From Amoebophrya sp. A120 (Eukaryota > Protista > Dinoflagellata), in NCBI GenBank assembly GCA_905178155.1, contig CAJINV010000010.1, positions 3,244,587 to 3,308,586 on the forward strand: a DNA stretch of 64,000 bases, given 5' to 3'. Numbering within the stretch: the stretch's first letter is position 1; each line of letters opens with the position of its first letter. A program made the position numbers and the translations under genes. Below the pieces are notes generated by a model, which worked only from the letters and a program-made list of their open reading frames with translations, made no database searches and was not told where the DNA came from. Of the stretch, positions 1 to 64,000 are shown piece after piece.

Positions 1-1590
1 GGCTTTCAATAAGCCACAGTAACACTTTTTTTACTACGAGCTGAATCTTCTTTCTACCACCTCCTGCAAGACCTGCGGGCGTGGCTGGTAGAAAGAAGAA
101 TCAGGCGCGGAAAACAAAAAGCGTTGCTTTTGAGGCTTTCAGTAAGCCAAAGCAGCGATTTTTTTGCCACGAGCTGAATCTTCTTTCTACCACCTCCTGC
201 AAGACCTGCGGGTGTGGCTGGTAGAAAGAAGAAACAGGCGCGGAAAACAAAAAACGCTGCTTCAAAGACTTTCAGTAAGCCAAAGCAACATTTTTTTTGC
301 CACGAGCTGAATCTTCTTTCTACCACCTCCTGCAAGACCTGCGGGTGTGGCTGGTAGAAAGAAGAATCAGGCGCGGAAAACAAAAAACGCTGTTTCTGAG
401 GCTTTCAGTAAGCCAAAGCAAAACTTTTTTTACCACGAGCTGAGTCTTCTTTCTACCACCTCCTGCAAGACCTGCGGGCGTGGCTGGTAGAAAGAAGAAT
501 CAGGAGCGGAAAACAAAAAACGCTATTTCTGAGGCCCAAAGCAACGCTTTTTTTGCCACGAGCTGAATCGTCTTTCTGCCACCTCCTGCAAGACCTGCGG
601 GCGTGGCTGGTAGAAAGAAGAATCTGGCGCGGAAAACAAAAAACGCTGTTTCTGAGGCTTTCAATAAGCCAAAGCAACATTTTTTTTACCACGAGCTGAG
701 TCTTCTTTCTGGCACCTCCTGCAAGACCTGCGGTCGTGGCTGGTAGAAAGAAGAATCAGGGGCGGAAAACAAAAAACGCTATTTCTGAGGCTTTCAATAA
801 GCCAATGCCAAAGCAACGCTTTTTTTGTCACGAGCTGAGTCTTCTTTCTCCCACCTCCTGCAAGACCTGTGGGCGTGGCTGGTAGAATGAAGAATCAGGT
901 TTGGAAAACAAAAAACGCTGCTTCTGAGGCTTTCCGACATTTTTTTTGCCACGAGCTGAATCTTCTTTCTACTACCTCCTGCAAGACCTGCGGGTGTGGC
1001 TGGTAGAAAGAAGAATCAGGCGCGGAAAACAAAAAACGCTGTTTCTGAGGCTTTCAATAAGCCCAAGCAACATTTTTCTTACCACAAGCTGAATCTTCTT
1101 TCTACCACCTCCTGCAAGACCTGCGGGCGTGGCTGGTAGAAAGAAGAATCAGGCGCGGAAAACAAAAAACGCTGTTTCTAAGACTTTCAGTAAGCCAAAT
1201 CAACGCTTTTTTCACCACGGGCTGACTCTTCTTTCTACCACCTCCTGCAAGACCTGCAGACGTGGCTGGTAGAAAGAAGAGTCAGGTGCTGAAAACAAAC
1301 AACGGCGTTTCTGAGGCTTTCGGCAAGCCAAAGCAACGCTTTTTTTACCAGGAGCTGAATCTTCTTTCTACCACCTCCTGCAAGACCTGCAGACGTGGCT
1401 GGTAGAAAGAAGAATCAGGTGCGGAAAACAAAAAACTGCGCTGTCTGAGGCTTTCAGTAAGCCAGAGCAGCATTTTCTTGTCCACGAGCTGAATCTTCTT
1501 TCTACCACCTCCTGCAAGACCTGCGGGTGTGGCTGGTAGAAAGAAGAATCAGGTGCGGAAAACAAAAAGCGTTGTTTTTGAGGCTTTCAG
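1..1590. repeat. Tandem satellite, ~133-bp unit, ~12 copies, runs off the left edge
   Basis: GAGCTGA(A/G)TCTTCTTTCT-like anchors recur at ~38,171,305,438,560,693,832,953,1087,1219,1352,1486; each unit has the inverted pair CTGAATCTTCTTTCTACCA / TGGTAGAAAGAAGAATCAG. Confidence 0.95.
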
Positions 1591-2144
1591 ATCCGGCCAG
1601 CTGGTCAGGATCCTGGTTCCGTCCCACTAGTCACCCACCCGGCCGGGCGGGTGAGAAGTGGGACGGCCACAACTCGTCAGAATTTGTTACCCCGCTCTAA
1701 GATGAAGGAGCTGTACTGTATTCTTGCTATGCGTAGTATCCGCGGAAGTAGGAGCACCTGCATTAGTACGAGGACTATGAAACTTCTCTTGCACAATAGC
1801 ATAACAGCTTGTAGCGCGCAATTCATCAAAACCGCGATGTGACCGGGGACGCAATCGCTCACGTAGCCCGGATCGGTCCACTTCGCTTTTTCTTTTTGGT
1901 TGAACATCACTTGGAAACTGTTTTCTGCAATGGTGATCCCCGTGGAGTTATGCAGTGCAAAAATAAAGACATGACCTCCTAGCTCTAGCACCAGCACTCG
2001 CATGACAATTTTCTTTCTTCGGACGAAGCGCCGAACTTTACAATGGATGCTGAGTCATCGAAGCAGAAAAAGGCAAGAATGCTGTATCATATTTTCATGC
2101 ACCATCACAATCAGTTCTTGTAACAAGTACTACATTAAGCACAA

Positions 2145-2951
2145 TCAGCACTTTAATTTTTGCAGAGGATAGGCGTCGATCTCGTTCGCAATCCGTTTTT
2201 TCGTGGCGTCACTCATCTTCTGCTGCTTTTCCTTTTCCTGGGACGAAGAGGATCCAGCTGAGGATGGAGGAGGAGCAGCAGCAGTTCCCATCTGCTCCTC
2301 TAAAAACTCGGATTCCAGCGAAGTAATCATGTCATCTGCATCGCCAACCTGTTTCTCCTCATCGTGAAGAAGATCTTCCTCTGTGTACTCCCTATCGCCC
2401 TTGGGGCAGTCGTTGGAGTTTTTCAAGATCAAATCCCGTATCGTTAGGAACCTTGGGTCCGAGAGATCCTGCTTCGCCATCAGCTCTGGCAGATCAGGAA
2501 CGAGAATTTGATGCATGTCGAACGAGGTGCGGACCCAGAGTTCGTAGTGGATGTGGCAGCCGCAGGACTGGAGGTACGGATCGTGGACGCTGTTCAGCCT
2601 GGCGGGCCTGAGATCTTCAAGAACAGGCGAAGTAAAGGCGGTCGTGGTCGCGGGGACGTAGCTTGAACTTGATGCTGCAGCTTGGTGCACGATGTTAAAT
2701 TGCGAACAATCCGTTAGCATAGTAGCTGCGACCAAGGCACATGCCGCTCTTGAGATTCCTTCTCGCCACCAGGGGCCGCGACGACATCTTCGTGACGGCA
2801 CCGTATCCGTACATAATGTTTTGTCCGGTATAGTTCCATGGATGTAGGGGAACGTCCCGTGTCGCGCGATGACCGCCGCCCTGTCTTCATTCGACATCTT
2901 CTTCACAGATGTCCTTCTGCACGCACTCATTTTCGTGAGTTTCTTTCCCAC
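2145..2951 (-). CDS. Hypothetical protein (268-aa ORF, possibly an exon of a larger gene or TE remnant)
   Basis: Long ORF with protein-like composition and acidic C-terminus; no recognised motif. Confidence 0.4.
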   Translation of the reverse strand: MGKKLTKMSACRRTSVKKMSNEDRAAVIARHGTFPYIHGTIPDKTLCTDTVPSRRCRRGPWWREGISRAACALVAATMLTDCSQFNIVHQAAASSSSYVPATTTAFTSPVLEDLRPARLNSVHDPYLQSCGCHIHYELWVRTSFDMHQILVPDLPELMAKQDLSDPRFLTIRDLILKNSNDCPKGDREYTEEDLLHDEEKQVGDADDMITSLESEFLEEQMGTAAAPPPSSAGSSSSQEKEKQQKMSDATKKRIANEIDAYPLQKLKC

Positions 2952-4407
2952 GACCGCTGGGTCTCCCCCGTTCGTGCGGCCCTCTCCTGCTCGGAGATTT
3001 TATTCCATTCCGGTGTAGGTAGTGTTTTACTTAGGCGGTCCGGCAAGCAACGACCCGCATCATCCTCGGGCTTGTGGTTTCCCACAAAATCTGTATCAAA
3101 TCATTTGATTTTTACAAGAGTCTGATCTACTCTCGACGCAGCCTTCATGCAACAGAGCGATTTTCTCATGAAATGGAAGGCGCGATCAAGATGAACGGAA
3201 ATAAAAGCAGTGTCGAAAAATAAAAGGGAAAGGCTCAGACACACAAAAAATGAAAAACTCGTACAACTTCTTCGAGATGCAACCCAAAACAGAATCTGCA
3301 AAAATCTGGCCTAAAACAAAACGAAAAAACGAGAAACAGCCCCACTTCCAAAACCAAAAGAAAATTGATGAGAGAACGAATGCAAGAGCCGCACAATAAA
3401 CTTTTCTGGTCACTCTGAATTGTGCTCTGCTGGGGTAGTAGTCAGGATCATGAAAATTCAAATTTTTCTGTCGTGCTTCTTTCTGATCTCCCTCAAAAAG
3501 CAAAGATCACAAAAGATGGAATGAGCACCTCTTCTTGCTGGAGAGGTGTTGATCAATGCGAAGAACGAGTGCTTGCGCTTGTCGTGGGCCCTCGTCCCCT
3601 CCATGGACGTGCTCACGAACAGAAGAATCTCCCCCCGTTTCTTACTAGGAGGTGACCCTCACAATGAGTCCTAGCTTCTCTACTTGCCTCTATCGATTTT
3701 TTGATTTCTTTGTCAAAAACTCCAAGCAAATTTTTGTACAAGTGGTTTTCAGTGCAGAGAGTCAAGTCCATCACCATCTCCATCTTCAAACTCATTTCTA
3801 GCAGAAAGCACAATGAAAATTTACAGGGTCGATGTGTAGGTAAATGACTTTTACCATGTAGAAGGAACATTGCCAAGAAACGTGAATATCGTCAAAAAAA
3901 AAGTGTAACCGTATATGTCAGATTTTTCCGTGTCAAAAAGTAAAAGGTTCAGACTCGGCAGAGTAGATAGAATCTGCCGTGCTGTAGTGTGTAGTCTTAG
4001 CGATGAAACTAACTTGATGAACAAACTGGTACTAGATGAAGTGGATTTTAACAAAAGTATTGTACATTTGGATTTGAATTTAACACTAACTCTGAGAAGC
4101 AAAAATTGCAATACAACGACCTTCTCCGCCCGGCTTAATGATCCCGCTCTTCCACGTAGAGACTTTCGAAAGGGTAGAGCTCCGTCTTGTGTCCGTACTT
4201 CGTGCTGAAGCTCTTCCCCGTGACCTGTGGTCTTGTTTATTTCTGATGCTAGATCTGATGCAACACGGGAACAATTTCGTTTAGTTGATGTTCCTCGGGA
4301 TGCATAGCGTAGAAGTACATGTATTCCTTACTGGACTCAAGAGCCGGCGCTTTAGTCCCCTCAGCATGCTATGCACCAAAACCTACGTAGTACTTCAGGA
4401 AAACAAA

Positions 4408-6048
4408 TTATGAAGCGAAGCGAATTTCTCTATATACCGAGATTCTGCTGTCGTTTCTGTACCCCTGGTGGCAGTAGGGCCGGCGCAGAAAGTTGGGATT
4501 TTTCCACAAATCATCTCCCATCCGCTCATCCGCTGTCCGTTGGTAGTACTCCGCCATCTCCTTGTACAGGCTCGGCTTCGCCTTCTCCGGTTGGTTTATC
4601 GTATTTAAAAACGTTCCCACCCCAGAGTTGTAATGCAAATCTGCATGCTGAAAATGTTTCTCATGCGGAGCCCCATGAGAAGCATTTTCGAGTTGTGTTT
4701 TGGAATTTGCCATGCTCCAAGTCCAATCAGCAAGATATACTAGATCTGTGATGCTGCTGATGAAGTACCTCAAACAGCACTACACTACGAGTCCAAATTT
4801 GTCATGCGAAACAGCCAAAACTTGCGGATTTGTCTAGCCGATTCCGCATCTTGACTATGGGGTGGGGACGTTTTGACATAGGATATGGTTCCGCACGTTC
4901 TCTTCTCGCGTGGAGAAGATCTTGCTGCACTCCTTGCCGAGGTGCGTGATGCCGCCCCCAATGATGTTCTCCGCCTTTTTCCCGGGGAAGTAACCCATGT
5001 AGCCGGGCACGCAGGACACCGAGTAATTGGACATCACTTTCTTCATGGCGGGTTTTTCTTCGGTGGAAAACACTATGGCGTTCTTAAGTGTTACACTCTC
5101 AACTGTTACATGGATTTGTAATGCAAGAATAACAAAAGTGCAAGGGGAAGATTTCGCTTTTTGCATTACAGGTTTGGCACAGATTTAGATGCTGTTTAGC
5201 CTTTCGGAAATTTGTCATGCGAAGCAGCTTGATGATGTAGATACTGATGAGAGTTTTGCATGACAAATCATGTAACAGTTGAGAATGTAACATTTGAGAA
5301 CTCCATAAACACGTCCTTTGGGGTGTAGGTTTTTGTCCACTCGGCTGGCACGTTGAAGTAGTCCGCTGGCTTCGATTTCTGGGCTACTGGCTTGTGGTAT
5401 GGAGAGAAAAAAGTCCGTCACAGTCACTAACACAACACTAACCTGCAGGCTTTGCATTACAAATTTTCTCAGCGTCACAAACTTTCCTTGTATTGCAGAA
5501 ACACTAGGGAAATCCCTAATGAAGTTTGGCTGTGATGCATTTTTACGCATGACAAACAATTTTGTATTGCAAGAATGCGTATGAGTGATCGTGACGAACT
5601 TTTTTTCTTCGATATGTGGTGCTCGCTTTCTATTCGGGAGGGCTTGCTCTGCACCAACTTGCCGGACCTTGCGTGCACGTCTGCCGCGGGCTGTCCATAC
5701 CTAAGGGATTTTTGCTTGTATCAATGCACTTTTGCATTTGTTCCATTTGCAGATGCATCCTCATCCTCTATCAGTGAAGAAAGTTTTACTGGGAGCAGTA
5801 ACAGTAAGAAAATTTTACTGGCTCTGCGGGTATTTTGTTGGCATGTAGCCCGTGTAGCCGGGGATCGACCCGTTGTGACAGCACTGCAAGTACTCGTAAT
5901 CAACTTTTCCCTTGTGCATTGGCGCACCATGTTCCATCGGGAGGGGCATTGCGCCGCGGCCCCATTTTTGACTCTGGATGACGGCTTGCTCCACCCGGTG
6001 CAGCGCCAGCTTCTCCTGCTCGGACTTTTGCTGCAAGGCGTACGGCAT
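4408..6048 (-). CDS. FAM166/CIMIP2-like ciliary microtubule inner protein; one GT-AG intron (5701-5818) and 3 introners
   Basis: Repeated PGYxGYxP motifs (IPGYTGYMP, VPGYMGYFP); joins across the intron (..PQSQ|YGQP..) and introner 4597-4885 (..RNQPE..) are in frame. Confidence 0.65.
4597..4885. mobile_element. Introner family D
   Basis: TAT..ATA TIR (AAAAACGTTCCCACCCC), TSD TGGTT; frame restored. Confidence 0.9.
5074..5307. mobile_element. Introner family C
   Basis: TIR TATGGCGTTCT..TCTCAACTGTTACATG, TSD AACAC. Confidence 0.9.
5398..5614. mobile_element. Introner family G
   Basis: TAT..ATA, TSD TGTGG; reverse-oriented relative of 36915-37123. Confidence 0.85.
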
Positions 6049-7084
6049 GTTTGTACGACAAGATAAAATGCGCTACAAAACAAAAAACAAAGAAAGAAAG
6101 CAACCTGCGTGGAGGTCAGTTCACGAATAGATACCCCTCCCAAGTACTTCTACCCTGCTTACTTTAGTCCTCGGCGCAAAAAAACGGCCTGCGTCTTGAA
6201 ATCTTCAAGAGTTCATTGATGAAAAATAAATGCGATACAGAACCAGAATAATCGTGCTCACATCTGCATTTTTGCGTGGTTCGGTAGACGTAAGAGCAAG
6301 AAATTATTAACTTGTCCCAACGTTAGGATTGTATCAAGGGAATGTTGAAAAGACAAACCGACATAAATCAGAAATGGTTCTGTGGTCGCGTAGAAGTAGA
6401 ACCAGTATCGACCTTGGGCTTGCCTTGCCACGCTTATACATACGGATATTTTTGCCCTCCTGGTGGATCATGTGATAACTACGTCTAACATGTTATGATG
6501 TACTACACTACATGTCATGTAGGACTAGCAGTGTCATCTAGTGCTAGTGATCGTTCGAAAAAAACGTACCTCTAGCTGTACTTCTTATTGCACGAGACTC
6601 CCTGAATATTTCTTGAAAGAAGAAGAACGACGAAGAAGAACCGCGAAGAGTTTTTGTAAACAAAGCGAGACAACGATAACGATTGTTCTTCCCAGAGGAC
6701 CCCATAATTTCACGTTCGTTGTCGGGCGGTGATGAAGAGGTCAGTGCTGTGCGCTTTCATCTGATTCAAATTTTTTCCGGTACTGATACACGTTTCGTAT
6801 GTGAATACAAGTACACCAGGACCAGCCGCGTTTTGATGGTTTATTTCAGGATAATTATTTAGTGCTTTATTTTTCAAACTGTGGTCACAGAGACTTGGTA
6901 CGAGACAGATTCTGATCAACATACTGATCGATATTTTCTCGGGTCAGCATTTAATCATTTATAGTACTGGTCCCATACTTCACCCGACCAATAGGTATCG
7001 TTGAAGGCTTTCTCGTACGGCAATTCCCACCACATCAGGTCTCGTCCAGAACCTCCGCTATCGTAAGAAACAAGTGTCTCAGTC

Positions 7085-10000
7085 TCAAACCTTTATTGCA
7101 GACTCAGCAATACAAATTTGCGAAGCAAGAAACAAAAAATCTCTGATGCGTTCAACTTCAAACAGCAACAAGGAAAATAAAAACCATATGACAGACGCGT
7201 TTCTGGCATGTCGCGCATGACAAAAAACTGTTTCAAGGTCAAGGAAGTTCCGCATTACAAGTTGAGAAGGAGACGCCAGTTTTTTCTTGCGATATCCGCT
7301 ACCGCACGACGCCTGAGCCGTGCTGTTGTAGAAGGGCATCAAGTAGTCCGCGTAGGTGCCGCAACTCGGCGTCCACCACCAGGCAATGTCCATCAGGCTC
7401 CCAACCCCGTCTGCAATGGGTGTAAAGGGGTCCTTTCCGGTGGTGGTAAACTGGGTGCCCGGGGTGCCCACCGCATGGTTTCTTTTATCGAAAAAGCCGT
7501 GCCAGTTTTGGAGCATGGGCCAGACCGGCAAGCCAAACACGAACAGCATCGCCAGCACCTCCGACACAAACACCGCCCGCGGCAGCCGAAGACTGGCGGC
7601 CTGTGGAATGAGGCGGCCGCCAGCCGCCTCGCCCGTGTACTGTTCATCTGAGTCCGACTGCTGCAGAACGTGACACAGAACGGCAAACACAGCACAGAAA
7701 AACCACCCGAGAACGAGACACAGCGCTCGCGGGAAATACTATGAGAGTGCACAACTCCCCCTCCCCCTCATTAGTCATGCAAAAGCCAAAATCCAAGTGC
7801 TTCATCCCCGCTGGCACTGTATGCATGAGAGATGATCCCAGAACAAGCCCAAACAGTACTACACTAGGCGCATAAATTTGCCATGCACAGGCTCCACGTG
7901 ATGTGCTTGTGCTGGCGTTTGTATAATTCCAGCTTTTCATGCAATACAAATGAGTGGGAGGGTGGGGGGGGTTCAGGTTCTTGTGCACTCTCATAAATAC
8001 AGCCACGGGTAGCGAAGCACCGCTGCCACCTATCCTGTGTAAAAATGTCCCCACCCCATAGTTAAGTTGGGATCTCTGCAACACAGATCCAGGAGTTTTG
8101 GACGCCACGCATGACAAGTTGCAGCCCGTAGTGTAGTGCAGGTTAGCAAGGACAGCCGCATTACAAATCGAGATGCGTATCCTGTTTACAGCATTACAAA
8201 TTCCAGAACACGACTGGAAATGCCCATCATCGGGATGCGCATCACAAATGTTCTTGTCATTGCAAATCTGCATGACAACTCTGGGGTGGGGATATTTTTA
8301 CATAGGATACCACCTGCATGTCGTGGTTCCCGCAGAAACCGCTTTGCGCCTGCTATTGAAAGGAAAAACTCCCCCTCCGAAAATTTCCGAAAATTTGCGT
8401 TGCTGATTCGCTGCCACAAATCCCGTTTGTCTTGCAAGAAGACAAGGGTAGAAGCTTCCGCCCCATTATGGAAGCGATTTGGCATGCTGTTGGGCCTAGA
8501 GGGCAGCCGTTTGCAATGCTGAACGACTAGACCCAAACGCCCCCACCTAGGCCGGGGATCTGGCCGCATCAGTGCCTTCCTGCAATACGTACCTTTATTG
8601 TGTACACAAATCCAGCATCAGAAATTCCGTTTTGATATGGGGAGGGGGGGTAAATTCTTTTCGATACTTGCGCGAGCGACCAGAGCGCTTCCTGCAGGTT
8701 TTTCCCCTGTAGCTCCCGTCGCTCCTGGGCATTCGGGCCGAAGAGGGCCAGTCGTAGGTTGACATTTTCGCTCCAGAGCAACTGCCTCGTTTCGAAAATC
8801 AGGAGCAGACCCATCGCGAAAAGCACTACCCGATGTAGCTGTATCATGTACTTTATGCATTGCAAAAGTATAATCGTGCTAGTATAAATTGCATCCCAAA
8901 TTTGTGCAAGAAGGAAAGCGGAACTTGTAATGCTGTTTTGCCTTTCAGAAAAACATTTGTCATGCATTATATTCGCAATTAGTACGAGTATGATGCTTTT
9001 GCACAGGATATACTTGCGAGTCCGCTGGTCGTGCATGGCGGACACCCGATCACCGGACGACTTGGTGCGCCGCGAGTTTTTGCTCATCTTGCTGCCACGA
9101 GGACCACTACTTGTGGAACTACCCACTACGCCGACGTCCTGTGCTGGTCCCGCCAAGCGCGGCTGCTCAGGAGACAGAGGAGTAGAATTATTGTTCTTGG
9201 CTTCATCGTGGTTCGCGGGGTCGTGGTGCCGTTTGTCGAGGTCCACCTTGTTAATATCGTCGCCCCCATCGTCCACCTGCTCCTCTTCCTCGTCGTCATA
9301 GGTTGCGCTTGGATATGGAAGCGTCAGGATTCAAATTGTCAAAGTTGAAATAGTTTGTGATGCATAAAATGCAACCCACAGAGTGCCTGTCTTGCAGAGT
9401 ACGCAAGGGAGGCAGATTGTAAGCCTGTTGAGAGGTAAAAATAGAGCTGCTACAGTAGCATGACAAAAGGCGTCTTCCTTATCCAAACAGCATTACAAAC
9501 TGGATTTAGGCACCACCAAGATTTGTCATGCGCCACTTGAAAGCTAGGCGCCTACTGGTATCCGTTTTATGCATCACAAATTATTTCAACTCTGACGATT
9601 TCGATCCTGACACTCCCATATTGGAACCGCCGCAGTGATCAACATCAAGACGGGCGTATGCATTGCAAAAGTAATATCGTACTCGTACTAATTGGAGTTA
9701 TGCATTACAAATTTTTTCTTGAAGTAGATCCGCATTACAAATTGAATTTGTAATGCTGAGCCCATTTGTATTGCAATTTTATGCTAGTACGATGATTTTG
9801 CATTGCATAGGGCGGAAAGATCAGCCACGCGACCCGCAGTGCAATGCTCCAGAAACGCTCCGTCTGGAGTGCTGCCAGATACAAGATGTCCTTCCCTCCA
9901 GGCGTGTGGTACATGTTCGCTTCGTCGTGGTGATCAAGCCATCCTCCTCGGTGGTCATTGTGGAGGTCGTTTGCTCCGAAATGCCGGTCTTGGTGCTCCT

Positions 10001-12309
10001 CGTTTCCCTTGCTTTCGGCCACGCATTCCCGGTCGTAGAGCACGAGCGTGTAACGCGAAAGAAGAACACAGACCTCGTTGATGATCAGGCAGGTCGTGAA
10101 GATGAGGCCCTCCGCGCTGTCCGCGCGCTGCGTGACGGACGATAGCGTTATGGAAGCGTGAGGATTGAAATCCTCAAAGTTGAAATAATTTCTCATGCCG
10201 AAATTGCAAGGCATGAAGTGCCTCTCTTGCAGGGATTGCAAATGGGGCCGCTTGTGAGCCTGTTGCGGGTTTGGAATAGATATAGAGCTGCCAAAGTAGC
10301 ATGACAAAAGGCGCCTTCTGTCCCTAAACAGCATGACAAACTGGCTTTAGGCGGTTCCGAAATTTGTCATGCGCCGCTGGGAAATTGGGCTTCCAGCTGG
10401 TACCTATCCTCGATTTTATGCATAATCTACAAATAATTTCAACTTTGACGATTTCAATCCTGACGCATCCATAAGCGTTCCCATTCTGGTAAAATTCCAC
10501 GGCATCACGTAGTACAGCCGAGCACGCGCCCGCCGCACGCCGGCGGCAAGCCCGCTTTCGGTTCTGGCTGCGCCGTGGCCGCGGCCGTGGCCACGCGCCG
10601 GCACCGGGTCCCGCTCGACGTCGGAGTGGTCTCCCGGCACCTCCACGCCGTTATCCTGAGTAAAAACGTCCCCACACCATGGGCAAGATGGGAAATTTTT
10701 TTTCCAAGATAGGCAATCGGCAACACAAATCTCCAAGTCTTGGGAGTTCTGCATGACAACTTTCCATCTGCAGTGTGCTGCTGGTTAGCAAGGAAAGCCG
10801 CATGAGAAAGCCATTTAGTCATGCCGTTTACAGCATTACAAATTGCAAAACACGAATGCCTCTCAAGGAGATGCGCATTACAAATGTTCCTGTCATTGTG
10901 CATTTGCATGACAACTCTACTGGGGTGGGGACGTTTTTACACCAGATAGCCGTCCGGAGGGAGGTACTCGAGTGGAAGGAACACCAGGCGGGAGGTATCC
11001 TGAGTAAAAACGTACCCACACCAGAGTCAAGATGGGGAATCGGCTAGACAAATCCACAAGTTTTGGCTGTTTTGCATGACAAATTTGGATTCGTAGTGTA
11101 GTGCTGTTTGAGCTAGCTCAGCAGCATCACAGATCTAGCATACCATGCTGATTGGAGCATGACAAATTGCCAAACACCACTAGAAAATGCTTCTCATGGA
11201 GCTCCGCATGAGAAACATTTTCAGCATGCAGATTTGCATTACAACTCTGGCGTGGGTACGTTTTTGCTCAGGATAGGAGGGGAGCACAATCCCGATCACC
11301 ACCGCTATGTAGCCGCAGGCGAGTAAAACGATCGTAAAGGTATACTCCAGCTTGGACAGGGCCAGCAAATACGTCAACGTCCACTCCGCCACGGTTTCGA
11401 GCAGCGCCAGGAGGTCGCGGACGACCCGAAAACCCAGCTTGCTGTTCTCGCGCACGTATGCATTGCAAAAGCAAAAGTATCGCACTCGTATAAATGCATT
11501 ACAAATTTCCGCAGCATGAGAAATCAAATTTGTAATGCGGAATGAGAATCTGTAATGCGGAATTACCTTAAGAAGAAGAACAGGATTTGTAATGCATGAC
11601 TGCAATACAAGCACGATACTTTTGCACAGGATAGCACGTCCGCCACGTCGCGGGCGCAGGTCTTGGCGCTCGTGCGGAGCTCTCGGTTCGCCCGCTGCAG
11701 GTTCGCTTTTGTCGCGTTCAGCTGGATCACCATGGATGTCAACGAGGTCTCTGACGCCTGCAGCGCGGCCACGGACGCTTCCCACTGCGCAAGCTGCTGC
11801 GCAGGAGCCAAAAGGCCTTGCTGTCTTGTTTGCGCAGGAGCCGTTTGTAGTTCCTCTTGCAGTTCGTGTTCGTGGTCCCCATGAAGATCATCTTCACGCA
11901 ATAAAACCGGCCGCTGCTGCTCGCCAGGTTGTAGTATCTGCAACGCCGAGCCGACTTTTTGATGTCGTGGTTCTACTGCTGGATCATTCTCTTTGTTGTT
12001 GTGCTCCCCGTGCTTTTGAGGAGGTGAAAATCTCGTGGCTAACAAGAGTTCTCCGGAAGACGAAGTAAATTGGCGCTCGAAAATTTTGTTTCCCTCCACC
12101 GCGGCCCAGCAACCGGGGAGTAGAAATAAGCCACGACCAGGAGATGATGAACTTAAATTATCCAGCAATCCACATCCAGCGCAGTAGAGTACAACCAGGA
12201 CGAACAAAACTACATGCTGAACCACGGAACTAGAAGCCCTGCTACGTCCTTCTCCCTGGCGGGAAGACACCAGGAGGAGCTTCAACATGTTCTTGGAAGT
12301 TGTTGTCAT
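7085..12309 (-). CDS. Hypothetical multi-pass membrane protein with N-terminal hydrophobic segment and coiled coil; 10 introners; 3' end uncertain
   Basis: ORF pieces between introners have hydrophobic helices; junction 11457-11633 joins DVADV|RENSK in frame. Confidence 0.55.
7740..7995. mobile_element. Introner family H
   Basis: TIR TATGAGAGTGCACAA, TSD AATAC. Confidence 0.85.
8031..8309. mobile_element. Introner family D
   Basis: TIR TATCCTGTGTAAAAATGTCCCCACCCC, TSD CCACC. Confidence 0.9.
8354..8666. mobile_element. Introner family F
   Basis: TAT..ATA, GGAAAAA-CCCCCTCC ends, TSD CCTGC/CTTGC; similar to 17514-17834. Confidence 0.8.
8854..9010. mobile_element. Introner family B
   Basis: TATnnnnTGCAAAAG ends, TSD TACTT. 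Confidence 0.9.
9314..9620. mobile_element. Introner family E
   Basis: TIR TATGGAAGCGTCAGGAT, TSD TTGGA. Confidence 0.9.
9657..9809. mobile_element. Introner family B
   Basis: TIR TATGCATTGCAAAA, TSD GGGCG. Confidence 0.9.
10149..10473. mobile_element. Introner family E
   Basis: TIR TATGGAAGCGTGAGGATTGAAAT, TSD AGCGT. Confidence 0.9.
10652..10948. mobile_element. Introner family D
   Basis: TIR, TSD GCCGT. Confidence 0.9.
10996..11275. mobile_element. Introner family D (opposite orientation to 4597-4885)
   Basis: TIR TATCCTGAGTAAAAACGTACCCAC, TSD GGAGG. Confidence 0.9.
11457..11633. mobile_element. Introner family B
   Basis: TSD GCACG; frame restored. Confidence 0.9.
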
Positions 12310-13416
12310 ACTAGTTCAGGAGCAGGTAGGACGAAGGTCGCCAGAAGTAGAGTTCTTCCAGTAGCTGAGGCCGATGCTCCTGCTGTCTACGTATCAGAAT
12401 CAATCTTCCCGTATGAACTTCGTGCGTGGTCCTGGTTCTCTCCCCGTCCTGCAAGTCCTGCAGCTGCGACGACACTGGATGATGTGGTCGATGGCTTCAC
12501 GTTTGGAAAATCTTCTTGCTGTCAGAATTTTCTATATTTTCCGTAGTCGCGCAACTTCTTCTGTTACTTCCTGTTTCGTGAAACGAGATTGTTAACCGTG
12601 ATCATCGATCTTCTTGCGTGTTGAATACTTAGGGACAGGCGTACTTAGTTGTATTCAATTCCGAGATCGGGTTCAACATATTCATAATTAATGCGCGTCT
12701 GAATTTAGTGGTACGTATCTACCGGTGATACTGATATCTTCTATATCTTCTGGTAAGAAAAAAAACGCCCTTCTTCTACTTGCAGTTGAAAAGAAAAAGC
12801 GTGCAACAGGAATACAAGAGTGCTCTAATAGTCGTTCATCACCACGACGAGGCATAAATTCATTTTGACGAAAAACAAAAACTACCGATTTTTTCATTTA
12901 TATCTCCCCGTGAAATGCTTTCGATTTGTTCCAGTTCCTTAAATAGCCTTTACTAAAGCGAATCACGATGGAGTCAGGACCCATATTATTCGCACGACGA
13001 CGACCCACACGACTACTTCGCATCTATACTTACGACTACGGCTAGACAGAGGGCGAAGAAAGCAGTTTTGCATCTTATGCATCAATCTAAAGCTGACATG
13101 ACAATTTCCCCGATGATCACAAACGAGAACCACCATTCTTGGTGTGAAAAAGCTGCCACTGCGAAGATGCACGACGCCCATCAGGTAGAAGTTACGCGAT
13201 GAGACAAAAAGGATACAAAATCAGAAATCAAAGCTTCGTCTACTCGTCTAGGTCTAGCACCTGAAGATTATCATACATAAACAAACTTCAGGCTCCGCTC
13301 TACTGCCCCATGGTGTTATTGAATCGGTTGAATTCCATCTTTCATGTGTTGTAATCACGCAGGAGCCACAGGCTATGTGAAATACGCGACCCTAGAAATC
13401 GTGCTGGGCTATCGTG

Positions 13417-13678
13417 TATCAAATGCAAAAGTGTCTGCGTCTGGAAGAATGCGCGATTTGTCATGCTGCTTTTCCATGACCCATGAGGTCTGGAATGCAG
13501 GACCTAGCAAGACAGACTCTGTGCGATCTCTCTCATGCCTATCCTGCATGAGAAACTCCCTCCCGACTTGGTGAAAACTGGACGACTTTTGGTAATCATG
13601 CAACACAGATTTTTGCGTGCTTCAGATTTAGCATGACAAGTTGCAATCTTCCAGACCCAGACATTTTTTCATTTGATA
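13417..13678. mobile_element. Introner family A, no clear host ORF
   Basis: TIR TATCAAATG..GTCTGGAA, TSD TCGTG. Confidence 0.9.
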
Positions 13679-14427
13679 TCGTGGTCATCATCCATCAAAA
13701 CTAAACCTCTACTTAATTGCTATTACCCTGAAGTAACTCGAAAAAATGTTGAAAAAGGTGATTAATGATAGGTCGTTCTACTTATCATCTGTGCACCTTT
13801 GCATTACGCTCGGCAGGAGGGCTGCAGCTGCCGCGTCGTGCCACTAACTCTATCTTGGAACAACGACGACCACAAGCGAATGCAGAAAGTGCATCTAAGA
13901 CAAAAAGAACATGAAGTGAAAAAAAGAATAAAACTGAAAATTCTACATGATAAAAGAACAGTATAGTCCAAAGAGCGGGCAAGCGTGTCTGATGCTGCTC
14001 TCTGTTCTTGTTCTTTGTCTTTCTCTTTCCCGCCTCTTGGGTTAGAAAATAAAGGAATGAGCAGGACGAGGTGACACTTTCCTTGAGGGAAACAGAGAAA
14101 GAAAAAATTTCAAGTAATAGTGAACCTAAACGCGCATGTGCATGAAAAAACGGTAACAAAAACTTGCTCGAGCCCTTCCGCTCGGCAAAAAAAATCATCA
14201 AAAATTCGTAAAGTTCGGCTTCGGTGTGGCCTCCATTACAACGTGGAGTCGCCACAACAAACCCCCGCTTTAATACACAACTTCTCAGTAAGCTACAGGT
14301 AGTTGCCTCGAACTTGAGGGAGAGCAGGGAGACGCAAACAACCATCTCGGGCAGCTAGTGCTTGATTTACTGTAGTCACATCTTCGAAGAAATTTTTTTC
14401 ACGATCATGGAATTATCGCTTGCTATC

Positions 14428-14637
14428 TATCCACTGCAAAAGCATCGTACTAGTAGGAGCCACTCTGAGTCTGATCGCATGACAACGAATTTTTTACTCA
14501 GCATGTAAACAAAAATGATATGAGGCAGGAACCCAGGTCTATAATCTTCTTCACCCAGGCATGACATTAATTGCACTTTTTCAATTTCATAATTATACTT
14601 TTAGTTCCTGACGAGTACGATTCTTTCGCAATGCATA
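14428..14637. mobile_element. Degenerate family B introner
   Basis: TATCCACTGCAAAAGCATCGTAC ... GTACGATTCTTTCGCAATGCATA; no matching TSD. Confidence 0.55.
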
Positions 14638-14639
14638 GC

Positions 14640-17600
14640 CCAACGACCTCCACGACTGCAATTTCCGCGATTGGCATCGGAATGGCGCAAAAGGAGATGT
14701 CTTTGGTGTTTTTCACTTCCATCTCGATCAGGAATTGTTTCTTGCTACCGAAGTCTATCCTGTGCAAAAGTATCGTATTGCAATCATGCATATACAAATC
14801 TTTCTTTTAGGGTAAACCCGCACTACAAATTTGATTTCTCATGCTGAGGGAATTTGTAATGCATTCATGCGAGTACGATACTCTTGCAGTTCGTAATGTC
14901 GTCGCTTTGGTTTATTTCATCCTCGAAAATGCTGTCCGGCAATTTGCACGTAATCGTTGTCGTTGTTTCCAGCTCGAGAAAGTCGTGCAAGATTGAAACG
15001 ACCTCGAGTTGTTCCTATGCAAGAAAAAAACTGTGTAAGCGTAACTTTCTTGGAGGAACAGCATCACAAGGTTGCTCTGCATGACGGAGAAAACCTGTCA
15101 TGCGTAGCTAGTACGTGAAAACACGTACGAAAAGAGCCTCTGATGCATGTCCAGCATGACAGTTGTACGTGTCTTGCATCGTCTGCAGCACAAAGAAAGT
15201 TACACTTACACAGTTTTTTTCTTGGATAGTTCCTCATGGTCCTCTAGTACTTGTTGCCCGGAGTTGTCCGCCGAAGATCCAGTGGTTTTTTGGTCGTTTT
15301 TCCTTCCAGCAGCTCCTACTCTCTTCAGCACGCATCTGGTTGGCAGTGTGTCGCGTCCGAGCTCTTCCCAATCGCCACCCAGCGTAATTGCATCCTTCCC
15401 GATGTAGGTAATCGCGAGAGACAGCGAAGTTTTTGGCATAATTCCCTTCTTGTTGCTCACCTCTTCGCCGGGGGCCCTGTTGTCAACGCTTGTTGTTGCG
15501 GCAGTTGGTCCATCCCTCGAAGCTGCTGCTCGTCCTGCCGCGAAAGTGATCTGCTCCAGGTCCAGGCAGAACAGCGCCCGGGCCGTCGGCCACACGATGG
15601 AGCCCCACCGGAGGCAGCTGTGCCGCAGTCTCGGGAGGAGCTGTGCGGCAATTTTGTCGTGGTCGCTGGCAATGGTCTCATAGGTCATCGAATAGTACAT
15701 CTGGTCCACAATCGCGTTGCGAACAGAGTCGTGGGTCGTTGATAATGTAGTTGATGGTGCTGCCGCACTTGAATTTTTACTATTACCTCCACTACAGTTC
15801 GTGCTTGTCCGGGGCGGTACGACGAAAACTGGCGTGAGGCCTTCCCTGTTATCAAATGTAAAAGTGTCTGGGTCTGGAAACTTGTGATGCTGTGTGGCGT
15901 ATCATGAGGAGGCCACAGTTGCTGGCTCAGCATGACAAGTTTCTGAGCTTCTAGGTGTTGCGGTTGCCTATTCTGCATGACAAACTACGTTTCTGCATGA
16001 TAGAAAAGTGGGGCTCTTTGGTAATGTGCATGACAGATTTGAGAGTCATGCCAGACAAGCATGACAAACTTGCATTCTTCCAGACCCAGACATTTTTACA
16101 TTTGATACCTGTTCTTCGATGATGAATTTGAATTACCGGCGCCGGCGAACTGAATCATACTGGCAGTTGTACTACCTCCGTTTGTTCTACTGTTGGACGT
16201 CGAGGAGATGATCCTAGTCGAGGAACGCCCAGCAGTAGTTTTACTCAGGTCAAAAAGCGCGAAGTTTTCCCAGTTTTCCCCCACGGAGAGGTACGCGTGG
16301 CACGTGCAGTCCGGGTGGGTGGCCAGAATCAGCGAGGGGTTCTTATCCGCATTGTAAAAAACGCCGCCGGTCCAGAACAAATCGGCAAACGCGCCCCGTT
16401 GGCGGTGCTGCCCGCCCAACACGACGGAGGTCTGGTACCCGATTTGCGCGTAGAGCAGGTACGAAAGAGCCAGCACCTCGGCGTACAGTGCGTTGGCGGA
16501 GTGAAGGCGGTCTTCCGCGGTGGGAATTATGGTACCGGTGTAAAGAGAATTGGAAAACTTTCTGTGGTCTTCTTCTTCTTCTACTACAACTTCTCCGGTG
16601 AGAACCACGTCTTCAGCTGTTCTCGACTTGTTTGTCCGAACAACTTCTCCCCCGACGAGGTCCTCACCCGCCAGTGCCGTCGCTTGCTTTCGCCACGACT
16701 TTCCGGTCAGCTCCGTGCGGGAAACGGGCAGGGGTTTCTCGGTGAACGTGCAGGAGCTCGAAGTGGTCCTACTTGTTTCAGAACCATACGAAGTTGTAGA
16801 CGACACGCCGCTGGCCGTAGTGGACGACGCTTCTGAAGCTACTGAGAGCAATCTGTCGTGCTGCTTGATGTTGATGTGGTGATCCTGTTTATAGTTCAAC
16901 ATGGCTGCCGCTCGCCGGCACACCAGCTCGTCGTAGTAAACCCGCAACTTCAACATGCTCATGCGCCAGTTGAGCACCAACGTCGTCCGGGGCGCTTTAT
17001 CCAAAAATGGCCGGACCACGTCCTCGAAGTCGCGAAACGTAGTGGAAGTTCTTGTTCTACTGGAAGATGATGTTCCGGTCGTCGACGTCCCCGCAGATGT
17101 TGAAGCAGTAGGTGCTGGTGCAAAAATCCCATCAGTCTTCTTCGACTCCAGCCAGTCTTTCCGTTCCAAGTCGAACAGCAGGGTGCACATTTTCTCCGCC
17201 ACTTCCGCGTCCCAGAGGAAGCAGAGAAACCGGCAGTACTCCAGCAGCCCCTCGAACAGGGCCGGCTTCGTTTTTCGCAACTCCGTCGCGTCGCCCCCAA
17301 GGTCAAACAGGCCACTTTCCTCGAGGAAACAAGACGAAGCTGCAGCTGCCTCTGCTCCTCGTCCACCACCTTCTCCACCACCACACCCCTCCCACGCTGC
17401 GATCAGGGCGACAAATTTATTCACATCGTCCGAAACACCCTCACTGTAGCAGCCCAGTACGTCCGTACACTGCTCCCCCTGGTCGAGCATGGCCCAGAAC
17501 ATCTGGGGCCGGATATCAAAAGGAAAAATCCCCCCTCCCCATATTGAAAAGCTATGTTTCCGAAAATTTGCGTTGCTGATTTGAGGTCACAAATCGTGTC

Positions 17601-20600
17601 TGTCTTGCAAGACAGCAATGGCATCCGCTCCGCCCCACTATGCTGGCGGTTTGTAATGCTGTTGGTCCTACAGCATAGGCGTTCCCCATGCTAAGCGCCT
17701 AGGCCAAAACCTCTGCGCACTGGCATGATATCGGCCTGCAGTCCCCTACTGCAAGACAAATCTGATTTGTGTACGCAGATCCAGCATCAGAAGTTTCGTT
17801 TTGATATGGGGTGAGGGCTTTTTTCACTTTGATACCGGACGGAAATAGGTTCCCGGCCGTGGGTCAGCGCCAAGGCGACGGGCCACCCCTGCTGCGGGAA
17901 CTCGCAGCCCACGCAGTGGCAGAGGTCCGGGTAGTTGCGCAACTTGAATTCCGGTGGCACCTTGTCGCGAAACTCCGTGTAGGTGTACGAAGACCACGGC
18001 CCGTAGACGATCCCGGTGAGGCCGCTATCCTGTGCAAAAGTATCGTACTCGTATTGCAATCATGCACTACACATCTTTTCCCTAAGGTAAATCAGCACGA
18101 AAAATTTTCTTCCTCATCCTGAGAAAATTTGTAATGCATTCATACGAGTACGATACTTTTGCACTGCATAGCCGATATCCTGCACCAGCTCCCGTCTCGT
18201 CTCTTCCCTCGCGAGAATCCGGAAAAAATCGTCCTCACGTTTATGGCTTGCTCAAACGTTACATCAATCCCAAACGTTACAATAGAGTTGTCTGCGTTCT
18301 TTTGTATTGCAACATATTAAAAATGAGCATGACAGACTCGAAGAGCGTTCCACTTTGTGCAATACAAACCCTGCCCAATTGTAGTGCGGCATGGGACTCT
18401 GGAACTTGTCATGCGCAATCCTATCTTCAGAGCTGGCTAGATAATGCACTTCTTCCATCACAGATTTCCATATTCTATGGTCACCGATTTGAGATTGTAA
18501 CGTTTGAGCAGGTCATAACGTTCCCGCGGCTGCCACCCCGCTTCCATATTCAAGTCCACGGATTTCGAAAGGCCGTATGAACTGCAAAAAAATCGTACTC
18601 AAATAAATGCATTACAAATTTCCTCAGCATGAGAAATGAAATTTGTAATGCGGATTTACGTCCAGAAAAAAATTTGTAATGCATGATTGCAATACGAGTA
18701 CGATACTTTTGCACTGGATAGGCCAAACTGTGTGCTGATCCAAAGCTCCAGCTTCACCGGTTCTTGCCGCGGGCGAGCAGAGTCGAGCCTGTAGTCCAAC
18801 GTGTCGTAGTACTTTTCCCGATAGTACTTTATTTGTTCCTTTGCGATGTGCCGAAGTAGGGTATCTGGCTCGTGGCCGCCGGGATCGCCGCCGGGAATGA
18901 ACAGAAAGTCCAACCTTGGCAGCGCTTCCTGCACGAGTTTCCAGTGCGTATGGGAGTGTCAGGATCGAAATCGACAAACTCGAAAAATTTGTATTGCATA
19001 AAATGTAGAACACGTAAGGCCTGTGCTGGGGAGCAGGCAAATGAGACCGACAGCAAGCCTGTTTAGGGGAGGACGATGTGCTGCCGGATTAGCAGGAGAG
19101 GAGCAGTCATCTTTGCCCGAACAGCATGACAGATTGGATTTTGGTCGTGCTCCCGAAATTTGTCATGCGCCACTTGGAAAGTGAGGCTGCAACTGGTATC
19201 GACTTTATGCATCACAAATTCTTTCGATTTTGTTGATTTCGATCCTGGCAGTTCCATAGTGCGCTCTCGCCCTGTCGAGCGCCCCGTCCTCCAGCGCGTA
19301 GCTGGGAAAAAAGGCGGGGAACCAAATGCTCACGTGCAGGTCCAGCAAGTCGCAGTATCCTGTGCAAAAGTATCGCACTCGTACTAACTGCATTTATGCA
19401 TTACAAATCTTTTTCTTGAGCTAAATCAGCATTACAAATTTTATGTGTCATGCTGAGGAAATTTGTGATGCATTCATAGTCATACGAGTACGATACTTTT
19501 GCAAAGCATACGCAGTACTCGCTGACGATGCGCAGCATCTCGAGCCAGGAGGTGGTGAAGTGCGGCGAATACGCGGCGTCGTCCAGCCTATCAAGTGTAA
19601 AAATGTCTGGGTCTGGAAGACTGCGCGATTTGTCATGCAGCTTTTCCATGACCCATGAGGCCTGGAATGCAGGGCCTAGCATGACATTGGTGGTCTACGG
19701 GCAGGACGTCCCGGTGGCACGACGGCCGATAAGCTTACAAATATCATGTTGTCGCACTTAAAAATACTTAAAAGATGAAGAGCATCTTACCGATCAGACA
19801 TGAGATTGAAATCTTATTGCCTTGCTAGCGCCAAAGAAAAGGAGCACAGCATAAGGCAGCAAACGTATCATCATGTATCAGCTGCATACGAAGTTTTATT
19901 TTACGAAATTCGACGAGTAAAAATACTAAAAAAATGTTGCAAGTCAGACGTGAGGGCGAGTTCTTACATCTTGCTAGCGTCAACGAAAAAAGAGTACAGC
20001 CGACGACCAACAAAAAACGCGTCATCATGTGACCACTTGCATACGAAGTTCCGCGTACGAAGTGCGACGACATAATATGCAGGGCCTAGCATGACAGATT
20101 CTGCGCGATCTCTCTCATGCCTATTCTGCATGAGAAACTCCCTCGCGACTTGGGCAAAACTGGACGACCTTTGGTAATCATGCAACACAGATTTTTGCAT
20201 GCTGCAGATTTAGCATGACAAGTTACATCCTTCCAGACCCAGACATTTTTACATTTGATCCAGCCCCGGGGGAATCACCTCGATGCTGTTGCAGCCAAAG
20301 AGCGCCACGTCGAGAATCTGCTGCCGCATCTGCTCTATGCACTGCAACAGTATCGTAGTCGTACTAGTTCTAGAAGTAAGAATTGCATTACAAATTTTCC
20401 CAAGAACAAAAAAGCAGTTTGTCATGCTATTTCAGATAGAAAGTTGGATTTGTCATGCATATCTGCAATTAGTACGAGTGCGATACTTTTGCAGTTCATA
20501 TGCTCCGGCGAAAACGCGTCGTACGCGTTCGTCTTCGGGCGGTAGGCATATGAAGTTGCTAAACGTTGACGCTCTTACATGGATTTGTAATGCAAAAGTG

Positions 20601-21871
20601 GCAAAAGTAAACGGGAAGAGATGGCGCCTTTCGCATTACAGGTTTGGCGCTGATTCTAATGCTATCTAGGGCGTCGGGAACTTGTCATGCGCAGCAGCTT
20701 GATCATGTAGATACTGATGGCAATTTTGCATGACAAATTGCTCATGTAACAGTTGAGAGTGTAACGTTTGAGAATCCCATAAGGCGATCTGGTGCTGTCG
20801 GACTTTCAACTTTGGGGGCGCGAGGAAAAGGGTAGAGGAAGTAGATGTAGTAGAAGACTGCTGCTCCGTCTTTTGTCTATCGTCGTTTTGAAGTTGAAGT
20901 TTATTCGGAACAACTTGGAAATACGCGAAGACCGTCTTTCCCTGGTAGGTCTGCTCGTAGCCCATTACGCACGCCCGGAGAAATTTTCCGACGCCAAAAA
21001 GCACACCGCGGCAAGACCGGGCCGAGATCCGGAGCTCCGCCCCGTTTTGCGAAATGGTAATCTCCGCGCTTTCGTCGAGGAGGTCGTACGTGGAGGCCTC
21101 TTATGCATTGCAAAAGTGTCTGGGTCTGGAAGATTGCCAGGTTCGTCATGCATATTTTGCATGGCCCATGATGCCTGTAGTGCATGACTTAGCATCACAG
21201 ATTTTTGGAAGGCTGCCTGATGCCTATTCCGCATGAAAAATACCATCTCCGCGTAGCACAATCCGGGCTCCTCTTGCTGGTCAGGCAATGCAAATTTTTT
21301 TAGAATCCAAAAACAGCATGACAAGTTTGGATCTTTCCAGACATCCAGGGATATTTGCAATTCATACCTCTGGGTTACACGCGTAGGCCGCTGCGGTGGT
21401 TGTTGGTCGCGGCGGGGAAAGTTTTTCAGAAGTAGTTGACAGATGTTGTAGTTCCAGGACGATTTTGACACTATTCGGTTGCAGCTGAGCGTCGTCTGGC
21501 CCCGCTCCACCTGGAACTACGTTGTTTTTCGTGTGGTGATCAATCTCGATCTCCTGTTCCGAACAAATCCGTTTCTGGATCTCAGCCCGCAGTAGGCGCG
21601 CGTAGCAGTCCAGCCGCCTGTTTTCATCCTCGATGCGATGGCGATTGTCTTTGTCATCTTGCCCGCCCGGGGTCACCTGCTGCTTCGCAATGTAGTTGTT
21701 GTTTTCGACCTGGATCACGACGGGCTGCTGCTTTACCAGCTTTCCCGCAAAGTGGAAAGTCGCATGATCCCTCGGCAACTTCTCCGCCAACGCGATCGCC
21801 CGCTCGCCGTACGTTGCGGCCGCCGACGTGGTCGTCCCTTCGCCACCCTGCCAATTGTCAAGCCAACCCAT
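14640..21871 (-). CDS. Large conserved hypothetical protein, putative glycoside hydrolase (bacterial-like); 13 introners; 3' end uncertain
   Basis: Motifs LFIPGGDPG, GIVYGP, RNYPDLCH, THGREPISVRP, YSEGVSDDVNKFV, LNWR..LRVYYD recalled from a bacterial GH-like family; junction 17514-17834 in frame (EPISVR|PQMFW). Confidence 0.55.
14756..14895. mobile_element. Introner family B
   Basis: TSD AAGTC/ATGTC; right end GTA. Confidence 0.8.
15016..15228. mobile_element. Introner family I
   Basis: TIR TATGCAAGAAAAAAACTGTGTAAG, TSD GTTCC. Confidence 0.9.
15850..16107. mobile_element. Introner family A
   Basis: TIR, TSD CCTGT. Confidence 0.9.
17514..17834. mobile_element. Introner family F
   Basis: TIR, TSD CCGGA; frame restored. 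Confidence 0.9.
18026..18170. mobile_element. Introner family B
   Basis: TSD GCCGC/GCCGA. Confidence 0.85.
18242..18517. mobile_element. Introner family C (divergent)
   Basis: TIR TATG..TGCTCAAACGTTACA, TSD ACGTT. Confidence 0.85.
18576..18720. mobile_element. Introner family B
   Basis: TSD GGCCG/GGCCA. Confidence 0.85.
18949..19258. mobile_element. Introner family E
   Basis: TIR, TSD GTGCG. Confidence 0.9.
19356..19510. mobile_element. Introner family B
   Basis: TSD CGCAG. Confidence 0.9.
19589..20260. mobile_element. Introner family A carrying a 390-bp internal insertion
   Basis: TSD CAGCC; right end ATC; insert 19687-20076 flanked by 20-bp duplication ATGCAGGGCCTAGCATGACA. Confidence 0.85.
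20336..20500. mobile_element. Introner family B
   Basis: TSD TGCTC. Confidence 0.85.
20549..20781. mobile_element. Introner family C
   Basis: Body matches 5074-5307; TSD AGGCA/AGGCG. Confidence 0.85.
21102..21366. mobile_element. Introner family A
   Basis: TSD CCTCT. Confidence 0.9.
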
Positions 21872-22698
21872 GGTTTGAGTTTGTTCTTTTTTGCCTCTAG
21901 TGCCCAAGCTTGTTGATTGTGGGGAAAAAAAAAGCTGGAAAGAAAGCTCAGCTACCGGGGTATCACTGGTGAACAGGATTTTTACGAAATAAAACAAGCG
22001 ACGACGACTAGCCTTTACAAGGTATAGCTTCCCAATTGTACTACTTATCTATTTTTCATTGGTATTGCCCACTGCGCAGCGGTCGCGATTCTTGCCCACT
22101 GAACTCAATCTAGATAATGATAGGTATCACTTTCATCGTCTGCAGAACCGAAAAAAGGGCGTGCCATCAACGTCGAAAATAAACCACGAACAAGAAGAAC
22201 CCATACGACCGCCTACGTACCCCATGTTTGGTCCTAGTACTGCACAGCTAATATACACAACACCTTACAACGCGTTTGCGTATCTTTTGCGAGTGAGTTT
22301 ATTTTGACTTCCCACGATGACGGACGGGCAAGAGGACCCCAGGATCCTTACTAATGCAGGCGAGACATCAAAGAAAGATGAAAGCAAGTCGCGCAAGAGA
22401 GTAACGACGAAAACCGAAAGAAGCTTGCTCTATAGCTTGTACTTGTTCGACGTGTACAACTTTTAATTTTATATGTTCGCTTTATGCTTTTAATTGTTGA
22501 TGTTCAATGAAATACGAATACAAAACCGCTCACGCCTGATGTTCTTGCAAAACCCGTAGATAAAAAAGGCACAGAACATGACGAAGAGCTCTACGACAGA
22601 AGAATTCCCCGCCGATTCGACTTTGGAGCAGGTCTCCTTGATACTAGTAGCGTTGGCACAATATCAGCAGAGAACTAGTACGAAGATGTGTATTTATT

Positions 22699-25600
22699 TC
22701 ACACAACGGCCTCCGCGATAGCGTAGGGTTTGCGCAAGAAGCAGTTCTTTTCCCTGATTAAACCTTCACACACAAAACGCAAGCAGTCCCAGGCCTTCGC
22801 CTCAACCTCGGGCGTCTGTGCCTGTAGCAGCGCGGAAATGTCTCCGAACGTCCGCTCGGTTTGCAAAATGCCCTGCAGGTGTTCAGGCGTGGTTACCTCG
22901 TGTCGGACTTCCAACGGTTGCTGATTTTCTAATGTCCACGTTTTATCGTACCAAACAAGGCTTGCGTACCCCAACTTTTTGAGCAACAGGTCCTCAAGCA
23001 CCTCCCTCTGCGCCCCCGCCTCCGTATTTTTTCGATGGTGGGGAAAGTAGTTTCGGGAAAAGGGCTTGTGGTGGCGCACGTTCAGGTCCAGCAGCGGACT
23101 GACTTCCGTCAGGAAATGTGACAACACGCAGTTTTTAGAGACATCCGGGCTCCAAAGGGCCAGGATTAACGACGAGGATGGTGTAGTAGTAGTAGTACCA
23201 TCTTGATCTTCTGCTGTAGATGAAGCTCCACTTATTTGCGACCCGGTCGTCGTCGCGGTTTCCTGTATGGCGTTCTCAAATGTTACATTCTCAACTGTTA
23301 CATGATTTGTCATGCAAAGCTACAATCAGAACCGACATGGCCAAGCTGCTGCGCATGACAAATTATTATTGTTATCACTAGGAGATGGAAGTTCAATATT
23401 TTCTTCGCCGACACCTTGCCCGCCCTTGCTTTGACTAGAAACTCCTTGACCGTCTGCCAGTAATCCAGTCTCCTATCCGGGTCGAGCTCGATGCAGTAAT
23501 TTGTGGGGTCGGTGTCAAAGTGAAAGCCCAACCAGATGTTTGTTGTGCTCGGCCGCTGCAGCTTGCCCGGTTTGTGATGCAACTTCACCCCGAGCAACGT
23601 GAGGATGTAGATGGTCCAGTCGAGTGCATCGTTTGCTTCTTTTTCGACATCTGGTCCATCATCATGGACAAACCGAATATCATCCACGTAATCGAGCATC
23701 CCTGCCGCTTTTACCCCGTTTTTCTTGCACACGTTGAGGCATTCCTTGATGAAAGCATCATTTTGCTTATGCGGGGTAAAATGTCAGCGAGAATGTGAGA
23801 CTTGACTCTGCTTTGCATCAAATCGTACCCATTTGCTCAGGCATAGATGAAAACGAAACAGCACTGACTTCTCTGCTGACATTTCACAAGATAATCACCA
23901 GGAGCACAACCTATGCCAAACGGCAAGAAAAGATGACTTGCAAGATTTCCCTTGTAAGTCTCCGTCCATTCCAGCTTCACGCCCAGATATCGTCTGAACG
24001 ATGGATGCACGAGCCAATGGGAAAAGCTATCCTTTGCGTCTAAACCGCTGATCCTCGACCACGGTTTCAACACGGCGAACAGCTTCCAGAAGTCGGCGTA
24101 GTCGACCTCGGTGGAAAAAATCGCCTTGTTGAGATTCGCCTGCTTATCGGAGAAGTTGGAAATTACTCTGATCTTGTCGTTGCGCTGGAACAATACTGTT
24201 CCTGGCACTTGGAGCAGGCCCGGCGGTTCTTCGCCTTCCGGGTAGACTATTATTTTGCCACCGTCTTCGAAGCGTTTGAACTCGGCGTTGAACGTCTGCG
24301 CGTTTTCTCTCGCTGCGGTTTGATTCCCGCAGATGCGTGGCTCGGGCAAGTCGCCAATCACTTGAAACTTGACTCCCGTCATCGCTTTCAAGAGGACATC
24401 GGGTTTCATCCCCCACCGGATGCACTGCTCCGGTGATATCGTCAGTCCCCGGACTGCTTGCATGTCCTCGAGCTCGCGGTAGACGTCTTGCGGCCCTGGC
24501 TCCGCTGCTAGTGATGCCAACAACTCGTCGCACGTGACTGGGCAGCCTATCGCCTTGTAGTCGTCCACCGTGTAATCCGAGACCGGTTTGTACCAGCCAT
24601 ACGGATTCAGGCTCTGTAAGCTCCAATACAGGTCTAAGTCTGCAAGGTCGTCGCCATCCGGTAAATCGTCCACAGCGGGCATACCGTTGCTTCGCGCGTC
24701 GAAAGGTTCCTCATCGTCTGAACTCGGCGGTGGGCTATTCGTGTTCGCTCTCTTCCACGAGCCTTTGCGGCTGGAATCCGGAACCTGCTGTACTGAAGCC
24801 GGCGTGGTGAAGCTTACCTGCTTCTTTGTCGAGATTTTCGCACACGGGGTGCTGCCTGGTGCCGCCCTTGCGTCGTCGGCCAAGGACAGCAAATCCACTG
24901 ACGCATTTATCGCATCCCAGTTTGGCTCGTCGTCGTTGCCTGCCATCTCGGCGGCCGCAGCGGGCCTTTTCAACGACGGCTTCAGCTGTGTGAATGTGTC
25001 AGCTTTGTCCTGCTGTGACCTTTCTACCACCTCGCCGCTTTGGCTGTCCTCGTACTCCTGATGAGTGGTCTCGCGGTCGTCGATCCACTGCTCGTCGTCG
25101 ATCCACCACTGCTCTTGCTCCCAATCATCCTGCTGGTCATCATCGTACCAGTGCTGGTCGTATCCCACATCCGGCACAGCTTCGTGATTGTCGTCGGCCA
25201 GGTGCTTATTCTGCTTCTCGTACCAGGTGCTCGCACATGACGAAGACGAGGCGGACGCGCTTGCCGCTGCTTCGTCCGCAGCTTGAGGCGGGTGCCAATC
25301 TCCATCTTCTTCGTTGAACCACCAATCCTCGTAGTTGTAGTCTCCGCTGGTGTCATCAACCCAGACTTCTTCTGCCCCCGCGTGCTGGTTTTGGGCGTTG
25401 TCCTGCCACGTGCCTGGCTGCGGGAGTGCGCCAGGCTGCCAGTCAGGCTTTTTCTTGCCTCGCCGACCTCTTTTCCCCATCTTGATGAACGGTGGGACAA
25501 TCACGCTACAACTTACTCTACTGAGGGCAGTGTCACGCTAATCCTGCCTCAGACTACGCTTCTCGCGCTCTCTCTTGGTGAAGAGGTCGCTCACTCTATG

Positions 25601-28600
25601 GGAAAGCTACTCTCCACTCATGTGCGCAAGCAGAATCAAGGTTCACCCTCACTGATGCCGGGCGACTAAACTACCTGCGCCTGCTCGCGCCACGAAAAGC
25701 TCGTGCTAGCCGACGGAACAACTTGCTGTCACATGAGTGCAAAGAGTGCTCGGGCTTCTCTGTCGACACTGACTTGATAAATCTTCCAGAGTTCTACAGC
25801 TGTATCACCACAAGGTTTCAAGTGCAAAGACAGTCTTGAGCAGATCTACGCAAGCGTTAGAGGTAACATCAATGCTGCCTTTCCTCGGTGCGACGAAGCT
25901 GACGGCTATCGTACCTGTGGAAAAATACGATGGGAATAGTGTGCTTGTGACCGCCATGAATCCATACTCGTGCTGTGATCGATGCAAATTTACCTGAATC
26001 TATGACTCTCATCCTGCGTGCAAAAGACGCCACCATGTAGTACCTCGCGTCCAGCATCCGAGCGACGGATAATCTCGTTTGCGACAATCGCCACTCACCT
26101 GAAAGTGTGGAGAAAACGATGAAGACATGCAAGCGTCTCGTGGAGGAGACGATGAAGACATGCGAGCATCTCAAGGTACAAACTACATTCGCATGCATCC
26201 CACAACCGTCTACCTTACGGGAGCCCGTCGTGGATGTTCCTGCGCTTGTACTCGTGATCTGCTGGGTCCGTGTAGTCATCACCTCTCTTGCGGCGCTCCA
26301 GACTCTCACGGCGATTCTTCGCCAACATGGCATCGATGAAGAAATTCTTCAATTCTTTCGTCTGGTCCGGCTCGCCCTCGTCGGCCGCTAACTCCTGCTT
26401 GGTACTCAAGAAATCCATGAGCCCCAGCAAGGAGACCCACTTCTTTCCGAGCGCCGTCTCGTCCGCCGAAGGAAATTCATAAATCTCACCCAGAGCTTTC
26501 CGCGTGTTGTGCACCGCACCGTGCATGATTTCCAACGCTCGGGTCTTCGACTCCATGGTTTCCGCGAGGAGTTCAAGACATTCAAACAACAAGTCAAATA
26601 ATAAAGGTTTCTGCACGTTCTTGTGCTTGAAGAGGTGCAGGAAAAGAGCCTTAAAAGTTTTGATGACTTCCGCGAAGGGCGGATTCACATCATCCTTGAT
26701 TTTCACAATCACCATTTTGAAATGCGACATCAGACTCGTGAGATTCACACGTTTGAAGTGTTCTAAATCAACAAGGTGGGCCAGCTTGGCCGGCACCGGT
26801 GGAATCGACGTCGACATGATGACAGCAGAAGGAAGTGGTGAATGCAGTTAGTGTAAAATCTAAAGATTTGTCCCTGTGGTGCGATAAGCAGATGGTAAAT
26901 GCTTGAAGTATGTCCATCTTTAAAAGATAATACACTTAGACGAAGAAGTGCTATCTAGAATCCAAACAAGTATACTTGACATCAGCTTAGTATAACTTAT
27001 TCTTCTTCTTCCGTTAACATTTCATCATCGCTCGTGTGATCATCGTGATCGTCGTTCAAAACTCCGTTCTGGTCGACTAGGATTTGTAACAGCTGCGGCA
27101 GGGTCGTACCGATTTGTTGTCCCAAGCGGACAATGACGTTGCGCATAGCGAGCACGCCGCCCATCTGCCGTCTGCCGGCGCTGTAGTTTATCGCACATTA
27201 CGAATAGATAAGGCTCATTTGATCTTCGTGCGTGACATGCCGTCTGCGCATTATTAAAAACTTAAATTTCGATCGCCATGAATATACCGACACATTTCTG
27301 CGGCTTGAAACACAAAATAAATTTGTGCAGCTGCCGTGGCCGTTTCCGCGTGAATATGCCCTTCGCGCAGGAGGAAGTACAAGAGCGCCACGCGCAGGCC
27401 CGTCGTGGTGTAAAATTTAGCTGTGAGTCGTTTTTGTATACACCAGGTGATTTCATGAGTCATTCGAGCAAATGTGCATTACCCCAACTATTATTTATAC
27501 TGATGTAGACCCAGTGCGCCACCGCGCGGTCCGTGGACATCCAGGTGCTCGGCCAGTAAGTGTTGTCGCCCCACAGTGTCGTGACGACTCTGCGCGGCAA
27601 CTCCGTAACCACCGCCACCGTATGGCGTAGGATCGCGTACCCGATGGCGACTCCCTTGGAGATGAAGCTCCAACTGCCCTGGAGCGCCAGGCCCAGCGCC
27701 GACAACGAGAGAATCGCGAGATCACGCATCATTTTCAGATCTTCTTCTTTTTCGTCGGTGGTTCGTAATCCGAGCAATCAGTGGACTTGGAACCCGGGGC
27801 GTTGATAAAATCTTCGTCCTGAAAAATCAGATAGCCCTCAGCAGTCTCTCTCACTTTCATGCCGAGGACCGTCTTGTCCTCCGTGGCTGTCCCAAAGATC
27901 AATGGGTAGGGAGACACATACGACGTCGTCGTTCCATCTTTGCGAAGCAGCTGAAAGACGGTTTGCCCATGACCGAACTGATAATAGACTGCCTTCGTAT
28001 CGACTGGCATGCCGAAAGAGAACTGGAACAAATTCTGCTTTAACTGTAGCTCTTTGTCCACCGGCATCCTAAACATTGATTTCGAATAAGTTCATGTGCG
28101 GTTTTTACAGCAACGACGTGTCGTTCAATTTGTGTACAATGTCAAGGAACGGACCAAAAACCGCCCTGTCGAGCTTGTTGTTCAGCGCCTGCTCATACAG
28201 ACGTGGTACTTTTTCAGACAAGGATTCTGCGCTCACCATCGTCCATCTGATCTCGTTCACAATTGCAGCTAACTGTAACGACTTACCCGACCTCGTTGCC
28301 TTTTCGACTGCAACATCAAGTCTTTCTAGTTTCTCATCGTTCCTCTTGATTGTTATGTTTTTCGAAAAGTGATTGTCAACCATGATTCGCTGATGAACTG
28401 GATCTATAGGACTGTAATGGAAATCCAAACTGTAACTATTTCGCCAGCCACCCTGCCACATTGCTAATCTCCTCGTTGGATCAGACGTGGTAAAGTAAAT
28501 AGCACCCGCCTTGCGCAGACTGATTGGTCTATCTACCGCTACATGGGGTGTTTCTACTGTAAAGAACGCTTTTATATCTTTCCTCACAGCGTCTTTCGAA

Positions 28601-31600
28601 GACTTTTTCGCGGCTCTCGTGCTGCAATTGTTCGCGCCGATCACGGGGAAAAACGGGGCGGAATCTTTCCAGTCTTTGCTGGTGTGGTGCAGGTAGAAAG
28701 CGGACATGTACTTGGAGTACTCATGCGTTAGATAGGCCGGCGTGCCCGACGGTAGGAAGGCTTCGTGACCGAGTCCTAGCTGATCAATCTTTGATCTTTT
28801 CACCTCTACACTGAATTGCATGCTGCCGTCTTTTGCTCTTATCGGCTTGATGTCGCTTGCTGTCAGGCTCCACAGCTCCGCATTCCGCCGCACTGCGAAG
28901 AAGGCGATCAAGACCTGAATGAGCGAGATAAAAATATCCAAGAAGGGATAGGAGTTTTTGATGCGACATTACTGTGGCCTAAAATGCAATCCACGAAACT
29001 ATACCATGACTGCTTTCTGCAAACGCAGGAGATGCTCCAAGCCGTTCTTGTATTCCTGCAGGGCTGTCTCTGAATAGTCGCCCGTTCTAGACCGTAGATG
29101 GCCGGTGTGCAAGGTCCAGAAGGCCTCGATCCGCTCGAGGCCAAGCATTACTTGGCTGAAAGTCGGCGCGAACTTGTGATGGCCGGGGGACGTATGATAC
29201 GCTTCCTTTTTTAAGGCTTTCCAGATCCGTTGCAGGTACGGGGATCTCCCATCATGCAATCTAAACGCGGCTAGATGGAGCCTGGAGCTGTTGTATGCTC
29301 CTATTGCGGCTGACAGCGTTAAAAAGGCGCTCCACTTTATCCGCTGTGACTCTTCATGCAGATACGACCTGTGGACTGCTCTGGATGTCTGGAAACACAC
29401 AAGGAAGAGCAACACCTCAGCCTCCGTTTGGAGCGGCCAGAGGCAAAAACCTAATTCGGCGCATACTCGTGGCACGACCGACCTGAGCATCGAGGCGTAT
29501 GTACCGTGCGTGCCCGATTTTATCGACTTCCCTTGCAGATCTGCTGCCGCCTTGACCAACACGTCCGACAATTGCTCGGACACTGGAAAGCCCGCGAAGA
29601 TCTCTTCGTCGGAGAAGCGAATTTCGAAGTTGTCTGCGAAGACTGTGTCCTTGCGGTACGGTTCGTACCTCTTCGATGCCGCTACCGTTGTCGCCGCTGA
29701 GCTGTAGAAGGCTTTTATCGCTTGCGTCGACGGAAGCTTTATGGCGATTGCGCTTCTCCCTGCTACTATCTTTTCCGACTTCAGCGGGCAGAGCGAATCG
29801 GACGTGCCACTAGAAGACGACGCCGAAGAACTACTGGACGATGAGGACGTGGCTGACGAACTGCTGGCTGCCGCTGGCTGTGCAGCCACGACCTTCTCCT
29901 CCACACTGCTCTGCAGAATGATTTTGGACCAGTCTTCCTCATCCGCGGTGTGGAAATCGTAGCTGTCGACTAGCTCCAACTCGTCCTCACTGTCGACCAG
30001 ATCGTGTACTTCGCAAAGCGCATTTAAGGAGCTGCTCGCCACCGCCTTTCTTCTTTCCAAATCTTCGTGGGTGCCCGTCACCTTAAACAAAGTTGTCGAG
30101 AAATTATGCGCATCAGCTGGTTCTTCGAGGTCTTTGTGGTCCTTGCCCAGCTCCTCCAACGCTTGCTTCTTCCAATTTAAATCGAAATCCGCCGTCTCGA
30201 TCGCATCTTGCAAGGAGGACTCGATCCCCGTCGGGTAGTATGGAGGCGGTAGCTGGGCTACGGGCCTTTTGCGGCTTTGTTGCTGCTGCTTCTGGGTTTC
30301 CGTGGCGGCTTTTAGGTCCGCGGAAACAACTTGTAACCGCTTAATCTTGTCGAGCTTCTCGGCTTCCGCTTTGGCGCCGAGAGCATCTTTTATCGCTTCA
30401 TTTGCAATAAATTTATTCATCCTCGAATCTAACGCAGTACAGATGCATGGGTCGCGAACATCAGAGTGCAGCTTGCATAATAGTGTCCCCACGGTCTAGA
30501 ACAGCTTTCGCTCGAACTGGCGTTTACTGCCTTGCATCTCTGTGTCAATAAACTTCTGTGTCACAATCGCACTGTTTTCAAAAAACCTGGCTTGTTACAA
30601 AAAAGACTCGCGACTGCCTCTTTCAACAAAACACTCGAAACTGTTGTTTACTTGGTGCCTGCCGCCGGCAGTGCACCATTCTTTCCACCCTTGCCAGCAC
30701 CTTTCTTCCCGCCCTTCGGATTCTGCCCCTTGCCGCCCGCCTTCGGTGTGGCTTGGCCCTTGGCGTTGGACTTTATGTGCTTCAAAGCTGGTGTCACCTC
30801 CGCGCAGACGACATCGGCGTCGCAGTCCTGAGGGGATGATGAGGAGCGGGATAAGAGAGAGCCCAAAATGCCTAATATCATCGGATACATGACAAACAAC
30901 AAATAGTACCTCTCTCCAATGCGCTTTCCCACTGCACGCGGGGTTTAAGCATGCGAGCGCACAGGGATTTTTGGATGCTTTACACGAAATCAAGCCCGGC
31001 TTGCCGTCGAGGTGGTTGTTACCAACTCCTTTTCCCAATAGAAAACAATTGATGCAAGTTTGGGACCACTTGATGTAGCTTTTCGTCAATTCTTCGTTCT
31101 GCGAGCGGGCTCTCTCGTACGCTCCGCGCGCTCCCGACGTCGTCAGCGGGGCTTCTTCGAAGATTTGCTTTATCTTATTCCAGGCTTCTGTCTCGGCTTT
31201 TGTTTGCTTTCTGCTCTGCGTTGCCGTGCTGGAGCCTGCTGCTGGTGCTCCCGGTCCTCTGAACCCGACTTCCTTCAGGGAGGTGCCCGCGGTGTGTAAC
31301 AGCTTTTCTAAACACTGTGGGCGGCACAGGTTGTCCGTACAAGCGCTTGTGAAGGAATTCTGTTATGCGGATTTTGGAATTTGATACGAATGTCCCATGT
31401 GTGTTTGTCATGCGTGGCACGATGCAACAACCCTCAAACCCATACCTGAAATTCCATCACAAAGAAGGCCTCGTCCAACGGATCCGCCGTAAAGCGGTTT
31501 TTCAGCTTCGACGAGAAGTCTTTAAAATAATAGTAAATTCCAAAATTTTGATTCGGTGGTAACTCGTTGTCTTGCACGTCGCCACCTTTTTTGAGCCTTG

Positions 31601-34600
31601 CGGTCTGCTTCTTTTTGAGATGCTTGATCAAGAAGAGCAAGTAGTTGGCCACTACGGACATGTTGTCGTGGGGGAATAAAGCGATGACATTCGTCAAGTA
31701 CGACTCGCACTTCTCCGCGGAACCGCTTGGCGGTAACAACAACTTCGCCCAGGACACCTTCTGCTGCTCGGATAAATTCTTTAGGTCGATGTACTCTTGT
31801 GCGGCTACTGAATTTTGGGCTTGCGCCGTCGCCATGATCATCATGAGTTGATTTTGAGAATTTTTCTCTAATTTACGCTGTTTCTGGAGTGGTGGTTGTT
31901 TGAGTTTCTGATAACTCGACAACTTTTCTTCATCGTCCATACTACAGAACTTACTGCACCAGCTGTACCGGGCGCAGATTCTCGTGGTCAGCTGCGTCGC
32001 GCCAGTGCGCTCCTCGACGCGCTTCTCTACCACCTTTAAATCTTTCCTTGATTCTTCTCTGGTACAGCGGTTGCACTTGCATGTCGATCCCAGCAAGTCG
32101 ATGGTGCCGAACTCCTTCTCTAGCAGGGGACCTCCATCGTTGGTGAAACATGTCTTGCAAATCGACCTTTTGCACTGGTCTCCTGCCGCATTCACCAATG
32201 CGCTGCATCGGTACTTCGCGTCGGCTTCCGGGACAGTGTCGCTGTCGCAGATGACGCAAAAGAGAAGCACAGCCATTCTACCGCATGTTTTTGTAATAGG
32301 ACTTACACCACCTAGAAGCAACAGACGATTCAGACGCGGACGCATACTAGCAGGGGATCTTCTGCATGCTCACACTCTGAAGTCTCTCTACACTCTGACT
32401 CTCTGGAAGCTCTCAGGAGAGGTGATGTAGCCAGTACCCAAAACTCGCGCTAGAACAACTTTGTCGAGTTGCGGCAAACGTTCCTTCGAGGAAACAGACA
32501 AGGTTTTTGGTCCTTGTCCTGCTGTGACCTGCGGGATGCTGATGTTGTAGAAGCTGATCGATTCTTTCGCGGAAAAAACAGGTCACATGTGACTTCAGGT
32601 CAGAATAAGTTCGATGCACCTTGTGCTAATGACTGGTTGTTCAACGAATGCGAAGTCTACATGACCGGAGCGCATATAACTTATGGCTCGCTTCTCTGCC
32701 CCGGCGACGGCGGGGTGTCGCGGGGAATCATAATATCCGCATAACCGGAAATCAACCCTTGATCACTCGCTAGCTCCTTCGTGGCGCCACGGCAGGGAGC
32801 TCCGTCCCGGCACCACTCCACGAAGATCGGGTTCCAGGTTTTGGCGTTGCCGAACGGAGGCATCGTGATTACCGGCATCTGGAATAAAAGCTCGCGCATC
32901 CGCTCGTGGGCCGGGGCATCCGGGTTCAGAGCGCGCACCGTGTCCTGTGATCAGAATATTATGGTGAATTCGCATTCAAACCACCCATGCGGGTTGACCA
33001 ATCAAACAGAAACACAAGCATTGTACCAGCAGCGCGTTCTTAGTCGATCTTGAAGATTCCTTGACCAGGTTCCAAGCTCTGTCCGCTTCGGCGGCACGCT
33101 GGCTTTCGGCCGTGTGCATCGCGGTGGCTGCGACGTTGAAGTTCATCGAAGCGCAGCGGACCGTGTTGCTGTGCACGAGCGCAGCATGCTGTTCCAGGAT
33201 GTCGGCGACGCCCGCCAGCGACATCCCTCCGAAGACCAGCGCTGCGAAGGCCGGGGCGTGCAGAGCGGTTTCTTCGCCTGCTGCGGATTTGATCCGCTGA
33301 GCGTGAGCTAGCTCACGAGCCGACAGCTGAACCATCTTGTGGAAACTACTGCTGCGTACTGCTAACGCGGGATCTAGGAACAAAGATCGACCACTGCAGG
33401 CTGCACAGCGCTGCAAGCAAACAAAAGAGGGTTCCACTCCGTGAGCGAACACTGTACTCCATCGAAGTGACGCGCTGCCACATCCTCAGCAACTGTTGCT
33501 GGCCTCACCAGTGGGAGGACTTGAAACGCTGCCACCGTGTGACACAAGCTCGACTGCGGGTGCAGGAGCTAAGTAACATCTCGACCGCAGTGCGGGAGCT
33601 GAAACTAGACTGATTCTCGACCGCGTGCGCGGGAGCGATCAGAGGCGCTTGCATGGTGCAAGGCGCCGGAAAACTGTTCGAAAACAGTGAAATGATCATG
33701 GTCAAGTGTGATAACGGGATGCTTGACCCCCGCTCATGGAACTTCCGAACACAAACGATCTCACAATTCAGACTTTACGAACTCCTATCGAACTCCTCCA
33801 ATCTCATAAAAGGGCCAAACAGGCTGAGAATCTGTTCCACATCCGTCATGCAAGGCACGCAAGGTCACCCCGTCCACTTTTTCCATTCTTGCATCACCAA
33901 GTCATGTAACAGTTGAGAACGCGACAGTTGAGAACACCATATCCTGCCCGGCCTTCTGTTGTAGTTCCTGCAACACGTCGCGACTGTGGAGCGCAAACTT
34001 CTTCAACGCGTATTCTTCTAGGTAGTGCGCACCGAAAAGGGAAACCACCGACGCGGCACGCTTTAGAACCTCTGTCGACCCGTGTCTAGTTGGGCTATGG
34101 CTGTCGTCGGACACCCCGCGGCCACATGATCTTGGTTGTATTTCTAGCTGCCCCTGCTCGTCCGGTCTGCTGGTGCAGAGGAACGGCAGACACCGACTGT
34201 GGCTCACGTCACCCTGGTGGAATTGACACGGAAAGTTTTGGAACGGTGACGTTGACCTTGTTTGCTCCTGTTTTGATGCTCTTTCTTGCTCCGTATGCTG
34301 TGCAAAAGTATCGCACTCGCATAAATGCAACTCTTGCTCTTGCATATGCATTACAAATCTTGTTATTGAGGCAAATCCGCATGACAAATTCCATTTCTCA
34401 TGCTAAGGAAATTTGTATTGCAATTCATACTAGTACGATACTTTTGCAATGCATACTCCGCCTCCTGTGCGGCAGCGACCGCATCCGGGTCAAAATCTAT
34501 CCCGGTGTAGCTATCTACGTTCATCGAATGAACAAGTTGTAGGTGTTCTTTATTATCTGCGTAGTTCTCCGCTCGCGCCGCCAGCTCGTGCGCCAGATCT

Positions 34601-34863
34601 CCATGGCCGCACGCAGCGTCAATGACCGTCAGACGACACGGACCGTGGCTCTTGCTTTTGTCGTGAGCAGAAACAACAGGCTTGGATGCAGTTGAAGAGG
34701 TGCTTGTCTTGTCAGCTGGCGTTCGCTCCTTGTTCTTTGCCAACAATAGATCCACGACTGGCGGCATGGCTGCTTTGACCAGACTCCGGTACAGCTGCGA
34801 GTGCGTCGGGTAAATGCGCTGTTGGCAGGCCTGCAGCAGGTTGCTGTTTACAAAGGCCTGCAT
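22699..34863 (-). CDS. Class I SAM-dependent methyltransferase; exons ~34456-34863, ~33942-34288, 22699-23260
   Basis: VIDAACGHG, YTGIDFDP, FHQGD..LPF, VVSLFGAHY motifs; both joins in frame (EAE|QER, AGQ|ETA). Confidence 0.8.
23395..25504 (-). CDS. DIRS-type reverse transcriptase with long acidic N-terminus; probable ~130-nt intron near 23767-23897; truncated before RNase H
   Basis: KIRVISN, LDAKDSFSHWLVHP..RRYLG, LPFGIGCAP, YVDD, K...P....WLGFHFDT motifs across ORFs 23837-25504 and 23310-23732. Confidence 0.85.
26215..26817 (-). CDS. Hypothetical helical protein inside the retroelement
   Basis: 200-aa ATG-initiated ORF co-oriented with YR/RT; no motif recognised. Confidence 0.5.
   Translation of the reverse strand: MSTSIPPVPAKLAHLVDLEHFKRVNLTSLMSHFKMVIVKIKDDVNPPFAEVIKTFKALFLHLFKHKNVQKPLLFDLLFECLELLAETMESKTRALEIMHGAVHNTRKALGEIYEFPSADETALGKKWVSLLGLMDFLSTKQELAADEGEPDQTKELKNFFIDAMLAKNRRESLERRKRGDDYTDPADHEYKRRNIHDGLP
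27735..30492 (-). CDS. Tyrosine recombinase with N-terminal core-binding region; GT-AG introns 28915-29004 and probably 28069-28108
   Basis: Spliced read ..QKAVM|VLIAFFAVRRNAEL..VKRSKIDQLGLG..ISLRKAGA..QGGWRN..DFHY gives the R-K-(H>I)xxR-W-Y set; C-terminal PTKKKK NLS-like. Confidence 0.85.
30648..32345 (-). CDS. gag-like protein with N-terminal PHD-like Cys cluster and C-terminal Cys/His knuckle, multi-exon
   Basis: CVICD..C..CKRSICKTC..CKCNRC; downstream CINC..H..C..C..C..H and G/K-rich tail; GTATGG and GTAAAC donor-like sites. Confidence 0.5.
32976..33452 (-). CDS. Hypothetical Ala-rich ORF at the 5' end of the retroelement
   Basis: 158-aa ORF co-oriented with the element. Confidence 0.3.
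   Translation of the reverse strand: MFAHGVEPSFVCLQRCAACSGRSLFLDPALAVRSSSFHKMVQLSARELAHAQRIKSAAGEETALHAPAFAALVFGGMSLAGVADILEQHAALVHSNTVRCASMNFNVAATAMHTAESQRAAEADRAWNLVKESSRSTKNALLVQCLCFCLIGQPAWVV
34294..34455. mobile_element. Introner family B
   Basis: TSD CTCCG; frame restored. Confidence 0.9.
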
Positions 34864-35966
34864 CTTCTTGATGCTCGTCAGGCTATTGTATCAGCCGCGT
34901 TCAATATGATCATGTAACTTTGTCTAAGTACCTTCGTTGCTTCTCGTATAAGTTTACGTTGGTTGTATTTATTTGGCTTGCTCGGAAAATTTTAGTGGAC
35001 AAAAACATGGGAAAAAAAAAAGGTCTTCATGGAAAATATCGCAACCGGGTGAAGATCTTCGATATTGTCGACTCTCTGTCACTGCGCCAGGAGAGGGAGG
35101 GCGCGGAAGCTATGACTAGGTAATTCGTGCCGTTAGGATAAAAACCGGCGGTAGACGAAAAATCAGAAAACAACTAGTACAGAGACCCATGCACAAAGCA
35201 CTACCGAGGAATGATCATTCAACCATCCTTTCAGATCACCATCGAATCAATTGAAGTCTCTTGTTGTTCGGGTTCGGCATCTTCGGATGAAGAAAAAATA
35301 GGTCAGGGATTCTCTGCTATTGCTGTGCCAGTACCACTCGGCACAAAATAAACCGGAAATAGAAGAACCTGTTCCTCACTTGTGCAGCTGATCCTCTTGA
35401 AGATGTGAGAGGTACAACTACTAACGCCTTCGGCGGACCACGACCTATCCAGGCGGTCCTTGTTCCTTGCGCGAGGGACCGACGACAACGCTCGCGACGT
35501 TGCGGTCGCGACATAATTCAAAGTTTCTGTCTAACGTTTGAAGAGAATCACTCTAGGAGTTCTTGTTCTACGTTTTGCTTGCATATAAGCAGCACCACGC
35601 CAGGATGATGATGCTCTTCAATAGTTGTCGACAGTATCACGACCACATCAGGCTCCATTGTACACGGTCGTGTGCCCGAATCAACAAAAAACAGCTATGC
35701 GTTGGTGTAATAACTCTATCGAGCGAATCACATGACAAATTTCTTGTTCGTGGTTCCCGCCCAGTAGCATCGGCCAGCAAGAGTACTTGCTGGACGTGAA
35801 GAAACAACTCACGACAGGTATAGCCTGCAATGCCGCACATCTCGCATCATGACAGCTCGCTGCATGTTTTTTTCCTCTGCATGATAATGAAAGAATGTCA
35901 ATGTATTTCACAACGTAAAATCTAGTTCTGTTTTACACCAAACCCCGTTTATCTTTATTTTCTCTT

Positions 35967-38900
35967 GCATACCCTCGTCGAGATGAATTCGTTCACGTGC
36001 GCCAGGTTTGAGTACATGCTTTCGAGCTGTTGGATCATGTCCTGTTTCTTCTTCGCGCTGTCCTCGTGGCGAAAAGACGTGTCCCTATGCAGTGCAAAAG
36101 CATCGTACTTCTAGTTGCGTTTATGCATTACAAATCTTTTTGTTATGGCAAATCCGCATTACAAATTCAATTTGTAATGCCAAGTCCATTTGTAATGCAA
36201 TTTCTACTAGTACAATACTTTTGCAGTTCATAGTCCCGCCGCAAGCGTGAGAAGTTCTTTTCGGCCCGTGCGAGCGAGTCCTCCAGCAGTATCCTGAGTA
36301 AAAACGTCCCCAACCCATAGTCCTCAAGATGGGAGATCTGCTAGACAAATCTACACGCTTAGGGGTGTTTCGCATGACAAGTTCGGCCTCGTAGCGTAAT
36401 CCTGTTTACCTCGTTCAGAAGCATCACAAATATAGCCTACTATGGTGATTCGAGCATTACAAATTCCAAAACACGACTAGAAAAGATCTGTCATGGGGCT
36501 CCGCATGCGAAACATTTTGAGCTTGAGCATGCGTTTTTGCATTACAACTCTGGGGAGGTGGGGACGTTTTTAAACAGGATAAGCAGCGCCCGCTCCTCAT
36601 CCTGCTGCCGGCAGAGCTCCTGCACAACTTTCGTGGTACGCTCGATCTCGTCTCTGGTGTCGTGCTGTCGCAGGGCTGCTGCGGGGGCCGCACTGTCTGC
36701 AGTTCTTGTACTATGTGCACTTGCAGCACCACTTTCTTGGCCCGACGTGGACTGCCAGGTGTAGAGGTCGCACAAGATCGGGCACCCGCCGTCTTGGTCT
36801 TGCACATGCAGCCTCGCCTGCGCAAACTCGAGGCACATCTGCAAGAAGCCGGTCTTTCGATTTACCCGCCCAAGGATATCCCCCTCGTCCAGGGAGTGAA
36901 GTGGCTCGGCGGCATATCAAAAGAAAAAAAATCGTCACGATCACTCACGGGAATTTTTGCAATACAAAGATGCCTGTCATGCGTAAAAAAGCATCACAGC
37001 CAAACTTCATATTACGGGATTCCTGCCTAGTGTAGTTGTTTCTGCAATTATACAAGCAAAAGTTGTGATGCTAATGCAACTTAGTGAGAGTGACCGTGAC
37101 AAACTTTTTATTTTCTCTCCATACGGCAACCAGCCTTCCATCCTGGTCAAAGGCGATCGGCACGACCGGACTGCAGCTGATCGTCCCCACGCACGGGCTA
37201 TGCATTGCAAAAATGTCTGGCTCTGGAAAAATTGCAAGGTTTGTAATGCATAGTTCGCATGAGCTATAGTGCCTGTAATGCATGACCTAGCATGACAGAT
37301 TTTTAGAGCGTTTCCTGTTGCCTATTCCGCATGAGAAATGCCCTCTGCGCGTAGCACAGACTGCGCTCCTCTTGCTGGTCATGCAATACAGATTTTTATT
37401 TTTTTGGAATCCAGACGAGACAGCATTACAAGTTCCATCCTTCCAGACCCAGACATATTTGCAATGCATACGGGTCTTGTCCCTTTGCGGTCTCCGTAAT
37501 CGGATTCGCACCTAATTCACAAATTTTTGATTTCGATTTCGTGCACCAAAAGAATTTGCATTTGGGGATGCGAAACATTAAATTGTCATCAGCACAACGA
37601 CAACGCAAGCAGCTCCTGTCGTGCACGAATTTGACCTTAGTGAAATTGCTTTTTGTAGTTTATTTCCTGCACAACTACCCGTTGCTTGCTCTGAATCGAC
37701 TACGACGTGCTGCAACATGTTAGTAGTAGATATTATATGCGTAGTAGATTGATAGTACTGCAGTCTAAATAGTACTCGTGATTCTGCGAAAATGGACGGT
37801 GATGCCCTGCAGGGACCCGATCCTCTGCACCACCAGGCTCAGTTTTTCGACGACGGTGGCCGACGCAAGACGGTCCAGGGCGGGGTGCCCGTATGAATTG
37901 CAAAAGCATCGTACTAGTAGTAATTGCATTACAAATTACCTCAGCATGACAAATGGAACTTGTCATGCTGTTTGACCTTCAGGACAAGATTTGTCATGCA
38001 TAATTGCGATTAGTACGAGTACGATACTTTTGCACAGGATAGCCCGGTCAAGTCGTCCATATAGTCGCCGTCGCAGGCCTATCAAATGCAAAAATGTCTG
38101 GGTCTGAAAGAATGCAGACTTGTCATGCATATTTTGTATGATGATTGATGCCTCTAATGCATGATCTAGCAACACAGATTTTTAGAGGGCTTCCTAATGC
38201 CTATTCCGCATGAGAAATGTATGCCCTCTCCACGTAACACAAACTGGAGTCCTGTTGCTGGTCATGCAATACAGATTTTTTTGGAATCTAAAGACAGCAT
38301 TACAAGTTGCAACCTTCCAGACCCAGACATTTTTGGAATCCATAAGGCCCCGTGCGACCGAAGAACAGAATTCTCGTCGAGCTTGGACAAGTACAGGCTG
38401 GACTTGCGGATATGAACGTGCACCACTCCCCCTCCCCCTCATTTGTGTTGCATGAGCAGCAATACAAACACCAGCACTCACACACGGAGCCTGTGCATCA
38501 CAAATCCATGCAGTTCTAGTGTAGTACTGTTTGGGCTTCCGGTTCCGGAATCTGTCATACATAATAGTGACACAAGGAAGCTGCACTTGGAGTTGAGCTT
38601 TTGCATGAGAAATAATGAGAACGAGGGGGAGTTCTCGTGCACTGTCATAGCGGACGTTTTCGCTGCAGATGCAGTTCTGGGCCATCTCGATGCCGAGCCG
38701 CCCTCCCGTGAGTGTGGCGGACCACTTCTTCTCTATCGCAAGAAAAAAAGTGCTACACTTCCACATTGTGTTGCAGGCCAGGCAAGACAGACAAGCTCTG
38801 TCATGCCGGATATGCATGATAGGAGCCTCGTTTCATAAGTAGGTGTTTTCCCGTACTAGGATTTCTACATTACAAGTTTTCTCTCTCATGCTGAGAAATT

Positions 38901-41359
38901 TGTGTTACTGAATTGACTACAAATCAATGTGTAACTGTAACAGTTTTTTCGTGGGATATTCTCGACCCCCTCCGGAATCCGCGAAACCAGCTGGGCTTGC
39001 GGAAAGCGCCGACGCAGGTCAGCAGCCTTGTGAGTGTGGGAGTGGGAGGGTGCAGGTACTTTGTTAATAACTTCTTTGGATCAACATCAAAACGTCGCTC
39101 ACAACGGAACAACATCCAAGCAAGTAGATCGAGGAGAAAAACAAATTGTGGTGGTATAAATATGCATGTAAAAAAAATCCCATCACTCAAACAATAATTA
39201 TGCCCGATGGAGTCCATAGTGAATGTGAAAGAACAAGAAGGGATCCTGAAAGGCAATATATGATAAACTTCTAGCAAGTAGAATTCTACCTTCCGCTCGT
39301 CGTATTCCGTGCGCACAACATCCAATCAAAAACACCCATCCCCATCCACTTTGTCATGCAAAACATGCGTGATTTGCTGCGTTTGTCATGCAAAAAATGG
39401 ATGGAGATGGGTGTTTTCTCCTGGATACACAATGGACAGCTTCAATTTTGCAGCACCCTTGGCCTTGTGCATGGCCTGCCCCAGCATCGCTGTTTGGCAG
39501 TTGATCGCGAAAATCAAATCCCCCGGCGCTAGTTTTAGAGGTGCCCCGTCTTTGTGCCCGGCGGCAGCGGTGGATCCGATCCGTGCGGGCGATTCTGCGC
39601 GGCCCGCAGGAGAGTCGGGGTCCACAGCGAGAATGATCCAGTCGCGTTTGTCGCCTGTGTCCACCCGAAATCCCCAGGACTGTTGCCCGGACGGGGATGT
39701 AGATGAAGATGATCCGCTTCTCTGCAATTCCAGCTCGAAAAAAATCGTCCGTTTCGCGGCACTATGAACTGCAAAAGCATCCTGCTAGTATAAATTGCAT
39801 TGCAAATTTCCTCAGCATTAGAAATGGAATTTGTAATGCGGATCTGCCTCAAGAAAAAGATTTGTGATGCATGACTCCGATTAGTAAGAGTACGATACTT
39901 CTGCAGAGGATAGGCACCTCTCACCGCGTCGCTTAGGGTTTGCGCGTCTATTACCTGCACGTGCTGCTCCTGTCCAGAACTGCCCTTGTTCTTCGAGTTG
40001 TCTACTGCGCCCCCGGGCAGCCGCATCTTGCTTGTAGTGGAGATCATCTTCACTCCCCCAGGCCCTAGCTCGATCACATTGTTGGCGTTGCTGACGGCAC
40101 CAGCTTCTAAGGGTATGCAAGAAAAAAACTGTGCACAGTGTAACTCTGTAATGCAGAACATGCAACAGAGTTACGCCTGTCATGCCAGACAGCCACGAAC
40201 TCCTCTTTTCATGCATGTTTTCCCTTACAAGCCACGCGTGACAGATTTTCTCTGTCATGTAGAGCAAATTTGTGATGCTGCCAGCCAAGGATAGCTACAC
40301 TAACACAGTTTTTTCGTTGGATAGAGGGTGGCTCGGCACTACCACTAGTACGACCATCGTCGGGACCACTCCTGCGGTTATAATTTCCAACCACGCTGGC
40401 ACCTGTACTACCATCACTTGCCCCGCCTCCTGCTGGGGTCGGAGAGCTCGACAACATGCGGCCCCAGGCGGAAAACATATCAAACGCAAACATGTCTGGG
40501 TCTGGAAGATTCATTATAGGGGGAGTTTGTCATGCAAATTGTACATGGCCCGCGATGCCTGTGATGCATGGTCTAGCATCACAGCTTTTGCGGAGGCTTG
40601 CCGTTGCCCATGCCTATCCTGCATGAGAAATGCCCTCGTCTCCGGGTGAAGGCAATTTGAGTGCCTGCTTATTTTGCTGGTCATGCAATACAGGTTTTTG
40701 TGTGATCGGAAGTTAGCAACACAAATCCCATTCTTTCCAGAACGAGACATATTATTAACTTGCAATGCATAAAGCAGGACAGAGAATAGCACGACGGTCA
40801 TGGCTATGAACTGCAAAAGTGTCTGGGTCTGGAAGAGTGCCAGACTTGTCATGCAGGTTTTCCATGACCCATGAGGTCTGGTATGTGGGACATAGCATGA
40901 CAGATTCTGTGAGAGATCTATCATGCCTATCCTGCATGAGAAACAGCCTCTCGATTAGGTGGAAAGTGGACAGCTTTTGGTAATCACTTCACGGCGCAAC
41001 GCAGATTTTATACATGATTCAGATTTAGCATGACAAGTTGCCTTGTTCCAGACCCAGACACTTTTGCATTTGATAATCGCCGCCTGCGTCAAGTCTGTGT
41101 CTGTTCGCTGCGCGACAAAATCACACGCAGGCCGCGCCAGCTGCAACAACTTGTAAGCAGCCGACCACTTGGAGAACGATGAAGTAGTAGAAGCTGCCAG
41201 CTCTTGTTCTACTACACCCGCATCTTCAGATGTTGTTGATGTTGCAACGCATTGCGCCAGCAGTTTGCGGTGCCCTTGAAAACGAAAAAACCGAATGGCC
41301 AGGGTGAAAACGACGCACCCAAGGGACGCATTCGCCTGGAGCCGGAGAAAGAGGTTCAT
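35967..41359 (-). CDS. Putative PDZ-domain protein; 12 introners; may be more than one gene
   Basis: WGFRV..IILAVDPDSPA..LAPGDLIFAIN and LDEGDILGRVN segments resemble PDZ folds. Confidence 0.45.
36086..36232. mobile_element. Introner family B
   Basis: TSD GTCCC. Confidence 0.9.
36290..36581. mobile_element. Introner family D
   Basis: TSD AGCAG. Confidence 0.9.
36915..37123. mobile_element. Introner family G
   Basis: TSD CGGCA. Confidence 0.85.
37199..37470. mobile_element. Introner family A
   Basis: TSD CGGGC/CGGGT. Confidence 0.85.
37892..38041. mobile_element. Introner family B
   Basis: TSD GCCCG. Confidence 0.9.
38080..38344. mobile_element. Introner family A
   Basis: TSD AGGCC. Confidence 0.9.
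38411..38649. mobile_element. Introner family H
   Basis: TIR TATGA..GTGCAC..ACTCCCC, TSD GCGGA. Confidence 0.85.
38734..38958. mobile_element. Introner family I
   Basis: TSD TTCTC. Confidence 0.85.
39763..39912. mobile_element. Introner family B
   Basis: TSD GGCAC. Confidence 0.9.
40114..40323. mobile_element. Introner family I
   Basis: TSD AAGGG/GAGGG. Confidence 0.85.
40478..40771. mobile_element. Introner family A
   Basis: TSD AAACA/AAGCA. Confidence 0.8.
40805..41075. mobile_element. Introner family A
   Basis: TSD ATGGC/ATCGC. Confidence 0.85.
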
Positions 41360-42593
41360 GTTGACAATGATGTGCTTTAGCTTTTATTGTTAGCGAAGAA
41401 AATGAAAATCATTAATATACTCACTCCGCCAGCGAACTTGAGCTACGCGAGGGAGAGATTCAAAGACCTTCTGGGTCGAGAAAATCAAACTACAAATGCA
41501 TCCGTAGTACTTGTCGTCCAGGACTATTAAAGGTAACTATGTATATGCATGGCTGTTCTCTCTCCATCCTATGGCAATGGTCATGTTGTCAAGTACAACC
41601 CTGTAAGGCAATGGCCTTGTTGTCAAGTTGTTGGAAACTGTACAGGCAGTGAAGTTGTGTCACAAGATGAACCCAGCAACTGCTACAACAAGTGAAGCTC
41701 ACCCGGGCCGGGGTCGCGAGGTCTTAGAGAATAAAGTGCACTCACTAGTGCTGAACTACTGCGAAGTTCTACCACAACTATCAATTTTCGCGTCTGCTAC
41801 CCGGGGTCGTGGAGCGACTTAAAGTAGAGGAACAAAAAACCAGCACCAGAGGACTTTTACTTCCTTAAGGCGAAGAAGTCCTCTTACACGCATATGTCCA
41901 TGAGGCTTTTTTTCTTATGCCGCAGTCGTATCTCGATCACTTTTCTGCAAGTTTTACGTTTATGAATGTTAATATACGTACAACTACAAACTCTTGATGT
42001 TCTTGTTCAAGTTCTTCAATATACATCAATCAGGGGGATATCTAAGGGAAAAATCGGAATACTTTTATTTGCCATGTTCAAATAGATACTATCACGTAGA
42101 AGGTGCTTGTTCCAGCAGACGAGAACTATTTGCTTGGCTAAAACTGAGGGGATAGAGTGGTAGAGGTTTTACGGTGATCGTGAGACTGAGAGTGATATAT
42201 CTGTATGTAAATGAAGAACTGTGCTGAGTGGTTCTGAAAAACTGCGCGAAGGGTGTCTTGCAGAAGCAGGAGAACTACGACTACAGACATTGCTTCTTAT
42301 AATTCTTGCATGAGCGAACAGAAAATCCGGTGCGTAAAACGATGGTTACTGGTGCAACGATTTGGGTTTATTACATTTATGCATGGAAAAATGGCAAGAG
42401 TTTGCTGCATTGGGCCTTAAAATAAGAAACATCATGGGAGGTTAGTGGTGAACTGAAACTGATGAAATTCGAAACTGATGAAACCCTAAATCTTCTTTTC
42501 GAAAAATTTCATCGAGACTATCTTACTTCGAGCCCCCCTTTTTTTCCTTGTTTTTTGCAGCTGATGTGATATAATCGTCATCTCGGGCTACTT

Positions 42594-45500
42594 TCATACG
42601 ACCTTAGGGTGCGCCCTGTGCAGCAGAGGTTTGGTGTTTATCGACGGCGGCGCCTGGTCTTCGGGTTCGCCCAACGTGCCCGTTGAATTGGTTTCGTCTT
42701 GCACTGCAAGAAAGGAGCCCGAGGCGGGTTTGCGGTGGTGTCGACTGGGGGGAGGATCCAGGTTGTAGTCGAAACATTCGTCCAGGTGCCTGCGCAGTAG
42801 GCCAGGTTCATACACTCGCACCGGAAAACCAGCAAAAGTGGTCACTTCCGTTTTCGGAAAGTCTTGGTCCGCGACCACTCGTGTGTCCGCACCAATCCAG
42901 TGGTAGCAGAGGTCTGTGTCCACGTTATCCGGTGCAAAAGTATCGCACTCGTAGAAATTGCATTTATAAATCTCTTTTTCAAGGTAAATCAGCATTACAA
43001 ATTTAATTTGTAATGCTGGGCGAATTTGTAATGCAATTCATACTAGTACGATGCTGTTGCACTGCATACACGTCCATGTAGGCCAAAACGTCTAGCTGGG
43101 TGTAATACGGGCCCCCCCGGAGGATATGGAAGTGTCAGGATCCACCAAATCGACAGAGTTGAAATAATTTGTGATGCATAAACTCGATGCCACTTAGCCC
43201 TACAGTTTGTAGTCGGCGCATGACAAATTTTCCCCGTCCTGGAAGCGATTCTGTCATGCGGTTTAGGGCAAAAGAGCTGCCTTCTGTCGTGCTAGTCAGC
43301 ATTCCAACTTTTGACCACGACCCTTACCAGGACTGTGATCTGCCTCCCGTGCGTCCTCTGCAATAGAGTCACTTCTTGCGTCGCATTTTATGCATGGCAA
43401 ATCATTGCAACTTTGTCGATTTCGATCCTGACGCTTCCATAGAGGAGGCTCCGAGAGTACTCGGAACAGCAACCCGCCTCCTCGGCTTCCGTGGTATGCA
43501 TTGCAAAAGTATCGCACTTACTAGTATACTATAAATCGCATGACAAATTTTATCTGGAAGAAAATTGGAACTTGTAATGCAGATTTGGGTAGGAAACTAG
43601 ATTTGTCATGCATGCCTGCAATTCATACGAGTACGATACTTTTGCACAGGATACGTGGCCGCGAGAGTGGATTTTTCATTTTCTCCCGTGGTCTTGTGTC
43701 GCATGAAAAAGCGGGCGCCGTGCCACGGGTAGGCGATCTGAGTACCGTATTTGCCATCCCCCTCCCACCACTTTCGCCGATCTTCATGAGATGCGCTGAC
43801 GTCGAAAGGGCTGCTGCTGGGGCTGGTTAATGTAGTTCCTGCAGCGGCGTCACGGCCCGGCTGCTCGACACCAGCGGAGCGGCCGTGGTCCAGGTCGGAG
43901 GTTTCATCTTGTTCGCCAGAAGTGCTAGTACTTGCAGCAGGACGAGCTGAAACAGCATGAAGTTATGCACTGCAAAAGTATCGCACTCGTACTATACTTC
44001 TAATCGCATTCATGCATTACAAATCTCGATCTCAAGGCAAATCCGCATTACAACAAAGTTCATTTCTCATGCTGAAGAAATTTGTGATGCAAAAATTCAT
44101 ACCTCCAGGACAAGACTTTTGCAATGCATAGAAGTAGCCGATCCTCGGTTTGTTCATTTTCGCTTGTAGAAGTAGTTGCAGTTGTAGCTCCCCGAAGTAG
44201 TAGATCGACACGTTCCTCTCCACCCTGGTGTGCCGCGGCATTGTCATTGTCCCCGCACGACAGCGCTTCCTGCTCGCCTCCGTTCTTTGTGGAGGTTGAA
44301 CTTGGTGTGAACTTTTGCCACAATTCGTTGCCGATGACGAGAATGTAGGTCGCCCCCGTCTCCTCGAAAACCTGTTCCATGCTCTCGATCAAGTGTGTCT
44401 GATACACGATGGCGACCGTTTTCTCCTCACCCGGCGAGGACACTGCTGGTTCCGCGACTCCTACCCTGGTCGCATGATGAGGAGCATGTTCTTTATCCAG
44501 TTCTTCAGGCAGACGGGGGGACACAAGCGGAACGACCACCCACAAGCGGGTCGAGTTTTGCGGTTGCGCCACCGTGCCTGCAGTAGTGCCGAAAGGTTGC
44601 GCGATCCCGTGCTGCCAGGCGTAGTGGATGACGTTGCGCCAAAAGGAGTATCAAATGTAAAAATGTCTGGGTCTGGAAGCTTGCCAGAATTGTCAGGCAC
44701 ATTTTGCATGACTCCTGATGTCTGTGATGCATGCCCTAGCATCACAGATTTTGTGAGGGCTTCCTGATGCCTATACCGCACAACAAATGCTCTTTCCGTG
44801 TAGCAAAATTTGGACTCTCTTTGCTGCTCATGCAATACAGATTTTTTTAGAATCCAAAATCTGCATGACAAGTTGGATTCTTCCAGACCCAGACATTTTT
44901 ACAGTTGATAAGGAGGCTGGCGCGACCACGTCCACATCGTCGTCCCACGGGATGATCGACTGATGCCGCCAGTATCCCAACGCCGTTCCCGCGACGATGG
45001 AATAGGGCTGCGCCCCCGAGTCGTGATCCATGCCTTCAGCAGACGCGGAAGCGATTTTTCCGTCGTGCTGGTGGTCCTTGTGAGCAGGAGCATCAGGACG
45101 ACGATCATCAGCGTTCTCCGATTGTAGTTCTTCCTGTTGCTTCAGATTCTGATTTTTTCCCGAAGGTAGAACCTCTGTTGGGCCGCGAAAGATGTCCCGG
45201 TTCTCCGATACAAAGCGGTGAAAGTCCCGCAAAAGCTGCGTCAATTCCTCGTATTTGGACGCCACTTTATTGAGAGGAAAAATCCCCCCTCCCCATATCA
45301 AAGCGGAAATCTGTGATGCAGATTTGTTGTCACAAATCAGCTTTGTAACGCTACACGGGAAAAGATGCGGACTGTAGTGCTGGGTGGCGTGGGGGAGCCT
45401 TGCATCTTCAGCATGATAGGAGGCAGCTGAGAGTGGGAAACAGCATGACAATTTGCCTGCAAACGAGACCACGACTGCGGCTCTTGGCCTTCTAGCATGA

Positions 45501-48500
45501 CAACTCGATTTGGTGCCTCAAATCCTGCATCACAGATTTCCATTTCGATATGGGGAGGGGGGATTTTTCCGTTTGATACACTTCGTAGTTGCCTTCCCCG
45601 TAGAAAGCATCCAACTTTGGCTTCTCTGCGCGGAAGAAACTTGATGGCTCAGTTGTACTTGATGTGGGGCTTTTGAGGTTGGTGTCGGTGCTCTTCGGCG
45701 TAGTTGTAATTTTCCTCGTAGCTGCTGCTGCCAACATCTTCTGCCCCCGCCCTATCGGGGACCCCGAAACAGCTGCATCTTCTTGCTGACGTCTTCGGAA
45801 ATCTCCGGAGAGCCTCCAAAGAAAAGCGAGCCCTCCTGCGGAAATCAACGTAGACAGCAACAGCCCGCGCCAGCCAAAGGCAGTTGTAGATGATGTTCTT
45901 GCCGTTTGTTGTTCATGTGGGCCCCTCGCAGAATGGGAATTATCATTCCCCTGAGCTGCATTTCCATTTAATACAACTTCAATATCCTCTGCGTTCAGAA
46001 CGGAGTTCTGCTCTTCTGTCGGGTGGCTGTCAACATCAAGCTTCGGGGCCGGCATTTTTTTGCTCGTGGTCCCGTCGGCGGCGGGCTTCGACACTGTACT
46101 AATATCGGGCGTTGTAGTCATGTTTTCACCTCCCGTCGTGTCGGGGGTCCCGCCGCCTTCTTTTTCAGGATCATCATCTGCGTTACCCGACGATAAATTG
46201 AAGTCCATTGCGAACCAGGCGATGCCGCAAATCATAATTCCCGACAGCAAGATTTGCACCGTGGTCAGCGTTTGGCGGAAGACCAGGAAAGCAAAGGTTG
46301 CCAAGAACAGAAAGTTTACGTACCTATAGCACGCCTGGGCCACCACATTAGTTAGCTTCGAGAGTTCGGCCGTCGCCGATGTCACGGCAAATCCCAGCAG
46401 GCAGCAGAGCAAAATCAATTTCGGAAGCAGTCCTGCAATGTACTGTGAGGAAAGTGGACGACGAAAACTCAGGTCGTGGTCTTCTCCACCAAGTACATCA
46501 CCAGCAGCAGCGGCAGCCTCGACATCGTCGTTGGCGATAAATTCATCATCACCATCATGATGAAACAGCCCGTAGATCACCGGAGACACTTCGGTCTGCA
46601 CGAGGACATTACACCGACTCCCAAAAAGCGCGAAGGGCTTAATCCCCTCCAGCACCAGGGTGGCCAGAAATAAGCACGCAAATTGCACACTACACGTATG
46701 GAACTGCCAGGATCGAAATCGGCAAAATCGAAAGATTTGTGATGCATAAAATGTAGGGGACTGAAGGCCTGTATGGGGAAGCAGGCATATGAGACTGATT
46801 GCAAGCCTGTTTGGGGGTATGCAATGTGCTGCGAGAGTAGCATGACAGGGGCAGTCTTCTTTGCCCAAACAGCATGACAGACTGGATTTGGGTGCTCCCG
46901 AAATTTGTCATGCGCCACTTCGAAACTGAGGCTCCAACTGACATCGATTTTGTGCATCACAAATTTTTCGATTTTGTCAATTGCGATTCTGACACTTCCA
47001 TAACACGCAGCTGCCGAGTACTCCACGACGGCAATGGTGGTTTTTTTCTTGAAAAATATTTTCCGCGTGCTCTGTTCTTCCTGAAGATGGTCTACTTCGT
47101 TGGCATGTCGTTCGTTGCGTGGAAGTAGGCCGTCTTCATCGTAGTGGTCCTGGAGAATGTGCTGGTCTTCTTGCCGTAAAGTAGCCAGTTCTGGATCTGC
47201 TGGTGCGATTTGAGAAGTGCCGTCAGTCGAAGATGCCCCTGCAGTCAATATTTGCGGCCTTTGCGATTGCGGCTTCTTTTTTTTAGCAAGGGTAACTACA
47301 AGGGATTCCAGTGAGGCTGGCAAAAACTTTTCCTCGTGGAGACAGTACTGCCGGGCGGCATCTTTCAGGCTCGAGAAGAGTAACGCGATATCAAATGCAA
47401 AAATGTCTGGGTCTGGAAACTTGTGATGCTGGGTGGCGTATCGTGAGGAGGCCACATGTGCTGGCTCAGCATGACAAGTTTCTGAGCTTCTATGTGTTGC
47501 CGATTCGGCATGACAAACTGCGTTTCTGCATGATAGAAAAAATGGAGCTCTTGGGTAACGTGCATGACAGATTTAAGAGTCATGCCAGACAAGCATGACA
47601 AACATGCATTCTTCCAGACCCAGACATATTTGCAATCCATACGCGAGGCCGCAGCACAAAATTCCGAGAAGCACGTCTTCCCGATGCGTCCTAGTTGAAG
47701 TTGATGCTCCTCCATCTACCCCAGAATCTTCATCTTGCGCCGACGAGTCGTTGTGGGACGCGAGGAAACAGGCCGAGCCGACCGCGCCGAACAAGACAAG
47801 CCCCAACTGCATGCACACCCGTGCGGGACTCCTCATGGCGTGCCAAGGAAAAAGGTACGCCCCGCTGTTGCTGTTCGCGTTATTTTTTGTACCGCCATTT
47901 CTTTGTTCTGCAGCATTTTGATTTTCGTCGTCGTGCTTTGCCGACTTCTTATTTCCGTAGTTCAGCGAGTCCAACAGAAAGAAAACAATCACATCGGAGA
48001 GGAGCAAGTTTTTCATGAGAACGCCGTAACTCGTCGGCGGTAGCAAATTCAAGGCCATGTTCGACAGGGCAATATTGGTCGCGCCAAACACGCCCGCGAC
48101 GTAAATCAGGGCACGGTAATTCAGATGAACGACAACCACGTCGTCTCTGTCCAGCACTTGTGCTCCCTGGTCAACATTTGTTCCGCTGCAGCGAACAGCA
48201 TCCTCGCCTCCTGCCCCTGCTGCGAGGAGTAAATGCTCACTCTTCGTAATCTGGTTGCCCGTTCTTCCGTCGGTCTTTTCATCTTGGCAAGAAGTAGTAC
48301 CTCCAGAAGCGCCGTCCCGCGTTTGTGCTGAAGGACACTCCTGGGGGAAATAAAACGGTAGGGTCTTCGGACCACCGCTCGATTGTTTCATCAGTTGCGC
48401 GCACTTTTTGTTGTTTTCACTGCGCGATGAAAGCAAAGACTGGCGCGGCTCAGGTGGAGCTGCATTGACGGCGCCACGACTGCTGGATTGGGCTTGTTTC

Positions 48501-49225
48501 GCGTAGCCGCCACTCTGCCCACCGCCCCGAGCAGTAGTTGAGTCGTTTTTAGAAGTACTGTTAAACCCCTCGTCGTCATCGGCGGCACTACTTGTTCCGC
48601 TTCCCGCAGTAGTAGAGGAATAGTTGGCGCGGTGGTCCACATAATTGTCAACATCTCGTGGTCGCCCCTGTTCATCTTGTTGTTGCCTGCTCCAAGAGAA
48701 CAATAAATCGGTGTCGCTTCTCGGCTCGTCTTCTTGCTGTGCTTCTTCTGTTTCTCCGATATGATCTTCGAGTAAATGCTGGCTGTCGACGGCGGTCCTC
48801 AAAAGCTGAATTCTATTTTTTCCCCGATGCGACGTCGTCTCGGACGCTGGTCGTGAAGACGCAAGTTTAGAATTCCCATCTGTCCCCGGAACAAAAATCA
48901 CCTGGTCCGATACGACCGATTTTTCCCCGTCGGCTCTGCTTAATACCTTGCCCGGCGAGTTCTTAGTCTTCGACGACTGCTGTCCCTCTTCAACATCCTT
49001 ATGTGTTTCATCCTGGTGCCCTTTATTGACATCACCAGCAGCAGAACAGAAAAACGTTGTGCAGCATAGCACCACGACGCCCAGGAAACTATTACATGCC
49101 GAGACAAAGAGCGGGTAAGGGAAGTGGAGATGAACGAAAATGAACTTCATCGAAAGCAGCAGCGCGGCGTACGCTATGCCTTGCGCTATTACCGCAAAAA
49201 GGATCTTCGCGGCCTCCGACCTCAT
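42594..49225 (-). CDS. Fusion of a TPT/nucleotide-sugar (DMT) transporter and a C-terminal LicD-family phosphotransferase; 8 introners
   Basis: N-terminal LSMKFIFVHLHFPYPLFVS and NIALSNMAL; LicD motif GTALGYWRHQSIIPWDDDVDV, QLDVLAY, FP..TFAGFPVRV; all 8 junctions checked in frame. Confidence 0.8.
42926..43068. mobile_element. Introner family B
   Basis: TSD CACGT; frame restored. Confidence 0.9.
43125..43441. mobile_element. Introner family E (opposite orientation to 46697-47002)
   Basis: TSD GAGGA; frame restored. Confidence 0.9.
43495..43653. mobile_element. Introner family B
   Basis: TSD CGTGG; frame restored. Confidence 0.9.
43964..44130. mobile_element. Introner family B
   Basis: TSD GAAGT; frame restored. 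Confidence 0.9.
44649..44910. mobile_element. Introner family A
   Basis: TSD AGGAG; frame restored. Confidence 0.9.
45268..45578. mobile_element. Introner family F
   Basis: TSD CACTT; frame restored. Confidence 0.9.
46697..47002. mobile_element. Introner family E
   Basis: TSD ACACG; frame restored. Confidence 0.9.
47389..47641. mobile_element. Introner family A
   Basis: TSD CGCGA; frame restored. Confidence 0.9.
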
Positions 49226-49345
49226 TTTTTTTTTGCCTCCTGCTGTATACAGTTATTAATGGTGCCGTCAAGCTCTACCTTCTTTAGAAATGAAAATGAC
49301 AGAAAGAGTTTTTTACACTTACATGATAGAGAAGAAATAGAACCG

Positions 49346-51057
49346 CGAATCCAATCGAATTTGGGACGAGATCACTTACCAGCAGCAGGGAACGACCCAC
49401 TCCACCACCACCAGGCCAACAGGCAAGACCCCCCAGAACCCCACCGCAGGTGGTTGAATGGGGGGAGAGGAGCGCCAGCCCAGCCCCACTTGCCCCAGAG
49501 CCACCACTCCGGAGCAATCCATCGCCCGCACGGAAGGCGAGCTCCATGAAACCGCGGAAAAGATCATGACATCCGGAACCGGCAATGTAGCGATGACACC
49601 AATTCCGCCATAGTAAACACAGCAACGCCTCAAAGCCCGCAAATCTCGAAACGTAGCTGCCCTGGGCACAAACCGCCCCGGCGCCTGCAGAGGTCATCGT
49701 GACACAAGTCCAAAAGCGTCCGAGCGCCAGCCAGCAAACGCGAGAAACATCTTCGAGAACGTCCCTGCCCGCGGGGTGGGACTGCCCCGTGTAACGGACA
49801 AAAGGTAGAAGCTGTTGCAACTGGACGCAGAGGCGCAAAAACTGAAAGAACAGTGGGCCATCCCCGGTAGTGCGTCCCCAGCGAGTCAAGCCAACCAGTA
49901 ACCCAAAGGAGCCCTCAACAAGGGCGCTACTTACTCCCCGATACTGACAAACAACAGGAGACCGAGCAAGAACAGCCGCCCCTTCGCGGCCCCTTTCCGC
50001 CTCCACGGGCACCTAAGTCTCACTAGAGGCACTAGACCTAACAATGCCTGCCGTGTCTAGCGGCAAGCAAAGCCACCCCCAAGGAGCGCGTGGCGAACGA
50101 TAGCGCTATCGTAGCCCCCAGGGCATACTACCGGCTAGCGCGCGAGCCCCTTACCGCCGGTAAGGATCCGTGCGCCTACGATTGTATCGACGCGACAACG
50201 AGAGCACCCCGTGTCCATAGAGACTCCCTGTCATAGACGAATCCAATCGAATTTGGGAGATCACTTAAGTGCAAATAGCATTTTTTTTGTCAGCTCACAC
50301 TTTGGGGGGGTATTTCTTTTTCTTTTGTCCGGGAGTCAACTACCCGGAAATCAACAGAAGTAAAGCGTCACTTCATCTTTTCCACGGGAAACATGATAGC
50401 TCGGCTCTCAAAAGGCCTTCATAGCAAGACACGAAACAGGCGGCAGCGCCTTCGTGCTGTGCGTTGTCGCTCAGATGGCCCGGCAATGTTGAATAGGCCC
50501 GCGCTTCGAGAAGTGGCTGGGCCACCTCCGGGACCGGGGCTCCTTTCGGTAGCCTATGCCGACCCCCTAATCCGCATTGGAAACTTCGGGTACCCTTTCG
50601 GTAGCCTATGCCGTGCCCCAAAATGGTAGCCCAGAGGCAGCCCAAGCGGACCCCCTTACCCCCCCCCTTCGGCACCCCCCCGGAAGCACTTGACTGCTGG
50701 CGCGTCCGCATTCTCAATATCTGGCCGTAGAGGGAAGATGCGAAGATGTCTGGGCGCGTACGGAATTGGATGCCGGAGAGGGGGCGCGGCTTCCCGCGCC
50801 GGGGGGCCGCAGGCCTATGCAACTTCAGCAAAATGCTGCGGCTCTATTGGAAAAAGGGGAAGGCCGGATGGCGGACCGTGACAACGAAGAGCGGCGCCAG
50901 CATCTAAATGGCCAACAGGAAAAAAAGCAGTAGCGACGCCCCCAATAGCCATGATTTTTTTGCCCCGCCAAAAAGTGCGCTTGCAAAAATGATGCTATTT
51001 GCCGATTTTTCCGCCCTAAGCGAATCCAATCGAATTTGGGAGATCACTTAAGTGCAA
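49346..51057. repeat. Three direct repeats of CGAATCCAATCGAATTTGGGAGATCACTTAAGTGCAA separated by two unrelated GC-rich segments
   Basis: Identical 37-mers at 50238-50274 and 51021-51057; variant with 3-bp insertion and shortened end at 49346-49378. Confidence 0.9.
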
Positions 51058-52932
51058 TGCCTTAATATTGGGACTAAGTCGCAGATTTCGTGGCAGTCAT
51101 ACGAAATTCAACTTGATGTACTGAAGATGATACTTCTAAGTGAAATAAGCAGGAGCCTCGTTGTCGTTCTTCTCGCGCATCAATGAGAAAAGACGGACAC
51201 GTCGCACTGCAACGTTTAATATATGCGGAAAACAAGTAGCGTTATCAATGCCGGGGTGTGGCGTTGGGTCCTTTCTGTTTTTATGAAAGATGCGCATGTA
51301 GTTCATCCTGCGACAAGTAACGTCAAGCTGTCACACAGTTGTACAACCCTTGATGCTGTTGTTCCTGAGTAGAGAAACGACGACGACCAGCAAAGCTGCA
51401 CGATTTCTTGACCAGGAACGGAACCAAGCAACCTAGAACGATACCGACAGCTTCAGCTGCGTCTTCAACCGACAGATTCAACGAGGTACAACGGACTTGT
51501 ACGAGCGAAACCAAAAAGTAAAATAGGACGAGAACGAGGACTACGAGGACTACTCCATCACCATCTTCTGTGCTCCAGCAAGCACACCGACAGATTTGCA
51601 TTTGGAATTTTTCCACGACCGTGTCATATCTGCATTTCCTGTTTATTTCTGTAAAGTACAAAGGAGCACGTGGAATCACCATCACGTCCACCAATTCTCT
51701 AAAGAATTGTACGAGGAGACATTTCTTTTCCCTAGACCTAGTTCACCTGCACGAATCACGTCACGAAGGAAGTCGAATCTTCCTGTTCTTCACGGGACGA
51801 TGAGGCGTCAACAAATGGTCTTCTTGAATAATATTCTATAGTAGTTTTATTACGTAGAACTACAGAGCCACCGTGCTGCCGGGGCTTGATGCGACGTCCA
51901 AAAAAACAACGAATGTTGCTGTTACTGCAGCACTTCGACCCCCGCCAGCTTGGCCATCGGGTCTCGCTTTGTCGATGACTCAAGAAGAAAAAACGACCTT
52001 CACGAAAATGCTTGGGTTCTTCGTCCACGAGCGTTAGTTTTTGTTTTTTTGGGGTAAAACACAAATGGAAATGACCGATACGATAAACAGCCACTTATTC
52101 TAGCGTGGAGCTGGAATGGAGAATGAAGCAATCTTGTAGTTTTGGGGTGGAGATGAAGCATCTTGTTTTGTGCTACTGCGTATATATTGAAATTGATGAT
52201 AGATGATGTTAGAAAAAAAGAAAAAACAAAGACCCAACAACACAGACGATGGGGTTAGTTTGTCGAAGTAGATCGCTGCGTAAAGCAGGTAAATAAAAAA
52301 ATAAAAGAGTAGCACTACTATAAATAATACACGTAAATGAATAAAGATGCTTCGGAAGAGGGGGGGGGGGAAGCATAGATGAAGGGCGCAACGATTCTCC
52401 TTAGCAACACCCGGGTCTTGCGTCGTCCTCAGCGCACGCTCGGATCTGCTCAGTCGTCTATCCTACGGGAAAGTAGTACACGCATTGCCCCATACTGAAC
52501 CTGAATCCTTCGGTATATAGATATACAAAAAAAGTAGGGGTCGGCTGTTCATCAGCATGAGAAATTCAATGACGTCTTTGTCATGGCCGTATCAAGCATA
52601 GGCAGCAGCGCATTACCAGTTGTTGCATTTTGTTTTTGCATGACAAAAAAGGTGCCCCTGCGCTATCAAGTTATGATTTTTCTGCTCGTTGTATACCATA
52701 AAATCAAAATGTGTGTAAGTGTACTCATCAGTAGGATATCGTCAGCTGGCCACTGATCACTACTTCCGGATCGTCCCCATTACCGTGGTATGGAATGCAA
52801 ACGTGCCCAGGTCGCTAGAAGTGGTGCGCACTCTTGATGCGTCGTGTGAATCACGCATAGTACCATCTGTCTTGCATGACAACCACAGAGACAGAGAGCA
52901 TGCTGATAAAGCTGCATGACAAATATCAGCCC

Positions 52933-55900
52933 TTATCCCGACTCAGTCAGATTTGCCTTCGATACGTGGCCGAATCTCGATCTCCTGCCGCCTGGAAAAT
53001 GAAAAATGAATTCATATGTTTGTAATTCTCTATCGGAACCAATTGAATAAGCGTTTTCTTTGCTTATTTGCCAAAAGGTTTTCGAAGCCGCTCTTGTTCC
53101 CTGTAAATGTAGATGTACCGGGAAGAAAGGCTTGGCTTCATCTAAAGCGCCGCATCTATTAAGATAACGAGAAGGACTAATGAGTACCTCCCACACTTTC
53201 CCCGGCTCAGATCCGTGTTCCTCCGGCCCACCCGCGGCGGATCCCAGCCCTTCCGCGGCTTCTTGGAGGTACATCTCGAATATCAAATGCAAAAGTGTCT
53301 GGGTCTGGAAACTTGTGATGCTGAAATGTGCATGATTGAAATCCTTCCAAGTGCACCAGCCAAGCATGACAAGTTTACCGAAGACTTTCTCAAGCGCAGT
53401 CCGTATGAGAAACTGCGCTTTTGTATGACAAAAGGAGGCGCAGTTTTGTTAGTCATGCAATACAGATTTTAATTTTACATGAATGTCGGACTTGCATTAC
53501 AAGTTCAATGTTGACCCAGACATATTTGCATTTCATATCGAAAACTTGGCTGTCGGGGGCTGTCCAGGACAGGAAGGGCCGGTACTGCTTCAGCGCGGTC
53601 TGGTAGTCGGCAAGCCGCTGCCCGCTGACCTCTTCGGCCACACGCAGCAGTAGGTTGGCGAGGTGGTCCCGGTCGCAAGAGTCTGGGTCCTTAATATGGC
53701 GTTCTCAAATGTTACATCCTCAACTACTGTTGCATAGGTTTGTAATGCAAGAATGGCAAAAGTGCAAGGGGGAAGATTTCGCCTTTTGCAATACAGGTTT
53801 GGCACAGATTTAAATGCTGTTCAGCCCTTCGGAAATTTGTCATGCGAGGCAGCTTGATGATGTAAATTACTGATGAGAGTTTTGCATGACAAATCCGTGC
53901 AACAGTTGAGAATGTAACGCTTGAGAACGCCATACTTGATGCCTCGTCGTTCGGTCGCTGGAAACAGCACTGCCAGGTTATTACAATGAAAAATACCCCC
54001 ACCCCAAAACTTGGCGGTGTTTGTATTGCAAGCATTTCCAATAGAAACATTCCCCGTCTTGCATATATCAGCATTACAAATTTTCCATGCTGAATTATAG
54101 CTCAAATTTGTATTGCAAAGAGCCCAGCACCAGCCGGGTCTGTTATGCAAAAGATATCTCGCGCGCCTAGATTCTGCATCAGAAAGATTCATAGTCCTTT
54201 CATGCAACAAGACAGAAAAGTTTTCATTTGGAAACCTCGCAACACAAATCATTGCAACTTTCGGAGTGGGGGCATTTTTCACTGTAATACAGGTCCGCCC
54301 ACGGCACCCGTGCCCGAAATGGCAAAGATGTAATCTGGTTCTCGTCCAGGAAGACAGGCACCGTCCCGTGTTCCAGCGCGTCGCTCAGTCGGGAGCTGCC
54401 TGCTACGTCCCCGTGTGCGTACAGGGTAAAACGTGTCTTGTGGAGTGCGTCGCAGTATTTGCTGGTCGAGGCGTGGCGCATGAGGCATCCAATTTCTGCC
54501 TTGTCTTCACTTGTGCCTGGCGACCATGCATCGGGGTCGCCGGGGCACTCCTTTGTATACACCGGTGTCTGAAGTCCGTGGTGCTGCACACCCTTGGGCG
54601 AACTGCTACTGGCGCAGATGGACCCCGCGCGTACGCTCGTCCTCGGCACCACCTTGAGTGCTTCGCATAGGCACTTGCGAAATTGGTACTCGTATCAAAT
54701 GTAAAAATGTCTGGGTCTGGAAGAGTGCGCGATTTGTCATGCAGCTTTTCAATGACCCATGAGGTCTGGAATGCAGGACCTAGCATGACAGATTCTGTGC
54801 GATCTTTCTCATGCCTATCCTGCATGAGAAACTGCCTCCCGACTTTGTCAAAACTGGACGACTTTTGCTTTTGGTAAATCATGCAACACAGATTTTTGCA
54901 TACTTCAGATTTAGCATGACAAGTTGCATTCTTCCAGATCCAGACCCAGACATTTTTACATTTGATAACTCGGGGCGTGTGTCAATCTGCCCGATCATCG
55001 AAAAATACCCCTCCGTATCAAATGTAAAAATGTCTGGGTCTGGAAGAATGCCAGACTTGTCATGCAGATTTTCCATGACCCATGAGGTCTGTTATGTATG
55101 ACATAGCATGACAGATTCTGTCAGAGTTCTATCACTATCATGCCTATCCTGCATGAGAAACTGCATCTCGGTTAGGTCAAAAGCGGACAGCTTTTGGCAC
55201 TCATGCAACACAGATTTTTGCATGATCCAGAATTAGCATGACAAGTTGCGACCTTCCAGACCCAGACATATTTGCAATCCATACTCCGGCATGCTCGGCA
55301 ACATGCCGCCCACAACACCTCCCTCTACAACCGCCCCAGCCGCAAGGACTTCTTCAGTGTGGGCGGGGCAAGTTACAGGAACCAGTAAATTTGGGAGCCG
55401 CTTTGCCGTATGCCTTACAAAAAATACTGGTATCTCGCCTGGGTCATCTGGAGGTGTGCAAACTTGTGCATTGCTTCTGATACATAAATCCAAGATCGCA
55501 CCAAAATCCTTGGTTTTTGGGGCCTCGACCTTCTTCAAAACTGTCAAGTTGATGCTAGAAGGGCTCCTTGCGAAGCAGACCTTCACCTTCTCCTGCCGCT
55601 CGCTGCCCTCACGCGTAATACAAAGACAAAAACAATGTGACAAAGATCTACACTCTTCCCGACCCAGCAGACATATGATTTTCACTGGATACGGCGACGC
55701 CGCCCCGTCGGTGAACGGCCCAGGGGATTTCCACTCGAACCAAGGGAATGATATGACGTTCAACCGATTGACGTTGGTGTGCTGCGTATCGCGAGAAAAA
55801 ACTGTTTCCCTGTCCTAGAAGATGACTCGTCACGGCGCACAGGACGTAATCGACAAAATTGCTTGTCTTTTCACAGACATCTTCAAGAAGACAGTGGATT

Positions 55901-58148
55901 TTTACCTAGTATTTTAAGGTGTAATGTGTTCGCAACCTCACCTAGATGGCAAGTACACGCATGGCAAATCTATACAAATCTTCTTTTATGTCACACAGGA
56001 CGTACTTCTGATCAACTACGCCTTGCAGGCTTATCGTTGCAGCGAAACATCACTTTTTCCGTGCGATACTGCACGAGCTGCTGCGAATCGTAGTGGGACG
56101 CTACAATCAAGTGATCCGCCCCGTGATTACGCTGGAAAAACGGACTCCGCCCCAACGCGTAGTCCAAGAGCTTGACCAGATCCAAGTCACAGACCATTCC
56201 TCCGCTGCAATCTGCATCACACCCCTCCATTTTCTCTGCCTGCGCCATATGCATCGCAAACATCATGTCTGGGTCTGGGAAACGGAGCACAACTTGTCTT
56301 GCTGAGTCTGGATCGTGTGAAAATCTTCTGTGTTCGATGGTTACCACAAGTTTCTTCACCAAATGGACAGGCACATCATGCGGAAATAAAGGCATTAGTA
56401 GAGATAAAAATATCACAGAACAATCTGTGATGCCACGGCATGGTGCATCACAGACCTGATGGAATAAATGGAAATGGATGCGTCATGCAAAATGTGCATG
56501 ACAAACGGTGCACTTCTCCAGAGAACAACTACCCAGACTACATATTTGCACTGCATACGCCACTGCTTCTGCCGATGCCGGGCAACAAATCGGACTCAAC
56601 TCGGCATAGCCTAGTTGCGCGTCTGAAAGAAGGTTCAACAGCGTCGGAACCACGAACAGTGTTGCGTTTTCAGGGTCACGCGTACGCTATGGGGTTCTCA
56701 GACACTCTACACGCTTGAGTGGTACATGAATGATCTGTCGCGCAAAAAAAATTTATTAGCATCAAACAACAGCCACACCATGAGGCTGCTTCGCATGACA
56801 AATTGTTTTTGTTGCTGAAGTGCTACTTCAACAGCATGGACGAAATCTGTGCCGAATTTGTGCTGCGAGAGGTGTAAGCAATCTCCCTCCTGTCACAGTC
56901 ACTTTTGCTATTCTGCCACCGAAAATTCATGTAACAGCTGAAAGCGTAACGTTTGAGAGTTCCATATACGCCACGGGTGTAGTTCTGGGTCCAGGGCCCG
57001 CTCGGCGAACAGAACGTCAGATGAGTGCTTTAGAAGCATATTGGCATCGGCAAGCGCTTCGTTCAAAGTAGAACTGGGGCCACCAGTCGCATTCACAGCA
57101 AGGGAGCGCTGGTCCGGGCCCCACACGCATCCAGGATGCCGCCAATTGAACTCCACCTCTTCGTACACATAAAACGGCACAGGCGGCAAGCGGGCGACGG
57201 GGTTCTTCACTGCGTCAATTGTTGAAGAAAGATGAACAGGAAGACTTTTACTAGTACCTGCTCCAGATGTTGAAGTCGAATCATGGTCCACGCGCTGGCT
57301 TCGTTCTTCGGAGGTCCTCTCCTGTGGTGTGGTCTTGACACTTGTTTTGCTTGTTTCTTGGCCGCGGCTGCGGGGCTGGAGATGAGATATCTTCTTCTTA
57401 TGCTGGCGGTGGCCGGCGCTCCTTCTCGACGATGAACCTTGCTCCGCCCTATCAAATGCAAATGTGTCTGGGTCTGGAAGGTTGCAAGTTTGTCATGCTT
57501 GTCTCGCATGACCCTCAAATCTGTCATGCACATTACCCACGAGCCCTATTTTTCTGTCATGCAGAAACGCAGTCTGTCATGCAGAACGGGCAACATCTAG
57601 AAGCTCAGAAACTTGTCATGCTGAGCCAGCACTTGTGGCCTCCTCATGATACGCCACCCAGCATCACAAGTTTCCAGACCCAGACATTTTTGCAGTTGAT
57701 ACGCCCTGGCTTGATGTTGTATCCTCCGCCCCGTCGACGTCGTCCTCGATGTTGCTACTTCATGGGACGAATATGGCGCTCTCAAACGTTACATTCTCAA
57801 CTGTTACACGAATTCGTGATGCAAAAACAGCAATAGGGAAAGGGGCAGGGTTGCAAGTCTTGCATTACAAATTTGGCACAGATTTAGATGCTGTTTAGCC
57901 CTTCGATAATTTGTCATGCGAAGCAGCTTGATTGTCTGGCGGCTCATGTATTTTTTGCATGACAAATCATGTAACAGTTGAGAATGTAACGTTTGAGAAT
58001 GCCATAACGAATGCTCTACAACTTGAAGCCTGTGTGCGTGCGCAGGGACGATATGTTCGTCGAGGCAGGCTAGTTCTATTATCCCAAGGAGCAGAGGGGT
58101 CGCTGCCTTTGATGCCTTCCGGCGGGAGAAGTAGCCGGGTTTGGACAT
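52933..58148 (-). CDS. Exostosin-family (GT47) glycosyltransferase; 10-11 introners; 3' end uncertain
   Basis: PFYVYE, SPFFQRNHGADHLIVASHYD, RFTLYAHGDVAGSSRLSDALEHGTVPV..LPF..VPW motifs. Confidence 0.8.
53281..53537. mobile_element. Introner family A
   Basis: TSD TCGAA. Confidence 0.9.
53695..53934. mobile_element. Introner family C
   Basis: TSD CTTAA/CTTGA. Confidence 0.9.
53979..54289. mobile_element. Introner family F-like
   Basis: TIR TATTACAATGAAAAATACCCCCAC, TSD CAGGT. Confidence 0.85.
54693..54967. mobile_element. Introner family A
   Basis: TSD ACTCG. Confidence 0.9.
55016..55283. mobile_element. Introner family A
   Basis: TSD CTCCG. Confidence 0.9.
55409..55691. mobile_element. 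Possible degenerate family A introner
   Basis: TATGCC..CTGGGTC / GACCCAG..ACTGGATA; TSD not conserved. Confidence 0.4.
55787..56068. mobile_element. Introner family I (divergent)
   Basis: TIR TATCGC..GAAAAA, TSD CTGCG/CTGCA. Confidence 0.75.
56248..56557. mobile_element. Introner family A (divergent)
   Basis: TSD CGCCA. Confidence 0.8.
56688..56966. mobile_element. Introner family C (divergent)
   Basis: TSD TACGC. Confidence 0.8.
57450..57701. mobile_element. Introner family A (reverse of 47389-47641 subtype)
   Basis: TSD CGCCC. Confidence 0.9.
57772..58006. mobile_element. Introner family C
   Basis: TSD ACGAA. Confidence 0.9.
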
Positions 58149-60583
58149 ACTTCGTGTCGTTCCGAGCTGGGGGTGTTGAAGATCCAGATCTACTTTTCCG
58201 CGGGGCGATGTTGAATAAAAATAAATATTACAGTAAAAAGACGAGAAAAACCTACAGCCTGCTCCGCCCAAATTTTGGGAAACAAACACAGAAAGCAGGC
58301 GCGACACGAACGAGGCAACGAGAGCAGCCGGGGCGGGGGCTAGTACGGAAAGTTGTGACTTTCTAACTATATTTAAAAACTACGTGAGGCACGACAGGTC
58401 GAGTTGGTCTTCGTTCATCGGGGTAAAAACTGGAACTTTAGATGTAGGTGGTACGTAAACGTATCACGACGAAATACAATAAAGATACGAAGAAAAACAT
58501 GACGAATGTTGTATACCACAGCGAGCTAAAGCTTTTTGCTGGTCATGTAGTAAGTAGATTAATAAACGGGCATTTGATCTTTTTCGGATACGAAGTACCG
58601 AGAAGTGAGGACGACAGGTTGCAACACGATATCTGCGAGAGAGGACAGAGACCTACGGGAACGTAGCCGGACGAAACCGAAAGTCAAACAAAATCCCTGT
58701 CTGCAAGATGGGAGTGGCGCACAAGAACGATAGTCTCGCACACTGCATCTACACATCCAGTTTTTTTCTTGCCATTTCCTGAGTACGCCGAGTCATGCTT
58801 CGCAAATAAAAACTGTTTTCTTGGCCGCGGGGAGACATCACCACACTCCCATCTCATTTCACCCTGGCGCATGCGTGTTCGGTGGATGTGTTGATCAAGT
58901 GTAGGAAACACTTGTGACGAGATTCGTCGGCCGCTCGATATGTAAATCATAAACGAAAACTTAACTCATATACGAAGTCGACAGAATCTAGAATAGTTGC
59001 ACGAGTTCTTGTGGAACGATTAGGTTTTGTTGGACGAAGGAACGATAAGACGTAGAATATTTGAACAAAGCGGAAACGGAGTTGTCGATGCAAATATTTA
59101 TATATATGATAAACTATAGTGCTAATTACGCAGGAACTGATTGATGTAATCCATCAAGACCGAATGATGTTCGAAAGTGGCTTCTTGGACGAGAGCACAA
59201 GAGACTAGCCACAGGACTGGTCCTCTACGGTAACAGAACAACAAATCACCAGCACCTCCCTCGTGGTCATCCGTTCAGAAATTAAAACAGGGAACCCGCT
59301 GCTGGCGCACGAAGAAAAAAACAACAGCACGCAGCTCCCGTACATGCTGTACTTCTGCTAGCGTTTATTTTTTTCGTAAAGTAGTTGTTTTTCATCGGGG
59401 GTGGAGCTTGCAATTGCATATGTTTATTTCATCTGAAGAGAAGTAGCTTGCTGCAACAGAAAATTACGGGGTCCGCAAATTTCGACCGGCCGCTAGAATT
59501 GTAGCTTATGACATCGGGCTCTTGCGCCTCGCCCAGCGTGGGTGAAATTATTATGAAGCCAGTGCCTGGTTAGGCACGGCATAGGTTCGTTATTTGCTTT
59601 CATACCCCGCTACATGAAGTGGACCTAACGTACGGACAAGCCTGTGACTGATTTGTAGAGTTCTCTACTACCTCCTCCAGCCGTGTTCTCTCGAGCTTGT
59701 TTTATGTTGCAACAGCCACCTGCGTTCTTGGCAAGGAGTTACAGATACAGTAGTGAAACAGGGATAACGATAAAGCCAAATGAGTGGGGCTGATAGTAAA
59801 AACTGGGGTACAGCTGTACAACGATTAATTTCTTCTTGTAATATCCGATATCACATTCTGTAAGTAAATTTTTTCTTTGGCTTGGCATTGGGATCTGGTC
59901 ATCGCTTCGAAAAAGTTTGAATTTTTGTCCGAAAGAACATACGAAAAGTTTGGGTGTTGTCTCTTGCACCCTTTGCATTTGAGGCCTTCTCGCCTGCCTG
60001 CTTGCAGCCCGGGGTAGTAGAAGTAGACAACACCAAACTGATGCTGTGCTCCTAACTGCTCCGAAGCTGAAAGGGCCACGAGGACACGAGGACGGACCGA
60101 GGCAAGAGAGAGAGAAAAAAAAAAACGTGGAACGTTCATTAACGGAGCGAAATTATGCAACAGCTGTAAGTAGTTGTTCTTGGTCCAGATCATTGCGCAA
60201 TTCTCATCGGGGCTACATGAATCTTACTATCTCGTCTGGGGAATCGGAATGTAGAAATCAAAAGGTCGCGCGTTGGTATTCATCTGTTTCTGTTCTGGCT
60301 GCAAAAAGAAAAACTAGAATGCCGAAATGAAAAATGATAAAAAAGGGCGGCCAGCGTTTTCAGCGATCAGCCTCCTGCAGTTGGACTGAAGCCGGAACGT
60401 CAGCCTTCGCTGGTTCGGAGGTGCGCTGGTAGTCGTCGTCGTGCTAGCACCAGACACGACTTTCGCCGTGTGGCGTGCCTATTCGTCATAGTTGGGTCTT
60501 TGCCTTTCTTTCTATCGGAGTGGGAATTCAAAAAAAAAAAAATTCAAATTTGTAGTTGACCACTACGACCTCAACAAGGCCTT

Positions 60584-62367
60584 TTACAAGGTTTTCGACC
60601 GTTGGGGGGCCGCGCCAGAGGTATGCCACGCTTCGGCATTCGTGTCGGTGTCGCTGCTGAGTGCATGAGCCAGAAACTCGTCCATCGCCGCTTTAGCCTG
60701 GTGCCAGGCCCCGGCATCCGTTGCCCCCCCCCCGGATTCGTCGTCGGGTGGAGCAGGTTTGTCCCACGGCTTGTCTGCTCCAATAAAATGCTGCACGCTT
60801 GCGCTCGCGCAGTTTCTAGAAGTCTCACTCGTCCAGCGGCAACCAAACTGCTTCGGCTCGAAACATGCTACCCGGCCCTCGGTGCCCGGAAACGTAGTCC
60901 ACCCGTTTCTTGTGGTCAGCGCGTCAGTGCCTTCTTGGTGCACCGGAACCGTCGCGCTCCCTCCTCCACGATGGGCGTCGCTCCTGCTTGTGTTGAAATA
61001 CATGTCGTCATTGTTGAAATACATGTCGTACACCAGACGATTGAAAAGGCCCTGCTCAGCCTTCCAGCACCACTGGTCGCCAATAGTTTTGTTGCTCGAC
61101 TTTAAGATGGCGTCATAGCGCTGCAACAGCTCTGAATTGCCCGGGCGAATCATCATCACGCCGACGTTGAACGGGTAGCCAGTTTTGCCTGAGGCGGCCT
61201 TGGAAATGGCGGCGCAGGACTCTGATTCCGCCCTTTGCTCGTCGCCGGTTACTGCCACATCCGGCACTCTCCCCGCGATTTCAAGATCTTGCTGCAGGGC
61301 CGTGTCGCTCCTGCCCCCCGGAGAGCTCCCACCTGTGAATTGCGCGAACAGCCGCACTATGCATTGTAAATATGTCATCTGGGTCTGGAACAATGCAAGC
61401 TTTTGGTTGGTTGTCATACTAAATCTGGACTCTGGCGACCTTGATCGACCTGAGACCCATCCCCCCCGTTGGATGTGCGACACGCCGCTGGCGCTGCACG
61501 TTTGTCGTCGAGCCGACCAAAATCCAATTATGTGTGTTGCAGGATTACCAAACGCCGCCCACTTCTGCCTGACCTGAGAGGCAATCTCTCATGCAGGCGA
61601 GCCACGATCTGCATATCTATGAAGACCTCACAGAACAATCTCTTATGCTCATGGGTCGGGGACGGGGTCATGGTCGTAAGCCTGCGTGAAAACTCTTGCA
61701 TTGTTTTCCGCAAGACCCAGCCACATTTCCATTTGATACAGCCCAAATCTCGCTGCACCAGGATGTCAGTGTCCAAAAGGAGAACGGCCCGATACTCCAA
61801 CAACCGAAAGCCGTTTGCCTTGTGTATGGCGCTTCGTGCTATTTCTTTGCCCTTCAGCATGAACTTCTCGCTCCCCTGGAACCACTCGCAGGCCGCAATT
61901 GCCATGCGACAGGCCTCTCCCAATCGAAACGCGGGCATGTCGCGCGCCTCGATGCCGAGCGCAGCCATTTTCCGAGCAATCGAGGCTTTTGGCCACGTCG
62001 TATTTGTCTGCTGCCCCGAAGTGTCCGTGCCCATGTCCATGTCCAACTGCGGACGCATTAGGATTATGTCGCGGTGGCAGAGTTCTGTTGCCCGGATGGA
62101 ATACGCCGCGGTCCAGAGGGGAATGTAGTCGGCATCGGTCGCGTTTCCATAGCCCGCAGGAGGCCAAAAGAAAAACGCGTACGCCTCGTCAGTGCGGCAT
62201 CTTCGCGCTGTACGAGTGGGAGCCGGCCCATAGCCTCCTGCAAAAGTGCCGGCTTGCCCCGTGCTATTCTGTTGCGGTGGCGCTGGTGAGCCCTCTAGCA
62301 CAGCAACAGGCACGGGACCTTTTCTTGCGTTGCTTCGGCGGTCCAAAATGCGCTGCTGCCGATGCAA
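60584..62367 (-). CDS. Glycosyltransferase family 8 (glycogenin/GolS-like); one introner; start uncertain
   Basis: EYRAVLLLDTDILV (DxD), FNVGVMMIRP, AEQGLFN, VQHFIGADKPW. Confidence 0.85.
61358..61738. mobile_element. Old, expanded family A introner
   Basis: TATGCATTGTAAA..CTGGGTCTGGAA / GACCCAG..CATTTGATA; TSD diverged but removal with 5 bp keeps the frame. Confidence 0.75.
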
Positions 62368-62849
62368 TGTGTCCGGACCCGCCTGGCAGAGTAATTGGTT
62401 AGTTCGAAGAATATTTCGGAAAGAACCGCGCTAATAAAGATTTTTACATATACAAGAAGACGGGTCGCCCGGTTGGGCGACCCTTTCTTGGGCTTGATTC
62501 TTTTGTATGCTGATAGCGACTACGCAGCAAAAAAATGCTCATTAGGATTGCTGGGCCGGGCTCCATGCGAAGGGAAGAGGGCGGGGGAGAGATAGTGTGA
62601 GAAGCCTTGAGCGTCTCGGTGCTGGTTCGTTCTCTTTATGCCGCGGCGAGGCAGGGTCTCTCGCTGGACAGCGCGGCCTCTCCTGGCCCTTCGTTCCGGG
62701 GGAGCAAACATCTGCGACACCAGCTCCGGAAAGCCTGGGCGCGCACGATAACCCTGGCCGCGGCCTTCTGGGGGGCATGCCGCTTTTTGCTTCCGTGCCG
62801 TGCGTTGAGTGCCTCCCAAGGAGCCTCCCGGCGGGCCATCGGGGGGCCT

Positions 62850-64000
62850 TAGAGGCAAACCAATGGGGGGCCGGGGGAACGGGAGGGGTCTCCCTTCGGG
62901 GGGGCTCTCGGGGGTGCCTTTTTGCTTCCAAGCCCAGCCGGCTGGCAACGCGTGATCCAGGCTGGCAGGGGGGGCCCAGGCCTTGGGGGGCCCAAGCAGG
63001 GCGGGGGGCCGCAGGCCCGAAGCGGTGCCGCGGGCCCTCTCGGGGTTGGGATCATCTGCGAGACGGACGGGCCAATCCCGCGCGCCAGGGCAGCGCGCGC
63101 GCTGATTTGTCTGTGTGGAGGCCTTCTGCAGGGCCGGGCCAACCTTCCCTTGCTCTTTTGTGCGGCGAATGTGGCTCCGCCTCCGTCCTTGCTGGCTCCG
63201 CCGGTGCGCGGCAACACAAAAGCAAGGGGTCGGGGGCAGGCCAAGAAGGGCCTCGGAGGGAGGCTTCAGGGGCGGCTGGCTTTGCGGGGCCCAACGGGAG
63301 GCCTTCAGGGGGGTCGAAGGGGGGCCTTTTTGCTTCTCGCCCTGCCAACCCGCTTTCTGCTGTGCCTACGGCCGGAAGCAAGGGGGGCGCTTATCTGCCG
63401 CGCGCCCGCCGGGGCTTTTTTTGTGGGCAGACCAACCCCGCACGGGCGGCGCACCCGCGAGTTCGTGGGCCGGCGCCGCGGCCCCCTGCCGGCCCCCCTT
63501 CTGCAGGCCCGGGCCTTCCCTTGCTCGTGTCTGACTCACTGTGCGCGGCAGCGCGGCTGCCTGCGCTCGCTAACTCCGCCGCTTTGCGGCAATACAAAAA
63601 GGGTCGGGGCTTGGCCAAGAGTGAGAGAGGGGCCTCGGCGGGAGGCCTCACTAAGGGGGGGGGCCTTCGGGGGGCCTTGTTGTCTCTCGCCCAAGCCTTT
63701 TTCTGCTGTGCTTGCGGCCGGAAGCAAGGGGCAGGGAGGCTCACTATTATCTGGGCGGCGCGCGCCCGCGGAGGCCTCTTCTTTCTGCCCTTATTGCGCA
63801 GCGGCAGTGGGCCAGCGAGCGGACCTACCCTCCCGCGGCTCTGCCGGTGGCCCCCCCGGGGGTGGGGGCATCTGCGAGACGGGCGGGCGGAGGGAAGGAA
63901 CAACCCTGCAAAGGCTGCGCGCGAATAGTTTAATTATCTGCGCCCGCCGCGGCCTTCAGCAGGCCCGGGCCCCCCCTTGCTTGCTCGTATGGGAGGGCGC
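62850..64000. repeat. GC-rich degenerate tandem repeat (~350-450-bp period), runs off the right edge
   Basis: CCTTC.GCAGG..CGGGCC..CCCTTGC at ~63122, 63497, 63953; CGGCCGGAAGCAAGGGG at ~63368, 63714; CATCTGCGAGACGG at ~63053, 63869. Confidence 0.75.

Follow-up and report, generated by a model that had tools for sequence, protein, structure and literature searches.

The 10.7-kb intron described here results from the nesting of two elements: a TIR introner with a 5-bp TSD, which interrupts an exon of a methyltransferase-like gene of Amoebophrya sp. A120, and a 10,441-bp insert, which interrupts the introner in its turn. Within the window of 64 kb (the whole stretch of DNA that was analysed), the composite is removed exactly from the mRNA together with one copy of the TSD. 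We hold it rather probable that the insert is a fragment of a DIRS-order element, bearing both a tyrosine recombinase (YR) and an RT, that it was nested once and as intron-bearing DNA, and that the introner ends still set exact splicing. We regard the insert itself as a probable dead end.

The interrupted introner measures 235 bp and was cut at about its base 101 without net loss of its length. Its left half (23266..23366, 101 bp) ends just past an internal 19-bp inverted repeat, its right half (33808..33941, 134 bp) belongs to the same family, and both are bordered by a perfect TCCTG duplication (23261..23265 and 33942..33946) holding the likely AG acceptor (23263) and the likely GA donor (33943). 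The terminal inverted arms, 44 nt long and 86% complementary, end in TAT..ATA. The two halves of one introner of about 234 bp around some 10.4 kb, as well as the TAT...ATA ends and the perfect TSD noticed in the initial annotation, are thus borne out. Once rejoined (about 235 bp, one base short in this comparison), the introner shares 74-78% identity with the four intact copies of its family in the window (5074, 20549, 53695 and 57772; 233-240 bp), which share 73-91% among themselves, and very many related contigs occur in the DNA runs. A scan of the window for TIR pairs separated by 420-40,000 bp and flanked by a perfect TSD of 5 bp gave only two matches, the split introner being the better (TIR identity 16/20 versus 13/20). 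The limits of the insert may be drawn at 23367..33807 or at 23365-33805, a 2-bp AT fitting at either side of the junction; at this point the rejoined copy, like the other family copies, has four letters, and because these vary among copies the AT overlap may be due to chance.

The host gene lies on the reverse strand. Its coding exon 1 (34456..34863; the RNA contig reaches 34957) contains a class I SAM methyltransferase-like motif, matched in Pfam by Methyltransf_31 (E=1.8e-5) with 24.9 bits, short of the curated cutoff of 27; a search of the PDB with this exon was uninformative. It is followed by an intact TIR introner of 162 bp from a different family (34294..34455, TSD CTCCG), which leaves the same transcript with one TSD according to the RNA contigs and whose sense strand has no G[TCA]..AG register, then by exon 2 (33944..34288, its boundary ambiguous within the 5-bp TSD) and, beyond the split introner, by exon 3, which runs to the stop codon (22699..23262); both exons are defined by RNA contigs, and the host exons show 0 differences from these. 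The joint 23260-33942 was seen in the contigs of all four RNA-like runs of sample S2 (X3, X4, X5 and X6) and, among the joints listed, was absent from X2 and X7; the RNA support consists of contigs, as opposed to raw reads, from one sample of one study. Excision of the 10,681-nt intron joins ..QKAGQ to ETATTT.. and yields an open methyltransferase-like ORF of 438 aa. The in-frame removal and the open exons claimed in the initial annotation are hereby confirmed, and in place of the dead allele for which it had allowed, a spliced methyltransferase mRNA is found in the RNA-like contigs. These observations support a living host gene and, as that annotation had proposed, the recognition of introner ends across more than 10 kb and through co-oriented genes.

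How the ends are recognised bears on the splicing of the mostly non-canonical introns in Amoebophrya-type genomes: the U1 snRNA was not detected in Amoebophrya, and the pairing of intron ends was proposed for splicing (PMC7789003). The big intron has a GA..AG register, which leaves room for ordinary exon definition; among the 59 introners of the window, only 14 have a G[TCA]..AG register on either strand. The duplex predicted for the TIRs reaches -69 kcal/mol, against -42 and -33 for the best decoys in 1039 windows, and the introner halves folded separately do no better than shuffles. Long-range pairing of the introner ends would unite the splice sites whatever lies between them, and the insert was likely tolerated because the paired ends and the TSD still define the intron. 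With an introner stretched 45-fold, hundreds of decoy sites bypassed (330 YAG and 600 GT) and co-oriented genes inside, the locus is a natural test of the length-independence of end pairing.

The insert is read on the reverse strand throughout. It begins with a non-coding 5' end (33340..33807) containing three short sub-repeats (starts 33635, 33598 and 33568), possibly a lone terminal-repeat A. Then come predicted gene A (32681..33335, about 190 aa, predicted GT-AG intron 32945-33026), to which no function is assigned and whose first-exon ORF has no match in Pfam, and a predicted gag-like gene of 487 aa (30648..32276, predicted GT-AG introns 31360-31445 and 30828-30909). The model of the latter has a Cys-rich N-terminus, a C-x4-C-x4-H-x4-C knuckle and a K/G-rich tail, motifs on which the gag-like label is based; no significant family match was obtained in Pfam or PHROGs. 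Between the YR and RT-like genes lie four ORFs of no assigned function: ORF C (27735..28067, 110 aa), ORF D (27460..27732, about 90 aa, hydrophobic), a small ORF with an acidic tail (26997..27164, 55 aa) and ORF E (26215..26817, 200 aa). Searches of Pfam and PHROGs with the ORFs of the insert gave nothing significant.

In the YR gene (28105..30420, about 740 aa, one predicted GT-AG intron at 28915-29010 or 29004), the catalytic motifs R..K..SLRK..GW..Y are intact in the alignment; 13 homologues were found at E<=1e-3, five of which match PF00589, and both YR exons are matched. The Foldseek search places Cre/Tre on top (best E 2.2e-3), the YR profile reaches Tre/Cre in the PDB at E 0.28 and 0.97, and PDB sequence searches with the YR exons returned chance matches only. 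The YR named in the initial annotation is therefore well established by homologues, domain, alignment and Cre-like fold. The predicted intron contains two in-frame stops and is absent from the homologous ORFs, which are uninterrupted; one relative seen in context, on a 1,751-bp metagenome contig, is an uninterrupted YR ORF with no space for neighbours. No relative was found in viral or prokaryote contigs, and the names of 32 further relatives were uninformative.

The RT-like gene (23367..25480, predicted intron 23766-23896) is cut off in the thumb region. We presume its identity from the motifs LDAKDSF, LPFG, YVDD, LGVK and WLGF, and ESM Atlas features indicate RVT_1 for both exons (scores 0.90 and 0.93); no match was obtained in Pfam, PDB, phmmer or word-seeded protein searches, and the single-sequence fold of exon 1 (pLDDT 38) was unusable. 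The RT claimed in the initial annotation thus has moderate support, from the features and not from sequence searches. The word "entire" that it applied to the retroelement did not hold: past YVDD the RT frame continues for about 100 codons and then passes from the insert into the introner without a stop, no RNase H was recognised after the RT, nor by eye in translations of the 5' end, and no terminal repeats, split direct or inverted, were found by BLAST or a repeat finder. The similarity between the two ends is not significant (inverted p=0.25, direct p=0.77), and an att-like inverted repeat at the ends is not significant either. A Helitron end was rejected, CTAG lying about 14 nt inside the junction. 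Translation in three frames gave no sign of a circular permutation that would have placed RNase H at the 5' end.

The predicted introns of the insert, which the initial annotation does not mention, deserve attention of their own. Removal of all five, 4.6% of the insert length, gives four gene models free of internal stops, and traces of introners are seen in three of the five. Two occurrences of the introner 9-mer lie in the insert, versus 0.08 expected, each inside a predicted intron of the gag-like gene (one each in 31360-31445 and 30828-30909), while the RT intron contains a decayed inverted repeat equalled in 0/2000 shuffles (fold z -2.3). The inverted repeats of the other four are not significant (p 0.09-0.74), no intron gives an alignment to intact introners that clearly exceeds shuffles (the RT intron being borderline, 2/40), and the search with a TIR weight matrix likewise did not rise above shuffles.

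Decayed introner traces inside intact genes would make these introns older than the move of the insert, and the latter would likely have moved as DNA and not as spliced cDNA. The route could have been excision by the YR followed by aberrant re-joining, or capture at a break adjoining the internal hairpin of the introner. The insert presumably arrived second and recently, because its ORFs are open and 0 intact introners are found in it where 11-13 are expected. Among the contigs of DNA run X2, no second copy, donor or sibling exists at >=80% identity, and the depth of the insert is flat at 80% likeness in that run; these contigs of DNA runs are the basis of its copy number. The other copies envisaged in the initial annotation were accordingly not encountered; segregation may have removed a donor.

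The main alternative is ordinary DIRS-type retrotransposition, in which an unspliced full-length RNA would have been copied and the circular cDNA integrated at AT by the YR, the RNase H region and the 3' repeats being deleted and the last 20-35 bp possibly representing the true end. The intact YR motifs and an inner junction with a TSD of at most 2 bp agree with it, as does the RT likeness, which, judged by motif, gives out about 23 nt short of the junction. The gag-like, YR and RT-like genes also share one strand, and the YR/Pol order varies in Symbiodinium DIRS (PMC5890265). We nevertheless consider it unlikely, given the lack of a donor at >=80% identity in X2 and of terminal repeats at the ends, the uninterrupted YR homologues, and the retention of introns, a trait called unusual to Penelope-like elements (PLEs; PMC8557442). 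A bolder extension of the DNA route, distinctly unlikely in our estimation, is that of a DIRS-derived lineage freed from reverse transcription, which would have gained introns in gag, YR and RT, would move as DNA by means of its own YR in a DIRS-to-Crypton transition, and would persist in a gene-dense genome by landing in introners, the paired ends of which excise an intron whatever its length.

In a Pack-type scenario, the TIR element would have captured chromosomal DNA, namely a YR/RT locus that was old and intronised, and the composite of 10.7 kb would have transposed into this exon as a unit. The perfect TSD, the well-kept TIRs and a captured piece that has introns and ends mid-gene are in line with this, as are the multi-kb TIR introner families of A120 listed in Dataset S2 (PMC12130899). 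The quality of TSD and TIRs is nonetheless that of the short copies (49 perfect TSDs in 59 introners) and hence silent on joint movement, both introner halves are complete, as fits an insertion into a resident copy, and neither donor nor second composite was found in X2 at 80% likeness; we assign it a low probability. Very improbable is the targeting of introners as safe sites by an element family, for instance beside the shared GCATGACA or the internal hairpin. The inner junction does lie about 5 bp past GCATGACA, and the window contains another nested insert, with a 20-bp duplication whose end is GCATGACA. This motif is, however, common in introners (40 matches of the 9-mer in 14.2 kb), the two nested inserts are unrelated, without BLAST similarity and with different junction types, and introners occupy 14.2 of the 64 kb (22%), so that nesting by chance is expected. 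An insert present as a single copy, with an identity limit of 80%, can demonstrate neither preference nor co-mobility; the two readings of the initial annotation, introners exploited as landing pads and a long cargo-bearing member of the family, are consequently unsupported.

Both inner junctions lie inside one unbroken unitig of 10,598 nt in the two deep DNA runs (2/2), with a depth of 41 versus 39-49 for the flanks in X1 and of 23.5 versus 28 in X2. On the right side a 20-nt overlap with the exon-2 contig passes through copy-specific letters; on the left side no single short-read contig links exon and insert (3-nt overlap). RNA run X6 contains two fragments identical to parts of the insert, which indicates that the X6 culture carries it; the RNA contigs leave the insert almost uncovered, which we do not read as silence, and in RNA run X8 (2026) only 52 partial reads were placed, on repeats, which makes this run uninformative. 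An artefact, by which the spliced RNA would come from cells without the insert or the insert would belong between other introner halves, is hardly credible in view of this unitig, this overlap, the exact RNA contigs and the X6 fragments, even though the samples behind RNA and DNA bear different labels, the insert has 0.83 times the depth of its flanks in X2, the link on the left crosses repeat k-mers and the joints considered are those listed.

The nesting of an insert in an introner is in itself ordinary. Introners of Amoebophrya have inverted repeats, 3-5 bp direct repeats and largely non-canonical splice sites (PMC7789003, PMC12130899), a pattern that the 59 introners of the window fit; they typically measure a few hundred bp, whereas the split one measures 10.7 kb and is still exactly removed, and introns of 40-1000 bp only were analysed by Farhat 2021 (PMC7789003). 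Introns with a secondary TE insertion are a recognised case, routinely filtered (PMC9860276), and Gozashti 2025 described a TIR-flanked introner family of A120 with retrotransposon homology as well as autonomous multi-kb elements acting as introns (PMC12130899), so that the statement of the initial annotation that no such composite had been described was too strong. In that source, A120 family 38 (about 810 bp, multi-copy, "5-bp TSD, TA/TA termini", Copia/Gypsy-like) is classed Ginger-like, family 5 has LTR/DIRS as best peptide match, and families 3 and 21 are listed with TE_end at about 16,100 and 13,900 (Dataset S2, PMC12130899), which, in our own reading, may represent members with long inserts. 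As far as these entries go, families 38, 3, 5 and 21 share with our locus a TIR-flanked intron containing retroelement homology; unlike family 38, the interior is here a single-copy YR/RT multigene cassette within a complete short introner. Autonomous transposons may themselves serve as introns, as do Copia in Panicum and the 13.4-kb VIPER/Ngaro-like element of Polarella family 3 (PMC12130899); these too are multi-kb retroelements removed as one intron, but by their own ends, whereas in our locus the ends belong to a separate TIR element.

The insert itself resembles the DIRS-order elements (SymbioDIRS, PAT-like, Ngaro-like, VIPER-like), which have a separate YR ORF, a divergent RT poorly found by Pfam, split direct repeats and a variable YR/Pol order (PMC5890265, PMC6681497). 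It too has a separate YR, a divergent RT-like gene and a putative zinc-finger ORF upstream, but differs by several extra ORFs and by having neither RNase H nor detected repeats; moreover SymbioDIRS are described as intronless, whereas predicted spliceosomal introns occur in its gag-like, YR and RT genes. With Cryptons, YR DNA transposons without RT or gag that have 4-6 bp direct repeats and tolerate introns in the YR gene (PMC13465315), it shares the YR, the predicted intron in its gene and a short microhomology in place of a TSD, in contrast to its RT-like and gag-like genes and its overlap of only 2 bp. A foreign origin is unsupported, GC3 being 0.62-0.73 in the insert versus 0.57-0.69 in 10 host ORFs. 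What retains interest is the cassette without detectable donor, whose predicted introns in coding genes would be unusual among retroelements, and the exact removal of an introner lengthened 45-fold, by which introners can make exonic positions a neutral space for large inserts.

The TIR introner between exon 3 (22699-23262) and exon 2 (33944-34288) of the minus-strand methyltransferase-like gene is split into two segments, 23266-23366 and 33808-33941. As the initial annotation had claimed, these are the two halves of one introner and carry TCCTG at both outer ends. They align to the corresponding halves of four intact copies of one family; their inverted arms are 44 nt long and 86% complementary. 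Once rejoined, they form an introner of about 235 bp, whose identity to the intact copies is 74-78%, that among those copies being 73-91%. The insert separating them is 10,441 bp long (23367-33807 or 23365-33805, a 2-bp AT being assignable to either side of the junction). The four letters at the junction point of the rejoined introner are also four in the other copies, so that the insertion left the introner length unchanged; since they differ between copies, the AT overlap may be due to chance.

The insertion is real and spliced. Contigs of the runs X3, X4, X5 and X6 (from a single sample and study; taken as RNA by guess, introners being skipped exactly in their contigs) all contain the joint 23260-33942, which skips 10,681 nt with no exon difference; the joint was not found in the contigs of the DNA run X2 or of another run, X7. 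The culture of X6 carries the insert, because two exact fragments of it (25586-25765 and 31655-31824) occur in this run. The joined host frame is open over 438 aa and contains a SAM-binding-like motif (Pfam E=1.8e-5, below cutoff), and the methyltransferase-like gene may still be described as intact. GA..AG ends are available in one of the six possible registers of the large intron, and a neighbouring introner of the same transcript is removed without any such G[TCA]..AG register. The predicted end-to-end duplex of the split introner reaches -69 kcal/mol; intact family copies give -63 to -77 in three cases and -31 to -37 in the fourth, and the best decoy duplexes among 1039 windows -42 and -33 kcal/mol. 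The large intron also holds 330 YAG and 600 GT potential decoy splice sites. We infer that the pairing of the ends would be the splice signal of the split introner.

Misassembly is countered by two DNA runs, X1 and X2, of a single sample from which the window itself may derive; in both, one unitig of 10,598 nt spans 23290-33887, including the two inner junctions, with one letter differing. Its link to exon 2 is a 20-nt overlap that takes in copy-specific letters; exon 3 is joined to it by an overlap of 3 nt only, a link that rests on parsimony and RNA. The differing letter lies at 28787, where the window has A and both runs have T; it is likely a consensus error of the assembly, because the read base restores the KNDQ motif of the tyrosine recombinase (YR) relatives. 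The unitig depth is 41.3 in X1 (38.9-49.1 in the listed flank contigs) and 23.5 in X2 (flank 28). In X2 at 80% likeness, the depth is 23.5 in 24 of the 26 bins of the interior, the remaining two having 24.7 and 25.9; this flat profile therefore indicates no second copy of the insert, copy number and joints being read from contigs, which lose rare variants and display part of the joints.

All the genes of the insert lie on the host-gene strand, in the order gene A (32681-33335), a Cys-rich gag-like gene (30648-32276), YR (28105-30420), ORF C, ORF D, a 55-aa ORF, ORF E and an RT-like gene (23367-25480). A comparison of the YR catalytic exon with 1.84 billion proteins found 13 relatives at E<=1e-3 (identity 27-35%), five of which match PF00589, one at the curated cutoff. 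The catalytic motifs of the exon align with theirs, and the top Foldseek matches of its structure model (pLDDT 76) are Cre/Tre (best E 2.2e-3, none <1e-3). A clade of YR proteins of about 500 aa from metagenome assemblies (P0001-P0050, L001), with the motif FFG[VI]RR[NC]xE, is mostly missed by Pfam. The RT identity has weaker support than that of YR: for both exons the ESM features indicate RVT_1 (0.90 and 0.93 for the nearest labelled clusters, from one source) and the motif order presumably fits a reverse transcriptase; alignment-based searches with this gene gave no match.

The initial annotation had seen here an entire YR/RT retroelement. Its YR part stands, and its RT part less firmly; completeness is rejected, the RT frame leaving the insert about 100 codons past YVDD without a stop, and neither RNase H nor terminal repeats being found in the insert. 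For these reasons the insert is regarded as a fragment, probably of a DIRS-order element, which cannot be filed as a member of that order. SymbioDIRS elements, as far as described in the accessible part of PMC5890265, are intronless, with A-B-A-B repeats and a variable ORF order, whereas the insert has predicted introns and no terminal repeats that we could find. DIRS subgroups and Cryptons are covered in PMC6681497 and PMC13465315, and intron retention is presented as a peculiarity of PLE in PMC8557442 (accessible parts of each). The accessible parts of PMC12477816 and PMC8226300 yielded nothing on introns in DIRS, and searches by wording or by title and start of abstract, in mostly non-subscription literature seen in part, yielded no paper on DIRS with retained spliceosomal introns.

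The five predicted introns measure 82 (gene A, 32945-33026), 86 and 82 (gag, 31360-31445 and 30828-30909), 96 (YR, 28915-29010) and 131 nt (RT, 23766-23896), four being GT-AG and one, by the chosen model, GA-AG. Their removal leaves four gene models without internal stops; that of the YR intron, which contains two in-frame stops, yields the spacing of uninterrupted homologues. The 9-mer CATGACAAA occurs twice in the insert (0.08 expected), once in each predicted gag intron, and the predicted RT intron contains a decayed inverted repeat (0/2000 shuffles; fold z -2.3). On the other side, no significant inverted repeat was found in the other four, none of the five aligns clearly to intact introners, and a TIR matrix gave nothing above shuffles. 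Intact introners are absent from the insert, against 11.5-13.4 expected (P about 1e-5); the final 5.9 kb of the window also lack them. Decayed introns in intact ORFs and the absence of fresh introners suggest a recent arrival of the piece, which would have brought along introns that had aged elsewhere in genes under selection. We therefore favour a movement at the DNA level.

The insert is thus best described as a nested single-copy fragment. That retroelements exploit introners as landing pads cannot be demonstrated from one copy; introners account for 22% of the window sequence, in which another split introner (19589-20259) holds an unrelated insert of 410 bp. A long cargo-bearing introner family is not supported, the insert being single copy at 80% likeness. 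A 20-bp direct repeat (19667-19686 / 20077-20096) lies on both sides of the 410-bp insert, which holds its own 336-bp inverted-repeat element; the DNA depth of this locus is roughly twofold in X1, and its contigs in X5 diverge slightly.

The view that no such composite had been described goes too far in the light of the accessible parts of the literature: secondary TE insertions into introns are a recognised case, filtered by introner pipelines (PMC9860276, PMC12130899). PMC12130899 also describes a TIR-flanked introner family of A120 that shows homology to retroelements, autonomous Copia elements serving as introns and, in Polarella, a VIPER/Ngaro-like family of 13.4 kb. A column of its Dataset S2, as accessible and in our own reading, may indicate that some short introner families of A120 include long members. 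No paper was found under the wording of nested introner insertions, in literature mostly outside subscription journals.

The window scan gave 64 TAT..ATA pairs below 420 bp, of which 59 were kept as introners (14,166 bp in sum) and five left out for an absent TSD (4602, 14428, 19742, 20351, 45296). A perfect 5-bp TSD flanks 49 of the 59; they fit the Amoebophrya TIR introners of PMC7789003, and A120 family 38 is listed with '5-bp TSD, TA/TA termini' (Dataset S2, PMC12130899), both sources as accessible in part. After removal of the element and one TSD, 14 have a G[TCA]..AG register on at least one strand and the other 45 have none. Of the 49 occurrences of the 9-mer CATGACAAA in the window, 40 lie inside catalogued introners; CATGACAAA / TTTGTCATG is common to several families, and a single element often carries it in both orientations. 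One may speculate that it is a two-way branch-site-like or transposase-binding signal. In 58100-64000, which has no intact introners, short repeats accompany a rise of GC to 0.70 at the end. Positions 1-1590 form a weakly palindromic tandem array (period about 130-135 bp, units about 87% identical). Finally, 35675-35972, with the introner 9-mer at 35731, is absent from an X3 contig and present in an X5 contig, and is possibly an alternatively retained intron.
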